Shown here one piece after another: positions 1-64,000 of a DNA stretch of 64,000 nt. A program made the position numbers and the translations under genes. Location: the NCBI GenBank assembly GCA_047967505.1, contig CM106538.1; one strand, given 5' to 3'. The stretch's first letter is position 1; each line of letters starts with the position of its first letter. The DNA comes from Dipteris shenzhenensis (lineage: Eukaryota). Below the pieces are notes generated by a model, which worked only from the letters and a program-made list of their open reading frames with translations, was not told where the DNA came from and searched no databases.

Positions 1-1686
1 CCCAAGGGTATCATAGGTGTGAGACCGATCTCACTGCTTGTACACCAAACGGGCAAAGGATGGCAGTTTGATGCTACTCATTCTATATGTGGATGACATG
101 CTGATTGCCAGCAAATCTCAGCAGGAGATTAGTGCTTTGAAGAAGCAACTGCATAAATCTTTTGACATGAAAGACTTGGGTGATGCAAACCATATTCTTG
201 GTATGCGGATTATCCGTGACAGGTTCAAAGGACTTTTGTTTCTGTCACAGAAGGAGTACATTGACAAAGTACTGCAGAGGTTTAAAATGGAGGGGGGGAA
301 GTCTATTAGTACCCCGTTGCCTCCACATTTAAAACTCAGCAGTAAGGACAGCCCCAGATCAGATGATGATAAGACTGAAATGGCCAAGGTTCCGTATGCA
401 TCTGCAGTTGGTTCTTTGATGTATGCCATGGTTGCCACTCGTCCGGATATTGCTTTTGCGGTGGGAGTCATCAGCAGGTATATGGCAAATCCAGGTAAGC
501 GGCACTGGGAAGCAGTGAAAGGTGTCTTGAGGTATCTCAAGGGTACCAAAGACTTGTGCATATGCTATGGTAGGCAGGATGCATTGGTGCATGGTTTTAC
601 AGATTCAGACTATGCAGGGAATGCAGATAACCGGAAGTCTACTACCGGTTATATTTTCACATTTGCAGGAGGTGCTATATCATGGGTGTCTCGGTTGCAG
701 AAATGCGTTGCACTGTCAACCACTGAAGCTGAATATGTTGCAGCCACTGAGGCTTGCAAGGAAGCAATATGGCTTACTCGGCTGGTGGGAGATTTGGGCA
801 TTACAGGAGATATGCCAGTTTTGCATTGTGATAGTCAGAGTGCTATCATGTTGGCAAAGAATTCGGTCTTTCATCAGAAGACCAAGCACATAGATGTGAA
901 ATACCATTTCATCAGGGAGGTACTGGAAGACAAGCGACTTGAGCTTGTGAAGGTGCATACTGATGATAATCCTGCAGATTTGCTCACTAAGAGCTTGCCT
1001 ACAGAGCGGTTTGCACATTGCCGCCACATCATGGGATTAGGATGAGACCATTCTTATTTTATGGTCTTGTATACAGTAACTGTATATTGCTGTAATTTTA
1101 TTCTTTTCTCCCCTTTAGGCACATTGGCCTTTAGGTGGGAGGTTGTTGGGGTAAAGGCACATTGCCACCCTTTTTTTAAAGTTATGACACCTATGACTGT
1201 CTTAAGACAGTCATAGGGTGAAAAACCTAATCCTAATAAAACCTGAGTTTGTGGTGTGGCTCAACACTTTTACACACCCACACTTCTTGTGTCTCCCTCT
1301 CTCTCTCTCTGTCTCCATCGTTCCACTCCCCCACTCTTTCCCTCTCACAGCCCTCCCGAGGTGTTTTACGGACTGTGGGAGCATGGAGATTGAGGCATCA
1401 AATCCCAAGGTCGAGACTTTGGGGCAAATATGGTTACCTGTTGACCTCTACAGCTCTTTCTTGCATTCTCTCCACTCTCTTCCTTCATATCTCTCATCTC
1501 CCGATAATTGGAAGCCTGCTGCTCCTTGCGGGGAGCTTGGACAGAGGATAGATGCAAGGAAGGAGCTCGCCCCTCTGCCACAGACAGCGGGAATTGATTC
1601 CAAGTTTTATTGTTCTTTGTTCATCCTTGCTTTGTAGCTTTTTGTAGTGCATGCGTGTTGTTTGCAGTCCTTTCAGGGATCCTACA
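1..1686 (+). mobile_element. Ty1/copia element A, 3' end (RT-RNase H, PPT, probable 3' LTR 1144-1686)
   Basis: ORF 38-1045 has copia motifs LYVDDMLI, TRPDIAFAV, FTDSDYAG, STTEAEY, DNPADLLTK. A purine tract AGGTGGGAGG precedes TGTTGGGG at 1144. The right LTR end (...ATCCTACA, 1686) is a best guess because no partner LTR is in the window. Confidence 0.85.
38..1045 (+). CDS. Copia Pol C-terminus (RT thumb + RNase H), 5' partial
   Basis: Uninterrupted 335-aa frame with RVT_2 and copia RNase H motifs. Confidence 0.9.
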   Translation: MYTKRAKDGSLMLLILYVDDMLIASKSQQEISALKKQLHKSFDMKDLGDANHILGMRIIRDRFKGLLFLSQKEYIDKVLQRFKMEGGKSISTPLPPHLKLSSKDSPRSDDDKTEMAKVPYASAVGSLMYAMVATRPDIAFAVGVISRYMANPGKRHWEAVKGVLRYLKGTKDLCICYGRQDALVHGFTDSDYAGNADNRKSTTGYIFTFAGGAISWVSRLQKCVALSTTEAEYVAATEACKEAIWLTRLVGDLGITGDMPVLHCDSQSAIMLAKNSVFHQKTKHIDVKYHFIREVLEDKRLELVKVHTDDNPADLLTKSLPTERFAHCRHIMGLG

Positions 1687-1860
1687 AGTATGAAGTGTAT
1701 GACTTAGTAAAAGATCACTGCCATTTTGTTTATCGAAGGTCGGTTTCAGTGGTTCCGTTGCCGGGACAGTCACCATATTCCCACAAAGGTGAGCCCTGAT
1801 AGTGTTGGGTGAAGGACACTTTCATTGCAATTGCTGCTCTAGCCATCAATCTCAGCAAGC

Positions 1861-2930
1861 ATGTCACGCCGTGAGAGGTTGTTGACTATCTCTGAACAGG
1901 AGGGGCAAGAGGAAGACAGAGCCTCAGAGAGCATTGAAGAGGAGCACAGCATCAGCGGGGGTGATGACCAGCAAGATAGTGGGGCACAGCCAATTTCTCC
2001 TAAGCATGCCACTGAGGACTCACAAGATGAGGTAGATGAGGCAGAGGAGTTTGATCCCAATGCCCTTTTTCAGCTACGAATGCAAAGTGTAGCGGGAGCC
2101 CTGTCGCAGTTGCAACATGCCGTCATGCAAGCTCCTCCCCCTATGGTTGCTTCCCCTGGAAGCAAAAAGTCAGCTCAGAAGAAACACAAGAAGCATAAGA
2201 AGACTCCTGGGCATGTTTCTTTCAGTGGACAGCCTTCAGAGATGCCCTCGATCACCCCTGTAGCAGGTAATGCCAACAACTTTCATTCAGTCAATCAAGG
2301 ACAGCAAGCCCTTCCTCATCCCACGATGCATCCGGGATATTTCGAAGGGGGATCAATTTTTCAAGCAATGGTGGCACCATCCGCAGAGGCATCTGGAATG
2401 CCACGTAGCTTTATGGATAGCACACAGCTCGGAATGCAGAATTTCCAGCAACCTTTGATGGGTGGAATGCCCCCTACAAATGCCAATATGATTCACTCAA
2501 ACATTGGGATGCAACCTGGAATGCAGACAAGAACGCCTAGGACAATGGGCAATACTTGGAATATGCCACAAATGCAGGGAGTGGGACCTAGATTGCCAAA
2601 CCCCACCATGGGTATGGGTGGAATGGCTCAGAATGCGGGAGCAATGATGCCCCCACCGTTTTTACAGCCCCTTGATTATGGCACTAAAGGAAAATTGAAA
2701 GATTACAAGGAGGGAGGGGCAACTGTAAAGTTTGAGACCTTCAATGGGATGCAGGACAGATTGAAGGCTTTGACATTCGTAAACAGTTTGATGCTCCCTA
2801 CTCAGGTGGACACTTCACAGAATCCTCCAACGTTTGAAAGGCAGCCGCCTTTTTGAAGGGCAATGCGCTCAAATGGTGGACCAACCTTCTCTTGCAAGGT
2901 AGAGCACCTACCACTTCGGTCGAATTCAAG
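1861..2930 (+). pseudogene. Ty3/gypsy gag fragment with long low-complexity N-terminus, truncated
   Basis: ORF 1861-2856 reaches KFETFNG..RLKALTF. After a frameshift it continues QQFDA..KAAAFLKGNALKWWTNLL..EFK (retrotrans_gag-like) and stops at the junction with copia B. Confidence 0.7.
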
Positions 2931-5900
2931 TAGTGGCATCACATGCATGGTGCACCGCTGCCATCCTCAGAAGAGGAGTGAAAACCAAGCTCTAATGGTG
3001 TGGATACTAGCTTGCAATCCTCAAACGAAAAACGCTGCAAAAGCTGTCCCATATAACATCAAAATGCCCCCCCCACTGCTAAGCAAATTGGATGCCCAGA
3101 TAGTAGGGCAAAAGACCAAGATCAGACATAGCAAATAAATCAAGCTTAAAATCTGCAATTTGCTTAGCATGTGTCCCAGTCACAAGCATGTCATCCACAT
3201 AGAGGACTAAAATCAGCAAATCTTTCCCATTCTTGCAGATGTAAAGTGTAGCCTCTATGGGACTGTTCTGAAAGCCAAGGGTGAGCAAATGAGTATGTAT
3301 CCGGGAATACCAAGCCCGAGGTGCCTACTTCAATCCATAGAGGGCTTTCTTTAAGCGGTAGACCTTGCTTTCAGAACCTTCAACCTCAAAGCCAGGAGGT
3401 TGGGAAACATAGACCTCTTCCTGCAAATGCCCATGAAGGAAAGTTGTCTTGATATCAAGCTGATGTACCTCCCAATGAAAGTGGGCAGCAAATGCAATAA
3501 CAATGCGAATAGTAGTGATCTTGAAAGTGGGAGCAAAAGTCTCCTCAAAGTCAATGCCTTGCTACTTAGCATAGCCCTTAGCAACAAGACGGGCTTTGTA
3601 CTTTACAAAAAAAACAAGACGGGCTTTGTAACCCTCCACTGAACCATCTGCTTTCCGTTTAATTTTATAAACCCACTTAGTTCCAATGGCATGCTTACCA
3701 GGAGGCGAGTCACACAATTCCCAAGTGTTATTCTGATAGATAGAATGCAATTCAGCTTGCACAGCCTCAACCAAAAATCATTATGAAAGGCCTATTTATG
3801 GCATAATGGCTCTTCATTGCATGCTGTAGCGAACAATACATAAGCAACAAAACTAGCATGCTCTTTCCGGACAGCTGCTCTAATACAGGCTGGCAGAGGA
3901 GTATCTTGGTTGCTGTCTTTTAATGTGTCAAGGAGCCAACACGGGACCTTTTTGGGCTCCTAAATTTCAACTCTTTCCTGGACAATAGCCATGTGCACAT
4001 TGTCCTGATCAATCGGAGGCATATCAGGCTGAATACCTGCCTGCAAATGACCAACAGATGGAGGACGTACAATCTCAGATGGAACATCATCATGAGAATC
4101 TGACGGAAACAAAGGCATCAAGCTGTCAAAGATATCTGGGGCATCAACAACACTCTGTTTTTTACAATCTAGCAAAGCCATAGTGGAAGATTCATCAAAC
4201 ACAACATCTCGACTGACAAAACTTTCCCGTGTGGGGCTGGTAGAGCTTATAGCCCTTGCTCTCTGAGCTATACCCAATAAAAATGCACTTGAGCTTCATC
4301 ATCCAACTTGATGCATGTCTGAGAAGGCACATGGGCATATGCCAAGCATCCAAATGTCCTCATGTGAGAAATGCGCTGCTTACGACCTATCCAAGCCTCA
4401 TAAGGTGTGATAGTCTGCAATGCCTTTGTGGGACATCTGTTCAAAATGTAATTAGCACACATGACAGCATCCAACCACAACTTGTTAGGCAAATTTTACC
4501 TTTCAACATGCACTTGGCCATCTATCACTGATCTATTCTTGCGCTCAGCCACGGGATTCTGTTGAGGAGTATAAGGCACCGTGCATCGATGATGTATGCC
4601 ACGTGAAGCCAAAAAAACAGGAAACTCCTTTTGACATATATTCACCCCCCCTGTCTGTATTAAGGTGAGCAATGTGCAGCCCAGTCTCATTCTCAGCGAA
4701 GGCAATAAAATGCCTGAAGCATGAAGAAACGCGTTTTCTATTGGAACCAGATAAAGCTTGCGTGAGGCACCAACAGTCCCATCCTTGGGAAACGCAGAAC
4801 GGTGCATCTTACCAAGCAAGCAACGTTCACAAACATGCTTTGAAGGCATATGTATTTTGGGAAGATCGACGACCATACCATCCTTATATAACTTCACCAA
4901 AGGCATGTGCATCTGCAAGTGCAACATCATCCAAACATCTATCATAAGCATCAAGTCTATAGAGTCCTCTGGCTGAAATAGAAATGAGGTTCTTGCGAAT
5001 GCCTGGAACATAAAGCACATTCTCTAGAGTGACAAGACTACCAGAAACAGAAGTAAGAGCAACTTGCCCAATACCTTTCACGGTACATGATGCATTATCG
5101 GCACATGTGACACTCCGGCCCTTAGATGTATGCTCTAGTGAGCTAAATAACTTCCTGCAGGAAGTGATGTGCTTGCTAGCACCACTCTCAAAGAACCAAG
5201 CATCATGAACATCGAAAACTGCCATGCAGAACATCATGAACATTATGATTATACTGACATGTAACCAAGAAAGCCCAATGCTGGTCTTGTGCAAAATTAG
5301 CTGACTCATGTCGATCTTCTGTACTAGGAGAACCAGATACTACAAGACCAAACTCTTTCTTCTTCTTTTCAGATGTAATTCTCTTCCTGCATTCAGAGAT
5401 ATCATGCCCAAGTTTCCTACAATATTTACATCTCTTCTTCTTTTTGTTATCCCTCGAAGAAGAGGCACCATGAGAATGACTAGCAGGTGAATGAGGGGGT
5501 TGACCACCTGAAACCTTGCCTTTGCCTTTTTTTAATGCTGGGCAGCAAAGGCTTGATCACTAGCCATAGAAGCATTGCAATTTGCACAACTTTGCTCCTC
5601 CTGAAGGAGAAGAGCAACCAGCTGGTCAAAAGAATTGCCACCTACAACCAACCTCAATGTAGTAGCAAAGCCCTGATAAGAATCAGGCAACCCATCAAGG
5701 GTATTAGAAACAAGTTGAGAATCAAGCATCACCTCATCAATATTGGCCAATTGCTCTTTCAAATCCTTCACATTACTAAGATAGGCATCCATATTACCAC
5801 CCTCTTCAAGCTTCAAGCCCTTTAACTGTTTGCGAAGATAGGCAACGCTTGCCTCATTCTGCACCTGATATAAGGATGCAAGCTGATCCCATGCTTGCTT

Positions 5901-7342
5901 AGCTGTCTTGCAAGACCGGATATGAGGGATAATAATCCTTTTGGCTGAAAGAGCAATCAAGGCATGTGCTTTGGCATCACAACCATCCCACTGAATCAGC
6001 TCCTGTGTAGGAGGAAAAGTTTCTGTAGTAGTAGATGCAGCTGCTCTAGAAGTAGCATTAGACCCATCATCTGAAGTAGTACCAGAGGCAAAAGGTGGAG
6101 CACTAGCAGCTGCATTACGTGTAGGTCTGGCCTCAGAACCTCAAACAATGTGCCATAGATTCTTGGCAACTAAAACATGCCCCATCATGTATGACCAGAT
6201 GGGGTAATTGGTGCCATCAAGCCCGTCATCAGCCCCAAGCATCCCAAAAAGATCATCTTTACTGCTAGCCATAGTACCAAAAATGCAAGGCAAAAGCACC
6301 AATCTGACAAAGCAAATGAGAGAAGGGCACTCTCCCAAAACCATAAGCAAATTTCTGCACAAGCTTCAAAGATTTTCACTACAAATGTGTGGCTATCACA
6401 AGGGGTACCTACAAATGATGTATACCCAAAAATGCAGCAAAGAAAGAGCTCCAATTGCGAGCACAAATGATCAGCCTTGTAGGAGAGGTGAAGGGGACCG
6501 CAGATGGCCAATGAGTGGGGTATGAGCAGATCCCACAAGTCAAAAACACCTCAGAAAGATTACAGCAAGAGCTAGAGGTGAAAAGCTTGTAGCCCAAGGT
6601 GTCAGAACAGCAGTAGGAGGGCCCAAATACCAAGGTTGGTGAATGTAGATGCTGTAGTAGGCTCAGTCGGTGCTGTAAAGTTCTGCAAAACGTTGTAGCA
6701 GCTCTGAAAAGCCTAAGTCGGCAGCTACAGGTATCCAAAATGCAGATGTGAATCCCGAAATGCTGCTGTAGGAGCTCGGAAATGCAAATGCACGCTGCAA
6801 ATGCCAAAACCGTCTAAAGCAGATGCCCCAGAAGTCAATGAAATTCACATGTGTGAAGGCGGTGCAGCAAAAGGCCTTGAAACAGCTCCCAATTTTGGAG
6901 AAGAGGCTGTAGATATGCTGAATAACAGCAGCAGATGCCCAGACAAGGGTCGCCTGGCCGACCAGCAAGAAGCTGCCCTGAAATGGAAGAAGACCAGCCT
7001 CCACCAACACCGGGGTGGTTGGAAATGGCTGTGGGGTGAAACCGTGACCTGCTCTGATACCACTGTAGACTAGGGCAAGCAATGGAAGCTCAAAATATGA
7101 GTGGGAGAAGCCAAAAAACGAGCTTTTGTATTGAAAATGTTGCTACCAAGAATGGAGGCTCAAGAGGGAGCCAATATGACAAAACCCTAGGGCTAAATGT
7201 CCTAACTAGACAAAGTGTCCTAATTGAACTAGGTGGTGCATGAATTAACTGTACCAACAATCCTAACTCAATGTAACTAGGCCTACAAGGCACATACCAA
7301 GGAATAAGTGGCATCTATGGATAGCCCATAGAATGGCCTACA
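2931..7342 (-). mobile_element. Ty1/copia element B, degenerate, 3'-truncated; 5' LTR 7064-7342
   Basis: tRNA-iMet PBS at 7051-7062 (TGGTATCAGAGC on minus). TG..CA LTR. Gag LDGTNYPIWS, knuckle CKYCRKLGHDISEC, protease WFFESGASKHIT, integrase PYTPQQNPVAERKN, RT KWVYKIK and LYVDDML. Many stops and frameshifts. Confidence 0.9.
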
Positions 7343-7857
7343 ATACATGCCCCATCATGTATGACCACATGGGGTAATTTGTGCCATCAAGCTTGTCATC
7401 AACCCCAAGCATCCCAAACAAATCATCTTTATTGCCAACCATTGTGCCAAAAATGCAAGGCAAAAGCACCAATCTGACAATGCAAATGAGAGGAAAGCAA
7501 CCTCTCAAAATCAAGAGGCAAAATTCTGCTCAAGCTTCAAAGCTTACCATCACTGCAAAAGACTCTGGTGTCCCAAGGTGTACCTGATGCAAAAAAGCTC
7601 CAGCTCAAAAATGGAGGTGAGAAGACAAAAAACGAGATGATGTAATGAATTGCTGCAAAACTCAAAGTGGAGGCTCAAGAGAGAGCCAACATAACAAAAC
7701 CCTAGGGCTAAATGCCCTAACTGGACTAAGTGTCCTAGCTGTCCTAACTGGTACATGTACTAACTATACCAACTGACCTAACTGACTGTAACTAGGCCTA
7801 CAAGGCACATAACAAGGAATAAGTGGCACCTATGGATAGCCCATAGAATGGCCTACA
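7343..7857 (-). mobile_element. Relic B' of the same copia family (gag start joined to a partial LTR)
   Basis: 7345-7545 resembles 6176-6370. 7600-7857 resembles LTR 7085-7342 and has the same GAATGGCCTACA end. PBS and most of the leader are missing. Confidence 0.8.
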
Positions 7858-9177
7858 AAAACTACATGATAATACATCAAGAGAGGAATGCATCATGGGG
7901 AAGACATGATACAATTTGTCAAGGACCTCTACAAAAGAGATGGGGAGAGAGGCTTAACCATGATTTCTCTATAAAAGCAGCTATTGGCATCGAAACGAGA
8001 GAGGTCTGAAGAAGCTAGCAAACGGGAAGGACCCAGACACACAAGGGCTAGTAGCTGATATGTTGACATGGGGGGAAGACAAAGACAATGCTCATCCAAC
8101 TCCTAAATGAGACTCTAGAGAAAGGTATATTCCCTTAGAATGGCAGCTTAGCAAGATTGTACCAATCCACAAGGGGGGGGGCAGCAAGGTGGTGAAAAAC
8201 TACATAACAATCATGGTGATCAGCCTAATTGCCAAATTGTATGGCACTATCATTGAGCAAAAATAAGCAAATGGGCAGATAGGTAGAGGCACAAGGAATT
8301 AGGGCACCATTCCCAACAGCGTTCCATCCAAGCACTCGACGATGGATCATTTAGTTGCCACAAGAGCGGCAATGGAGGGAGCCAAGAATAAGAAAGGGGC
8401 TGTATATTGTTGCTTTGTAGACTTAAAGAAAGCCTTCGACAAAAGCTATGGGAAAGACTGATACCATTGCCTCTTCAGGAGGGGCATGCTTTGGTCCGCT
8501 CTCACGACTCACCTACTTCCATGACCTACTCTGCAGTAGGCTCTATCTGATTGAGATGCGATGACACAAAGAGACATTACCGAGACAGATGAGAGAGCAA
8601 CAGGAGGAGACAACGCCACAAGCTATTGAGGCAGATCAAGCATAGAGGCATGCTCACATATTTCTATGCATTTGAGTCAGCTCCAGGACACAGCAGGGTG
8701 GAGGAGGAAAGAGCTGATATGAGGGCAATATGGATTAGCAGAGAGAGCCGACACGAGTGAGGGATGCAGAGACCTGACACACACGAAGAGTAGCCAAAGC
8801 ATACACAAACGAGGTTAGGCCTATCTCAACTCTCCTCAGCGAGGACCACCAGAGACAAGGCATTATTCTTGATATAGCCCATCGGATGAAGAGATCGAGG
8901 AGACCATGTCCCCGCCACAATGCGACAGCTTGACAGATGCAAATCCGGGATATTCTCGCACCAAACCGGAGAGCCACTATGGTGGCGGGTTTTGGATTCT
9001 AAGTCTCAGCTTTCAACTTCAGTTTCTATTTGAGTTTTGTCTGAGCTCTTAAGCTCTTTACCTTAGTATAGCACTCAGCAAGGGCCCTAGCGTGCCCTTT
9101 GCTTCAACCCTTCAAGGCTTGTATGAGTTATTTCTTGTTTGGTGTACATTGTCCCATAGGCCCACAAGGCCTCCTAA

Positions 9178-9226
<49 letters not shown>
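7858..9226 (+). mobile_element. Chimeric RTEX-like LINE relic (RT fragment + 3' end with (CT)n tail)
   Basis: EWQLSKIVPIHKGG and YCCFVDLKKAFD, then a jump at about 8460 to a C-terminal/3' UTR region homologous to 11820-12630. Tail at 9181-9226. Confidence 0.75.
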
Positions 9227-9228
<2 letters not shown>

Positions 9229-12200
9229 GGTGTCGAACCCATGGGACGAGTACACACATTGGATTGGACATAGTAGTATGGAATTGTAATGGCACTCTAT
9301 GGTCTCATCTGGGAGGGTTCTTGGAGACATACAATGACAAGGATATGATCTTCTACATCGAGACACATGAGAGCCTAGAGAGAGGGCTGCCCACAGTGAC
9401 AGGATGCACGTGGGAGTCTGCTCATAGGAGGGAATTGAGGAAAGATAATAGAGTAAGCGGCTCTAGAGGGGTAGCTGTCCACCACTCATACCTGGACTTC
9501 CGTATCTTTGCTACTATATCAGCCAAAGGGAGAGCGCTCCCCACACCTGCACATGTCCATATCCACTTTGATTGTGCCCTCGACCCAGTATATGTGAGCC
9601 ACTTAGCTAGGGAGCTTCTGACCTTGCTTGGAGATGACATAGACCTCGCACGCGCCTAGGATACCCTTGTCTCAGTGGTACAGGATGCTGCCATGAGATC
9701 CTTTCCCACGACCCAATCCACACACGTCCGTGATGGGAAGATGCCTCAAAACCCTTGGTTTGACGACGAGTGTAGAGAGGCAAGAGCCCACCTCACACAA
9801 GAGCAGGCCTTGGGCCATCTGACGTCATCTGAGGCACAGCGGATCTTCGGTCGATTAACATGCAGTAAGAAGCGGGCCTTACCCACACGCAAGATGGATA
9901 AGATTGCCAAATCCTTTTGAGGAGGAGACCCGACCACTAGGTGGGGATTTCTATCGGAGTGGAAGCCACATGTTCCCATCACTGACCCAGTGTATGGCAC
10001 GCATATGCATGTTCCCTTTATGATGCCCAGATGCAGACACCATCGGACATGTTGTCTATGCCCACGCCCACACCTGTCACTTGTTCACCACACAGAATGT
10101 ACGGTCTCCACTCTGTTGGCCACACAATCAGAGAGCACAGGATCATGAGGGCCTACGAAATGAACACTTTGCACATGGGCAGGATGTCTTAGCCCTGGTC
10201 CTAGCACAGATGTTCAATTAAGCTTATGCCACCACTTCCCACCTGCTAGGAGTACCACCACTATTGTGCCGATACACAAAGCCGGGGACCCTATGGATAC
10301 TAGGAACTATTGCACCCTCATGATTGGCTACACTTTGGCCAAGATCTATGGGCCGGTGTTAGAAAGGGAACTCAGCAATCACACAGAGGCTCGAGGGCAG
10401 GGCAGCGGGCCTAGGACAAGCTGGGTTCTGGAGACAGCACTCTACTCTAGATCACATCTTTACTCTGAGGGCTATCATTGAGGAGGCGAGGTCCAGACAC
10501 CAGAAAGTATACACATGTTTTGTAGACTTTTGTAAGGCATTCGAGACTATCCCACGATCCCACATGATCAAGAGACTATAGGAGATGCAAATTCTAGAGA
10601 CACTTAACTAGGGAATGATGAGCCTATATGAGTCAACCAGAGGCAAAGTTCGTGCCCTAGGTGGTCTATCGAATTGGGTTGAGAGTACAATTGGGGTGAA
10701 GCAGGGTTGCCCTCTCTCGCCGACTTTACATCAATGAGATCACTTCCTTCGTAGACCGCCTAGGAGGCGAAGGATCATTACTGACCGATCTCATGATACA
10801 AATATTGCTATATGCTGATGACATAGTCCTTATCTCATCTTTAGCAAAGGCGCTACAGAGACATTTGGAAGCCCTAAAAGTGTTCTGCAGAGAGAGAGAC
10901 CTCAAGTCAACCTTGGGAAGACCAAGGTTATGGTCTTCGACACCTCACACGCAGTGCTCCGTCGACTCTGCTTCACTTATCATGACGAACCAGTGGAGAT
11001 AGTGTAGTCCTACACATATTTGGGAGCAGTCTTCATAGGACCCCTTTTCACTATGACCCATGCAGCCCAGGCACGACCATAGTGCCCGAAAACGGCGTTT
11101 CTAGGCACCCGAAACGGTTCACCGTTTCGGCACCGTTTTCAAAAGCAAAAATGACGTTTTGGGCAGGCAGTTTTATGATTCGGAGTAAGCCCTCAACTCC
11201 ACATGAGATAGTACAAGCAGAGTTCGCCCATGACACCACTCAGGTTGATGCCATCTTCTAGACAGTCACATTCATTCATATAGTCTGGGACTTACCTCGA
11301 GGGAGACTATCGACGCTGGCCCAATAATCATCCAGACAACTAGCAGAGAGTGGAGCAGACACATGGTATGCACGTATATCCACATGGTTTGCTGGGCACG
11401 AGATCCAAATGGACGAGTTCCCCCCTTTCAGTACAGCATGGATGCACCCATGAGTCGACCCCATGAGATGAGATCAACTGTATCATACGGTTTGATCTCC
11501 TTCAGCTCCACACATCTCGGACTTGCGGGGGAGATCATGAGCTCCCCACCAAGACCCAGTTCTACAGCAACCACTTCTTGAGAGTATCGGAGGAGGGATT
11601 CATCATCAGGCCCCAGTATCTCAAGGACAGAGGAGTCTCGCATACATTGAGAATCGCCATTGGACAGATGCGGGTTTCATCCCATCAGCTGAGGATTGAG
11701 ACAGAGAGAGCAACAAGTATACCCAGAGCGCAATGGATCTGCATGCTATACACATTGGGAGTGATTGAGACAGAGGAGCATTTCTCTGTGCCTCCCCAAC
11801 CTACTATGAGATCATGGGACGATACCATTGCCTCTATCACGATGGGAGTGTCTTTGGCCCACTATCACGATTGATCCACTTCCATAACCAGGTCTGCATT
11901 GTGCTCTATCTGCTTTAATGCGCCGACACAAGGAGACTCTACTACGGCAGATCAGAGAGCAGCAGAAGGCGACCAGACCATAGGATACAGAAGATGACCA
12001 GACACAGCGGTGTGTCACAAATTTTTATGCATGAGACAACTTCAAGACACAGTGGAATGGAGGAGGAGCTAGCTGATATGCGGGAAGTATGGATTACCGA
12101 GAGAGGGATGCAAAGGCCACCTGCAATACGGAGAGCAACTAGAGCACATTCTATTGAGGTCCGGCCTATCACACCTTTCCTCAGAGGAGACCACCCGAGA

Positions 12201-12582
12201 CGAGGAGACCTCCCGAGACGAGGGGTCACTCTGAACATAGCTCAGCGGGTTCATAGATTGAGGAGACCACGCCCCCCTCCGCTACCACGCGTGAGATAGC
12301 CCGAAAACGGCAGATCCAAGACATTTTCACCGCTCACAAATGAGCCACCACAGTGTCGGGTTTTGGTTTCTGAGTCCCAACTCTCAGCCTATTCCAGATA
12401 GCATATGCTTTGTACTTGATTTTGCTCAAGCTATTGAGCCCTTTATTTTAGCATAGTGCATAGTACTCATCAAGGGTCTTAGCACACCCTTTGCCCCAAC
12501 ACATTGAGGCTTGTATGAGTTTTTCCTTTTGGTGTACTTTCTTTGTCCTGTTGGCCTGCGAGGCCCCTCGCGAACGTTAATA

Positions 12583-12630
<48 letters not shown>
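9227..12630 (+). mobile_element. RTEX-like LINE, near-complete but degenerate ORF2 (APE-RT-CCHC) with (CT)n tail
   Basis: APE start DIVVWNCNG..IFYIETH, linker QNPWFDDECREAR, RT VPIHKAGD, GVKQGCPLSP, QILLYADD, C-terminal RVSSHQLRIET..ETEEHF. Tail at 12585-12630. Confidence 0.85.
11078..11174. mobile_element. Foreign palindromic 97-bp insert, probably a hAT/MITE end fragment
   Basis: Replaces LINE sequence present in the paralog at about 30660-30855. Contains a perfect hairpin CCGAAACGGT-TC-ACCGTTTCGG (11109-11130) and several AAACGG motifs. Confidence 0.5.
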
Positions 12631-12632
<2 letters not shown>

Positions 12633-12639
12633 CCCCTCA

Positions 12640-13536
12640 CGGACTAGGGGGAGGGGGGAAAAGAGGGGGGGGGGGACCAAGAGTTCCCCATGAGTATTAG
12701 CAGATGGAGTGATTATCAGGCCCGATATTTGAAACAGACACCTCTCTCACGCACTAAGGATTTCCATCAAGCCAATGCGGATCTTGTTCCATCAGCTAAG
12801 GATCGAGGTAGGGAGAGTGATAAGCACTAGAGCTGCGGATTTGTAGGTTATGCACATTAACAGAGCTAGAGACGGAGGAGCACTTCCTATGTACGTGCCC
12901 CGCCTACTATGAATCCACTGCCAAGACTAAGCCTACATTAACCTCTATTTGATGGAGATGTAGCGACACCGAGAGAACTTATTGTAGCAGATCAAATAGC
13001 AAGCAGGATGTGACCGTGCCACAGGAGACAGCATAACGACAAGTCGCCGACTTCTATGCCTTCAAGTCGGCCTCAAGGCATAGTGGGATAGAGAGGAGGA
13101 GATAGCCAACGTAAGAGCAGCATAGACCAACGGGTAGAGACGGCATGGAGCGGTGAATCAACCACGCACAACGCAAAGGCTAACCAGAGCACACATGATA
13201 GAGGTCCAATCCATCACAACTCTACTTAGAGGAGACCATCCACGTCGAGGTGCCACTCTTGATATGGGCCCACCGGATATAGAAATCAAGGAGAACCAAG
13301 ACGGCTCAACAAACGCAGATACGAGACATCTTCGTGTCTCACCGAAGAGCCACCATGGTGCCCGGATATGTATTTGGAACACTACCTTCGCATGTCTAAG
13401 CTTTGAGAATATTAGCTTAGCACTCAGCAAGAGCCTTAGTGAGCCCTTTGCTTCAGCCCATAGTGGCTTGTATGAGTTATTCTCTTGATTGTACTTTGTC
13501 TCATAGGCCCATAAGGCCTTCCAAAGACGGTAACAC

Positions 13537-13578
<42 letters not shown>
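12640..13578 (+). mobile_element. 5'-truncated RTEX-like LINE 3' end with (CT)n tail
   Basis: Homologous to 11580-12630 (SHQLRIE, ETEEHFLCTCP, RGDHPRRG). Tail at 13539-13578. Confidence 0.85.
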
Positions 13579-13579
<1 letters not shown>

Positions 13580-13583
<4 letters not shown>

Positions 13584-14640
13584 CTGTGTGCCAACTAAGG
13601 CGAGCAGAGCATGCCAAGCGAGGATCTTCGAATTGCTTGAAAGGCACAAAAAATCCCACATGGAACCAAGCACTACTTTCCCACCACACACTACACTCAC
13701 AACATGCACATGATCTAGCACTCAAGAGTAAGCACACATTTAGTGTATCAATTTTTTCTACTTTAAGCTCTTTGTCTTAGGAGTGGCATCCCAAAGTTCC
13801 CTTGACATAGGGTGTAAAGACATACAATCTATCTGTTTGCATCCCCACCTCCTTCACAATTCATAGACACACCTCATTGTTAGTTCACGTACAGATGGAA
13901 GTGTACATGGTTTGAAAGATGTCACTCTTGGTCACTCAGACTTACAGCCCCATATCATGATGCTCAGTATGGATGAGAATGTGAGACACATGTGGGTCCA
14001 TCTCGAGAGGCCCTCCATCAGAGATGCTTACATTGCACCATGTTACTTTCCTGCTGAGACTAGATATCTATTGTATATGTGGTAAATTGAGTGGTCAAAA
14101 TCATAATAATATGTTCATGTAGTGAGGTGAACGTGGCGGGATAAGATGGGATAAAGAAGCGTGTACGTGTTCTTCCCCTCGCATGATGGGTGAGCTATGA
14201 GGTAGGAAATACATGACACAAAAGCATGATGGCGGGATAAGATGGGATAAAGAAGCGTGTTCTTCCCCTCGCATGATGGGTGAGCTGTGAGGTAGGAAAT
14301 ACATGACACAAAAGCATGAGACCTTATGACATAATCCATATACTATGGCCACCCCATGGGAGCTTTACATGTATCACTCTAATATCCTCCATCTCTACGA
14401 TCTATTGTGAATGAACAGCTCGTGGGCTGTGCACACTGCAAATGTCCAACAAATTCTGCACATGTTCAACAAATTGAGGTTATCCTACCTAGCCCATTCA
14501 TAACTCTAATCACTCATAGCATAGTCTAGGCCAAGTCTACCACGATGCCAGTCTACCTCAAAGCAAACTATCTCATAGCGCCCAAAGCAAGAACATAGAG
14601 CAACCTACAAAACACAGATCTTGGACATGTTCTTGAGGCT
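13580..14640 (-). mobile_element. Decayed L1 ORF2 C-terminal fragment (zf-RVT-like)
   Basis: Minus-strand W-rich fragments SAWFHVGFFVPFK and KILAWHALL resemble the L1 zf-RVT region; heavily decayed. Confidence 0.4.
14134..14319. repeat. Tandem duplication (96 bp + 90 bp)
   Basis: TGGCGGGATAAGATGGG...CACAAAAGCATGA occurs twice; the second copy lacks 6 nt. Confidence 0.95.
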
Positions 14641-14769
14641 ATAGTGATCTTAACAGTTGATACACCCTCGGCATTGTCTTCCCACTGTGTGTTTTCTAGA
14701 GACCTCCAATTCCCCTACAGGGGGTGTATGAGTTTGACATTTTTCACTTTTTTAGTCTTTAGCTACACA

Positions 14770-15395
14770 ATCATGGCTTGGCACAAAGAGGGAATGAAGT
14801 GGATGGAATCAAGGAGTATAACAGCTGCTGATGTACCAGAAAACGCACATGAGATCAGGGAGATAGTGACGCAGAAAATGCTACAGAAACTATGGCGAAA
14901 CCCGGGGGGGAAATGCAGTTCTACAAACAGGAAATCGCCTCGAGGAAGCTACAGAATGCAGAATACCTCGGGGAAGACATATCAATATTATAAAGGCATA
15001 TTATCTACAAAATCAAAACTAGTTCACATGATCTCAAGGTGGAGAGGGGTAGGTGGCCAAGACCCAAGATCCCCAGAAAAGAAAGGACTTCAAAATATGC
15101 CCCACAGGGGAGGTAGAAAATGAGCAGCATGTACTCCTAAGATGCAGTACGGACATATCAAAGAAGGTCATGGGGTAAGCAGAGATAATCTGACAAATCT
15201 GCTAGAGCAGCCAGCTAAAAATCTAGGGAGCTACCAACAACATACTAAAACTAACACACAAGCTAGCCCAACAAGTACTCACTACGTAAGAAGTATGTAA
15301 TATTTCGTCATTGGATGTAAGGGATCACTATTAGTTGATAGTGATCAACAGTCCTGAAGGGTCTCACGAGGACTGTAATACAATCATATCATATT

Positions 15396-15436
<41 letters not shown>
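14770..15436 (+). mobile_element. 3' end of a second, divergent RTEX-like LINE family with (CT)n tail
   Basis: KIKTSSHDLKVERGRW..IPRKERT..VENEQHVLLRC (decayed CCHC region), a GTCCT..AGGAC hairpin, tail at 15402-15436. Confidence 0.7.
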
Positions 15437-15441
<5 letters not shown>

Positions 15442-15541
15442 AAAAGAAGGGAGACACTTGTATTGTGATTTTCATGGGTCCCATGGGTCGGTTTCTCGGC
15501 CCCCAGAGGACGGTAATACATTCTTCTTCTTCTTCTTCTCT
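15437..15541 (+). mobile_element. Approximately 100-bp LINE/SINE 3' terminus with (TTC)n tail
   Basis: Same stem-loop (15478-15511) plus GGTAATACA, then (TTC)6 at 15521-15538. Confidence 0.7.
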
Positions 15542-17849
15542 CCCCTTTTCTGGTGAAGATTTCTCGAGCAACGGTCCCCTTCATCCCTCACAGACACTCA
15601 GGTTTGGTATACGCACACTATATGACATTCTACATCAGTCCGACAGGATCGTGGGACCACGGATCACATTCTCACGCTCAAGTGTATCACTGAGGAGGCA
15701 AGGGCACGGAAGCAGAGGGTCTATTGCTGCTTTGTAGATTTCTGCAAAGCCTTTGATACAGTACCGAGAGCCCGCCTCATCAGACATCTGCAGGAGTGGG
15801 GTTATGACCAGGAGATTGTTTGGGTTGTCATGGCACTTTACTCATGTAGAGTTCGGACAGGAGCTGGATGGACTGAGGATATTATGAGTACTATTGGCGT
15901 CAAACAAGGGTGTCCTCTTTCACAGAAACTGTTTAGCCTCTCCATCAATGAGCTTGAGACATTTACGCAGACACTAGGGAGGGTTTGGATGCTCTCTCGC
16001 TAGCGCCTTGATTCAGATTTTATTGTATGAAAATGATGTGGTACTCCTATCTTCCTCTGCAGAGGGTCTCCAGAGATGCTTAGATGCACTACAGTCATTT
16101 TGTGATTCGCATACTTTGAAGGTCAATATTGGTAAGACCAAGGTCATGATCTTCAATACATCTCGGGCAGCCATGCATAAAGAGCAGTTCACCTTCGTAG
16201 GAATACCGGTTGAGATTGTCTCGTCTTACACATACTTAAGGGTTCTTTTTTTTCCCCCTATTTTTATGAGACCAGCGATGCAGGCCGTCTGAGTAGAGGA
16301 TATGCTTCGGTGGCCAAGCTAGAGAGGCAATGGTTCCACTCACACTACCAGGACCTAGGCCTCCTGTTTGACTCCTTCGTCCTACCAACAAGGATGTATG
16401 GCAGCCCTTGTTGGGGGACGGATCTCTCAGATGCAGAGTGGGCTCGTGTGGAGCGCCTCTAGGTTATTATGCTATCATGGATGATTCGTAGTAAGCCGTC
16501 GGTTCCTCACCAGATCATCCAGGCTGAGTTTGGGTCATCTCACTGCACCTTGATGCAGCATTCCAAATCATCACTTATCTATACGAGGACTGCACTTCTA
16601 AACGTCACAAACTACCATGGCTACCATTATCGTCCTCTATGGCCCTAGCAGCTGCAAGTGATAAGAGATACTGGTATGCACACACAAGCAGGTGGTTCAA
16701 GCGACTAGGGCTCCACATGGATAGACTTCCTTCCTTCCAGTACAGCATTGACATGCCATTTCTCCCACTCAAGTATCACGAGGTCAACAAGGTCGTACGT
16801 GAGGATCTTCTACAGCTACACACATTTCGGACCTGGTTGGAACCGAGTGAGCTCTCAATGAAGCTCAGCTTATACAGAGATCATTGCCTACGCGTTTCAA
16901 AGAAGGGCTTTATTGACTCTCCAAGATATATGTGGATTCACCTACCCCATTCATTGAGGATCTCTATTGGGCAGTTCCGAGTCTCTTCACATAGAGTCCA
17001 CATTGATGGTGGAAGGGCAGAGATATTACCCAAGGAGAGGCGCATATGCACCTTGTGTCACCTACAGAGATCAAGTCAAAGGAGCATTTCATTTACCAAT
17101 GCCCAATGTACTATGAGGTTCGAGGGTGCTTTAATTGTCTCTTTAGAGATAGCTCCGGGCTGTTATCCCGCTTCCCCACTTTTTTGGACAAGAGATGCTT
17201 CGCCGAATTCCTCTCTTTTTTGGACCAGAGATGCTTGGCTGCCTTCATTCACGAGGCAGTCAAGCACCGAGAGCGCCTACTTAGATCACAGTCTTAGAAA
17301 TGAAGAGGGAATGAATAACTCAATCCTCCACCCAAGATCTCTCCAACTCTCACACACTCAACTCAGATAGATGACCACAGATGCAACAGAAACATACTCA
17401 GAAATAACAGCAAGTATAGATGAAGAGAGAGAGTATATTCATCCACCGGATGGTAGGCAGAAAATGGCTCCAAGAGAGCAGTACAAAACACTGCAGGGTG
17501 CTGGAGAAAACTGAGGAACTCTCTCTCACAAACTGACCCAGATCTGAGTGCTGAACACTGCCTTGGAGAAGGCTTTCTGTAATGCACTGGATGCTGGGCT
17601 GAATGGAGAAGTGGGCCTTTTATAGGCACTGCCCAGGCCCCTTCAGATGACTGACCAGCAGGGTCGGTACCCTGTCTGGTGGCCGACCATATGGGCCCCA
17701 TTAAACTGACCAGGGTTGGCCCTGGTTGGGCCGACTTGGCCTGCCACAGGCCCCTATATAAGGGTGCCCTGGGCAGCCAGTCTGCGCTGCTGCAGGAGCC
17801 TCCATGTGAGGCCTAAAGCCCCCTTTTACCTGCTGTTGCAGGCTGCGAC

Positions 17850-20800
17850 TGTTATGCTCTAGCCGAGATAGCATGACCTCGGAAAGATCGGTGGGCATTT
17901 TCCCTTAGATGACCGACTTCATAAATATTTTATGTGCGTAAATAAAATGGTCAAGCGAAGTAACTGCCAAGGTCCTAGGTGAGGGTGTATTGGCATCGAC
18001 TAGGTGGTTCTGAGTGCTAAGGCCTAGGTGCACCTAAATGTGTAATAATGCCAAGGGGCAAATGTTTTAACTGTGCCCCAAGAGAGGGGTAAATGGTGTA
18101 CCAAGTTAAAGGTCTAAAATGATGACATGTGGCAGAGGGATCCATCTAGGGAGTTGTGGGCTTGTGGATAGGCATAAGGATTAAAAAAAAGTTACGTATC
18201 TTGTGTGAGCATGCGATCCATGAGATTGGCTGGGAGGAAATACTAATGCCAGCGCCTGTGAGCTAATCAGAATCAACGAAAACCAGAGAGATTAGAAATT
18301 GTTCGTTTCATTTGGTATCAGAGCAGGTGAGCGTTTAGGCTGGATGAAAGGAGCGCAGACGGAGGATTACTTCGTGGAGAGAGGTTTGACGAGGGGGAAA
18401 GCAGCGGGGTAGGCTGACGATGAGCTGTGATGGCATGGCGCACCTTCAACTATTTGATGGACAAGCCTCGCGTGCTGGTGGTTGATGCCAGAAGCTTAAG
18501 CTCTTACTCTGCTGGCCACATTCGGAACTTCACCTGTGTAAGGAAACGCAAGGCTGTGGTTTTGCAAAATGAGGAAACAGGTTTTGGAGCAAGTGCACCC
18601 TTTCGAACTTTGGTAAATCAGGCATAGCGATGGACGATGCACGGACAGCGATATAGCCCGTAAGCGAGGTGTTGGCGGTGTCAAGCATATCAGTGGCCTC
18701 ATCGACGAAGGAAGCGCTAATTTCCGCTCTTCAAGCAATCCCGATGCGAGAAGCCAGGTCCTCACGTCAAGAAGCCCGCTCTGCGATCTGTCACCACGTA
18801 CGTCTTTGCAAGCTTTGTAGATTGGAGGTCCTTCGACGCGATAAATGATCCCCTTTTTTTTGGTTCGTAAGGGATCGTCAACGTTGGGCTGCATTGAAAA
18901 ATTTGATAATCACTCGAGGCTGGCCGTTGCCTAGCTCGAAGCCCTACGCGTGAACAAGCCTACCAATCTATTCACCAAACCAGAGCCAGTTGATCCAATT
19001 AGTGTAACCAGACAGTTATCCATCCAGTTACTGTGGAGAAAAAAAAAGAGAAAAAAAAAAAGAGGTTTTTGGTCACCAGTTTCCACTTATCTGCTGTCAG
19101 TTAATTTCCTGTCAGAAAGACAGAGTTTTGCATAAATCTAGAGACTTGCAAAGGCTTGGGCAGAAGAAGGAAGTTCGGGACATCTGCACTACGTGGAACA
19201 TCCTGGGAGCATCTTTTTTTTCCCTTTTATACAAATTTTCAGCTTGCAGTCTATTTACTCCTGTACAGCAAAAGGGGAATTCGAAGTGTGATATACTTTT
19301 GGGATTTTGACGTACGGAAAGAAGTTGAACAAAAAAAAAAGTTTATTTTCCCTTTTGAAAGAATGGAGGCAGAGGGACAAGATTCCAAGGTAAATCCTAG
19401 CGAATCTAGGTGCAGTCTACACGACAAGTGTCCCATCACACAACACCTACTCTGGTGGGTAGGATTTCTGTACTAGAAGATGCTTTACAGCAGATCATGA
19501 ACCAGCAGCTTCAAGTGAACGTTGGTCAAAATGAAATTAGGGAGATGGTGCAAGCCTTGTCGGCTAGACCATCTAGAAATGAAAAGGGCAAAGCTCCAGC
19601 AGAGCCAGAGCCCAGTATACACTCATCAGAATGTGCGAAGGTCAAGGTACCTAATATTGCCAACTATAGACCGGAGAAGTACGCTGGTCGGATGACCGAG
19701 CGCAGTTCTGAGATGTGATCGAGGTTTGGTTACACAAGTGGGAAGAAGCCTTCACCGTTTGTGAAATCAGATCTGATCTAAAGAAAATCCGCGAGACCAC
19801 TCACCTGTTTATTGAGGCAACGGATAGATGGTGGATTAAGCAATAGAAAGATCAAGTTGCCCCTACCACCTGGGAAGGGTTTAAAGCTGAATTTAAGAAA
19901 CACTTTCTTCCACCCGACGAAGAGTCCCGAGCTTGGGATGCTTATAGAAACCTTCGCCAAAGGAATTTGTCGGTGGCAGAGTACACTGACAAATTCAGGG
20001 AATGTGTTAAGAAAACAACAGACCCTCTCCCTATGTCGGTTCAGTTAAAAGACTATATCTATGGACTGAACGACAAGATTAAAATGGAAGTTGGGGCTAA
20101 ATATGTGACTACATTAGATGAATCTATTGCAGTAGCCCTGAACTATGAAGATGCCACAGGCAGACCTAGTGGGTTTGTGCAGGCAGGGAATCAGCATGAG
20201 TATCCGAGAAAAGGGGGATTTCAGAGGAAATGGACTTCAAAGACAAGTGTCTCGCAGCCAAGTGGCCAAACCAAGCAGGTGAAGCCGGTTGAGGGACCAG
20301 CAAAGACAAGTACCACCGTTGGGGTGAAAAGGAAAGTAACTCCAATGGCAGCCCGGGCTTGGTCAAAGTCCTCGTTGACCCCTGAGCAAAAGGAGAAAGC
20401 TAGAAAAGAAGGATTGTGCTTCGACTGCCTTCAGCGACATCAGTGGAAAGATTGTCCACTAAATAAAGACCGTCGCATGGCCAACATGATAATATCTGAA
20501 TGCGACGCGGAAATGCAGGAGAGTCCCAATGCAGAACATATGCATATGCAATTGGCGGAACCTTCTCAGAGGTTAGTATCTGTGTTGTTAAGTGTGTCTG
20601 TTACTAAGTTAGTAAGCGGTGCACCTAATAACATCCTTTCAAAGCCCGCAGCAACGGGGTATACAATTTTCGATGAGCCCGAGTTGATTAAAATGAAAGG
20701 GCAAGTAGCCAATCATGATGTGATTGTGTTGATTGACTCAGCGTCAACGCACAATGTAATTAACTCGAAGCTTATTAAGAGGCTCAAGTTGAAAACTAGT

Positions 20801-23800
20801 CCGTCTGACTATGCTTATACGGTCAGGATGGCGGACGGAAGTGCAACTGAAGTATGGGACCAGAGGGTTACCCAATTGGAACTTCGAATTCAGGACTATG
20901 TTGAGAAGCTGGACTTTGAATTGACCAGGCTAGCTCACGCAGATATAGCCCTAGGCATGGCTTGGCATTTCTAAAAAAATCCAGCCATTGATTGGAAAAA
21001 GCATATTTACCAGTTCAAGATGAACGGGGTAGAATATGTTTTGCGAGGTGAAAAGGATTTACCTCGAGGACCATTGATTTCAGCCATGGAAATTCGGAAG
21101 ACTCCGAAAGAGTTTCTGTGTCTGTATATAGCATCAGTAGAGTCGATTGATGATGCGTCGACTAGCACTGAGGCTACCCAAGATGGGGAAATGGCCGAGT
21201 TGGCTAAAGAGATATCGGAGAAGTTCTCTGATTGTTTTAGGGATGAGTTACCTTATGGGTTACCTCCAGAGCGGAATGTTCAACATAAAATTGAGCTTAT
21301 CCCAGGGGCAGAACCTGTAAATAGACCTCCCTATAGATTAAGCTTTACAGAAGAAGCTGAGGTGCGAAGACAACTAGAAGAATACCTCAAGCTAGGGCAG
21401 ATTCAACCCAGTTTTTCACCTTTTGCTTCGCCAGTGATATTAAAGAGGAAGAAAGATGATACTTTTCGTCTCTGTATAGATTACAAAGCATTGAATAATA
21501 TCACTATTAAGCACAGGTATCCGATGGCTCGAATCGATGATTTGCCAGATGCATTACATGGGGCCATAATTTTCAGTAAGATAGATCTTAAGTGTGGCTA
21601 CCATCAGATCCGCATTAGAGCCGAGGATGTGCATAAAACCGCTTTTCGAAGCAGGTTTGGTCATTATGAGTTTTTGGTAATGCCCTTTGGACTTACCAAT
21701 GCTCAGTAATACTTTATTGACGATATTCTAGTATTCAATAAAAGTATTACTGAGCATCGTGAACACTTAAGAATAGTGTTCAGTATTTTGAGAAAAGCCA
21801 GTCTTTATGTAAATAAGAAGAAAACTATACTGTGTATGGTTAGACTTGAATACTTAGGATTCATAATTACTCCAGAGGGGGTAGAAATGGATCCAAAGAA
21901 AGTGGCTGCGATACTGACTTGGCCAATCCCTCAGAGTCTGACCGCTTTGCGATCATTCTTGGAATTTATCCAATTTTATCGAAGGCATATCAAAGGATAT
22001 TCCGAAATAGTATCGCCATTGACTGATCTGACCTCAGATAAAGTACCTTTTATATGGGGACAGAATCAACAAGAAAGTTTTAACACCATAAAACAAGCTG
22101 TGGTCATAGGACCAGTGTTAAAAATAGTTGATCCCCAGAAACCGTTGTTCTTGGAAACCGATGAGCAGTTCTCCTCCAAGAGGGAAGGCCAGTAGCCTTT
22201 GAAAGCAAGAAGCTTTCTCCCTCTCAAATGAATTGGCCAACTCATGACTTAGAGTTGTATGCTGTTATCCATGCTTTGAAAACATGGCGACATTATTTGT
22301 ATGGATCAGAGTTGTATGTGGATGTTGATCATGATACTCTGAAACATTTTTGTAAACAACCTGACTTGAGAGGCCGCCAAGCTAGGTGGGCAGAACTCAT
22401 GCAGGAGTCTAATTTGACGATTCGGTACCGAAGAGGGAAGGATAATAAGGTTGCTGATGCGTTGTCACGCATTATGCATAATATGAGTTTCACGGTGTTA
22501 GAGAGTGCTCTAATGGCCGAGATTAGAGAAACTCAAAAGATGGACGAGTTTGTATAAAGTCTATGGCCTAAGGCTCATGTGTTAAAACCCGGGGAAAACG
22601 AAAAGGATGACCTGGCATCCAGAAAAGGCCAAACTTATGCAAGATATGCCATAAGAGATGGTATGCTGAAAAGAAATGGCAAGGTAGTAGTACCTAATCA
22701 GAATGATCTCAGGCAGAGAGTCATTCGACAGTGCCATGATAGCCCGTGTGCAGGACATCCAGGAGTTGAGAAGACATATGATCTCGTGAAGCGAGATTTC
22801 TTTTGGCCAAAGATGAAAAAGCATATTCATGAATATGTGACACGTTGTTTTTCGTGTCAGGTAAGTAAGGCCGAGCGGGTGAAGCCACCCGGACTTTTAC
22901 AGCCCTTTGAGATACCACTAAGTAAGTGGGAGAGCATTTCCATGGACTTTATTGTAGGTCTGCCTACGACACAAGGTGGATATGATTCTATCCTTGTGGT
23001 GGTTGATCGTCTTACCAAGATGGCTCACTTCATTCCAACTAAAAAATCTGTTAGTGCCCCGCAAGTGGCGGATTTGTTTATTAGACATATATTTTGTCTG
23101 CATGGATTACCCAGATCCATAGTGTCAGACAGAGATGTCAAATTTACCGGTCATTTTTGGACTGCGGTATTTGAGACACTAAGGACTGAGTTGGGAATGA
23201 GTAGTGGGGATCATCTAGAAACGGATGGTCAAACAGAAAGAATCAACCAGATTTTAGAGGATATGCTTAGAGCATATGTGTCATTGAGGCAACATACATG
23301 GGACAAGTGGTTGCCATTGTTGGAGTTTGCCTACAATGATAGAAAACATTCCTCTACAGGGTTCAGTCCGTTTGAGCTGAACTATGGTTATAGACCAGCA
23401 AATCCAACTATAGTTGGAGTACCTCAAAAAGTGCCTAGTGCCGCGAACTTTGTGGTTCAGATGCGGGAGATGCTAGCACTTGCGAGAGCTAACATCCGCC
23501 AAGCTATGGATAGAGCTAAGGTGTATGCGGATGAGAACCGATCCACTAGAGAATTTAAGGAAGGAGAAAAAGTTTTTCTCAGAGTTCCTTCGCACTCTCA
23601 AGTCTTTGACTGCAGGAGAGTGTGCTAAGTTATCACGTCGATATTGTGGGCCATGATTAATTCTAAAAAGAATAGGCAAGGTAGCCTACAAATTAGAATT
23701 ATCACCGGGGTGTAAGGTGCACCCAGTGTTTCATGTTTCTCGTTTAAAGAAATTTTTGCATACTGGTGACTCACTAATCGAAGGTGTGGTTTTGTTTCAC

Positions 23801-24418
23801 GAGATAGAGGATAATGCAAGACGCAAACCGACAAGAATCCTGGACCGAGGAACAATGCAAGTGCGCAATCCGAAGATACCCACGGTGTTGGTTACATGGC
23901 ATGATTTACCTCTATCGGAAGCTACCTGGGAGTCCGTATACCAGTTACGGAGAGTGTTCCCAAATTTCATCATCGAGGACGCTGATGCTTGAAGAGGAAG
24001 AAATGTTATGCTCTAGCCGAGATAGCATGACCTCGGAAAGATCGGTGGGCATTTTCCCTTAGATGACCGACTTCTGTAATATTTTATGTGCGTAAATAAA
24101 ATGGTCAAGGGAAGTAACTGCCAAGGTCCTGGGTGAGGGTGTATTGGCATCGACTAGGTGGTTCTGAGTACTAAGGCCTAGGTGCACCTAAATGTGTAAT
24201 AATGCCAAGGGGCAAATGTTTTAATTGTGCCCCAAGAGAGGGGTAAATGGTGTACCAAGTTAAAGGTCTAAAATGATGACATGTGGCAGAGGGAACCATC
24301 TAGGGAGTTGTGGGCTTGTGGATAGGCATAAGGATTAAAAAAAGTTACGTATCTTGTGTGAGCATGCGATCCATGAGATTGGCTCGAAAACCAGAGAGAT
24401 TAGAAATTGTTCGTTTCA
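17850..24418 (+). mobile_element. Full-length degenerate chromovirus (Ty3/gypsy) nested in the C1 LTR
   Basis: LTRs 17850-18310 and 24004-24418 (the 3' copy lacks 45 bp). PBS-iMet 18313-18324, PPT before 24004, TSD GCGAC/GCAAC. Order gag, protease (LIDSASTHN), RT, RNase H, integrase (HHCC, SMDFI), chromodomain (VLVTWHDLPLSEATWE). Confidence 0.95.
18427..18627 (+). pseudogene. Rhodanese-like short ORF in the gypsy 5' leader (possible captured host fragment)
   Basis: VLVVDARSLSSYSAGHIRN matches the rhodanese/CH2 N-terminal motif (hhhDxR..xY..GHI). Confidence 0.5.
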
Positions 24419-27400
24419 GCAACCAGCCTGTGTGCTGGTCGCCTATATCTGCCATGCTATCCTCCCTCTGGTTCTGGCCTGAGTCTCTCTCGCAGCCCTC
24501 CTACCTCTCAGTGCCCCTTGTCCCCTCAAATCGGGGGCTCACAGGTGGGCACAGTGAGAATCTAACACCCCCCCTCAATGTCACAAGTGTGGGCCAATCC
24601 CCATACGTCTGATGAAGTGCTCCATCTGTTCTCAAGGGAGTGCCTTCATGAAGAGGTCGGACAAGTTATCGGCGATCGAGTTGTACATGAGCTCGATCAC
24701 GTCGTCAATGATGAGCTCTCGAACAAAGTAGTAATGAACTTCGATGTGCTTGGTCCGCGCATGGTACATTGGATTCTTGGCAATGGCTTTGCAACTCTGA
24801 TTGTCACACATCAGCACTATTGCATCCTCCTAACACACGTCCATGTCTTCCAGAATCCATCTCAACCACAGTGTCTCACAAGCTGCTGTACACGAGGCTT
24901 TATACTCTGCCTCTGTAGATCAAAGGGCCACTGTGGGTTGCTTCTTACTCAGCCAAGAAATGGCACCAGATGCAAGTAAGAAGCAATACCCTATTGTTGA
25001 TCTTGTGGTGTCAGCATCACCCGTCCAATCACTGTCACAGAACCTGCCTAGTTCGATGCCTTTGGTATAGGTGATCGATCCCGTAGGTGCAAGTACCCTT
25101 TAGATACATTACCACCCGTAAACCTACATCCCAATGACTCTTCCTGGGAGATGCAGAGAACTGGCATAATGGCCCAACTACATAACAAATATCAGGTCAA
25201 GTATTGGTAAGGTAAAGCAAGCTTCCTACCAATCGTCGGTACAAAGGAGTATCGACCGGCTGAGATGTGTCATGAACACTTAGCTTGAGCCCGACCTCCA
25301 TGGGAGTTACTGCTGTCCTGCTATCCTCCATCTGAAATCTCTTCAGAAGTTCTCTACAATATTTCTCCTATGAAATGAAGATCCTATCTTTGGCCTACTT
25401 TACTTCTATCCCAAGGAAGTAGTGTAATAACCCAAGGTCAGTCATCTCAAACTCAGACATGCGTAGCTCCTTGACCTGGGAAATCTTCTTGACATGGTCA
25501 CCTTTCAAGATAAGATCATCAACATAGAGGACGAGTACCAATCGCAACCCCTTCTCAATGAACAAGTAGAGGTTTGCCTCAGAAGGACTCCGACTTAGCC
25601 CTATCTTCTTAAAGAATACATCTATCCTTTGGTACCAAGCTCTAGGGACCTGTTTCAGCCCGTATAACACCTTCTTCAACCTGCAGACCTTTAATGGGGA
25701 CCCTGGATCTTGAAAGCCCTGTGGCTGCTCGACGTACATCTCCTCCTCCAGGGTTCCATTAAGGAATGCGGACTTCACGTCCATTTGAAAAATAGGCCAA
25801 TGGAATTGGGCTGCAAGGGCAATCACTGTCCGGATAGTAACCATGCGAGCTGTGGGAGCAAAAGTTTCATCAAAATCCATGCCTTCAGTCTGAGCAAAAC
25901 CTTTGACCACTAACCTTGCTTTGTACTTATCCAAGCTGCCGTCTAATTTGTATATAAGTTTGTATACCCACTTAGTGCTGATGACTTTCCGTCGCAGGGG
26001 CCTGGCCACTAAGTCCCAAGTATTGTTCTTCAGGATAGCATCCATCTCTGCCTGCATGGCAGCCTACCATTCTAGACTGTCCTTCACCTCCTCGAAGGTC
26101 CTTGGCTCTTCAAGCTGAGCCACCAACGCAAAGTTCACGGATGGGGTCTTCTTAAGACGTTGGGACCGACGCAATCCGAAACTGCTACTCTCACGTATAT
26201 CGGTGACCCGAGAGTCTTCCAATGTTCATAGGTACCATTGGGGCAACCTCTTCTGCTTCTCAGTGAAAGGAGGAATTGGAACTACTGCTGAAACATCCTG
26301 CTCTTCCTCAGTACCTTGTAGAACATCAGCTTCGATTTCGCCACCTCTTGGATGGTCAACCTGCGGCAGGGTCAGTTCGGGGGTTGAACAATCTCCTCCT
26401 ACTCAATCTGAGGCTCCTCCTGGGGTGCAGGTTTCTTTTCCTCGAAGATGACATCCCGACTGATAACAATCTGCTTCTTTACTAGGTCAAAGAGTCGATA
26501 GGCCTTGGATTCTTCGCTATACCCAACAAAGATACATTTTCTGCTCCGGGAATCAAGCTTGGTCCTATCTTCCTTATGCACATGCACCCATGCGTTAGAA
26601 CCAAAAATGCGAAGATGAGTGATGGAGGGCTTCTTACCATAAAATGCCTCATATGGAGTCTTGTTCTTGACGGCCTTCGTCATGGTCCTATTGAGGATGT
26701 GTACTGCTATATTTACAGCTTCACTCCAATAGGCTTTAGAAAGGTTCCTCCCTCGTAACATAGCAAGCCCTGTCTCCGTGGTGGTTCTGTGCTTTCTCTC
26801 GGCTACCCTGTTCTGCTCAGATGTATGTGCTGTGGTGAGTTGTCGCTTGATCCCATGCTTGCGACAAAATGTGTTGAACTCATTGGAAGTGAATTCTCCC
26901 CCCCTGTCTGTACGGAACATCTTTACATTCTCCCCTGTCTCCTTTTCAACTATGGCCTTCTAGTCCTTGAATTTCTCGAAAGCCTGTGACTTCTTAGCCA
27001 AGCAATACACCCACATCATTCTACTGAATGCAAATCAATTCCATGAGCTAACGTTTGTTTATTTCTTGGTGCAGTGTAGTTATTTGTACCTGGAGCCTAC
27101 CCATGATGCTATAGACATTGGACCACAAATGTCGGCATGAACCAACTCAAGTCGTTTGCTGGCCCGAAACGAGGCCTCGTGTGCGAACTTGTCCCTGTGC
27201 TGCTTGCCTTCTAGACAAGCCCAACAGACACCATCCTTCCCTGTAATGGGTGGAAGTCCATCCACCATCTTCGACTTTGACATTTCAGCCAAGGTTCCAT
27301 AGCTGACGTGACCGAAGCGCTCATGCCAAAGTTTGGACTTTCCGTTGTCTTCATGAACCAACATTGCACTGAGGCAGTACAGTCCGTTTTCTTCGTCTCC

Positions 27401-30154
27401 TTGGGTCACCATCTATCCATTGGCCTTGGATGTCATGGTGACCTTGCCATCCTCAAAGAGAACTGACATCTTGTTCTTGTCCATCTAACTTACAGACAGT
27501 AAGTTCTTGCAAAGGTTGGGTACATAAAGTACTCCAGATATATCCTTCTCCTCACCCGCGGTCGTAATGAAAGGAATGCCACCAATGCCCTTCACAGGAC
27601 ATGTCCGACTATCCCCAACAGAAACTTTGGAATCCAGGTATGTACTTTGCATGGTTTTGAACCAAGTCTTTCTGTTAGACATGTGCTTTGAAGCTCCGCT
27701 ATCAACATACCAACCCTCTTTTCCCTCACTGACTGCATACGCTGAGCAATGTTCACTATCGTTCTTAGGCTCTTCTTTGATCCTGGCTTCTCTCTTCCTC
27801 TTCTGATCCGCCTTCTTCTTTTGGCATTCTTTGGCGGAGTGGCCAAGCTTTTCACAATAAAAGCACTTCATTTTCTTCTTTCGGTCAGCGTCCTCCAACT
27901 TCTTGAACTCCTTTGGCTTGCCTTTTCCAGGCTTGTCTTTGGCCACTAATGCCTTCTCGTCACTTTGCGTAAAGAGTTTCTCTCGAGCCTCCTCCTGAAG
28001 CAGGAGTGGGCCAAGCTCCTCAAAGGTGATTGGCTTAGTCCGTTGACCCGCAGTGACCGTAGTCACAAAACTTTTGAAACTCCGTTGCAACTTGTGGAGT
28101 GTGAGCAACGCCAATTGGCTCAAGTCCACCTTTTGACCAACCGTTGTGAGCTGGTCCCGCACGATGTTTACCTTTGTCAGATGGTCATGCACACTATCAC
28201 CCTTGTTCATATCAAGACTATAAAGTTGATGCTGAAGAGTAACGATACGGGCTGTATTGTCGGTTTCATACAGCTCCTTCAGTATGGCCCACGCCTCTGA
28301 AGACCTCTCTGCCAACTGGATGTGAGGGATCACAGCATCTGCTGTCGTGCCGATTAGCATTGCTAAGGCTTGAGCATCCCTCTCTTCCCATGCACTGAGT
28401 TCATCCGCATCTGCTTCAAATAGAACCTCACCTCTTTTGTCCACAATGTCCTCCGGCTTCTCCTCGGTCCCAATCACCATCTTCCACAGCTTCTGTGCCA
28501 ACAGATGGCTTCAGATCTTGACTTTCCAGATTGGATAGTTCGTCCCATCGAGCTTTCCAGCTTCACCAAAATTGGGAATGAATGAAGAAGGAAGATGACT
28601 GGAGAAGGAGGAAGGACGAGCAGTGGGTGTAGAGGCTTCTGAACGCTGATCCATCTCGGTGAATAGCAAACTGAAAAACTGAAGCAAAAAAGATGTACTG
28701 ACCTCCCGTGCTAGCCTGAGCTGAAAACAGAATCGCCTTTCTGCCAAGGGACTGTGTGATTTGTGTAGAAGTTGGAAGAGTTGGCCATGGAGTGCACAGA
28801 CTTCATGGGCTAGATGCAAATCTCTTTGTTAGTATCTGGGACCATTGGACCAACAACAGATATCATCCCTTTAGACCATCTTTTGGAGGATGGCCAGTGA
28901 GTATTATCAACCTCAGTGTGGTTACAAACCACCAAGCATGAGAAAATGCATGGGTCACACACTAAACGAGCAAGCTAAGAATAAAGGGGTCTACATTTAT
29001 TAGCACTGGCTCATTAGTGTCAGTGGAATTGGAAGGCATTTGGACGTGTTTGGACCAAGTATTGTAAAATCTATGTATTATTTTGATTTTTTGGAAATAC
29101 CAAACTGGAGTCTCTTTTTGGCTCTGATACCATGTTGGAAATGAAGAGGGAATGAATCACTCAATCCTCCTCCCAAGATCTCTCCAACTCTCACACACTC
29201 AACTCAGATAGATGACCACAGATGCAACAGATACATACTCAGAAATAACAGCAAGATTAGATGGAGAGAGAAAGTATATTCATCCACCGGATGGTGGGCA
29301 GAAAATGGCTCCAAGAGAGCAGTACAAAACACAGCAGGGTGCTGGAGAAAACTGATGAACTCTCTCTCACAAACTGACCCAGATCTGAGTGCTTAACACT
29401 GCCTTGGAGAAGGCTTTCTGTAATGCACTGGATGCTGGGAATGGAGAAGTGGGCTTTTTATAGGCACTGCCCAGGCCCCTTCAGATGACCGACCAGTAGG
29501 GTCAGTACCCTGTCTGGTGGCCGACCATATGGGCCCCATTAAACTGACCAGGGTTGGCCCTTGTCACTGGCCCTGGTTGGGTCGACTTGGCCTGCCACAG
29601 GCCCCTATATAAGGGTGCCCTGGGCAGCCAGTCTGCGCTACTGCAGGAGCCTCCATGTGAGGCCTAAAGCCCCCTTTTACCTGCTGTTGCAGGCTGCGAT
29701 CCGCCCGTGTGCTGGTCGCCAATATCTACCATGCTATCCTCCCTCTGGTTCTGGCCTGACTCTCTCTCCCAGCCCTCCTACCTCTCACTGCCCCTTGTCC
29801 CCTCAAATCGGGGGCTCACAGGTGGGCACAGTGAGAATCTAACATACAGAGACAGGAGCAGAGCCCTCTCGTAGACTCTTCTCAGACTATGATCACTGAG
29901 TTTTCCATCCGGGCCATACCAACTCTCACCCCACGGGCCTTCGGCACGATCGTGACCCAAAGCCAGTGACGCGACAAATCCGACAGAGGACAAATCCATA
30001 GATTACACTTGGAGACATCCCCTCCTTGTTCAGACTTGAAGCGCGACCGACAAGGGTCACCATAGCCCTTGTCAGATGCAGAGTCATGGCCAAGATACCG
30101 CACTGGATAGCGTCCACAGCCAACCGGCAGCATTCCATCTCTGACTTCATGCTA

Positions 30155-32335
30155 CCTCTCCCCATCATCCTAGAGATCATGATTCGGGGGTTCATGAGTC
30201 TATATGAGTCTGTCAGAGGGAGGATACGTGCCCCAAGAGGCATGTCAAACTGGGTTGAGAGCACTATCGGAGTAAAACAAGGCCGCCCCCTACTGCCTAC
30301 CCTTTTCGGGCTCTATATTGATGAGATCACTTCTTTTGTCGATAGCCTGGGTGGAGAGGGCTCGCTTCTGGCTGACCTGATGGTGCAAGTATTGTTGTAC
30401 GCCGATGACATAGCCCTCATATCTTCCTCAACAGAGGGACTGCAGAAACATCTAGAGGCTCTGGAGATGTTCTGCACACAGAGAGATTTGACTGTTAACC
30501 TTGGCATCAACATAGCTTCACATACCATAACGAGCAGTGTCCCATCAACATAGCTTCACATACCATAACGAGCCTGTGGAGATAGTGCAATCTTACACAT
30601 ATTTGGGGGTAGTGTTCACCGGACCAGGTTTCACGATGATCCATGAAGGTACGGCACGACTCACACGAGGACGGGGCGGCCCGACTAGAGAGGCGATGCT
30701 TCCAGGCACACTTCCAAGACCCTCTGACAAAGGGTTGGCTTTTTGACACACTGGTGAGACCGATTGCCATGTATGCAGCACCCTTCTGGGGGAGTGATAT
30801 TTCAGCGACAGAGTTGAGGAGATTTGAGAGGCTACAAGTGACTATGGGATCCACGATGATTCGGAGTAAACCCTCAATCCCCCACCAGATTATATAGGCA
30901 CAGTTCGCCATGACCCCTCTCCAAGTTGATGCCATCTTTCAGATAGTGACGTTCCTCCACAGAGTCTGAGCCTTACCCCTGTGGAGATTACCGAGGCTAG
31001 CATTAGAGTCCTCCAGGCGACTAGCAGAGAGCGGTGTTGATATGGCATGGTATGCACGGATATCCACGTGGTTTGGTAGTCACGGCATTCAGATGGATAG
31101 ACTTCCCCCTTTTCAGTAGTCTGGATGCACCACCCGAGATGATCCCACGAGATGAGATCAACCGTATCATTCGGTTGGACCTCCTCCAGCAGCTCCATAC
31201 ATCTAGGACTTGGGGGGGAGAGGAGTTCTCCACCAAGATCCAATTCTACCATGACCACTTCCTGAGGGTCTCAGAGCACGATCTTGTCATCAGACCTTAG
31301 TATCTCGAGGACACGAGAGTCTCACATGCACTGAGGGTCGCCATCGGTCAGTCTCATCACATCAGCTACGGATTGAGGTTGGGAGAGCTGTAGGCATACC
31401 AAGAGAGAAAAGGACTTGCACACTACGCCAAATGGAGGAGATCGAGACAGAGGAGCATTTTCTATGTGTCTGCCCAATCTATTATGAGATACGAGGACGA
31501 TACCATTGCCTCTTTCAGGAGAGGCATGGCTTTGGTCCACTTACACGGCTGATCCATTTTCACGATCAGGTCTGCGTTGGGATCTCCCTGATTGAGATGC
31601 GTCGAAGGAGAGACACATTGATGCAATAGATTTGAGAGCAACAGAGACTGATGCCACAGGTCACAGAATTTTTTTACAGACTTCTATGCATCTACGTCAA
31701 CTGCCAATGAGTCTGAGGGAGAGGAGCTTGAGGAGATGAGAGCCAGACGTGATAATGCATTGAAGATTAGAGCGGGGGGCCTCCCTAAAGGATGCTTCAA
31801 AGATGATGACTCTTTCACTGAGACTTTAGCACATGTCAAAGCAGCCATGCCTAATATTGAATGGAAGGTTGATGATGATGATGATGATGACGAGGCAACT
31901 AATATCCGGCACTCCAAAGGACATGCTATTCTTACACTTAAGTCACGAGATTTACGGATCAAGCTTCTTCAACAATCTTACAAGTTGAAAGGGACCAAGC
32001 TATGGATAGCTGAGGAACTTACACGAGCTCAATTGAAGAACAAGGCAATGGAATTACCTAAAGTCAGGGCTGCTAGGAAGGGTGGAAAATAGGCAGTTTA
32101 TCGTGAAGGCATAGCACTAATCAAAGAGTTTAAATCCAAACCAAAAGACTCTCAGTCTTAAACTGATGTATGGCTGATTACTTTTTCAGACTATGATGTA
32201 GGTATTCTAAAAAATTGGGGTTGCTTTTGCACTCCCTGGGAGCTGCCATGTGCCCTCCCTAAAGCAAATGTACTAGATGGTTTTTTGCTGTCCCATAGAC
32301 CTGTTGGTCTCCCGTGGACATTAATGGACTTTCTT

Positions 32336-32396
<61 letters not shown>

Positions 32397-32520
32397 GACT
32401 GAGACGCACGGCACCCCTTGACGGGCACCAACGTCCCATCACCGGCTATGCACCAGCCAAGGGGACATGACATACGGAGGATTCCGCTCTGCTCCAGTCC
32501 CTTTCTTTTCATTGTTACAT
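30155..32520 (+). mobile_element. 5'-truncated RTEX-like LINE (RT-CCHC), interrupted at 31751-32392
   Basis: GVKQGRPLLPTLFGLYIDE, QVLLYADD, IETEEHFLCVCPIYYEIRGRYH. The C-terminal extension resumes after 32392 (RRLRRT..QRPIT). Internal 31-bp duplication at about 30505-30573. Confidence 0.85.
31751..32392 (+). mobile_element. ORF1-only non-autonomous retroposon (5'-truncated) with LINE-type 3' stem-loop and (CT)n tail
   Basis: KIRAGGLP..HAILTLKS..KLKGTKLWIAEELT..ARKGGK*AVYREG..(TAA 32159-61) resembles a LINE ORF1 RRM-CTD. About 130 nt later come the shared stem-loop (32290-32319) and the tail. No APE or RT in between. Confidence 0.65.
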
Positions 32521-33619
32521 CCAGATCTATTTGATTATGTATGATCAGACTTAGGATTCAGCACGGGTGATGATGCTTGTTAGAGTAGCTCCACCCTTAC
32601 TGTGATTTGTATCAGGTTTTCTTTCAGTCTCATAGACCCATCGGTCTTCCATGACTCTAATAAAATTTATTTCTTTCTTTTCTTTCTCAAACAAGGCATT
32701 GACCAAATGGAAGGAATGGAAATGAGCATGGATTAAAAAGCATATTTGAAGAAAAGAAGACAAGAACAAAAGGATGCAAGTACGGCATGCCAAGTTGCAT
32801 TGGAGGAATGTTAAGACCAAGTCAAAATTCAAATGAGAATGGTTTGGAAGGCTAAGCTAAAAAGACTCTCAGCAACAAACGTAATCCTCAAACAAGAAAT
32901 GAAAGGTATCTAAGCACAAGAACGTAACAAAATTGGAACTCGTATGTCAAATAAGTCCGTGAAGTCAAAGCTTAAGTATGCAACTGAGAGGAACGCTATA
33001 CCTACAATGCAAGAGGGAAGGTGGTGGGAAATTTTTCCTCTCCGTAGAAAGGGAAATTGAGAGGACCCCGAGCAATTAAACAAAGGCACATAAAAAACAA
33101 CAAGAGGTTGTCCTTTCTCACGCAAGAAAAGTCAAAGGAGATGCAACCAAAAGTAGGCACTCAAGCCAAAGAGGCCTCCTTCTAGGTTGCAACAAAAAAA
33201 GGCGTTACTCAGCACCATGTGTGATACTATCTAGGAATAGGGCCAACCAACTTCAAAAGCAAGAGTATATAGGTTAGAGGGGCCATGAATAGCACCTAAC
33301 CTAAGGAGACAACTATCCCTTTTGTATCTCAGTGGTTGAGGGAAGTAGGCAAATGACAAATTTCAGTCATCTATTTCCAAACCATTAAGAGTAGACAAGC
33401 AGCCCATAGGAGGCCCTTCACTGATTTTCCTAATTTATCCATGTGCATAAGGCTAGGCAATAGCTTAAGAAGAAGATTTCTCACAAAGACTGAGAAGTCT
33501 CATGTGAGGTCTTGAGTTTTAGATGCATTCCTAGAGGCCAGTACAGTATCTAGGATGCCAAATTGGGACAGACATCATAGGTAGCAGCAGGTCCTAAGAG
33601 AGTTTGCTATAATCTTTTG

Positions 33620-34500
33620 TATTGCAGCTCAACCAAAATCTCTCTCTTACACATAGAGCTTTGTGGTGACCCTGGTGGTCAACCACTTGATACATTGCAT
33701 CATGTTGGTGCTTTCATAGAGAATGCATGGGCAGCTTTGGCAACTAGCTTTGCAATGTCTTGTGACCTGTGTCACATGGTACACATGACAACAAAGATGC
33801 AGTGAATCTTGAAACGATGATCCTTCCCAAAATAGAGGGGGCTGGGCACCATCGACCTAACAATGCAAAGCAGAACATTATTTGGCAAGCTCATTTGTAG
33901 AAGTGTCACTCTAGCATCTAAGGTTAAGAAGCATCTATTACCACATGGACTCATCAGAGACCCTCCTAGGCATGGGCACCCTGGCAGCATCCTCACACAT
34001 GGATCTCCCCTTACTAATGAGGGTTTGCAGGGACCTTCGTACAAGTCTCATTCAATCTATCCCTTGGTGCAGAGCAGAGCTCATTTAGCATCCAAAGGTT
34101 CGAGACAAAGAAGCAACTGCTCATTTGGCTTCCCAAGGTTCGAGAGATATGCTAGGGTCCTGCATGGACATCGCTTGGGCATAGTGGGATAGCGGCCTAA
34201 CCAGATCCTTGGGATCATAGAACAAACTTGCAAAGTTATCAACAAGAGCAATCAGCAGTTTTCACACGTGAAAGGAGCAGGTCAACAGATTGCTAACCGC
34301 TTGGCGGGAGTGCTTGTGTCATCCACATGAGGATCTACCGGCTCGTTGGCATGGGCGATTCTTCACAAGCAGAATCCCCCTCGAGACAAATACAACTACA
34401 ATTGAGATCCCTTCCTTTGAAGTTGACCATATGCCATGGTGCTATTGACTTCTAGACACTATCAATGATTGCAATCAAGCCTTGCTCTCATGATATAACT
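33620..34500 (+). mobile_element. Decayed L1 ORF2 post-RT fragment
   Basis: FPK*RGLGTIDLTMQSRTLFGKLICRS, typical of L1 ORF2 after the RT domain. Confidence 0.5.
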
Positions 34501-34634
34501 CATACCTTTGAAGAAATGGTGAGCCCGTGGTCAAGGCCCTAGTTCAAATATCTCTAAGTTCATTCAAATAACCAAGAATCAGGATCTTGGTTCTTTCACA
34601 AGTGCCAGCATCCTTATGCAAAGGTTGCATGCAA

Positions 34635-34673
<39 letters not shown>

Positions 34674-35126
34674 GTATGAATTAAAGAAAGAATTTACAGA
34701 ATAAATGAATTATTTAAAGCATACAAAACTAAAGGAACCACTTACACTTATGTATTGCTTCCTACAAAGATGCAAAATTATGTTCCTAACTTAGAAAGCA
34801 CATGAACACTCAATTAAACTCTCTTTTGAAACTAAAAGAAAAACGGGGTGTTCAGCTCCCCGCTTTTTGTTTTCAGTTTATGTTCAATTATTCTAAGCAT
34901 GCCTAAGGCTGATACACCGTAGATAAAAGACTTCATATCTAAGATTGTGAGTACTTCTTTCAAAGCAATCTCTACCTATATGTTGGCAGACACAATCTAT
35001 ACACATGATATTATAATTAACCCACCATAGGCTCCACGATTCACCTCTCCAATTATATTAAGTAGAAAACATGGTTCATTTTAAGGTATTTGTTGCAGCC
35101 AATAGAATTCCCTGGGGCAATTTTAC

Positions 35127-35188
35127 CGGATAGGAAGAGAACCCAAAATGGCACCGCTGCAGTTCAAAGCTGCCATTGCACTTTCAGC
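35127..35188 (-). CDS. CID: CID-family gene exon 9 (AESAMAALNCSGAILGSLPIR)
   Basis: AG/GT bounded, in phase with exon 8, and completes RRM2. Confidence 0.92.
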
Positions 35189-35921
35189 CTGCAATTACCC
35201 CAGTTATATTAGAACAAGACAATCTTACTCCATTTTATTGAAATTTTTGTAACAAAGCCACTGCCGACAATGGTACAAAGCACAATGGAAACAAAGCAGC
35301 TAAAGGCGACCAGTCATGAAGTACACAACTACAAACACTAGACTTATTAACCTTGTAAATGTTCACACACATAAGAACAAAGATTTAGTTCCTAAAGCAC
35401 GAAATCAAGGCTGTTATCACTACAAACAGTAAACCTTTGAAACAAAGTCAGTGCAAACCTCGAAAGCACTGAAATCAACGGTATTGTCACTAGCAAGATG
35501 TAAAATGTATTCTACCCAATACACTGCAGTTACGACTGACATAAAGATTGCAGCACACAGTGGTACATTTTTTGCAAATCTTTGGGTATTTGTAGAATTA
35601 TTCAGAATTCGAATTGCTTGTCAGCGATACCTACACCAATATTAATATGTTGTAGCATTTTATACGTCTTGAATTTTGAGTCAAACTCAGCTTAAAAAAG
35701 CATGTGTGCAATATAGCACAATCGTTTTATAATTTACCGCTACAAAAGGCTAATTGTTTAGGTGGCACCTTATGTTGTCACATTATGACAATTAAGGGCA
35801 AGGCAGTGCGATTGCACTTCTTAATTGGGTACCAATGACTATCTTTAGGGAAGTCAAACACTGCATTTTTGTGTGTATTTGGGATTTCATTTAACTGCAT
35901 TGTCAACCCAGCATCTCTTAA

Positions 35922-38900
35922 TGTAAACTTTGGTTCTGAAGGCATTCATTGTATTGAATGGCACCATGTGGCAATCTACCACCCAGCCTTAAGACCCCAA
36001 AGAGAGCTTCGTCTCTGTATCTCTTTCGTGAAATCCGCCCTGAGTTCCTTTTCTTCTCTCAAATGCATCTCTCTCTCGCTAGAGTCTTTCCCCTTGCCCA
36101 GTGCTTGCCACTTGGCTTGTTCATTTGGTGCCAAGTATCCTACAAGACCCTTTCTTTAAAGCCCTCTCGACATCACCTCCTTTTGCACCACTTCATTAAT
36201 GCTTAAGTCTAGGATTAATCCTAGACCTCAGCCATCTAAGCCCCCATCAATGCAACTCTGATTTCCTGCCTCACCACAACCAAGCTGAACACTTCCACGA
36301 TTATGGTTCCAGGTTGACATAACATTCTCTTCCCCTTAAGAATGGTTAACGTCCTCGAAAACAAAATTGGAAAACCTCCTTTGGAGATTGCTTACCGTTT
36401 CCCATGTTGAAGTCTCTTTAGGTCTATCTTTCCACTTGACCAAACATTCTTGCCATATTGTAAGTCGCATTCTTTTCCCTTGTCTGTCTAAAATTCTTTC
36501 TGATTCATGTGGTAAAGCATAGGTTCAATGAGATCAACTAGGACTTCATTCCCAATGAGATTAACATCATCTCCTAACTTTCTTTTTAGCCTACTTACAT
36601 GAAAAACTGGATGTACTCTACATCCGTCTAGTAATGCTAATTTGTAAGTGTGAAGCCTGACCTGCTTCCCTGGTTGCCCCGTCATCAGCCGCCGCTTCCA
36701 CTTTTGCTGTATCTAATTGCGCTCTGCTCCAGTGTTCCTTTTATAGCTGCCTGCCGTTTGCTTTCCCCCTTCCTCAATGTCTCAGGATTCCTTACCAAAA
36801 GCGTATGCCCGAAAGGATAGGTCTGCTGATGCCAAAAGACAGCAAACTGACAGTCCCTTTGATTCTGGGTTTGACGCTAATGAGGCACAATATGTTTATG
36901 ACGTGTTGCAAGAAGAATTTCAGCATAGTAGGGATGCATGGGCATTGCCTGTTCCTACAGTTAAGTAGAAGCTCAAGCTTCCCTCTCTGATTACCCCGAT
37001 AAAGAAATTGTCTCAGACGGCGGTCATCATCTTCTTCCCCGGCAAAATCCCCTCTGCCAATGATGTAGCCCAATGGATCAAAGCGTTGCTCGCAGGCTGT
37101 TTTGTGGAAGGGGTTTATTTTGCTTCCATAGGGTTTTATGAGGTCCATCTACGGAATTCTGTAATCATTGTAATCTATAACCTTCATTTCCATAGTATCC
37201 TCATGAGTTTCCTGATGTGTTTCCTCATGTATTTCTTCTTTAACTATAGCCTTACCTTTTCTAGTCCTTTCCTCGCTTTCCCTAATCATTTCATCTCTTT
37301 CTGGACTCGTCATTTTTAAAATGAGAATTTTCCAGATATTATAAAGCAAAAAGCTTTATAACGAAGAGAAAAATGCAATGCCTACTTCCATGTTATTTGC
37401 CCGAGGCATTGGATTGGCCTTCGAAGTTATCTCGCTTTCTCACCTTTTAATCTTGCTCTTTCACTTTCCTCGATCTCAATCTCCAAATTCGCTTTTGCTT
37501 TCCAATCCTTTACTTTGAAATAGGCGAGGCTAAGAGTTTGAAAGCTTATGGGTACTGAACCTTGGAGGGAAAGAGGGAGTGAGAAGGACCTTAGGACCTT
37601 TAGCAGAGTAGAGTATCATACTTACACCTTCAGCCACAACCTTTTTGCAGATACTAGATACTTTGTCCACACTAACTATGCGGTCTTCTTTGACCCCATA
37701 TCATATGACAGAGATTACAATACTGGAGCATACCTCCGACATTGTTGTCAGTTCTTTTAGGTTAGTGACACCCTTTTATGTCACAACATATTGGATCACA
37801 TCTTCACGACTACACCGACTAGCTTCATATTCGGATGCCTCTTCTACAGAACAACGGCATAGTCCACAATGACTCATGAGATGTTTAGCATGTAGCCATA
37901 CATGCAGTTATTCACAAAGTCATCTCTTGATCAACCAATCTTTGATCTAGGTGGACTTCTTATTTTTTGGATTTCCTTTCTCATCCCTTCGGTCTATCTT
38001 CTGGGTTTTGTTGCCAAAGGCGAAGGATGACCTACAACTTAAGAGGGGGAATGCATACTATGTAAGTTGTACTCATTGTACAAGCTTCCGCTATATAGTC
38101 ACTGTGCTCACATATGCACATACTACTCTAATTCTTTTTAGATTCTCTTTTAGTTTTGGATGCTACCATATGCACCAACTGAAATCAACAAAAAGATCTT
38201 GTATATGCACCCTCTACTTACTCAGTGAGAGGGATCTTTCCCAAAAGAAAGGGAAATGAATATATACCTAGATGAATCCAGGAACGTTCCCAAACTCATC
38301 CTCTAAAAACACAACATAGTGCAGTTTCAATCTCATGATCGTCACTCACAAGGTTGAAAACCATAAACTCCATCATGCATAGCAGGGACTAGCTACTATG
38401 ACATCCCCACTGACGTCATCAGCGCCCAACAGCCAACAGTGGGTGTTAACCATAGTATAAAAATATGCTCTCACACATACAAATCCACACACCCACACAT
38501 ACTCGAGCATCCATTTATACGAAGTCTTCGTACTGAGTTTCTGTCGGCACTCCGGAGGTGAAGGGCAAACTCAACCATGACAAAGGCTAGCACTAAAGGA
38601 GAAGGCTAATCAAAAGGTAGTCCGAGATGAACCTTAGAGACTAGAAGGGGGAAAAAAAGATTTGATGAGGTGGATTTTTCCAAAGGCTCAAAACCTTGGA
38701 TGACATGGCTTCTCCATTTTCTTCTTGCTTGTATTTTCTCTACGTAGGTCAACGCCGATTCTTCTTCCTTGCTTCTTCAAGCAAGTCGTAGTAGAAAAAT
38801 TACTTGCTTCCCTTCCAAAATATCACACAATAAGCTCAGTATTAGCATAAGATCTTGTATTGCCAAGCCTCTGCGCTTGCTCATCATTGAATTGTGTTAA

Positions 38901-39769
38901 TTTCTTGAGAAGTGTGATCTGCCTTGTTATGGGATTATTGGAATGGCAATCGAAGTAAGATCAAGATTAAATGGCTCTTTTGCGTATGCTTCAAGACAAG
39001 ATCTCGACTGTTGTATCCAATTGGGCCTCTTGATGTAGACAGAACCATAACACATATGCTTGCTCTTGAAACTGTTACGATTCTCCTGGAAACTGCACAC
39101 TTCTTCACTCCACAAAATTTGTTGTTGAGGACTCTCGCTTCTGAGTTCTCCTTTGCTTAAAAATCGCAGCCTTTGCAGCTCACTACTGAGAATACGTAGA
39201 TTGAGCCCTTATTGTAATTCAAGATTCGCCTTCTTCTCTTTTATATCTGCATTCTAGTTCGTATGTTTGGCCTCCAAATCAATTCGTTGTCCTTGCCAAT
39301 CTGATGGCGAAGAAAAATAAAACCATGCAACTGAAACCTCTTTCCCATAAGCTATCCATTGTGCTCTAATACCAATGTGAATCTCTACATACAAGGAGGG
39401 CTCCTTCAACATTTACCACTCAGCGTTAAGACCCCAAAAGAGAGCTTCATCGCAATCATCTCTTTCATGAAATCCGCCTCGAGTTCCTTTTCACCTCTAA
39501 GATGCATCTCTCTCTCTCTAGAGTCTTCACCCTTACCCAGTGCTTGCCACTTGACTTGTTCATTTGGCGCTACGTGTCCTACAAGACCCATTCTTTAAAG
39601 CCCTCTCAATATGGCTTCTTTTTGCACCACTTCATTAATACTTAAGTCTAGGATTAATCCTAAACCTCAGCCATCTAAGCCCCCATCAATGCAAGCATTG
39701 TTGAGCCCTTTGGTTTACCGCCTCACCACAACCAAGTTGAATGCTTCCACGATTATGGTTCATGTAACA
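35922..39769 (-). mobile_element. Old, internally deleted chromovirus relic (LTRs ~35922-36324 and 39376-39769) with secondary insertions
   Basis: Diverged ~400-bp direct repeats, mutated PBS 39363-39374, PPT 36325-36338, integrase end VHPVFHVSRLK and chromodomain CLVKWKDRPKETSTWE. An L1 ORF1-like piece (+) lies at about 36660-37150. Confidence 0.75.
38262..38615 (+). repeat. Second copy of 52531-52855 (probable 5'-truncated L1 3' end)
   Basis: Clear alignment from ATATACCTAGATGAATCCAGG to GGCTAATCAAAA. Confidence 0.8.
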
Positions 39770-39899
39770 CACCAACGCTTAAGGTGTTGTGTGGTATATT
39801 CTGGGAGGCAATCCTAAGAGTCCTTTGATCTCAACTGTGGAAGTTCGTAAAACTCTAACTGAGTTTTTATTTCTTTGTTGTGCATCTCGAGTCATGTGT

Positions 39900-40780
39900 G
39901 GATGCACCAAAGATTCCTTGGCTAGCCAAGAAGGGGAGATGGCCTTCTTAGCTGAGTGATTTCATTTATTGTTTTAGAGAACGGGTTACATCCAAAAAGG
40001 AATGTTCAACATAAGATTGATCTTATTCTAGGAAAAGATTCTATGAATAGATCGCCTTATCGGTTGAAGATGCGGTGCGAAGGAAACTAGAAGAATGAAC
40101 ATGGGGCAGATGTAACCCAATTCCTCAGCTTTTTCTTCACCAGCAATATTGAAGAAAAAAAAGGATGATGCCTTTTAGTTGTGTATCCATTACCAAGGGT
40201 TGAAAAAATTTATTGTTGGATACGTTGCATGGTGATGTACTTTTTTATAAAACAGATTGAAAATGTGGTTATCAAATTGGATGAGTGTGAAGTTGTAAGA
40301 GGCCACAAATTGAAGAGGGTTAGTATTACTTTAATGAACAAATCCCTTAGACATGCCAAAGATAAGGAAGTTATAGAAGATTTTAGTGTGCAATAAAAAA
40401 GGCACATTTGGTGGCTTGCTGCATTTGAACTTCCGAAAGAGACACGCTCCTTGAAATGGGTCTTTGATAGATCTCCAATTCCAAGTGTTATTGATGCACA
40501 AACAAAAGGGGAGTCGCTTCAAATAGAAGGGTTTGGATCCTTCAAAGTCGAATGGCACATGGCAGGAGACCTTAAAACATTGAAATGTATTTTGGAATCG
40601 AATTGAGTGGAAATGAGACATATTCGTGTCTTTTTCTGTATGCACTAGCAACAAATTTGAGCGAGTAACGACACGAGCACATTGTGACTGTGAGAGTCTT
40701 GAGGGTGGAATATAATGGGCCTCCAAAGAGGAAAAATAAACAGCTGAATATCTGTCTGCCCAATAGGGCTGAATACAATT
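39900..40780 (+). mobile_element. Highly decayed gypsy RT/RNase H remnant
   Basis: NVQHKIDLILG..NRSPYRL and KKKDDAF, similar to the RT at 21270-21480. Confidence 0.6.
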
Positions 40781-43098
40781 GAAAGAATAAACATTGTACG
40801 AAGGAAATAAACCCTCACTGCAACAAGACTAGAGAAGTACTATATGGAGGGTCCCTCATTGTAGGAACTGTGAAATGATGGAATAAAGGGGCTGCTTGAG
40901 GACTGGAGATTTGGTCAACAGCAAAGGGCAAGAAGCGGGGGTGTTTATATTTCAATTGCCCAGTCTCTGGCCCGAATGTGTTTGTTCAGGGAGAGCTTAT
41001 AGGATGGGTGCTTTGGATTGGACTGAGGATGGAAGATTATATGTTTATGCCCTTGCATGTCAAAAACAGTGACCCTCTTTCCGGAGAGCACGCTAGTCCA
41101 ACAAAGGGAAAGGATGACCAAGCAGATCTTCCAAACCACCGGTCCTTGCTCGACAAAGAGGCAGTTACAGCGCTTACGAGATAAGATCAGCCAGATTCGC
41201 TCAAACCCTTAGAAGATTTTAGAGAGGACGACTACCTTCTATCTCAGTTTGAGGAGTCCTCTGAGATTCTCGCAGCCCCGGGAGTCAGATTGGGCACACA
41301 CTCCATCAGTGGCTCTCCGAGCATGAGCAGCAAGCAGGTGGAGGCCCCATTCACTGATGAGGAGCTCATGGAGACCCTCGAGGCCCTCCCACCACAGAAG
41401 TGCCCCTAGAGGCCCTGAAGATCATCCCACCACACAAGTGCCCTGACGAGGACGGACTGATACTATCCTTCTTCAAGTGCTTCTACGAGTGCATACATAC
41501 ACCCTTACATTTGGCCTTCCAAGAGATCTTCGACTCTAGTGCACCTCCACAGTCATCACTAAGTCAATGTCGAATTTGTTTCATCCCGCATCGGGAGATA
41601 GGGCAGACATTTGACAATGGCGCTTGATTGCCCTACTAGATACCGCCTACGAGATCTTTGTCAAGACCTTGAGTCTGTGGCTACGGCCCCATCTTGCTGA
41701 CATCATTCACGACACTTAGACAAGTTTTGTTTAGGAATGGAGCATCCTGCACAACATCTTCACCTTTTGGGTAGCAGTCAATTGGACCTAGAAGGAGACG
41801 CAACCTATTGCACTCCTCTCGGATTTTGAGAAGGCTTTAGTGGCCTTTTCTAAAAGGCACCAGGATGGGCTTCTCAGACCAATAGATTCGAGAGAACTCT
41901 ACCTTATATACGAAGGCTGCCAGTATTAGGGGTCACACGGGGAGGCCTTTCTCCTTTCACTCTGTACGCCAGGGCTACCCTCTTGATCCATTCCTTTTCC
42001 TTTTTGGGCAAAGGCTCTTCACTTTTTCCAATGCTCCAATGCAGGGTCCTCACTAGGATGCATCTTCCGATCCGCCAAGAGGAGTTACTGGACTTACAGT
42101 TTGCAGATGACAAGGCCCTTTTTGTGGAGGGCATGGCAGCAAGTCTAGAGGGAGGCTGGGGAGCCCTCGTGTTTCATTGTCTGGCATCTAGGGCTAGGAT
42201 CAACTTGTTACTTAACCAAATCAATTGGTTTCCTTACAACAACCGAGGAGGTTCAAGAGATCTTAGACTAGGGGGGTAGCTATGGGTTTTCAATCGATCC
42301 CGTGTGGTCAAACTGCAACGTAGTGAGATGTTAGGTGGGCATCGGCAACTTAGTGGAGCAACCAATAGCCCCAATACTAGACAACGTGCGGCACAAGCTA
42401 TTGTATTAGAGCTCGGCCAAACTCTCTTTAGCAAGGCAGGCCCTTGTAGCCAATCAGGTCCTCTTAGCCACAGCATGAGGACTCTACATAGGGTATGGCA
42501 GTTCTTATCTGTGGGACTCATCTCAACCCACCCCCGGTGTCTGAGGAGTGGGCGCTTTCTCTGGCACCCAGAGATCCGGGATCATGAGGGATTCATGCTG
42601 GGAGGAGTGGACACATTAGTTGGGTGCAGTGGAATAGTAGAGGCACATGTCATAGCCTTCTCTCTCTTGAGATGGGCCGGCACAAGGATATTGGAGCCAT
42701 CCCTAAGTCCTAGAGGGAGTGTCTATACAATGCCCCAGCCCCCCCTCCCGTGGTACATGCATAGAGTCCTTGGCTCCTTCCACTCCATGCATTACAGAGT
42801 GGGTCCCCAGGGTTTTCTACAACCAAGACAAGTCACAAAGGGAGATCTAGAGATAGATGTGGCCCTACGGATGCTAAGAGTTACAAGGAATCAGAGTAGT
42901 GCGGCGTCTAGGCAAGAGATGTAGCGTTGACCAAGTGCCAGTGCCGTGGGGCAAGACCGGACATGTTGGCAGCTTTGGCTCTAGAAGGGCTGTTAGGGTC
43001 ACATTATTTTTCCAGGCATAATAGGTATTAGCTAGGGCTTTTAACCATTGAAGCTAAGGACTGATTGGTCTAACCCTGTAAGAGCTATGCTCTGCATT

Positions 43099-46000
43099 AT
43101 ATAAGGGTGCCCTGGGCGGCTAGTCTACGCTGCTGCTGGTGCCTCCATGTGAGGCCTAAAGCCCCCCTTTATACCTGCTGTTGCAGGCTGCGACCCAGCC
43201 CGTGTGCTGGTCGCCTATATTCTCCCTCCGATGCCGGCCTGAGTCTCTCTCCCCAACCCTCCTAACTCTCACTGCCCCTTGTCCCCTCAAATCGGGGGCT
43301 CACAGATGGGCACAGTGAGATTCTAACACCCCCCCTCAATGTCACAACTGTGGGCCAATTCCCATACGTCTGATGAGGTGCTCCATCTGTTCTCGAGGGA
43401 GTGCCTTCGTGAAGAGGTCGGACAAGTTGTCGGTCGTCGGGCAGTACATGAGCTCGATCACATCGTCGATGATGAGCTCTCGAACAAAGTGGTAATGAAC
43501 TTCGATGTGCTTGGTCCGCGCATGCTACACTAGATTCTTGGCAATGGCTATGCAACTCTGATTGTCGCACATCAGCACTATTGCGTCCTCCTGACACACG
43601 TCCATGTCCTCCAGAATCCACCTCAACCACAGTGTCTCACAAGTTGTTGTACATGCGGCTCTGTACTCTACCTCTATAGATGAAAGGGCCACTGTGGGTT
43701 GCTTCTTACTCAGCCAAGAGATGGCACCAGATGCAAGTAAGAAGCAGTATGCACCGGATGCAAGTAAGAAGCAATATCCTGTTGTTGATCTTCTGGTGTC
43801 AGCATCACCCGCCCATTCACTGTCACAGGACCCGCCTAGTTCGATGCCTTTGGTGTAGGTGATCCCATAGGTGCAAGTACCCTTTAGATACCTCAGCACC
43901 CGTAAACCTGCATCCCAATGACTCTTCCTGAGAGAAGCAGAGAACTGGCATAATAGCCCAACTGCATAACAAATATCAGGTCGAGTATTGGTAAGGTAAA
44001 GCAAGCTTCCTACCAATCGTCGGTACAAAGGAGTATCGACCGGCTAAGATGTGTCGTGAACACTTCCGACCTCCATGAAAGTTACTGCTGTCCTGCAATC
44101 TTCCATTTGGAATCTCTTCAGAAGTTCTCTGTAATATTTCTCCTGTGAAATGAAGATCCTGTCTTTGGCCTGCTTTACTTCTATCCCAAGGAAGTAGTGT
44201 AATAACCCAAGGTCAATCATCTCAAACTCAGTCATGAGTAGCTCCTTGACCTGGGAAATCTTCTTGACATGGTCACCTGTCAAGATAAGATCATCAACAT
44301 AGAGAATGAGTACCAATCGCAACCCCTTCTCAATGAACAAGTAGAGGTTTGCCTCAAAAGGACTCCGAACTCCGACTTAGCCCTATCTTCTGAAACAATA
44401 CATCTATCCTTTGGTACCAAGCTCTGGGGGGCCTGTTTCAGCCCGTATACTGCCTTCTTCAGCCTGCAGGCCTTTAATGGGGACCCTGGATCTTGAAAGC
44501 CTGGTGGTTGCTCGACGTACACCTCCTCCTCCACGGTTCCATTAAGGAATGCGAACTTCACGTCCATTTGAAATATAGGCCAATGGAATTGGACAGCAAG
44601 GGCAATCACTGTCCGGATAGTAACCATGCGAGCTGTGGGAGCAAAAGTTTCATCAAAATCCATGCCTTCAGTCTGAGCAAAACCTTTTACCACTAACCTT
44701 GCTTTGTACTTATCCAAGCTGCCGTCCGATTTGAATTTAAGTTTGTATACCCACTTAGTGCCGATGACTTTCCGTCGCGGGGGCCTTCTCTGCCTACATG
44801 GCAGCCTGCCATTCTGGATTGTCCTTCGCCTCCTCGAAGGACCTTGGCTCTTCAGGCTGAGCCACCAACGCAAAGCTCACGGATGGGGTCTTCTTAAGAC
44901 GTTGCGACCGACGCAATCCGAAACTGCTACTCTTAGGTATATCGGTGACCCGAGAGTCTTCCAATGTTCTTAGGTACCATTGGGGCAACCTCTTCTGCTT
45001 CTCAATGGGAGGAGGAACTGAAACTGCTTCTGGAACATCCTGCTCTTTCTCAGTACCTTGTGGAACATCAGCTTCCGATTTCGCCACCTCTTGGATGGTC
45101 AACCTGGGGCGGGGTCAGTTGGGGGGTTGAACAATCTCCTCCTCAATCTGAGGCTCCTCCTGGGGTGCAGGTTCCTTTTGACATCCCGACTGATAAGAAT
45201 CTGCTTCTTTACTAGGTCGAAGAGTCGATAGGCCTTGGATTCTTCGCTATACCCAACAAAGATACATTTTCTGCTCCGGGAATCAAGCTTGGTCCTTTCT
45301 TCCTTGTGCACATGCACCCATGCGTTAGAACCAAAAATTAGAAGATGAGTAATACATGGCTTCTTACCATAATATGCCTCATATGGAGTCTTGTCCTTGA
45401 CGGCCTTCGTCGTGGTCCTGTTGAGGATGTGTACTGCTGTATTTACAGCTTCACTCCAATAGGCTTTAAAAAGGTTCCTCCCTCGTAACATAGCAAGCCC
45501 TGTCTCCGTGGTAGTTCTATGCTTCCTCTCGGCTACCCCGTTCTGCTGAGATGTATGTGTTGTGGTGAGTTGTCACTTGATCCCATGCTTGCGACAAAAT
45601 GTGTTGAGCTCCCCCCCTATCTGTATGGAAAATCTTGACATTCTCCCCTATCTCCTTTTCAACTCTGGCCTTCCAGTCCTTGAATTTCTCGAAAGCCTGT
45701 GACTTTTTAGCCAAGCAATACACCCAGGTCATTCTACTGAAATCATCCACAAAGAGAAGTGAGTACCTGGAGCCTGCCCATGATGCTGTAGACATTGGGC
45801 CACAAATGTCGGCATGAACCAACTCAAGTGGTTTGCTGGCCCGAAACGAGGCCTCTTGTGGGAACTTGTCCCTGTGCTGCTTGCCTTCTAGGCAAGCCCG
45901 ACAGACACCATCCTTCCCTGTAATGGGTGGAAGTCCATCCACCATCTTCGACTTTGACATTTCAGCCAAGGTTCCATAGTTGACGTGACTGAAGCGCTCA

Positions 46001-49000
46001 TGCCAAAGTTTGGACTTTCCGTTGTCTTCATGAACCAACATTGCACTGAGGCGGTACAGTGCGTTTTCTTCGACTCCTTGGGCCACCATCTGTCCATTTG
46101 CTTTGGACGTCACAGTGACCTTGCCATCCTCAAAGAGAACTGACATGTTGTTCTTGTCCATCTGACTTACAGACAGTAAGTTCTTGCAAAGGTTGGGTAC
46201 ATAAAGTACTCCAGAGATATCCTTCTCCTCTCTCAAGGTCGCAATGAAAGGAATGCTACCAATGCCCTTCACAGGACATGTCCGGCTATCCCCGACACAA
46301 ACTTTGGAATCCGGGTGTGTACTTTCCATGGTTTTGAACCAAATCTTTCTGTTAGACATGTGCTTGGAAGCTCCGCTGTCAACATACCAACCCTCTTTGC
46401 CTTCACTGACTGCAAACGCTGAACAATGTTCACTGATTAAAAACAACTGTCATGTCATCACATTGGCAGAATCATTCTTAGGCTCTTCTTTGATCCTGGC
46501 TTCTCTCTTCCGCTTCTGATCCGCCTTCTTCTTTCGGCATTCCTTAGCGGAGTGGCCAAGCTTTTCACAGTAAAAGCACTTCATTTTCTTCTTTCGGTCA
46601 ATGTCCTCTGACTTCTTGAACTATTTTGACTTGCCTTTTCCAGGCTTGTCTTTGGCCACTAATGCCTTCTCATCAGTTTGCGTAAAGAGTTTCTCTCGAG
46701 CCAAGCTCCTCAATGGTGACTGGCTTAGTCCGTTGACCCGTAGTGACCGTAGTCACAAAACTTTTGAAACTCCGTTGCAACTTGTGGAGTGTGAGCAACG
46801 CCAATTGGCTCGAGTCCACCTTCTGACCAACCGCTGCGAGCTGGTCCCGCACGACTTTCACCTTTGTCAGATGGTCATGCACACTATCACCCTCGTTCAT
46901 ATCAAGATTATAAAGTTGATGCTGAAGAGTAATGATACGGGCTGTATTGTTGGTTTCATACAGCTCCTTCAATATGGCCCACTATTAAAAGTGGCAGCGG
47001 AAGATGCAAGCAAACTGAAGCTACAGAATCACACAGAGAACACTAGAGACAACAAGATGTGCCACAAACAGATTTGCTGTAACTCAGCCCATAAACCAGG
47101 GCAGCAACTGTAATACAAGGAGTCTTGAACAGGATGAGAAATAGGAGCTGCAGAAGGGGCTGAACTCGAGCAGAGGATAGGGGCACAAGGAGGCTGCAGC
47201 CTGAGAGCACGGAGGCTGGAGGAGCCTGAAGCGAGGAGGCAGGAGCCTGGGATCGAGGAGGCTAGAGGAGCCTGAAGCGAGGAGGTAGGAGCCTGGGAAC
47301 GAGGAGGCTGGAGGAGCCTGGAGCGAAGAGGCACGAGCCTGGGAACAAGGAGACTGGAGGAGCCTGGAGCGAGGAGGCAGGAGCTTGGGAAAGAATGAGG
47401 GATCTGCAGAGGGAGCGTGGGCAGCCAACAGGGCAGCTAAGGGGCTCAGGTAGGAACGGCCATGAGCAGGCAATGACTGGAGCCCTGAGGAGCTGCTGGA
47501 GTGGGTGAGTGAAATGAGGAGGGGGAGGGCCCTTATACAGGGAAGGCCAGAGGGTCGGTCTAGTTGGCCTAGACCGACCAGCTTGGTCGGTCAGCCAACT
47601 GGGCCGACCAGCTGGTCGGCCAGGGGCTGGTTGGCCAGGACCTGGTCGGCCAGGGGCTGGTTGGCCAGGACCTGGTCGGCCAGGGGCTGGTCGGCCTGGT
47701 CTACCCCCTCTGTCCCCCTGCTTCGGCCTTGTTGCGTGGGAGCTGGTGTGCGCCCTGTGGAGGCCTGGAGATGGCAGTCTCAACACCCCCTCTCAGCTCC
47801 AGGGTGTGGCACAAGACCCAGAGAGCTGGCATGACGCTGGAGAAGGGGAGAGGAAACAGGTTTGGTAAAAATGTCGGCGATGTTGTCGGTAGTGGTGCTG
47901 AAGAGAGGCAAAATGGTACCGTCAAGAACCTTCTCTCGAGTGTAGTGGTACTGAATTTCGATGTGTTTTGTCCGAGCATGGAAAACCGGATTGCGAGCAA
48001 GGGTGATACAGCTTTGATTGTCACAAAAAAGTGTGGTAGGAGCATGTTGCTGAAAACCACAATCGAGAAGAAGGCGCCGAAGCCACACAGCCTCACAGGT
48101 GGCACTACACATAGCACGATACTCAGCCTCGGTGGAGGATAGGGCGACCGTGGGTTGTCGTTTACTGGACCAGGAGATAGCCGCAGAGCCAAAGGAGAAA
48201 ACATAGCCCGTGGTAGAGCGGCGAGAATCGGGGTCGCCAGCCCAATCAGAGTCACTCCAACCTCGGAGAGTGAGCGGGGAAGGAGAGGAGCCACCGACAG
48301 TATATAGGAGCCCGAAAGTAGAGGTCCCCTGAAGATAGCGGAGGAGACGTCGAGCAGCCTGCCAATGAGAAAGCGAAGGGGTTTGCATAAAGGTACTGAG
48401 GGTGCCGACAGAGAAGCCGAGATCCAGTCGAGTTAAGGGAGGAAAGAGCAACAAGCTTGTAGATACCATTGGTAGAATGGCCAGTCCAAACCGGGCTGTC
48501 CGGTAGCACGATCGCGGATGGTAACAGAGGCCGCTTCAAACTCGACCTTCATATTGTTTTGACAAATCTGATGAACCGAAAGGAGATGAAAGCCGAGAGA
48601 CGGAACATAAAGAACACGAGAGGAGTGTTTACCCCCTTTGCCATCAGGAATAATATCAAGAGAGCCCTCTGAATGAACAGGAATAGAGTGCTTGTCGCCG
48701 ATGCAAACACGACCAGGATAAGGAGTGAGATCCTGGAGCAGCGAGGAGGAGGGGGTCATATGCCGAGAGGCCCCACTATCAACGATCCATTCACGAGCAT
48801 CGGAACTATGGAGAGCCAATGACTCTACTGCAGGAAGGGGTACCGAATTCAAGAGCTCAAGGTGAACAAATGCAGGGGTGGGGGTAAGGGAAGCATCAGC
48901 CGCAGCGGCCATGGGTGCGTCAGCTCGTTTGTGTTTGCGGTAGGGACAATTGCGCCAATAATGGCCAGGAGTGCCACAATGATTGCAATTACCTTTGGGA

Positions 49001-51980
49001 GCAAGACGGTCACTGGAGGGATCTGAAGAAGATTAGTTAGTGGCAGAGGACGGAGCATTCTTGGATCGAGGTTTGGGACGATGGGCCACAAGAGCCTCCG
49101 AAGGACCATCAGAGGATTTAATGAACTGTTCCTCCTGATCCATCATCATGGGGACAAGTTCCTCCCAAGTGATGGTGCTGAGGCGGCCAGAGGTAATAAG
49201 AGAAGAATAGAATGCGGCGTATCGACTGTCAGTAATAACATGAGATAAGAGAGTAATAGCCATATCTTCGGAGGAGATAGCCTTGCCTACATGGAGGATG
49301 TCCTGATGCATGCTCTGCATTTTATTGATGTGGTCCCGTATGGAAGGGGAAGTAGCCGGATCGAGGCGACGAAGCTGAACTTCCAAGGAGATACGTTTCA
49401 TGGGAGTGACGCGAAGGTAAATGCCATCAAGGAATTCCCAAATAGCACGTGCAGAAGTAAGGTGCTTGATATGATTGAGAACCCCTGGTTGACAATTGAG
49501 AAAGATGAACGAGCGCACACGAGCATTCAATTTGTCCAAGATAAGAGAAGCATGTGGATCCTCCTCAGGAGACGGACGAGGGATCCCGGGATCAACAAAC
49601 TCGGCAAGATCATAAGATTCCAATACAGATGCCATCTGAATTTTCCAAAGGGAATAGTTGGTCCCATCTAACTGCCGAGCATCTGGAAATGTAGGAAGAG
49701 TGGGGATGCGTACAGGCTTGTCAGACTCTTGAAAGAAGCTGGACATAGGGGGAACGCGAAGATCCGGAGCAGAATCCTTTGTTTCAGCAGCCATGACTGA
49801 AACCAGGGAGTGGACAGCAACCAGGGGCTGAAGAGAACGGGGCTGGTGAGCAGATCGAAATCTAGAACGGGGCTGCCGACAAGAGGAAGGCAGCAAAAAA
49901 TATATATATATATAGGGGAAGAAGAGAGCTCTGTAGTCAGCGGGAAAGAGAGTTGCCGACGAGGACAAGCTCCTTCAACTTCATCAATACAGGAGCTCCA
50001 AGATCAGAGAGTATTCTGGTGCTCTGATACCATATTAAAAGTTGCAGCGGAAGATGCAAGCAAACTGAAGCTACAGAATCACACAGAGAACACTAGAGAC
50101 AACAAGATGTGCCACAAACAGATCTGCTGAAACTCAGCCCATAAACCAGGGCAGCAACTGTAATACAAGGAGTCCTTAACAGGATGAGAAACAGGAGCTG
50201 CAGAAGGGGCTGAACTGGAGCAGAGGATAGGGGCACAAGGAGGCTGCAGCCTGAGAGCACGGAGGCTGGAGGAGCCTGAAGCGAGGAGGCAGGAGCCTGG
50301 GATCGAGGAGGCTAGAGGAGCCTGAAGCGAGGAGGTAGGAGCCTGGGAACGAGGAGGCTGGAGGAGCCTGGAGCGAAGAGGCAGGAGCCTGGGAACAAGG
50401 AGACTGGAGGAGCCTAGAGCGAGGAGGCAGGAGCCTGGGAAAGAATGAGGGATCTGCAGAGGGAGCATGGGCAGCCAACAGGGCAGCTAAGGGGCTCAGG
50501 TAGGGACGGCCAGGAGCAGGCAATGACTGGAGTGGGTGAGTGAAATGAGGAGCTGCTGGAGTGGGTGAGTGAAATGAGGAGGGGGGGTCGGTCAGCCAAC
50601 TGGGCCGACCAGCTGGTCGACCAGGGGCTGGTCGGCCAGGACCTGGTCGGCCAGGGGCTGGTCGGCCTGGTCTACACCCTCTGTCCCCCTGCTTCGGCCC
50701 TGTTGCGTGGGAGCTGGTGTGCGCCCTGTGGAGGCCTGGAGATGTCAGTCTCAACACCCACGCCTCTGAAGACATCTCTACCAACTAGATATGAGGGATC
50801 ACAGCATCTGCTGTCGTGCCGATTAGCATTGCTAAGGCTTGAGCATCCCTCTCTTCACGGAGTTCATCCGCATCTGCTTCAAATAGAACCTCACCTCTTT
50901 TGTCCACAATGTCCTCCGGCTTCTCCTCGGTCCCAATCACTATCTTCCACAACTTCCGTGCCAACAGATGGCTTCGGATCTTGACTTTCCAGATTGGATA
51001 GTTCGTCCCATCGAGCTTTCCAACTTCACCAAAATTGGGAATGAATGAAGAAGGAAGATGACTAGAGAAGGAGGAAGGACGAGCAGTGGGTGTAGAGGCT
51101 TCTGAACGCTGATCCATCTCGGTGAATAGCAAACTGAAAAACTGAAGCAAAAAAGATGTACTGACCTCCCGTGCTAGCCTAAGCTGAAAACAGAATCGCC
51201 TTTCTGCCAAGGGACTCCTTCCTTCAAAGAGTGCTTTGATGAACAAGAGTTGAGAGCCTATGGCTCTGATGCCATGTTAGAAATGAAGAGGAAATGAATC
51301 ACTCAATCCTCCACCCAAGACCTCTCTAACTCTTACACACTCAGCTTAGATAGATGACCACAGATGCAACAGAAACATACTCAGAAATAACAGCAAGTAT
51401 AGATGAAGAGAGAGAGTATATTCATCCACCGGATGGTGGGCAGAAAATGGCTCCAAGGGAGCAGTACAAAACACAGCAGGGTGCTGGAGAAAACTGATGA
51501 ACTCTCTCTCACAAACTGACCCAGATCTGAGTGCTGAACACTACCTTGGAGAGGGCTTTCTGTAATGCACTGGATAATAGGCTGAATGGAGAAGTGGGCC
51601 TTTTATAGGCTCTGCCCAGGCCCCTTCAGATGACCGACCAGCAGGGTCGGTACCCTGTCTGGTGGCCGACTATATGGGGCCCATAAACCGACCAGGGTTG
51701 GCCCTGGTCGGTGGCCCTGGTTGGCCCGACTTGGCCAGCCACAGGCCCCTATATTAGGGTGCCCTGGGCGGCCAGTCCGTGCTGCTGCTGGTGCCTCCAT
51801 GTGAGGCCTAAAGCCCCCCTTTATACCTGCTGTTGCAGGCTGCAACCCAGCCCGTGTGCTGGTTGCCTATATTCTCCCTCCGATACCGGCCTGAGTCTCT
51901 CTCCCCAGCCCTCCTACCTCCCACTGCCCCTTGTCCCCTAAAATCAGGGGCTCACAGGTGGGCACATTGAGAGTCTAACA
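43099..51980 (-). mobile_element. Ty1/copia C2 (same family as C1); 5' LTR 51275-51980, truncated 3' LTR 43099-43328
   Basis: Collinear and highly similar to C1 in LTR, gag, protease, integrase, RT and RNase H. PBS 51263-51274 (one mismatch), PPT 43329-43338. Gag is interrupted by element D. Confidence 0.95.
46983..50756 (-). mobile_element. Non-autonomous copia D (gag-protease-RNase H; lacks integrase and most of RT), LTRs 50033-50756 and 46983-47785
   Basis: Perfect TSD CCCAC (the empty site is visible in C1 at ~28288), PBS 50021-50032, PPT 47786-47794. LDGTNYSLWK, CNHCGTPGHYWRNC, WIVDSGAS, then directly LTRLDL..WSDSDWAG..DNIADIFTK. Confidence 0.95.
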
Positions 51981-53360
51981 TTGGTGAAGTCCCTCTGCAT
52001 CCTCTACGACTTAGCCACAATCCGGAGGGCCCCTTGCAGATCCTTTGTGTTGCGGGAAGCTCCACTGGCCATGTGGGATCGTCTAAAGTTCTCTGTCCTC
52101 ACAACGGAGGCACGTCCCATCTACTTGTACCTGTGAGACTTCTTGATGTCTGAACAAGAAACTACACAAAGACTCCCATCAAAGCGAAGGGAAACACACA
52201 GCTCAAGTCATCCAAGAGTGTATGCCCTGCTCGCACACTTCTAGGATGCATGGCCCAATGTGAACACACTCCCCAAAGTGGGGTTGAAGACAATCAACTT
52301 ACCAACATAGCTTATCCCAAAAACATGCCTGAGACCCCCATGCTCCATAAGGACCAGCATTAGCCCAAAAAAGGGGGCTGGACCCTGGCAAAGACCTCCA
52401 GCTCGTACAGCATTTTAACCAGTTCAGGCAGCTATTCAGACGGCTGTATGGAAGTGCAAGCAGTCAGGAAAAAGGCTGCAAACAGCCCATGCCACCTCAC
52501 ACAGCCTGAGGTGTGGTAATGCAGCAGCTCATATACCTAGATGAATCCAGGAACATGCCCAAACTCATCCTCTAAAAAGACAACACAGTGAAGTTTCAAT
52601 CTCATGATAGTCACTCATAAGGTTGAAAACCATAAACTCCATCATGCAAACTATGACATCCCCACTGACATCATCAGCGCCCAACAGTGGTAGCATAAAC
52701 GTCTGCTCTCACACATACAAATCCACACACCCACACATACTTGAGCATGCATGTATACAAAGGTCTTCATACTGAGTTTCTGTCGGCCCTCCAGAGGTGA
52801 AGGGCAGACTCATTCGTGACAAAGGCAAGCACTCAAGGAGAAGGCTAATCAAAAAGTACAACAGCTTGTGAAGACTTTACAATTTCACTTTAGTCTCTTC
52901 CAGACGAGCATCAAAGCAAAAAAATGCTTAGACCAAGCAGCTCAACCTGTTGAGACAGCAGATTGAAGTGCCATTGCAGCGAACTTGCATCAACCAAATA
53001 TATAAGAAACAATATCTTATTCAACAGCAGATAGAGTGGAGAGTTCAAACAACCCCCAGATCCTGCAGGGAGGGTAGCATTGGAAGAGAAGAAAGCAGCT
53101 GCATTTTTAGGCATGACAGCCGCCATCTCAAATCATCCATCACATTTACAGGGCTCAAAAGGAAGAGTAGAACACCACATAGCCACAAGCTTGTAGTCAA
53201 CCAGGTTAGACTGAGGAGTGCTAGAATAAATTTAAATCGCAGCATATGTGATTGCCAAATTCGCTTTCTTCTTCTTCTTCTTCTACGTATATCAATCAAC
53301 TTGATACCTGTGAACTTCACAATAATCAAATCAGAAAAGGATGAAACAGTTTCAACTCAC

Positions 53361-53429
53361 CATAACAAACTCCACAAATGCAATCCGGGTTGAATGATGG
53401 TAGTCCCCTAATAATCTCAAGCGTGCTAC
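53361..53429 (-). CDS. CID: CID-family gene exon 8 (VARLRLLGDYHHSTRIAFVEFVM)
   Basis: AG/GT bounded; contains RRM2 RNP1. Confidence 0.95.
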
Positions 53430-53542
53430 CTGTCCAAGACAGAAGTGAAGGTCTGACAAACATGCTAAGGATTAAGCCATGCCAGCAGCAGCCCAAAGAG
53501 CTTCCAGCATTCTGGAAACACAATATAAATCGAAGGGTTTAC

Positions 53543-53590
53543 CTCGCCGCATAAAGACTCGAAAAAAAGCTTTACATCGGCCTGTGATAC
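53543..53590 (-). CDS. CID: CID-family gene exon 7 (VSQADVKLFFESLCGE)
   Basis: AG/GT bounded, phase 0. Confidence 0.95.
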
Positions 53591-53805
53591 CTGCATGCAG
53601 AAAGCATTATGGGTGGTATCCTTCAATGTGACCCCACAACTGGACATGGGGTTGAGTTCAATTTCTTGAAATTGCATGAGTTGTCAGAAATTCCATTGAC
53701 AATGTTATCCTCCCATGATCCATTCCATTGACAACCTTATCCTTCCATGATCCATCTTCTGCGATGAGATGAAAGGTTTGAGATCAACAATGTAGTGAAC
53801 TTCAC

Positions 53806-53865
53806 CTTTTTGTCAATGTTTGTGCAGTAAACTGTCCGCGCACACATCTCACGCTCATCTTCAGA
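53806..53865 (-). CDS. CID: CID-family gene exon 6 (SEDEREMCARTVYCTNIDKK)
   Basis: AG/GT bounded; contains RRM2 RNP2. Confidence 0.95.
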
Positions 53866-53925
53866 CTGCCAACAGCAAATGCAAGGAGTACCGCATTTGG
53901 TTTAGAATTAGCCCTTAGAACGCCC

Positions 53926-54077
53926 GACCATTGCAACAAATCAAGGACTGAGTTCCAGTGGTATAGATACGAATTAATGACATTCTACTTCATTACCCCA
54001 GGACCATTGCAACAATCCAAGGGCTGATTTCCAGTGGTATAGATATGAATTAAAGACATTCTATTTCATTACCCGAG
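53926..54077. repeat. 76-bp tandem duplication that includes the exon 5 splice donor
   Basis: GACCATTGCAACAA...TTCATTACCC at 53926 and at 54002. Confidence 0.9.
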
Positions 54078-54185
54078 GAAGAAATGTGGGGTTTACGGGG
54101 ACAATTGCAGTCTTGGAAGGCAACACTCTAACGGGGTAATAGCCCAACATAGTTCCAGCAAGGTTCAATGCTGCCCGTGCACCCT
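54073..54185 (-). CDS. CID: CID-family gene exon 5 (EGARAALNLAGTMLGYYPVRVLPSKTAIVPVNPTFLPR)
   Basis: AG/GT bounded; the phase 1 junction with exon 4 restores the frame. Confidence 0.95.
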
Positions 54186-54300
54186 CTGTTGAGAGCCAAT
54201 AAGGGGTGACAGGAAGCTTTTGTTAGCAAAAGCCGTAGAGAAGTAGAAAGCTAAGCTGCCGGTAGACTTCGCTCTCTAAACAGCAGATTTTGGCACTCAC

Positions 54301-54373
54301 CCTCGTCGGTAAATTCCACGAAGGCAAATCTCAGCACAGAATTTGGATCACCACAAACCCGGCAATCTACCAC
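54301..54373 (-). CDS. CID: CID-family gene exon 4 (VVDCRVCGDPNSVLRFAFVEFTDE)
   Basis: AG/GT bounded; contains RRM1 RNP1. Confidence 0.95.
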
Positions 54374-54485
54374 CTGTGATGGACCACCACAAAGTCTCCG
54401 CTTATGAGTGACCGATTGTGCAACCAACATCCATTGAAAGGAAAGCAAATCCTGACTCCACTTGAAAAGCTTGACAAGATCTGAC

Positions 54486-54530
54486 CTGGCCGCACGTGAT
54501 GAAAAGGGCTGCCAGTTGCTCCTCGGTGAC
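54486..54530 (-). CDS. CID: CID-family gene exon 3 (VTEEQLAALFITCGQ)
   Basis: AG/GT bounded, phase 0. Confidence 0.95.
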
Positions 54531-54926
54531 CTGCAAATTAGCATCAACATGTCGGAATTAAAGAACAAATGCACCCTCCAATAATGTGGCATTTCTCTGA
54601 TTCTAGATTCCCAGACGAATGAAGCTTCCAATAAAAAAAACAGATAAATTCGCAACCCGTGCTCCCTTCCGATGGATTGTTTAAGAGGAGAAACAAAATT
54701 TCAGTCTGTGAACAAGCAAAATTTTGAACTTTCGGCAGAACAAGCTAAACCCACATGGTGCCCGGAAAGTTGAAAGTTATTTGGATTCAGGGCAATGTAC
54801 TAGATTTCCATTCGAACAAGTGGCAGAAATCGCGTCAATAATCAAGGTGAATTGTACATGGCGGTGCGTTTGACGTGACTCTGCTAGAAAACGTTGTGTG
54901 GAGGGGTACACCTCAGATCACTTAAC

Positions 54927-55037
54927 CTGCTGATCGATGTCTGAAACATAGACAGTCCTTCTGACACAATCTTCCCGTTGCGCTCTGCTTGTTCTACTGG
55001 TGGCTCGACGCCTTCCCGGGTTGTAGCCATTTTTCTT
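54927..55037 (-). CDS. CID: CID-family gene exon 2 (KKNGYNPGRRR..RRTVYVSDIDQQ)
   Basis: AG/GT bounded; basic NLS-like segment plus RRM1 RNP2. Confidence 0.95.
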
Positions 55038-55168
55038 CTGATAAGAGATCGTTAGAGGAAGAGGGGAAACAGAGTAACGTGTGCCATCAGACGCTGTCAA
55101 ATTCTAGATGAAATGGCCTCTGAAGGAAGGAAAAATGCTCCGATCTGCACCTGAGCTAACACAATTAC

Positions 55169-55457
55169 CTTGCGATTGGCCCCTTTGCCGGCCGCAGCTC
55201 CTTCAGAGGTGGAGCTTCCATCGATATGGGAAGGAGGCACGAACTCTTTAGCCAAAGGGTTGAGCTTTGACAGAAGATCTTCTAATTCACGCATGCTGTC
55301 ACGATTATACAGCTTCTGTCCGTCCAGGGAAGATGCAGAGCTCCCATCGCTCGCAATTTCACGATGCGCAACGCCATTGGGTCGAGCGTGCGGCAATGGG
55401 GGCTGATTTGGCTCAGATTGAGGCTCCTGTCCTGAGTCAAATCGCTGCTTCTGCTGC

Positions 55458-55490
<33 letters not shown>

Positions 55491-55672
55491 AGCAGCAGTT
55501 GCTGGTGGTGGTGGTGGAGGAGGAGGTGCTGATGGTGCTGCTGCTGATGCTGATCGAGATCTGGATCAAGTTGGGAGAATTGGGAGAAATTCCGGGGAGG
55601 GGGGGGGGAAGAGAGGCCCAATGCGGGAAGGGACAAGGCGAGGCCATCGGGAGAGCTCTCGACGACGGCCAT
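55169..55672 (-). CDS. CID: CID-family gene exon 1 (PABP-interacting protein, CID8-13 group; polyQ/H tract and PAM2 motif)
   Basis: ATG at 55672. MRELEDLLSKLNPLAKEFVPPS contains PAM2 (55235-55270). Donor AAG/GTAATT. The start codon choice is less certain. Confidence 0.9.
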
Positions 55673-56814
55673 GGGGGGGGGGGGGGGGGGGGGAGGGGAG
55701 ATGGGAGGGCAGGGGAGGGAAGAAGAGGAAGGAAGGTAGCTAGGGAGGGGGGAAGAGCTTCGCCATGGCGAGGTGATGCGAAATGCAGAAAATGAAGCTG
55801 GCGAGTGTGTTTGTATGCATATGCAAATGCAAATGCATGAAGAAGAAGAAGCAGCAGCAGCAGCAGCACAAATGCTTTCTTTCTTTTTCTCTTGTTTTGT
55901 TGTTCATCAAGGAGGCCTAAGATTTGCTCTCTTTAGAGTGAAATTTTCCTTAGACTTATAAAGCATTCAAGCACTCGTCGTCTTCTTGTCCCAACTATAA
56001 GCCTCGACTTCCCCTCCTCCCCCTCTCTCTCTCTCTCTCTCACCCCTGAGTAGGACTTGGTGACAATTTGATTTCTCTCAAAGAGAAATTTGGAGTCCTG
56101 TGGAGGCTTCTTTTTTAGCACGACCTTCCAGTACAAGTGTCGTGGCTGCGCTCAGGTGCTGGTCATGAAGGATTCACTTGTGCTCGACTAGGTTTGCTAG
56201 TTTGGAACTTGGGTTTTTGCTGGATATGGTCTTGCGCTGGCCTTTAGGTGACTTTGGTTCTTTGCATGCTTCACATCCATGCCATAGCTTGGCGTTCTTG
56301 TCTTCATCTCGTGTCAATCAGTTGTACATGGAAGAGGCAAAGGAAATTCCTTTCCTTCCCGACTGTCTTCGGGCAGGCCATATGAATGCAATTCATCTTG
56401 TTTTTTCTTTGGGTGAAAACACACCACATTGCTCCTTCTTTGAGACATTGTAGTTGTGCCACAACTACTTGCTACTCACATTATTGATCTCCTCATGCAC
56501 TCCGTGTACCACTTGCTATGAAGATTGTCTACCAAGCCTACCAACTTGTTCATTAGCAACACCTCCATGTTGAATACCAACTCTTTTCGATGGGTTCCAC
56601 ATTTGTTGTTAGGATAGTATGGTAGCTAGTTTTCCTTTTTTTTAAGGAGCCACGGTGGCTAGACTAAGCTTGTGTGCTGCAACCCTATCACCTACCACAT
56701 TCCAAAAGTAGCATCCCACTTGGCTTAAGGGCACCAAGTTTGTCCCACCACTAGATTAAAAACTTCAATTTTCTGTGTTAAAACTTGCAAGATCGTGGAT
56801 GCATTAGTAATACA

Positions 56815-56973
56815 TTCCTCTATGCCCCATGTGCAAAAACTTCATTGGTTGTGCAAATAGTTGGCATTCTTATCCTACAAGAGAGGTAGATAAGTTCCTC
56901 TATGCTCCCATGTGTAATAATTGCATCGGTTGTGCAAATAGTTGGCATACTTATCCTACAAGAGGTAGTTAAG
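56815..56973. repeat. Approximately 80-bp tandem duplication
   Basis: TTCCTCTATGC..GTTGTGCAAATAGTTGGCAT..GAGGTAG occurs twice. Confidence 0.85.
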
Positions 56974-58050
56974 CTAGTAAGGGCAATGCTCTCTTACATA
57001 GGCATTCATAGACCAAAGAAATACTCAAACCACTTCCACCATGGTATTTTATCAATGTTTAAAGTGTGGGTATTCCCACTTTGATCTTTAGGAAAAGAGC
57101 ACGTTGTACTCAACACCCTATGGTATTGTACGTAGCACAATCCATGTCCCATGGAAGTCTTTCACATGAATGTAATCATAAGTTCCACGTATACCTATAA
57201 ATAATAAATAAGAACCCTGTAGATGAGGTACTACTTGCATTAAACTCAAACCTCTTGGATCTAGTGGATGGTACTCCGCATGGGAATGTGCTCCCTTTGG
57301 CACCTCAATCAAACTTTAGTTGTTCGACTACAATGCCATTTGGGCAAATTGGCCCAAATTGAAGCTAAGGGTGTGCTCCTTTAGTACCCTAATGGAAACT
57401 CTTCACGCTAAGAGCGTCGATTCTTTTGGGGATTTGGGAGTTCAGGAATCGAATAGTGTTCAAGCATAAGGTCTAGGTGGGGCTGAGAACGCCTGTGATA
57501 ATGGCCATCGTGAAGATGTATCTGAATGACTTCAGTAAGTTAATGGAGAAGAGGGACCCCGTCATTAGCGGGGCCTTGATGGCAGTTCAGGTCAATTTTG
57601 TGCTTGCGTAGGGACTAAGCTTTTTAGTGTAGGTCAGGGTGTCATGCCCTCTGAAAGGCCACTTTTTGTACTAGGGACTCACGTTTGGGACTGAACGCCC
57701 CCCTTTTTTAATATATCCGGCATTTAAATTTTAAAAATTAAAAAAAATGATGTGCTCCCTTGGTAACGCAATGGAAATCCAATTATCAAGTTGCAAAATT
57801 TATCTTTGCTATAGAAATCTCTATGGGATATTATCATCCCTTTTATCACACTCGTCCTCACAAAACTCTTCCCACCCCCCTTGCCCAAAAAAAAAACATT
57901 TCTAGCTCCCTCTCACTTAATGGTCACACTCATCCCTGTCTTTCAATGATGATGCACCATCCTTCAGTGAAGGGTACCCATTCGGTCATTTCCCATTATA
58001 CCATCTCTCCATAACTTAATCTCATCAAACATCTACTATTCTTTTGAGAC

Positions 58051-58092
<42 letters not shown>

Positions 58093-60099
58093 AAATAGAC
58101 ATGTACACTAAATGGTGTGACTACACTGCTAGCTCTTACATTTTGTATTTAAATTATTCAAGAAAAGCAAGCAAAGTCTCTTTGACAAAACTAAGGGAAT
58201 TGGCTACATGTAGATATGTACCTAATTGAAAATGGAGCTTTATTAAGATCTTCATAATCAAAATGCTAGCTTTTTGTTTACTATTCATGCACCAACTTTC
58301 GTATCTAGCATCTCAACTTATGAAGGGAACTTGAATATCTTTAGGCGTTTGAGAGAGATGCAAGCCTTGCCATGTAAGAAGAACCAAACATTCTTAGGTC
58401 AATGGGCAAGGTACATGAATGCTTTCATTACAATGAATAGGCTTCATGTAATAAACACCAATGCTAACATTTTACAACCAATATCACAAATTGTGTTCTG
58501 CTCAATAAACAACTCAATAAGCATGCTTACGAAGTTGGCTTGAGTTTTGATTAGTCAAAGAACAGGGAAAATGTTTATGCCCTAGCATATATTTTCCGAT
58601 TGCATGCTTAACGATGCTCTACGTGTTGAAATTTTGATTTGATATTTAAAAATATGGCCAACCACGTGCTTCTCTCCCTTTCTCAACATGCTTTTGGGTC
58701 TTTAAGTTCATGAAAGATGATCAATGAAAAGAGGCTTCCATGAGCTTTTGCTTTTTTTTTTGCTTATTCAAGGATTAAGATATGTTAAAGACTTGGGAAA
58801 GTAAATCAATCATGCATGAAGGTCATTTATATGACTTTAATGGTATTGCATTGAAGCCATATGGTGTACAAAACTTGAACTTGATTCCTCTAGTTTTTAA
58901 TCATTAGACAATATCTTTTATGTATATAATGCCTAATTGTAACATACATTTATTTCATGATCACAATTCCCTATCAAGATCGCATGCATGCAAAATGAAC
59001 TATTACTTTTGTAAATACAAGGGTCCTAAGCTAGCATGCATTGTGAGAGGTGCACCATTTTACAAGGTCGAGAAGATCCCTATCATTCTCAAAACCTCGT
59101 TGATCGAAATTAAATTTGAAAAGCAAGCAATGGGGCCCCAATGATTAAGCATGTTAGCGAAAAATAAGACAAAAAGGGTTCTCAAATCACATTTGACATT
59201 GGGTTGTCTTTTAGGAAAACTCGTATATGATTGTCTTAAGAATGCATAGCAATCTATTCTCTTTGAGAAGTTTCAATTTAGGCAAATTTGCTTAAAGGGA
59301 GGTTCACTTATACTCTAGCATTATTTTAGGAGGGGTGGGTTATGTGATCTTTTATGATTGAAATTTGTGCATCACTTATATCCAACAATGACAGCCAAGT
59401 GTCCATATTATTTGCTCATGAAAGTCTATTACGTATGTTAACGCTCTCTCAACTTGCCAATGATGCATGTTTTATGGACCCATTGATCCTTTGAGCATTA
59501 CTCTTCTTATATTATTGATCCTACTAAACATGCTCCAAAGATAGGGAGCACATCCTTTAAATCTAGAATGCATTGATGATTTGCTTGAAACATTCATGAC
59601 ACTAGCCATGGTGTAACTATAGCTAGAAGGTGAGCTTATTTTCTCAATACATTTGAACAACCAATGTGCATGGCTTGATGGGTGAACTTGATTGCAAGAC
59701 ATTCCAATCCAATAGGCTTACCACTCTATTGAATTGCAAGACCTTCCAATAGGCTTACTAGTCTATTGGATTGCAATACCTTCCAATCCAATGGGTGAAC
59801 TTGATTGCAAGACTTACTAGTCTATATTGCTAAATGGAAGGGCCATTAGTCAACAAATATAGATTTCTCTAAGAAAACCACGATCTTCCCTGAGACTTGA
59901 TGCTAATGGGAATGTATGGCACCTCAACGTTGGCTCTTTGCCACATTGGGTAGTGTTATACATTGAGAGTTTCCCAGACATTATCTTGTTAAAGTGTTAT
60001 GCAAGTGGAATTCAAAACCTTGTAAGCTAATTTATTTGATGCAAGTATTAGGGCATTGATAGGACTTGTCCTCATAATAGCAGTGGTCCAAGAAAGGTC

Positions 60100-63000
60100 T
60101 ATTGTTTAATCATGCACATTAGCCAGGCATAGATATCACACTCATAAGGTGCTGCTCTGAAATGCCAGAGAGTTGAGACACCCTCATCTAAGATGCCTAG
60201 AGCCTGCAAGCATGATGACCTGGATTCCAACAACCTGCAGGAGGTGGAACCCCATGGTGGAGGCACAGGCTTTGAGGCCCGCCGTTTTGCATTAGCAGGG
60301 GAAGGTGATGAAGGTGGGGACAACCCGCCATCCTACTTTGAAATCCTTATGAAGAAGATCTAAGGGGGCTTCACTCCCCTGCTAGAGGACGAGGCCAGAA
60401 GGCTTCTGCATGCAAAGCTGCCACGAAGAGTGAAAGAAAAGGAGAAGAAGCCTTGGTTTGAGAAGGGTAAGGCCCACGGATCATCAATCTGCATGCTTGA
60501 GCTGGAAGACGCGCGCCCCTAGTTGGAAAGGCTGGCCAGGGGAGGAGTTTACCTATACTTCACGGGAAGAATCCCCTCCTTGGAGGAGTTTAAAGAATTC
60601 ATGGTTTAAGAGTGCGGGCTCCTAGAGGAATGTTACACGTCGAGATTTTGGGGCAAAGGTTTCTTTCTACTCCAGTGCACCTCTGAGGCGATCAGAATGA
60701 GGTGATCAGAATTGAGCTGGTGGGGAGAGGATTCCAATTCTCAGGTGCACCTGTTCTAGTCCTACCTTGGTCCTCGGGCTTCAGCATCGACCTCGGACTT
60801 CAGCATCGATCAGTTCATGTGATTGCCCTGTATGGGTTGAGTTTCCAACCTCCTATCATGGTTGTGCGAGAAGATCAAGTACGTGGCAGGCTCGCTTGGA
60901 AAAGTTCTTCAAATCCCTCCATCGTCGCATCAACCTGGGGGAAGGAAGCGGGCATGAATTTTGTAGGATAGATCCCAAGACTTCTCGAACTTCGTCAGGA
61001 TCCAATCTTCAAATAGTCTTGTCATCGCACAGTAGGCCAGGTTTAGTCCATTCCTAGACTCTTGTTACATATGCAAACGTATGGGACACTTTGCGAGGAA
61101 TTGCCCACTTAGAGCAACGAATTTCAAGCTCGCAAATGGGGGAGAGATGCCTGGCATTGAGCAAGAGCATGAGGTGGTCTTGTCAACTCCCAACGAAGCT
61201 ATGCCCAAGACTGAACCGATGCCCAAGAGCTCTCACGAAGACAGGATGGATGGTGATGATCAGACACCTCACACAGGTGGAGAACCTTGGAGGATGGTGG
61301 GGAAGAACCCAAGGTGCTCAAAAATGATGATCCACACAATGGAAGGGACGTGGATGCACAGATCTCCCATCACCCTAGTACTTCCAATACATATGAGGAT
61401 TCCCTCCTGAAGGGTGAACACATTGATATGGAAGCGGAGTCACCAAATGCACAGACCACGCAAGACGATGGGGGCACCAAGGAAGTTGAGATGTTGGAAG
61501 CAAATCACTGCAAAAGAATGTTCGAGGAAAAGAGCAAGCAGAGAGCCATGCAGGACGAGGCTCCTCAAGGTGGTCAGCCACCAAGCCTAAAACGGTGTCC
61601 AAACGAATCAAGGAGGTGGCGAGATCATCGTCAAGGCAATAGATTCAATTTCCTTAAGGATGCTTGCAAGGCCCTCATCAATTAATCCGTCCATGATTAG
61701 GGGGAATAAGGAGATTGTCTCATACCTTAAAGTCCTAAGTTGGAACGTGAGGGGGTGCTGCAGCAGTAAGGTTAAACAGAAAGCATGCTTGCAGGTAATT
61801 AGGAAAGCCAAACCGAAACTTGTCTTGCTACAAGAAGTTAAGTGCGGCTATGAGGATAGTTGGTGGTTTGCTTTAGGTCAGCTAGGATTTCAAACCTTTG
61901 TCAATTCATCGGTTAGGGGGAAGGGAGGATCAGCGGTACTAGTGTAGACCAACCTAGGTCCCCGCGAAGTAGGGAGGAGCCCAAAGGGGTGGTTCATCGG
62001 AGTGAGGATCTCTCGGGGGGGGGGGGGGAGGGGGTGGTTACTGTTCAATGTGGCAAGCATCTATGTTCCTAATTCCTCAAAAGACAGAGCTGCTTGTTGC
62101 TGGAGTGCGCTGGGTGCATGTGTGGGGGAAGGGCATTGGTTGTTGGGGGGGACTAGAACGCGACTGAGAGGAGCTGGGAGGATTGCTTGCATGGGGGGGC
62201 TGTGTTGGGTGGTGCGGAGAGAGATTCCTGGGACGAGCTTTGCTTTGAAAAAGGTTTTATGGAGGCAAAGGAGCTAGACCCGGACAGGTTTCTAAGTTTC
62301 ACTTGGACCAATTGAGGAGGCAAAGAGGTGAGTTCAGGGTTGGTAAGCTAGATCGGCGGTTCTACATCTTCGATGAGGGGTGGTGGATGAGAGGCCCCAT
62401 GGAGGGCGGAGTAATAGGAATGGAGCTTTTTGACCACATTTCGGTCACTTGGAGCTTCGCGGTTCCAGTCACCATCAATCGCCCCCAAGATATCCCATTC
62501 GCATTTAATAAGAAGCTGCTATCCTTAATAGGCTTTTGCTATCAGATTCGGAGGGCCTGAAGGGAGACTGCGGCATTTGTGGACGACCCAATGAAGCGAT
62601 GGGATGGAGCCTTAAGAGAATTTATGCAGATTGCTAAGGCAGAAGACTTGAAGTACAGGAAAGCCCACAAGGAACGGTGGTTGGTTGCTCTGGCGACGCA
62701 GGAATCCCTTCGTGCCACCATCATGCACTCCCCTAAAGATCCCTACCTGGCCACTCTAGTGGTCAACTATGAGGCGGCTGTGCAAGAAGAGGAGGTGGCG
62801 AGAACCATGAGTCTGCAGACCTGGCTAGCAGTGGGAGACTACCCCTCGAAGGCCTTTTTCTAGGTGATTGAGAGAAACCGCTGGAGAGATTTAATTGATC
62901 GTGTGCAGGACTGTCAAGGCAACATATTAAATGAAATTTGGCACATTGTCGTCGTGTTCTAAAAGGAGCTAAGCTTTATCATGGGGGAAGGGTTGATCCA

Positions 63001-64000
63001 GGACAAAGAATGGCATTCCAACATTAACTGTGCGCTGGAGGGCATGACCCCAAGGGTCTCATAGTACCACCAGAGGCGGCTAGCTCAGCCCTACTCGCTA
63101 CTGCAGGAGCTGGAAGAAGATCTGACTTCTCTGGCCGACGAGAAAGCTCCAAGCCCACATGGCTTAAATTTTAAAATTTACAAGGCGTTTTGGGATGTGA
63201 TGGGCCAGGACCTGATCGACATGGCAAATGCAGCGACAACCCATGGCTCCCTCTCAAAGGATGTGAACTCCAAGCTCATGAAACTCATTCCCAAAAGGCA
63301 GAACGTGCTTAAGGTCGGTGACTAGAGGCCCTTAACGATGTTAAACACCTCTTACAAGGTGATTGCCAAGGCTCTGGCCATCAGAATTCACAAGATTTTC
63401 CGCTCGGTTGTTGATGAGGAACAAAACGGGTTTGTTCAAGGGAGGGATATCTTCGAGAATGTGCTGAATGTTTCCCGCGCCTTGGATCATGGGTAGAAGG
63501 TGGTTATGTTTGGCTTGGACCTCGATAAGGCATACGACCAGATAAGGTGGGATTATATCATGGCTACGTTGCTTCACCTGGGGTTTGGCCAAGCTTTCGC
63601 CAGCAAGGTCCAATGCCTATTCGGTAATGCGACTGCAATTCTGTGCTTAAATGGGGGGATGATTGGCGGGTTTGAGCTGAGAAGGTATGTTTGCCAGGGG
63701 TTCCCAGTGGCTCCTCTGTTATTTGCAATTGCGACGGTCCCCCTGATGCACATGATGAAATGCAAGGTAGGAAGAGGCGAAATCAAGGGTCTGGTCCTTT
63801 CGTCCGGGAGGCAGTTCTGCACTCAACTTTTCGTCGATGACACAATTTATATCTCCAACGAGGACCCAGAGAGTATAGGCCACGTCTTTGAGGTGGTCGA
63901 CACATTCTATAAAGCCTTAGGCTCCATCTGTAGTGGAGTCATTCGCACTGCGATCCTCCCTTGGACCCGGAATGGCTTGTTGATACAGGATTCTCTGTCT
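60100..64000 (+). mobile_element. Degenerate L1 (ORF1 with CCHC knuckle; ORF2 APE + RT), runs off the window
   Basis: ORF1 DUF4283-like LGKGFFLL..PVLVLPW and CYICKRMGHFARNC. APE LKVLSWNVRG..LVLLQEVK. RT KLIPK, RPLTMLNTSYKVIAK, LDLDKAYD, QLFVDD. Confidence 0.9.

Follow-up and report, generated by a model that had tools for sequence, protein, structure and literature searches.

A candidate ORF1-only retroposon with a LINE-type 3' hairpin and microsatellite tail in a fern genome

Results

An insert within an older LINE copy

The window considered here is the whole stretch of 64,000 nucleotides, and all positions refer to it. Pfam searches with all 143 stop-to-stop open reading frames of at least 90 aa revealed a eukaryotic region dense in retroelements, with copia, Ty3/gypsy and LINE domains along its whole length. 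For the ORFs under study, the named relatives are fern proteins, from Adiantum capillus-veneris, A. nelumboides and Ceratopteris richardii. At 31744-32393, an insert of 650 bases interrupts an older LINE copy. The locus is laid out as follows.

30167..31743, + strand: host LINE copy, 5' part (itself 5'-truncated), spanning ORF2 from its RT to a C-terminal region that has a Cys/His motif
31744..31753, + strand: 5' junction zone of the insert; the exact base may lie anywhere within 31742-31757
31754..32161, + strand: 3' part of ORF1, comprising RRM and C-terminal domain (CTD), 135 codons; assigned from translation, relatives, AF2 and Foldseek
32162..32289, + strand: 3' UTR of the insert (~125 nt), without significant similarity to the LINE copies and outside the nhmmer match
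32290..32319, + strand: two-tier 3' hairpin with outer stem GUCC/GGAC, inner stem AGACC/GGUCU and loop UGUU
32320..32393, + strand: short linker, then the microsatellite tail, in which (TTTC)3 (32330-32341) passes into (TC)27 (32340-32393)
32394..32690, + strand: host LINE copy, 3' remainder, with its own hairpin at 32627-32655 (inner stem AGACC/GGUCU) and a TTTC-rich tail at 32665-32688

The host copy upstream of the insert was identified by blastn and tblastx similarity to the LINE copy at 9227-12630, by a Pfam RVT_1 match in 30002-30550, and by tblastn with the fern ORF2 proteins P0161 and P0163. An HMM trained on three further copies of the LINE matched the host copy at 31316-31743 (E = 4e-59), with the match ending at 31743. 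Homology to ORF1 sets in between 31739 and 31757, depending on the tblastn query. Downstream of the insert, the remainder of the host copy aligned collinearly with three LINE 3' ends in MAFFT. Taken alone, it gave a collinear nhmmer match at 32528-32656, but with E = 0.17, and its tblastn match to the ORF2 C-terminus was marginal (E = 0.011 in a 307-nt database). In LINE coordinates, the sequences on the two sides of the insert follow one another in order with almost no gap, and on this collinearity the insert is best read as nested in an older LINE copy. An earlier note on this DNA had described a split LINE copy whose frame resumes after the tail. The interruption and the collinear homology after the tail stand, but resumption of the frame was not confirmed, as 32394-32527 is too diverged for the HMM to score.

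Three further observations concern the borders. A candidate target duplication of 10-11 nt was not significant, with 102 of 2000 shuffles scoring equally high. Similarity to the LINE copies that MAFFT placed at 31765-31781 was dropped because the bases concerned code for LKIRxGGLP, the conserved beginning of the RRM. The LINE reading frame is open into that of ORF1, across 31652-32089.

The LINE family in the window

Other copies of the same LINE family occur in the window.

8126..9226, + strand: LINE copy, internally deleted, with hairpin at 9150 and (TC)n tail (blastn, tblastx)
9227..12630 (3404 nt), + strand: longest ORF2-bearing copy of the family, with a 3' end of hairpin and (TC)23 (blastn, tblastx)
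12733..13583, + strand: LINE 3' fragment with hairpin at 13497 and (CT)n tail (blastn, tblastx)
15437..15545, + strand: LINE 3' end of ~100 nt with a hairpin of like type and (TTC)n tail (included in the hairpin alignment)

Further relatives of the copy at 9227-12630 lie at about 15560-17350 and, in the host copy, at 30167-31743. Homologs of ORF2 in ferns have about 1213-1217 aa and combine an apurinic-type endonuclease (APE) domain, an RT and a C-terminal Cys/His motif. Their RT matched human L1 ORF2p with E = 8e-17 and R2 with E = 1.5e-24. Because it scores no better against L1 than against R2, this RT is clearly not L1-like, and the APE-type partner LINE lies outside the L1 clade. The earlier note had called the RT RTEX-like, which makes RTE/RTEX a candidate placement. 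Some traits of the LINE are those of such a compact element with a single APE+RT ORF, namely a repeat tail and one copy that begins at the start of ORF2. Others are not, namely an ORF2 of about 1250 aa (~3.75 kb) with a C-terminal Cys/His motif and the contigs of 5.2-5.6 kb on which its ORF2 relatives are found. An APE fragment at 13882-14067 supplies no second LINE 5' end.

The insert ends in a LINE-type hairpin and tail

To compare the 3' ends, we trained a hairpin HMM on five LINE 3' ends, leaving the insert out. With nhmmer, this profile found the insert at 32283-32325 (E = 6.8e-4), the sole non-training match below 0.01; the next match had E = 0.39. Statistically supported similarity between the insert and the LINE copies is limited to about 43 nt. 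Altogether, six 3' ends in the window have the two-tier hairpin (at 9150, 12544, 13497, 15477, 32289 and 32626), which is separated by a few to ~30 nt from a (TC)n, (TTC)n or TTTC-rich tail. When the six ends were aligned, 96.2% of 53 cells were paired and three of nine pairs showed compensatory change. Neither the pairing nor the covariation score of the real alignment was equalled in any of 500 shuffles, and slid controls paired at 19-47%. With only six related sequences, this covariation is supportive of the predicted hairpin and falls short of proof.

Two features are common to the insert and the host copy. Both hairpins have an A-U variant of one inner-stem pair (the inner stem of the host copy lies at 32634-32647), and both tails are of the TTTC type. 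Together these features point to the subfamily of the host copy as the likeliest partner of the insert.

The stretch between the ORF1 stop and the hairpin has no such kinship. The earlier note had put about 130 nt of UTR here, unrelated to the ORF2-bearing copies and leading to a stem-loop and tail common to them. Both parts of this description held up, with a UTR of ~125 nt free of significant LINE similarity followed by an end that a profile built without the insert recognizes. A likeness of 32228-32260 to the LINE 3' UTR in MAFFT was dropped, as nhmmer had no match there. Likewise, a WxCxxxxW motif in the UTR resembles the WNCNG..W of the ORF2 N-terminus, but we attribute it to chance because it reached only E = 0.05-0.12 even in a 196-nt database. 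Rfam had no family anywhere in the window.

The ORF1 segment has the predicted fold of the L1 ORF1p RRM and CTD

The coding part of the insert is well preserved. It contains one internal stop in 135 codons, a TAG at 32090-32092 where relatives have the Trp of GKW, ahead of the true stop TAA at 32159-32161. The residues that are invariant among seven relatives are all kept in the window copy (18/18). When five full-length relatives were searched against the whole window with tblastn, the ORF1 family matched only at 31739/31757-32158. The N-terminal half with its coiled coil is absent from the window copy through 5' truncation.

An AF2 model of the window ORF, based on a 65-sequence alignment, had a pLDDT of 90.6 and a pTM of 0.75. 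In the modelled chain, an RRM of beta-alpha-beta-beta-alpha-beta order precedes a helix and a two-stranded beta-hairpin. In a Foldseek search of the PDB, human L1 ORF1p (2yko, 2ykp, 2ykq and 2ldy) took ranks 1-10 among the best 500 matches, with E from 1e-4 to 3.6e-3 over 137-147 columns that cover both domains. For 2ldy the TMq was 0.37, and the nine trimer chains reached 0.53-0.62. Lower matches, from rank 11 onward, were other RNA-binding domains, mostly over about 100 columns or fewer.

At the level of sequence, the resemblance to L1 vanished. Pfam Transposase_22 matched neither the window ORF nor nine aligned members of its family (both at E ≤ 10), nor 67 relatives (at E ≤ 1e-3). Neither the window ORF nor a nine-sequence profile had a PDB sequence match, and Pfam and PDB returned only coiled-coil noise. 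The modelled fold, and not Pfam, supports identification of the window ORF as an L1-ORF1p-like RRM and CTD. The earlier note had called it the C-terminus of an RRM-CTD-like LINE ORF1 carrying a single stop of the TGG>TAG type. The fold agrees with that description and the TAG does sit at a conserved Trp, but Pfam gave no match to Transposase_22, with which the note had proposed a comparison. Separately, look-alikes in the ESM Atlas comprised eukaryotic clusters and one set with a Baculo_FP_2nd domain (scores 0.90-0.92), which we record as a lead only.

A large ORF1 family with the habits of a transposon

The ORF1 segment belongs to a large protein family, with 397 matching cluster representatives at E ≤ 1e-3, 80 at ≤ 1e-10 and 24 at ≤ 1e-30. 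Intact full-length relatives measure 216-269 aa and add a basic N-terminus and a helix of ~85 residues. The N-terminal coiled coil of these full-length relatives is seen both in the model of relative P0003, with a helix at 7-91 followed by RRM and CTD, and in coiled-coil matches of the family profile. In Foldseek, P0003 recovered L1 ORF1p at ranks 1-5, 7, 8, 10 and 11, over 147-182 columns. For the window ORF and for a full-length relative alike, human L1 ORF1p (2yko/2ykp/2ykq, 2ldy) comes out as the best match in structure, and its domain order is the same, but identity is 12-18%, a sequence-level match is lacking, and the TM of the predicted RRM and CTD is moderate.

Named members of the family occur in Adiantum capillus-veneris and A. 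nelumboides, with more distant ones in Riccia and Marchantia. Several paralogs coexist in one Adiantum genome, P0004 is frameshifted, P0072 is chimeric with a copia gag and P0028 with a dsRBD. We looked up 17 non-chromosomal contigs bearing near-full-length close relatives, and all of them were short (961-2003 nt); they may be either transcripts or pieces of fragmented genomic assemblies. Seven of the 17 measured 961-1059 nt, for ORFs of 650-800 nt. The more distant relative P0184 lies on a 4889-nt contig.

These habits bear on the idea that the insert is something other than a retroposon unit, either a chimera, with the 5' part of the host LINE, the ORF1 part and the tail all belonging to one insertion in which the template was switched between an ORF1 RNA and, after it, a LINE RNA, and with a short, unrelated LINE 3' fragment beside it, or a retro-copied domesticated host gene. 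A chimera would accord with the post-insert LINE fragment being non-significant by itself, with the LINE frame being open into ORF1, and with A. nelumboides P0104, which likewise consists of ORF2 pieces followed by an ORF1-like part. Yet an open junction has a one-in-three chance of arising anyway, and the collinear, nearly contiguous host parts on either side of the insert argue for one interrupted copy. As for a host gene, its mRNA would have no reason to end in a LINE-type hairpin and (TC)n, and paralogs, frameshifts and chimeras are what one sees of a transposon. We regard both variants, even combined, as improbable.

ORF2 is absent from the insert

Among insert ORFs of at least 90 aa, Pfam detected no RVT or Exo_endo_phos domain, and ORF2 proteins had no tblastn match between 31680 and 32393. 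From the TAA of ORF1 to the (TC)n run there are 178 nt, with no ORF2 between them. The window copy has ORF1 and lacks ORF2, in keeping with the earlier statement that the insert contains neither APE nor RT.

A mundane cause of this arrangement would be a single accident, in which an ordinary LINE with both ORFs lost ORF2 at one locus, through a genomic deletion or a jump of the reverse transcriptase, and no ORF1-only family exists. LINEs that could have been the starting point are suggested by the Riccia sorocarpa gene models P0108, P0112, P0119 and P0147, in which this type of ORF1 is joined directly to APE/ORF2. The ORF2 part of P0112 is collinear with the fern ORF2 P0164 over 353 columns (23% identity, E = 7e-19). 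If the Riccia models are real, this broad group includes LINEs in which ORF1 and ORF2 are linked, and an ORF2-less derivative would probably have descended from these. In tblastn, the Riccia ORF1+APE models matched no LINE in the window, a result that is uninformative because the copy at 9227 is without most of its APE. Also compatible with a one-time loss are the contigs of the three closest long ORF2 relatives (5626, 5249 and 5227 nt, which may be transcripts or genomic), which exceed ORF2 plus UTR by 1.3-1.9 kb, and the fact that the 64,000-nt window holds one copy with the layout of ORF1, UTR, hairpin and tail.

Such a loss would have had to extend from just past the ORF1 stop to ~45-110 nt before the tail, and the UTR retains no detectable remnant of an ORF2 start. 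A simple internal deletion would be expected to retain more of the LINE 3' UTR than is the case here, where the sequence from stop to hairpin is unrelated to it. Moreover, all 17 contigs with close full-length ORF1 relatives are at most 2.0 kb long. On balance we think a one-off loss of ORF2 unlikely.

The 5' end of the longest LINE copy

The copy at 9227 was previously noted to begin just before the APE domain with no ORF1, which we can affirm. Its first base directly abuts the (TC)n tail of the copy at 8126-9226. From there it is 52 nt downstream to the Trp codon of WNCNG and 7 nt to the position that corresponds to the Met of the fern ORF2 homolog P0164. Internally, the copy has lost ~180 APE residues to a deletion.

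This 5' end raises the prospect, put forward more speculatively in the earlier note as ORF1 and ORF2 travelling on separate RNAs, of a LINE in two components, an ORF2-only element and an ORF1-only element of ~1 kb. The two would depend on each other and have the hairpin and tail as a common 3' end, by which a single RT would copy both RNAs, with ORF1p supplied in trans. The only copy to reach the 5' region begins at the start of ORF2, where random truncation would rarely stop; the A. nelumboides model P0104 begins M-A-T-W-N-C-N-G; and close ORF1 relatives are found on short contigs only. A single 5' end is, though, the whole basis for the ORF2-only half, and the additional 1.3-1.9 kb on the ORF2 contigs would leave room for an ORF1. 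The Riccia models link the two ORFs, but their ORF2 is only distantly related to the window LINE. Nor would an ORF2-only element imply dependence, since single-ORF LINEs such as RTE are described as functioning without ORF1p (PMC3905857). We accordingly hold an obligate two-part system to be quite doubtful.

Discussion

What the locus records is the reverse transcription of a protein-coding RNA with a LINE-type hairpin and tail; the product entered a LINE copy and is truncated at its 5' end. We favor the reading, with a probability of about 0.6, that the insert is a 5'-truncated copy of an ORF2-less, ORF1-coding retroposon mobilized in trans via the 3' end that it has in common with the LINE, comparable to HAL1, HeT-A or TRE5-A.2. 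Mobilization was probably carried out by LINE ORF2p, which would make the element a parasite of the LINE reverse transcriptase. That ORF1-only is the normal state of the family, beyond this single copy, is something we infer, and the short contigs of close ORF1 relatives weakly support a short unit. The earlier note had likewise proposed a non-autonomous, trans-mobilized ORF1-only family. Its proposal gains from the ORF1 fold, the common 3' end, the absence of ORF2 and the large ORF1 family, but extends from one such copy only.

In the mechanism that we propose, a short retroposon RNA would encode an ORF1 protein only (coiled coil, RRM and CTD), with no endonuclease or RT gene. Its final ~100 nt would form a two-tier hairpin and a pyrimidine microsatellite tail of the kind found in the LINE family. 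LINE ORF2p would recognize the hairpin and tail on this ORF1-only RNA, in the manner of a stringent-type element, and would copy it by target-primed reverse transcription. The copy in the window would have been inserted into an older copy of the LINE, towards the 3' end of ORF2, with synthesis halting at the start of the RRM. Because the ORF has been retained and is well conserved, ORF1p may be of use to the element, perhaps by binding along the RNA that encodes it and coating it, as L1 ORF1p does.

Non-LTR elements that are ORF1-only or lack ORF2, and that are mobilized in trans, are already known from mammals, flies and slime moulds. HAL1 elements end in poly(A) and are subject to relaxed recognition. 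The insert resembles them in being ORF1-only and partner-dependent and in the coiled coil/RRM/CTD architecture of its ORF1p. In contrast to HAL1, which is mammalian and derived from L1, the insert resides in a fern, its partner RT is not L1-like, its 3' end is a hairpin with (TC)n, Transposase_22 does not match its protein, and the window has a single copy of it. As its partner is not L1 and its tail is not poly(A), the insert is not HAL1 proper. HAL1 is described in PMC5753468 as a non-autonomous, ORF1p-only LINE derivative that relies on the ORF2p of a partner. The survey of L1 ORF1p in PMC5203782 defines Type II ORF1p by a coiled coil, an RRM and a CTD and describes this architecture as typical of vertebrate L1; plants are listed there with Type I variants.

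The other precedents differ in instructive ways. HeT-A is presented in PMC5537684 as a non-LTR element with gag/ORF1 but no pol, requiring RT in trans. It (with TART/TAHRE) is like the insert in having a gag/ORF1 gene and no pol, but is telomere-specific, with a very long 3' UTR, poly(A) and another type of Gag, whereas the insert is interstitial and ends in a microsatellite. In Dictyostelium discoideum, TRE5-A.2 is without ORF2 and is mobilized in trans by the ORF2p of TRE5-A.1, which according to PMC5633606 has been shown experimentally. Both TRE5-A.2 and the insert lack ORF2, and trans-mobilization is what we infer for the latter. However, TRE5-A.2 arose from its partner by simple deletion and inserts at tRNA genes, while the insert demonstrably has only ~45 nt of 3' end in common with the LINE. 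In this last respect it resembles SINE/LINE pairs under stringent recognition, such as ZmSINE2/3 with LINE1-1_ZM, which have only the LINE 3' terminal structure in common, a structure thought to be recognized by the RT (PMC3472496). The element behind the insert carries a protein gene of ~230-265 codons; SINEs encode no protein, and their transcription is by Pol III.

Word searches of open-access text retrieved no fern or plant ORF1-only LINE. It is of modest interest that the combination of coiled coil, RRM and CTD occurs in so many ORF1p relatives, among which those with a name belong to ferns and liverworts. Because Pfam fails to recognize the family, its members are annotated as hypothetical proteins. 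For annotation, this means that the Adiantum and Riccia members should be regarded as transposon ORF1s and not as host genes. If the family is confirmed, it would represent a land-plant ORF1-only non-LTR retroposon that is paired with a non-L1 LINE by a specific hairpin and not by poly(A), and that would combine the traits of a HAL1-type half-LINE with those of a tailed SINE.

Gene models related to the ORF1-like insert

Three annotated gene models found as relatives of the ORF1 type in the insert (an L1-ORF1p-like protein with coiled coil, RRM and CTD) have this ORF1 fused to other parts. Two of them come from Adiantum nelumboides: P0104, in which LINE APE and ORF2 pieces are followed by a complete ORF1-like part, and P0028, in which the N-terminal half of ORF1 precedes two dsRBD domains. 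The third, P0072, combines the ORF1 type with a copia gag. All three are probably annotation chimeras across nested transposons.

Other elements and signals in the window

Features of the window beyond the (TC)n-tailed LINE family
19847-23989; 25398-28510 (-); 43265-51276 (-); 23-1042; 4499-6140 (-): one Ty3/gypsy element, which has a chromodomain, together with several copia elements or pieces of them
34640-34671 and 58053-58088 (-): additional (TC)n/(GA)n runs
55100-55903 (-): PAM2 motif (E 2.3e-6) within an open frame of 268 aa
61036-64000: different LINE, with CCHC zinc-knuckle ORF1 (61036-61407), APE (61591-61944) and RT (63497 to window end)

Some of the elements in the Ty3/gypsy and copia group appear to be nested or in tandem, and the copia parts comprise gag, protease, integrase and RVT_2. 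The frame with the PAM2 motif may belong to a host gene; it is one of a small number of signals in the window that do not come from transposons. No DNA similarity was found between the LINE at the window end and the (TC)n-tailed family. No LINE-type hairpin was found upstream of either additional (TC)n/(GA)n run, and these are probably plain microsatellites or the tails of other elements.

LINE copies and pyrimidine tails

At 8126-13583 the LINE family is represented by three copies arranged head to tail, all in the same orientation. About 300 nt 3' of the tail at 13583 is a lone APE fragment of the family (13882-14067), corresponding to residues 30-127 of fern ORF2 homologs. Reading of the sequence after this cluster also revealed a direct tandem duplication with a unit of ~95 nt (~14100-14300). 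Two further LINE-like 3' ends stand back to back at 15300-15545. In one, the tail is (TC)n (15402-15435; nhmmer E 0.39) and the hairpin is of a different type; its neighbour, ~100 nt long, carries the LINE-family hairpin and ends in (TTC)n.

The copy that precedes the longest ORF2-bearing one (9227-12630) ends in a (TC)n tail, and the very next base is the first of the longest copy. Another LINE fragment begins right behind the stretch 15402-15545, where a (TC)n and a (TTC)n tail lie. These starts immediately after pyrimidine tails suggest that the LINE inserted into, or adjoining, pre-existing pyrimidine microsatellite tails.
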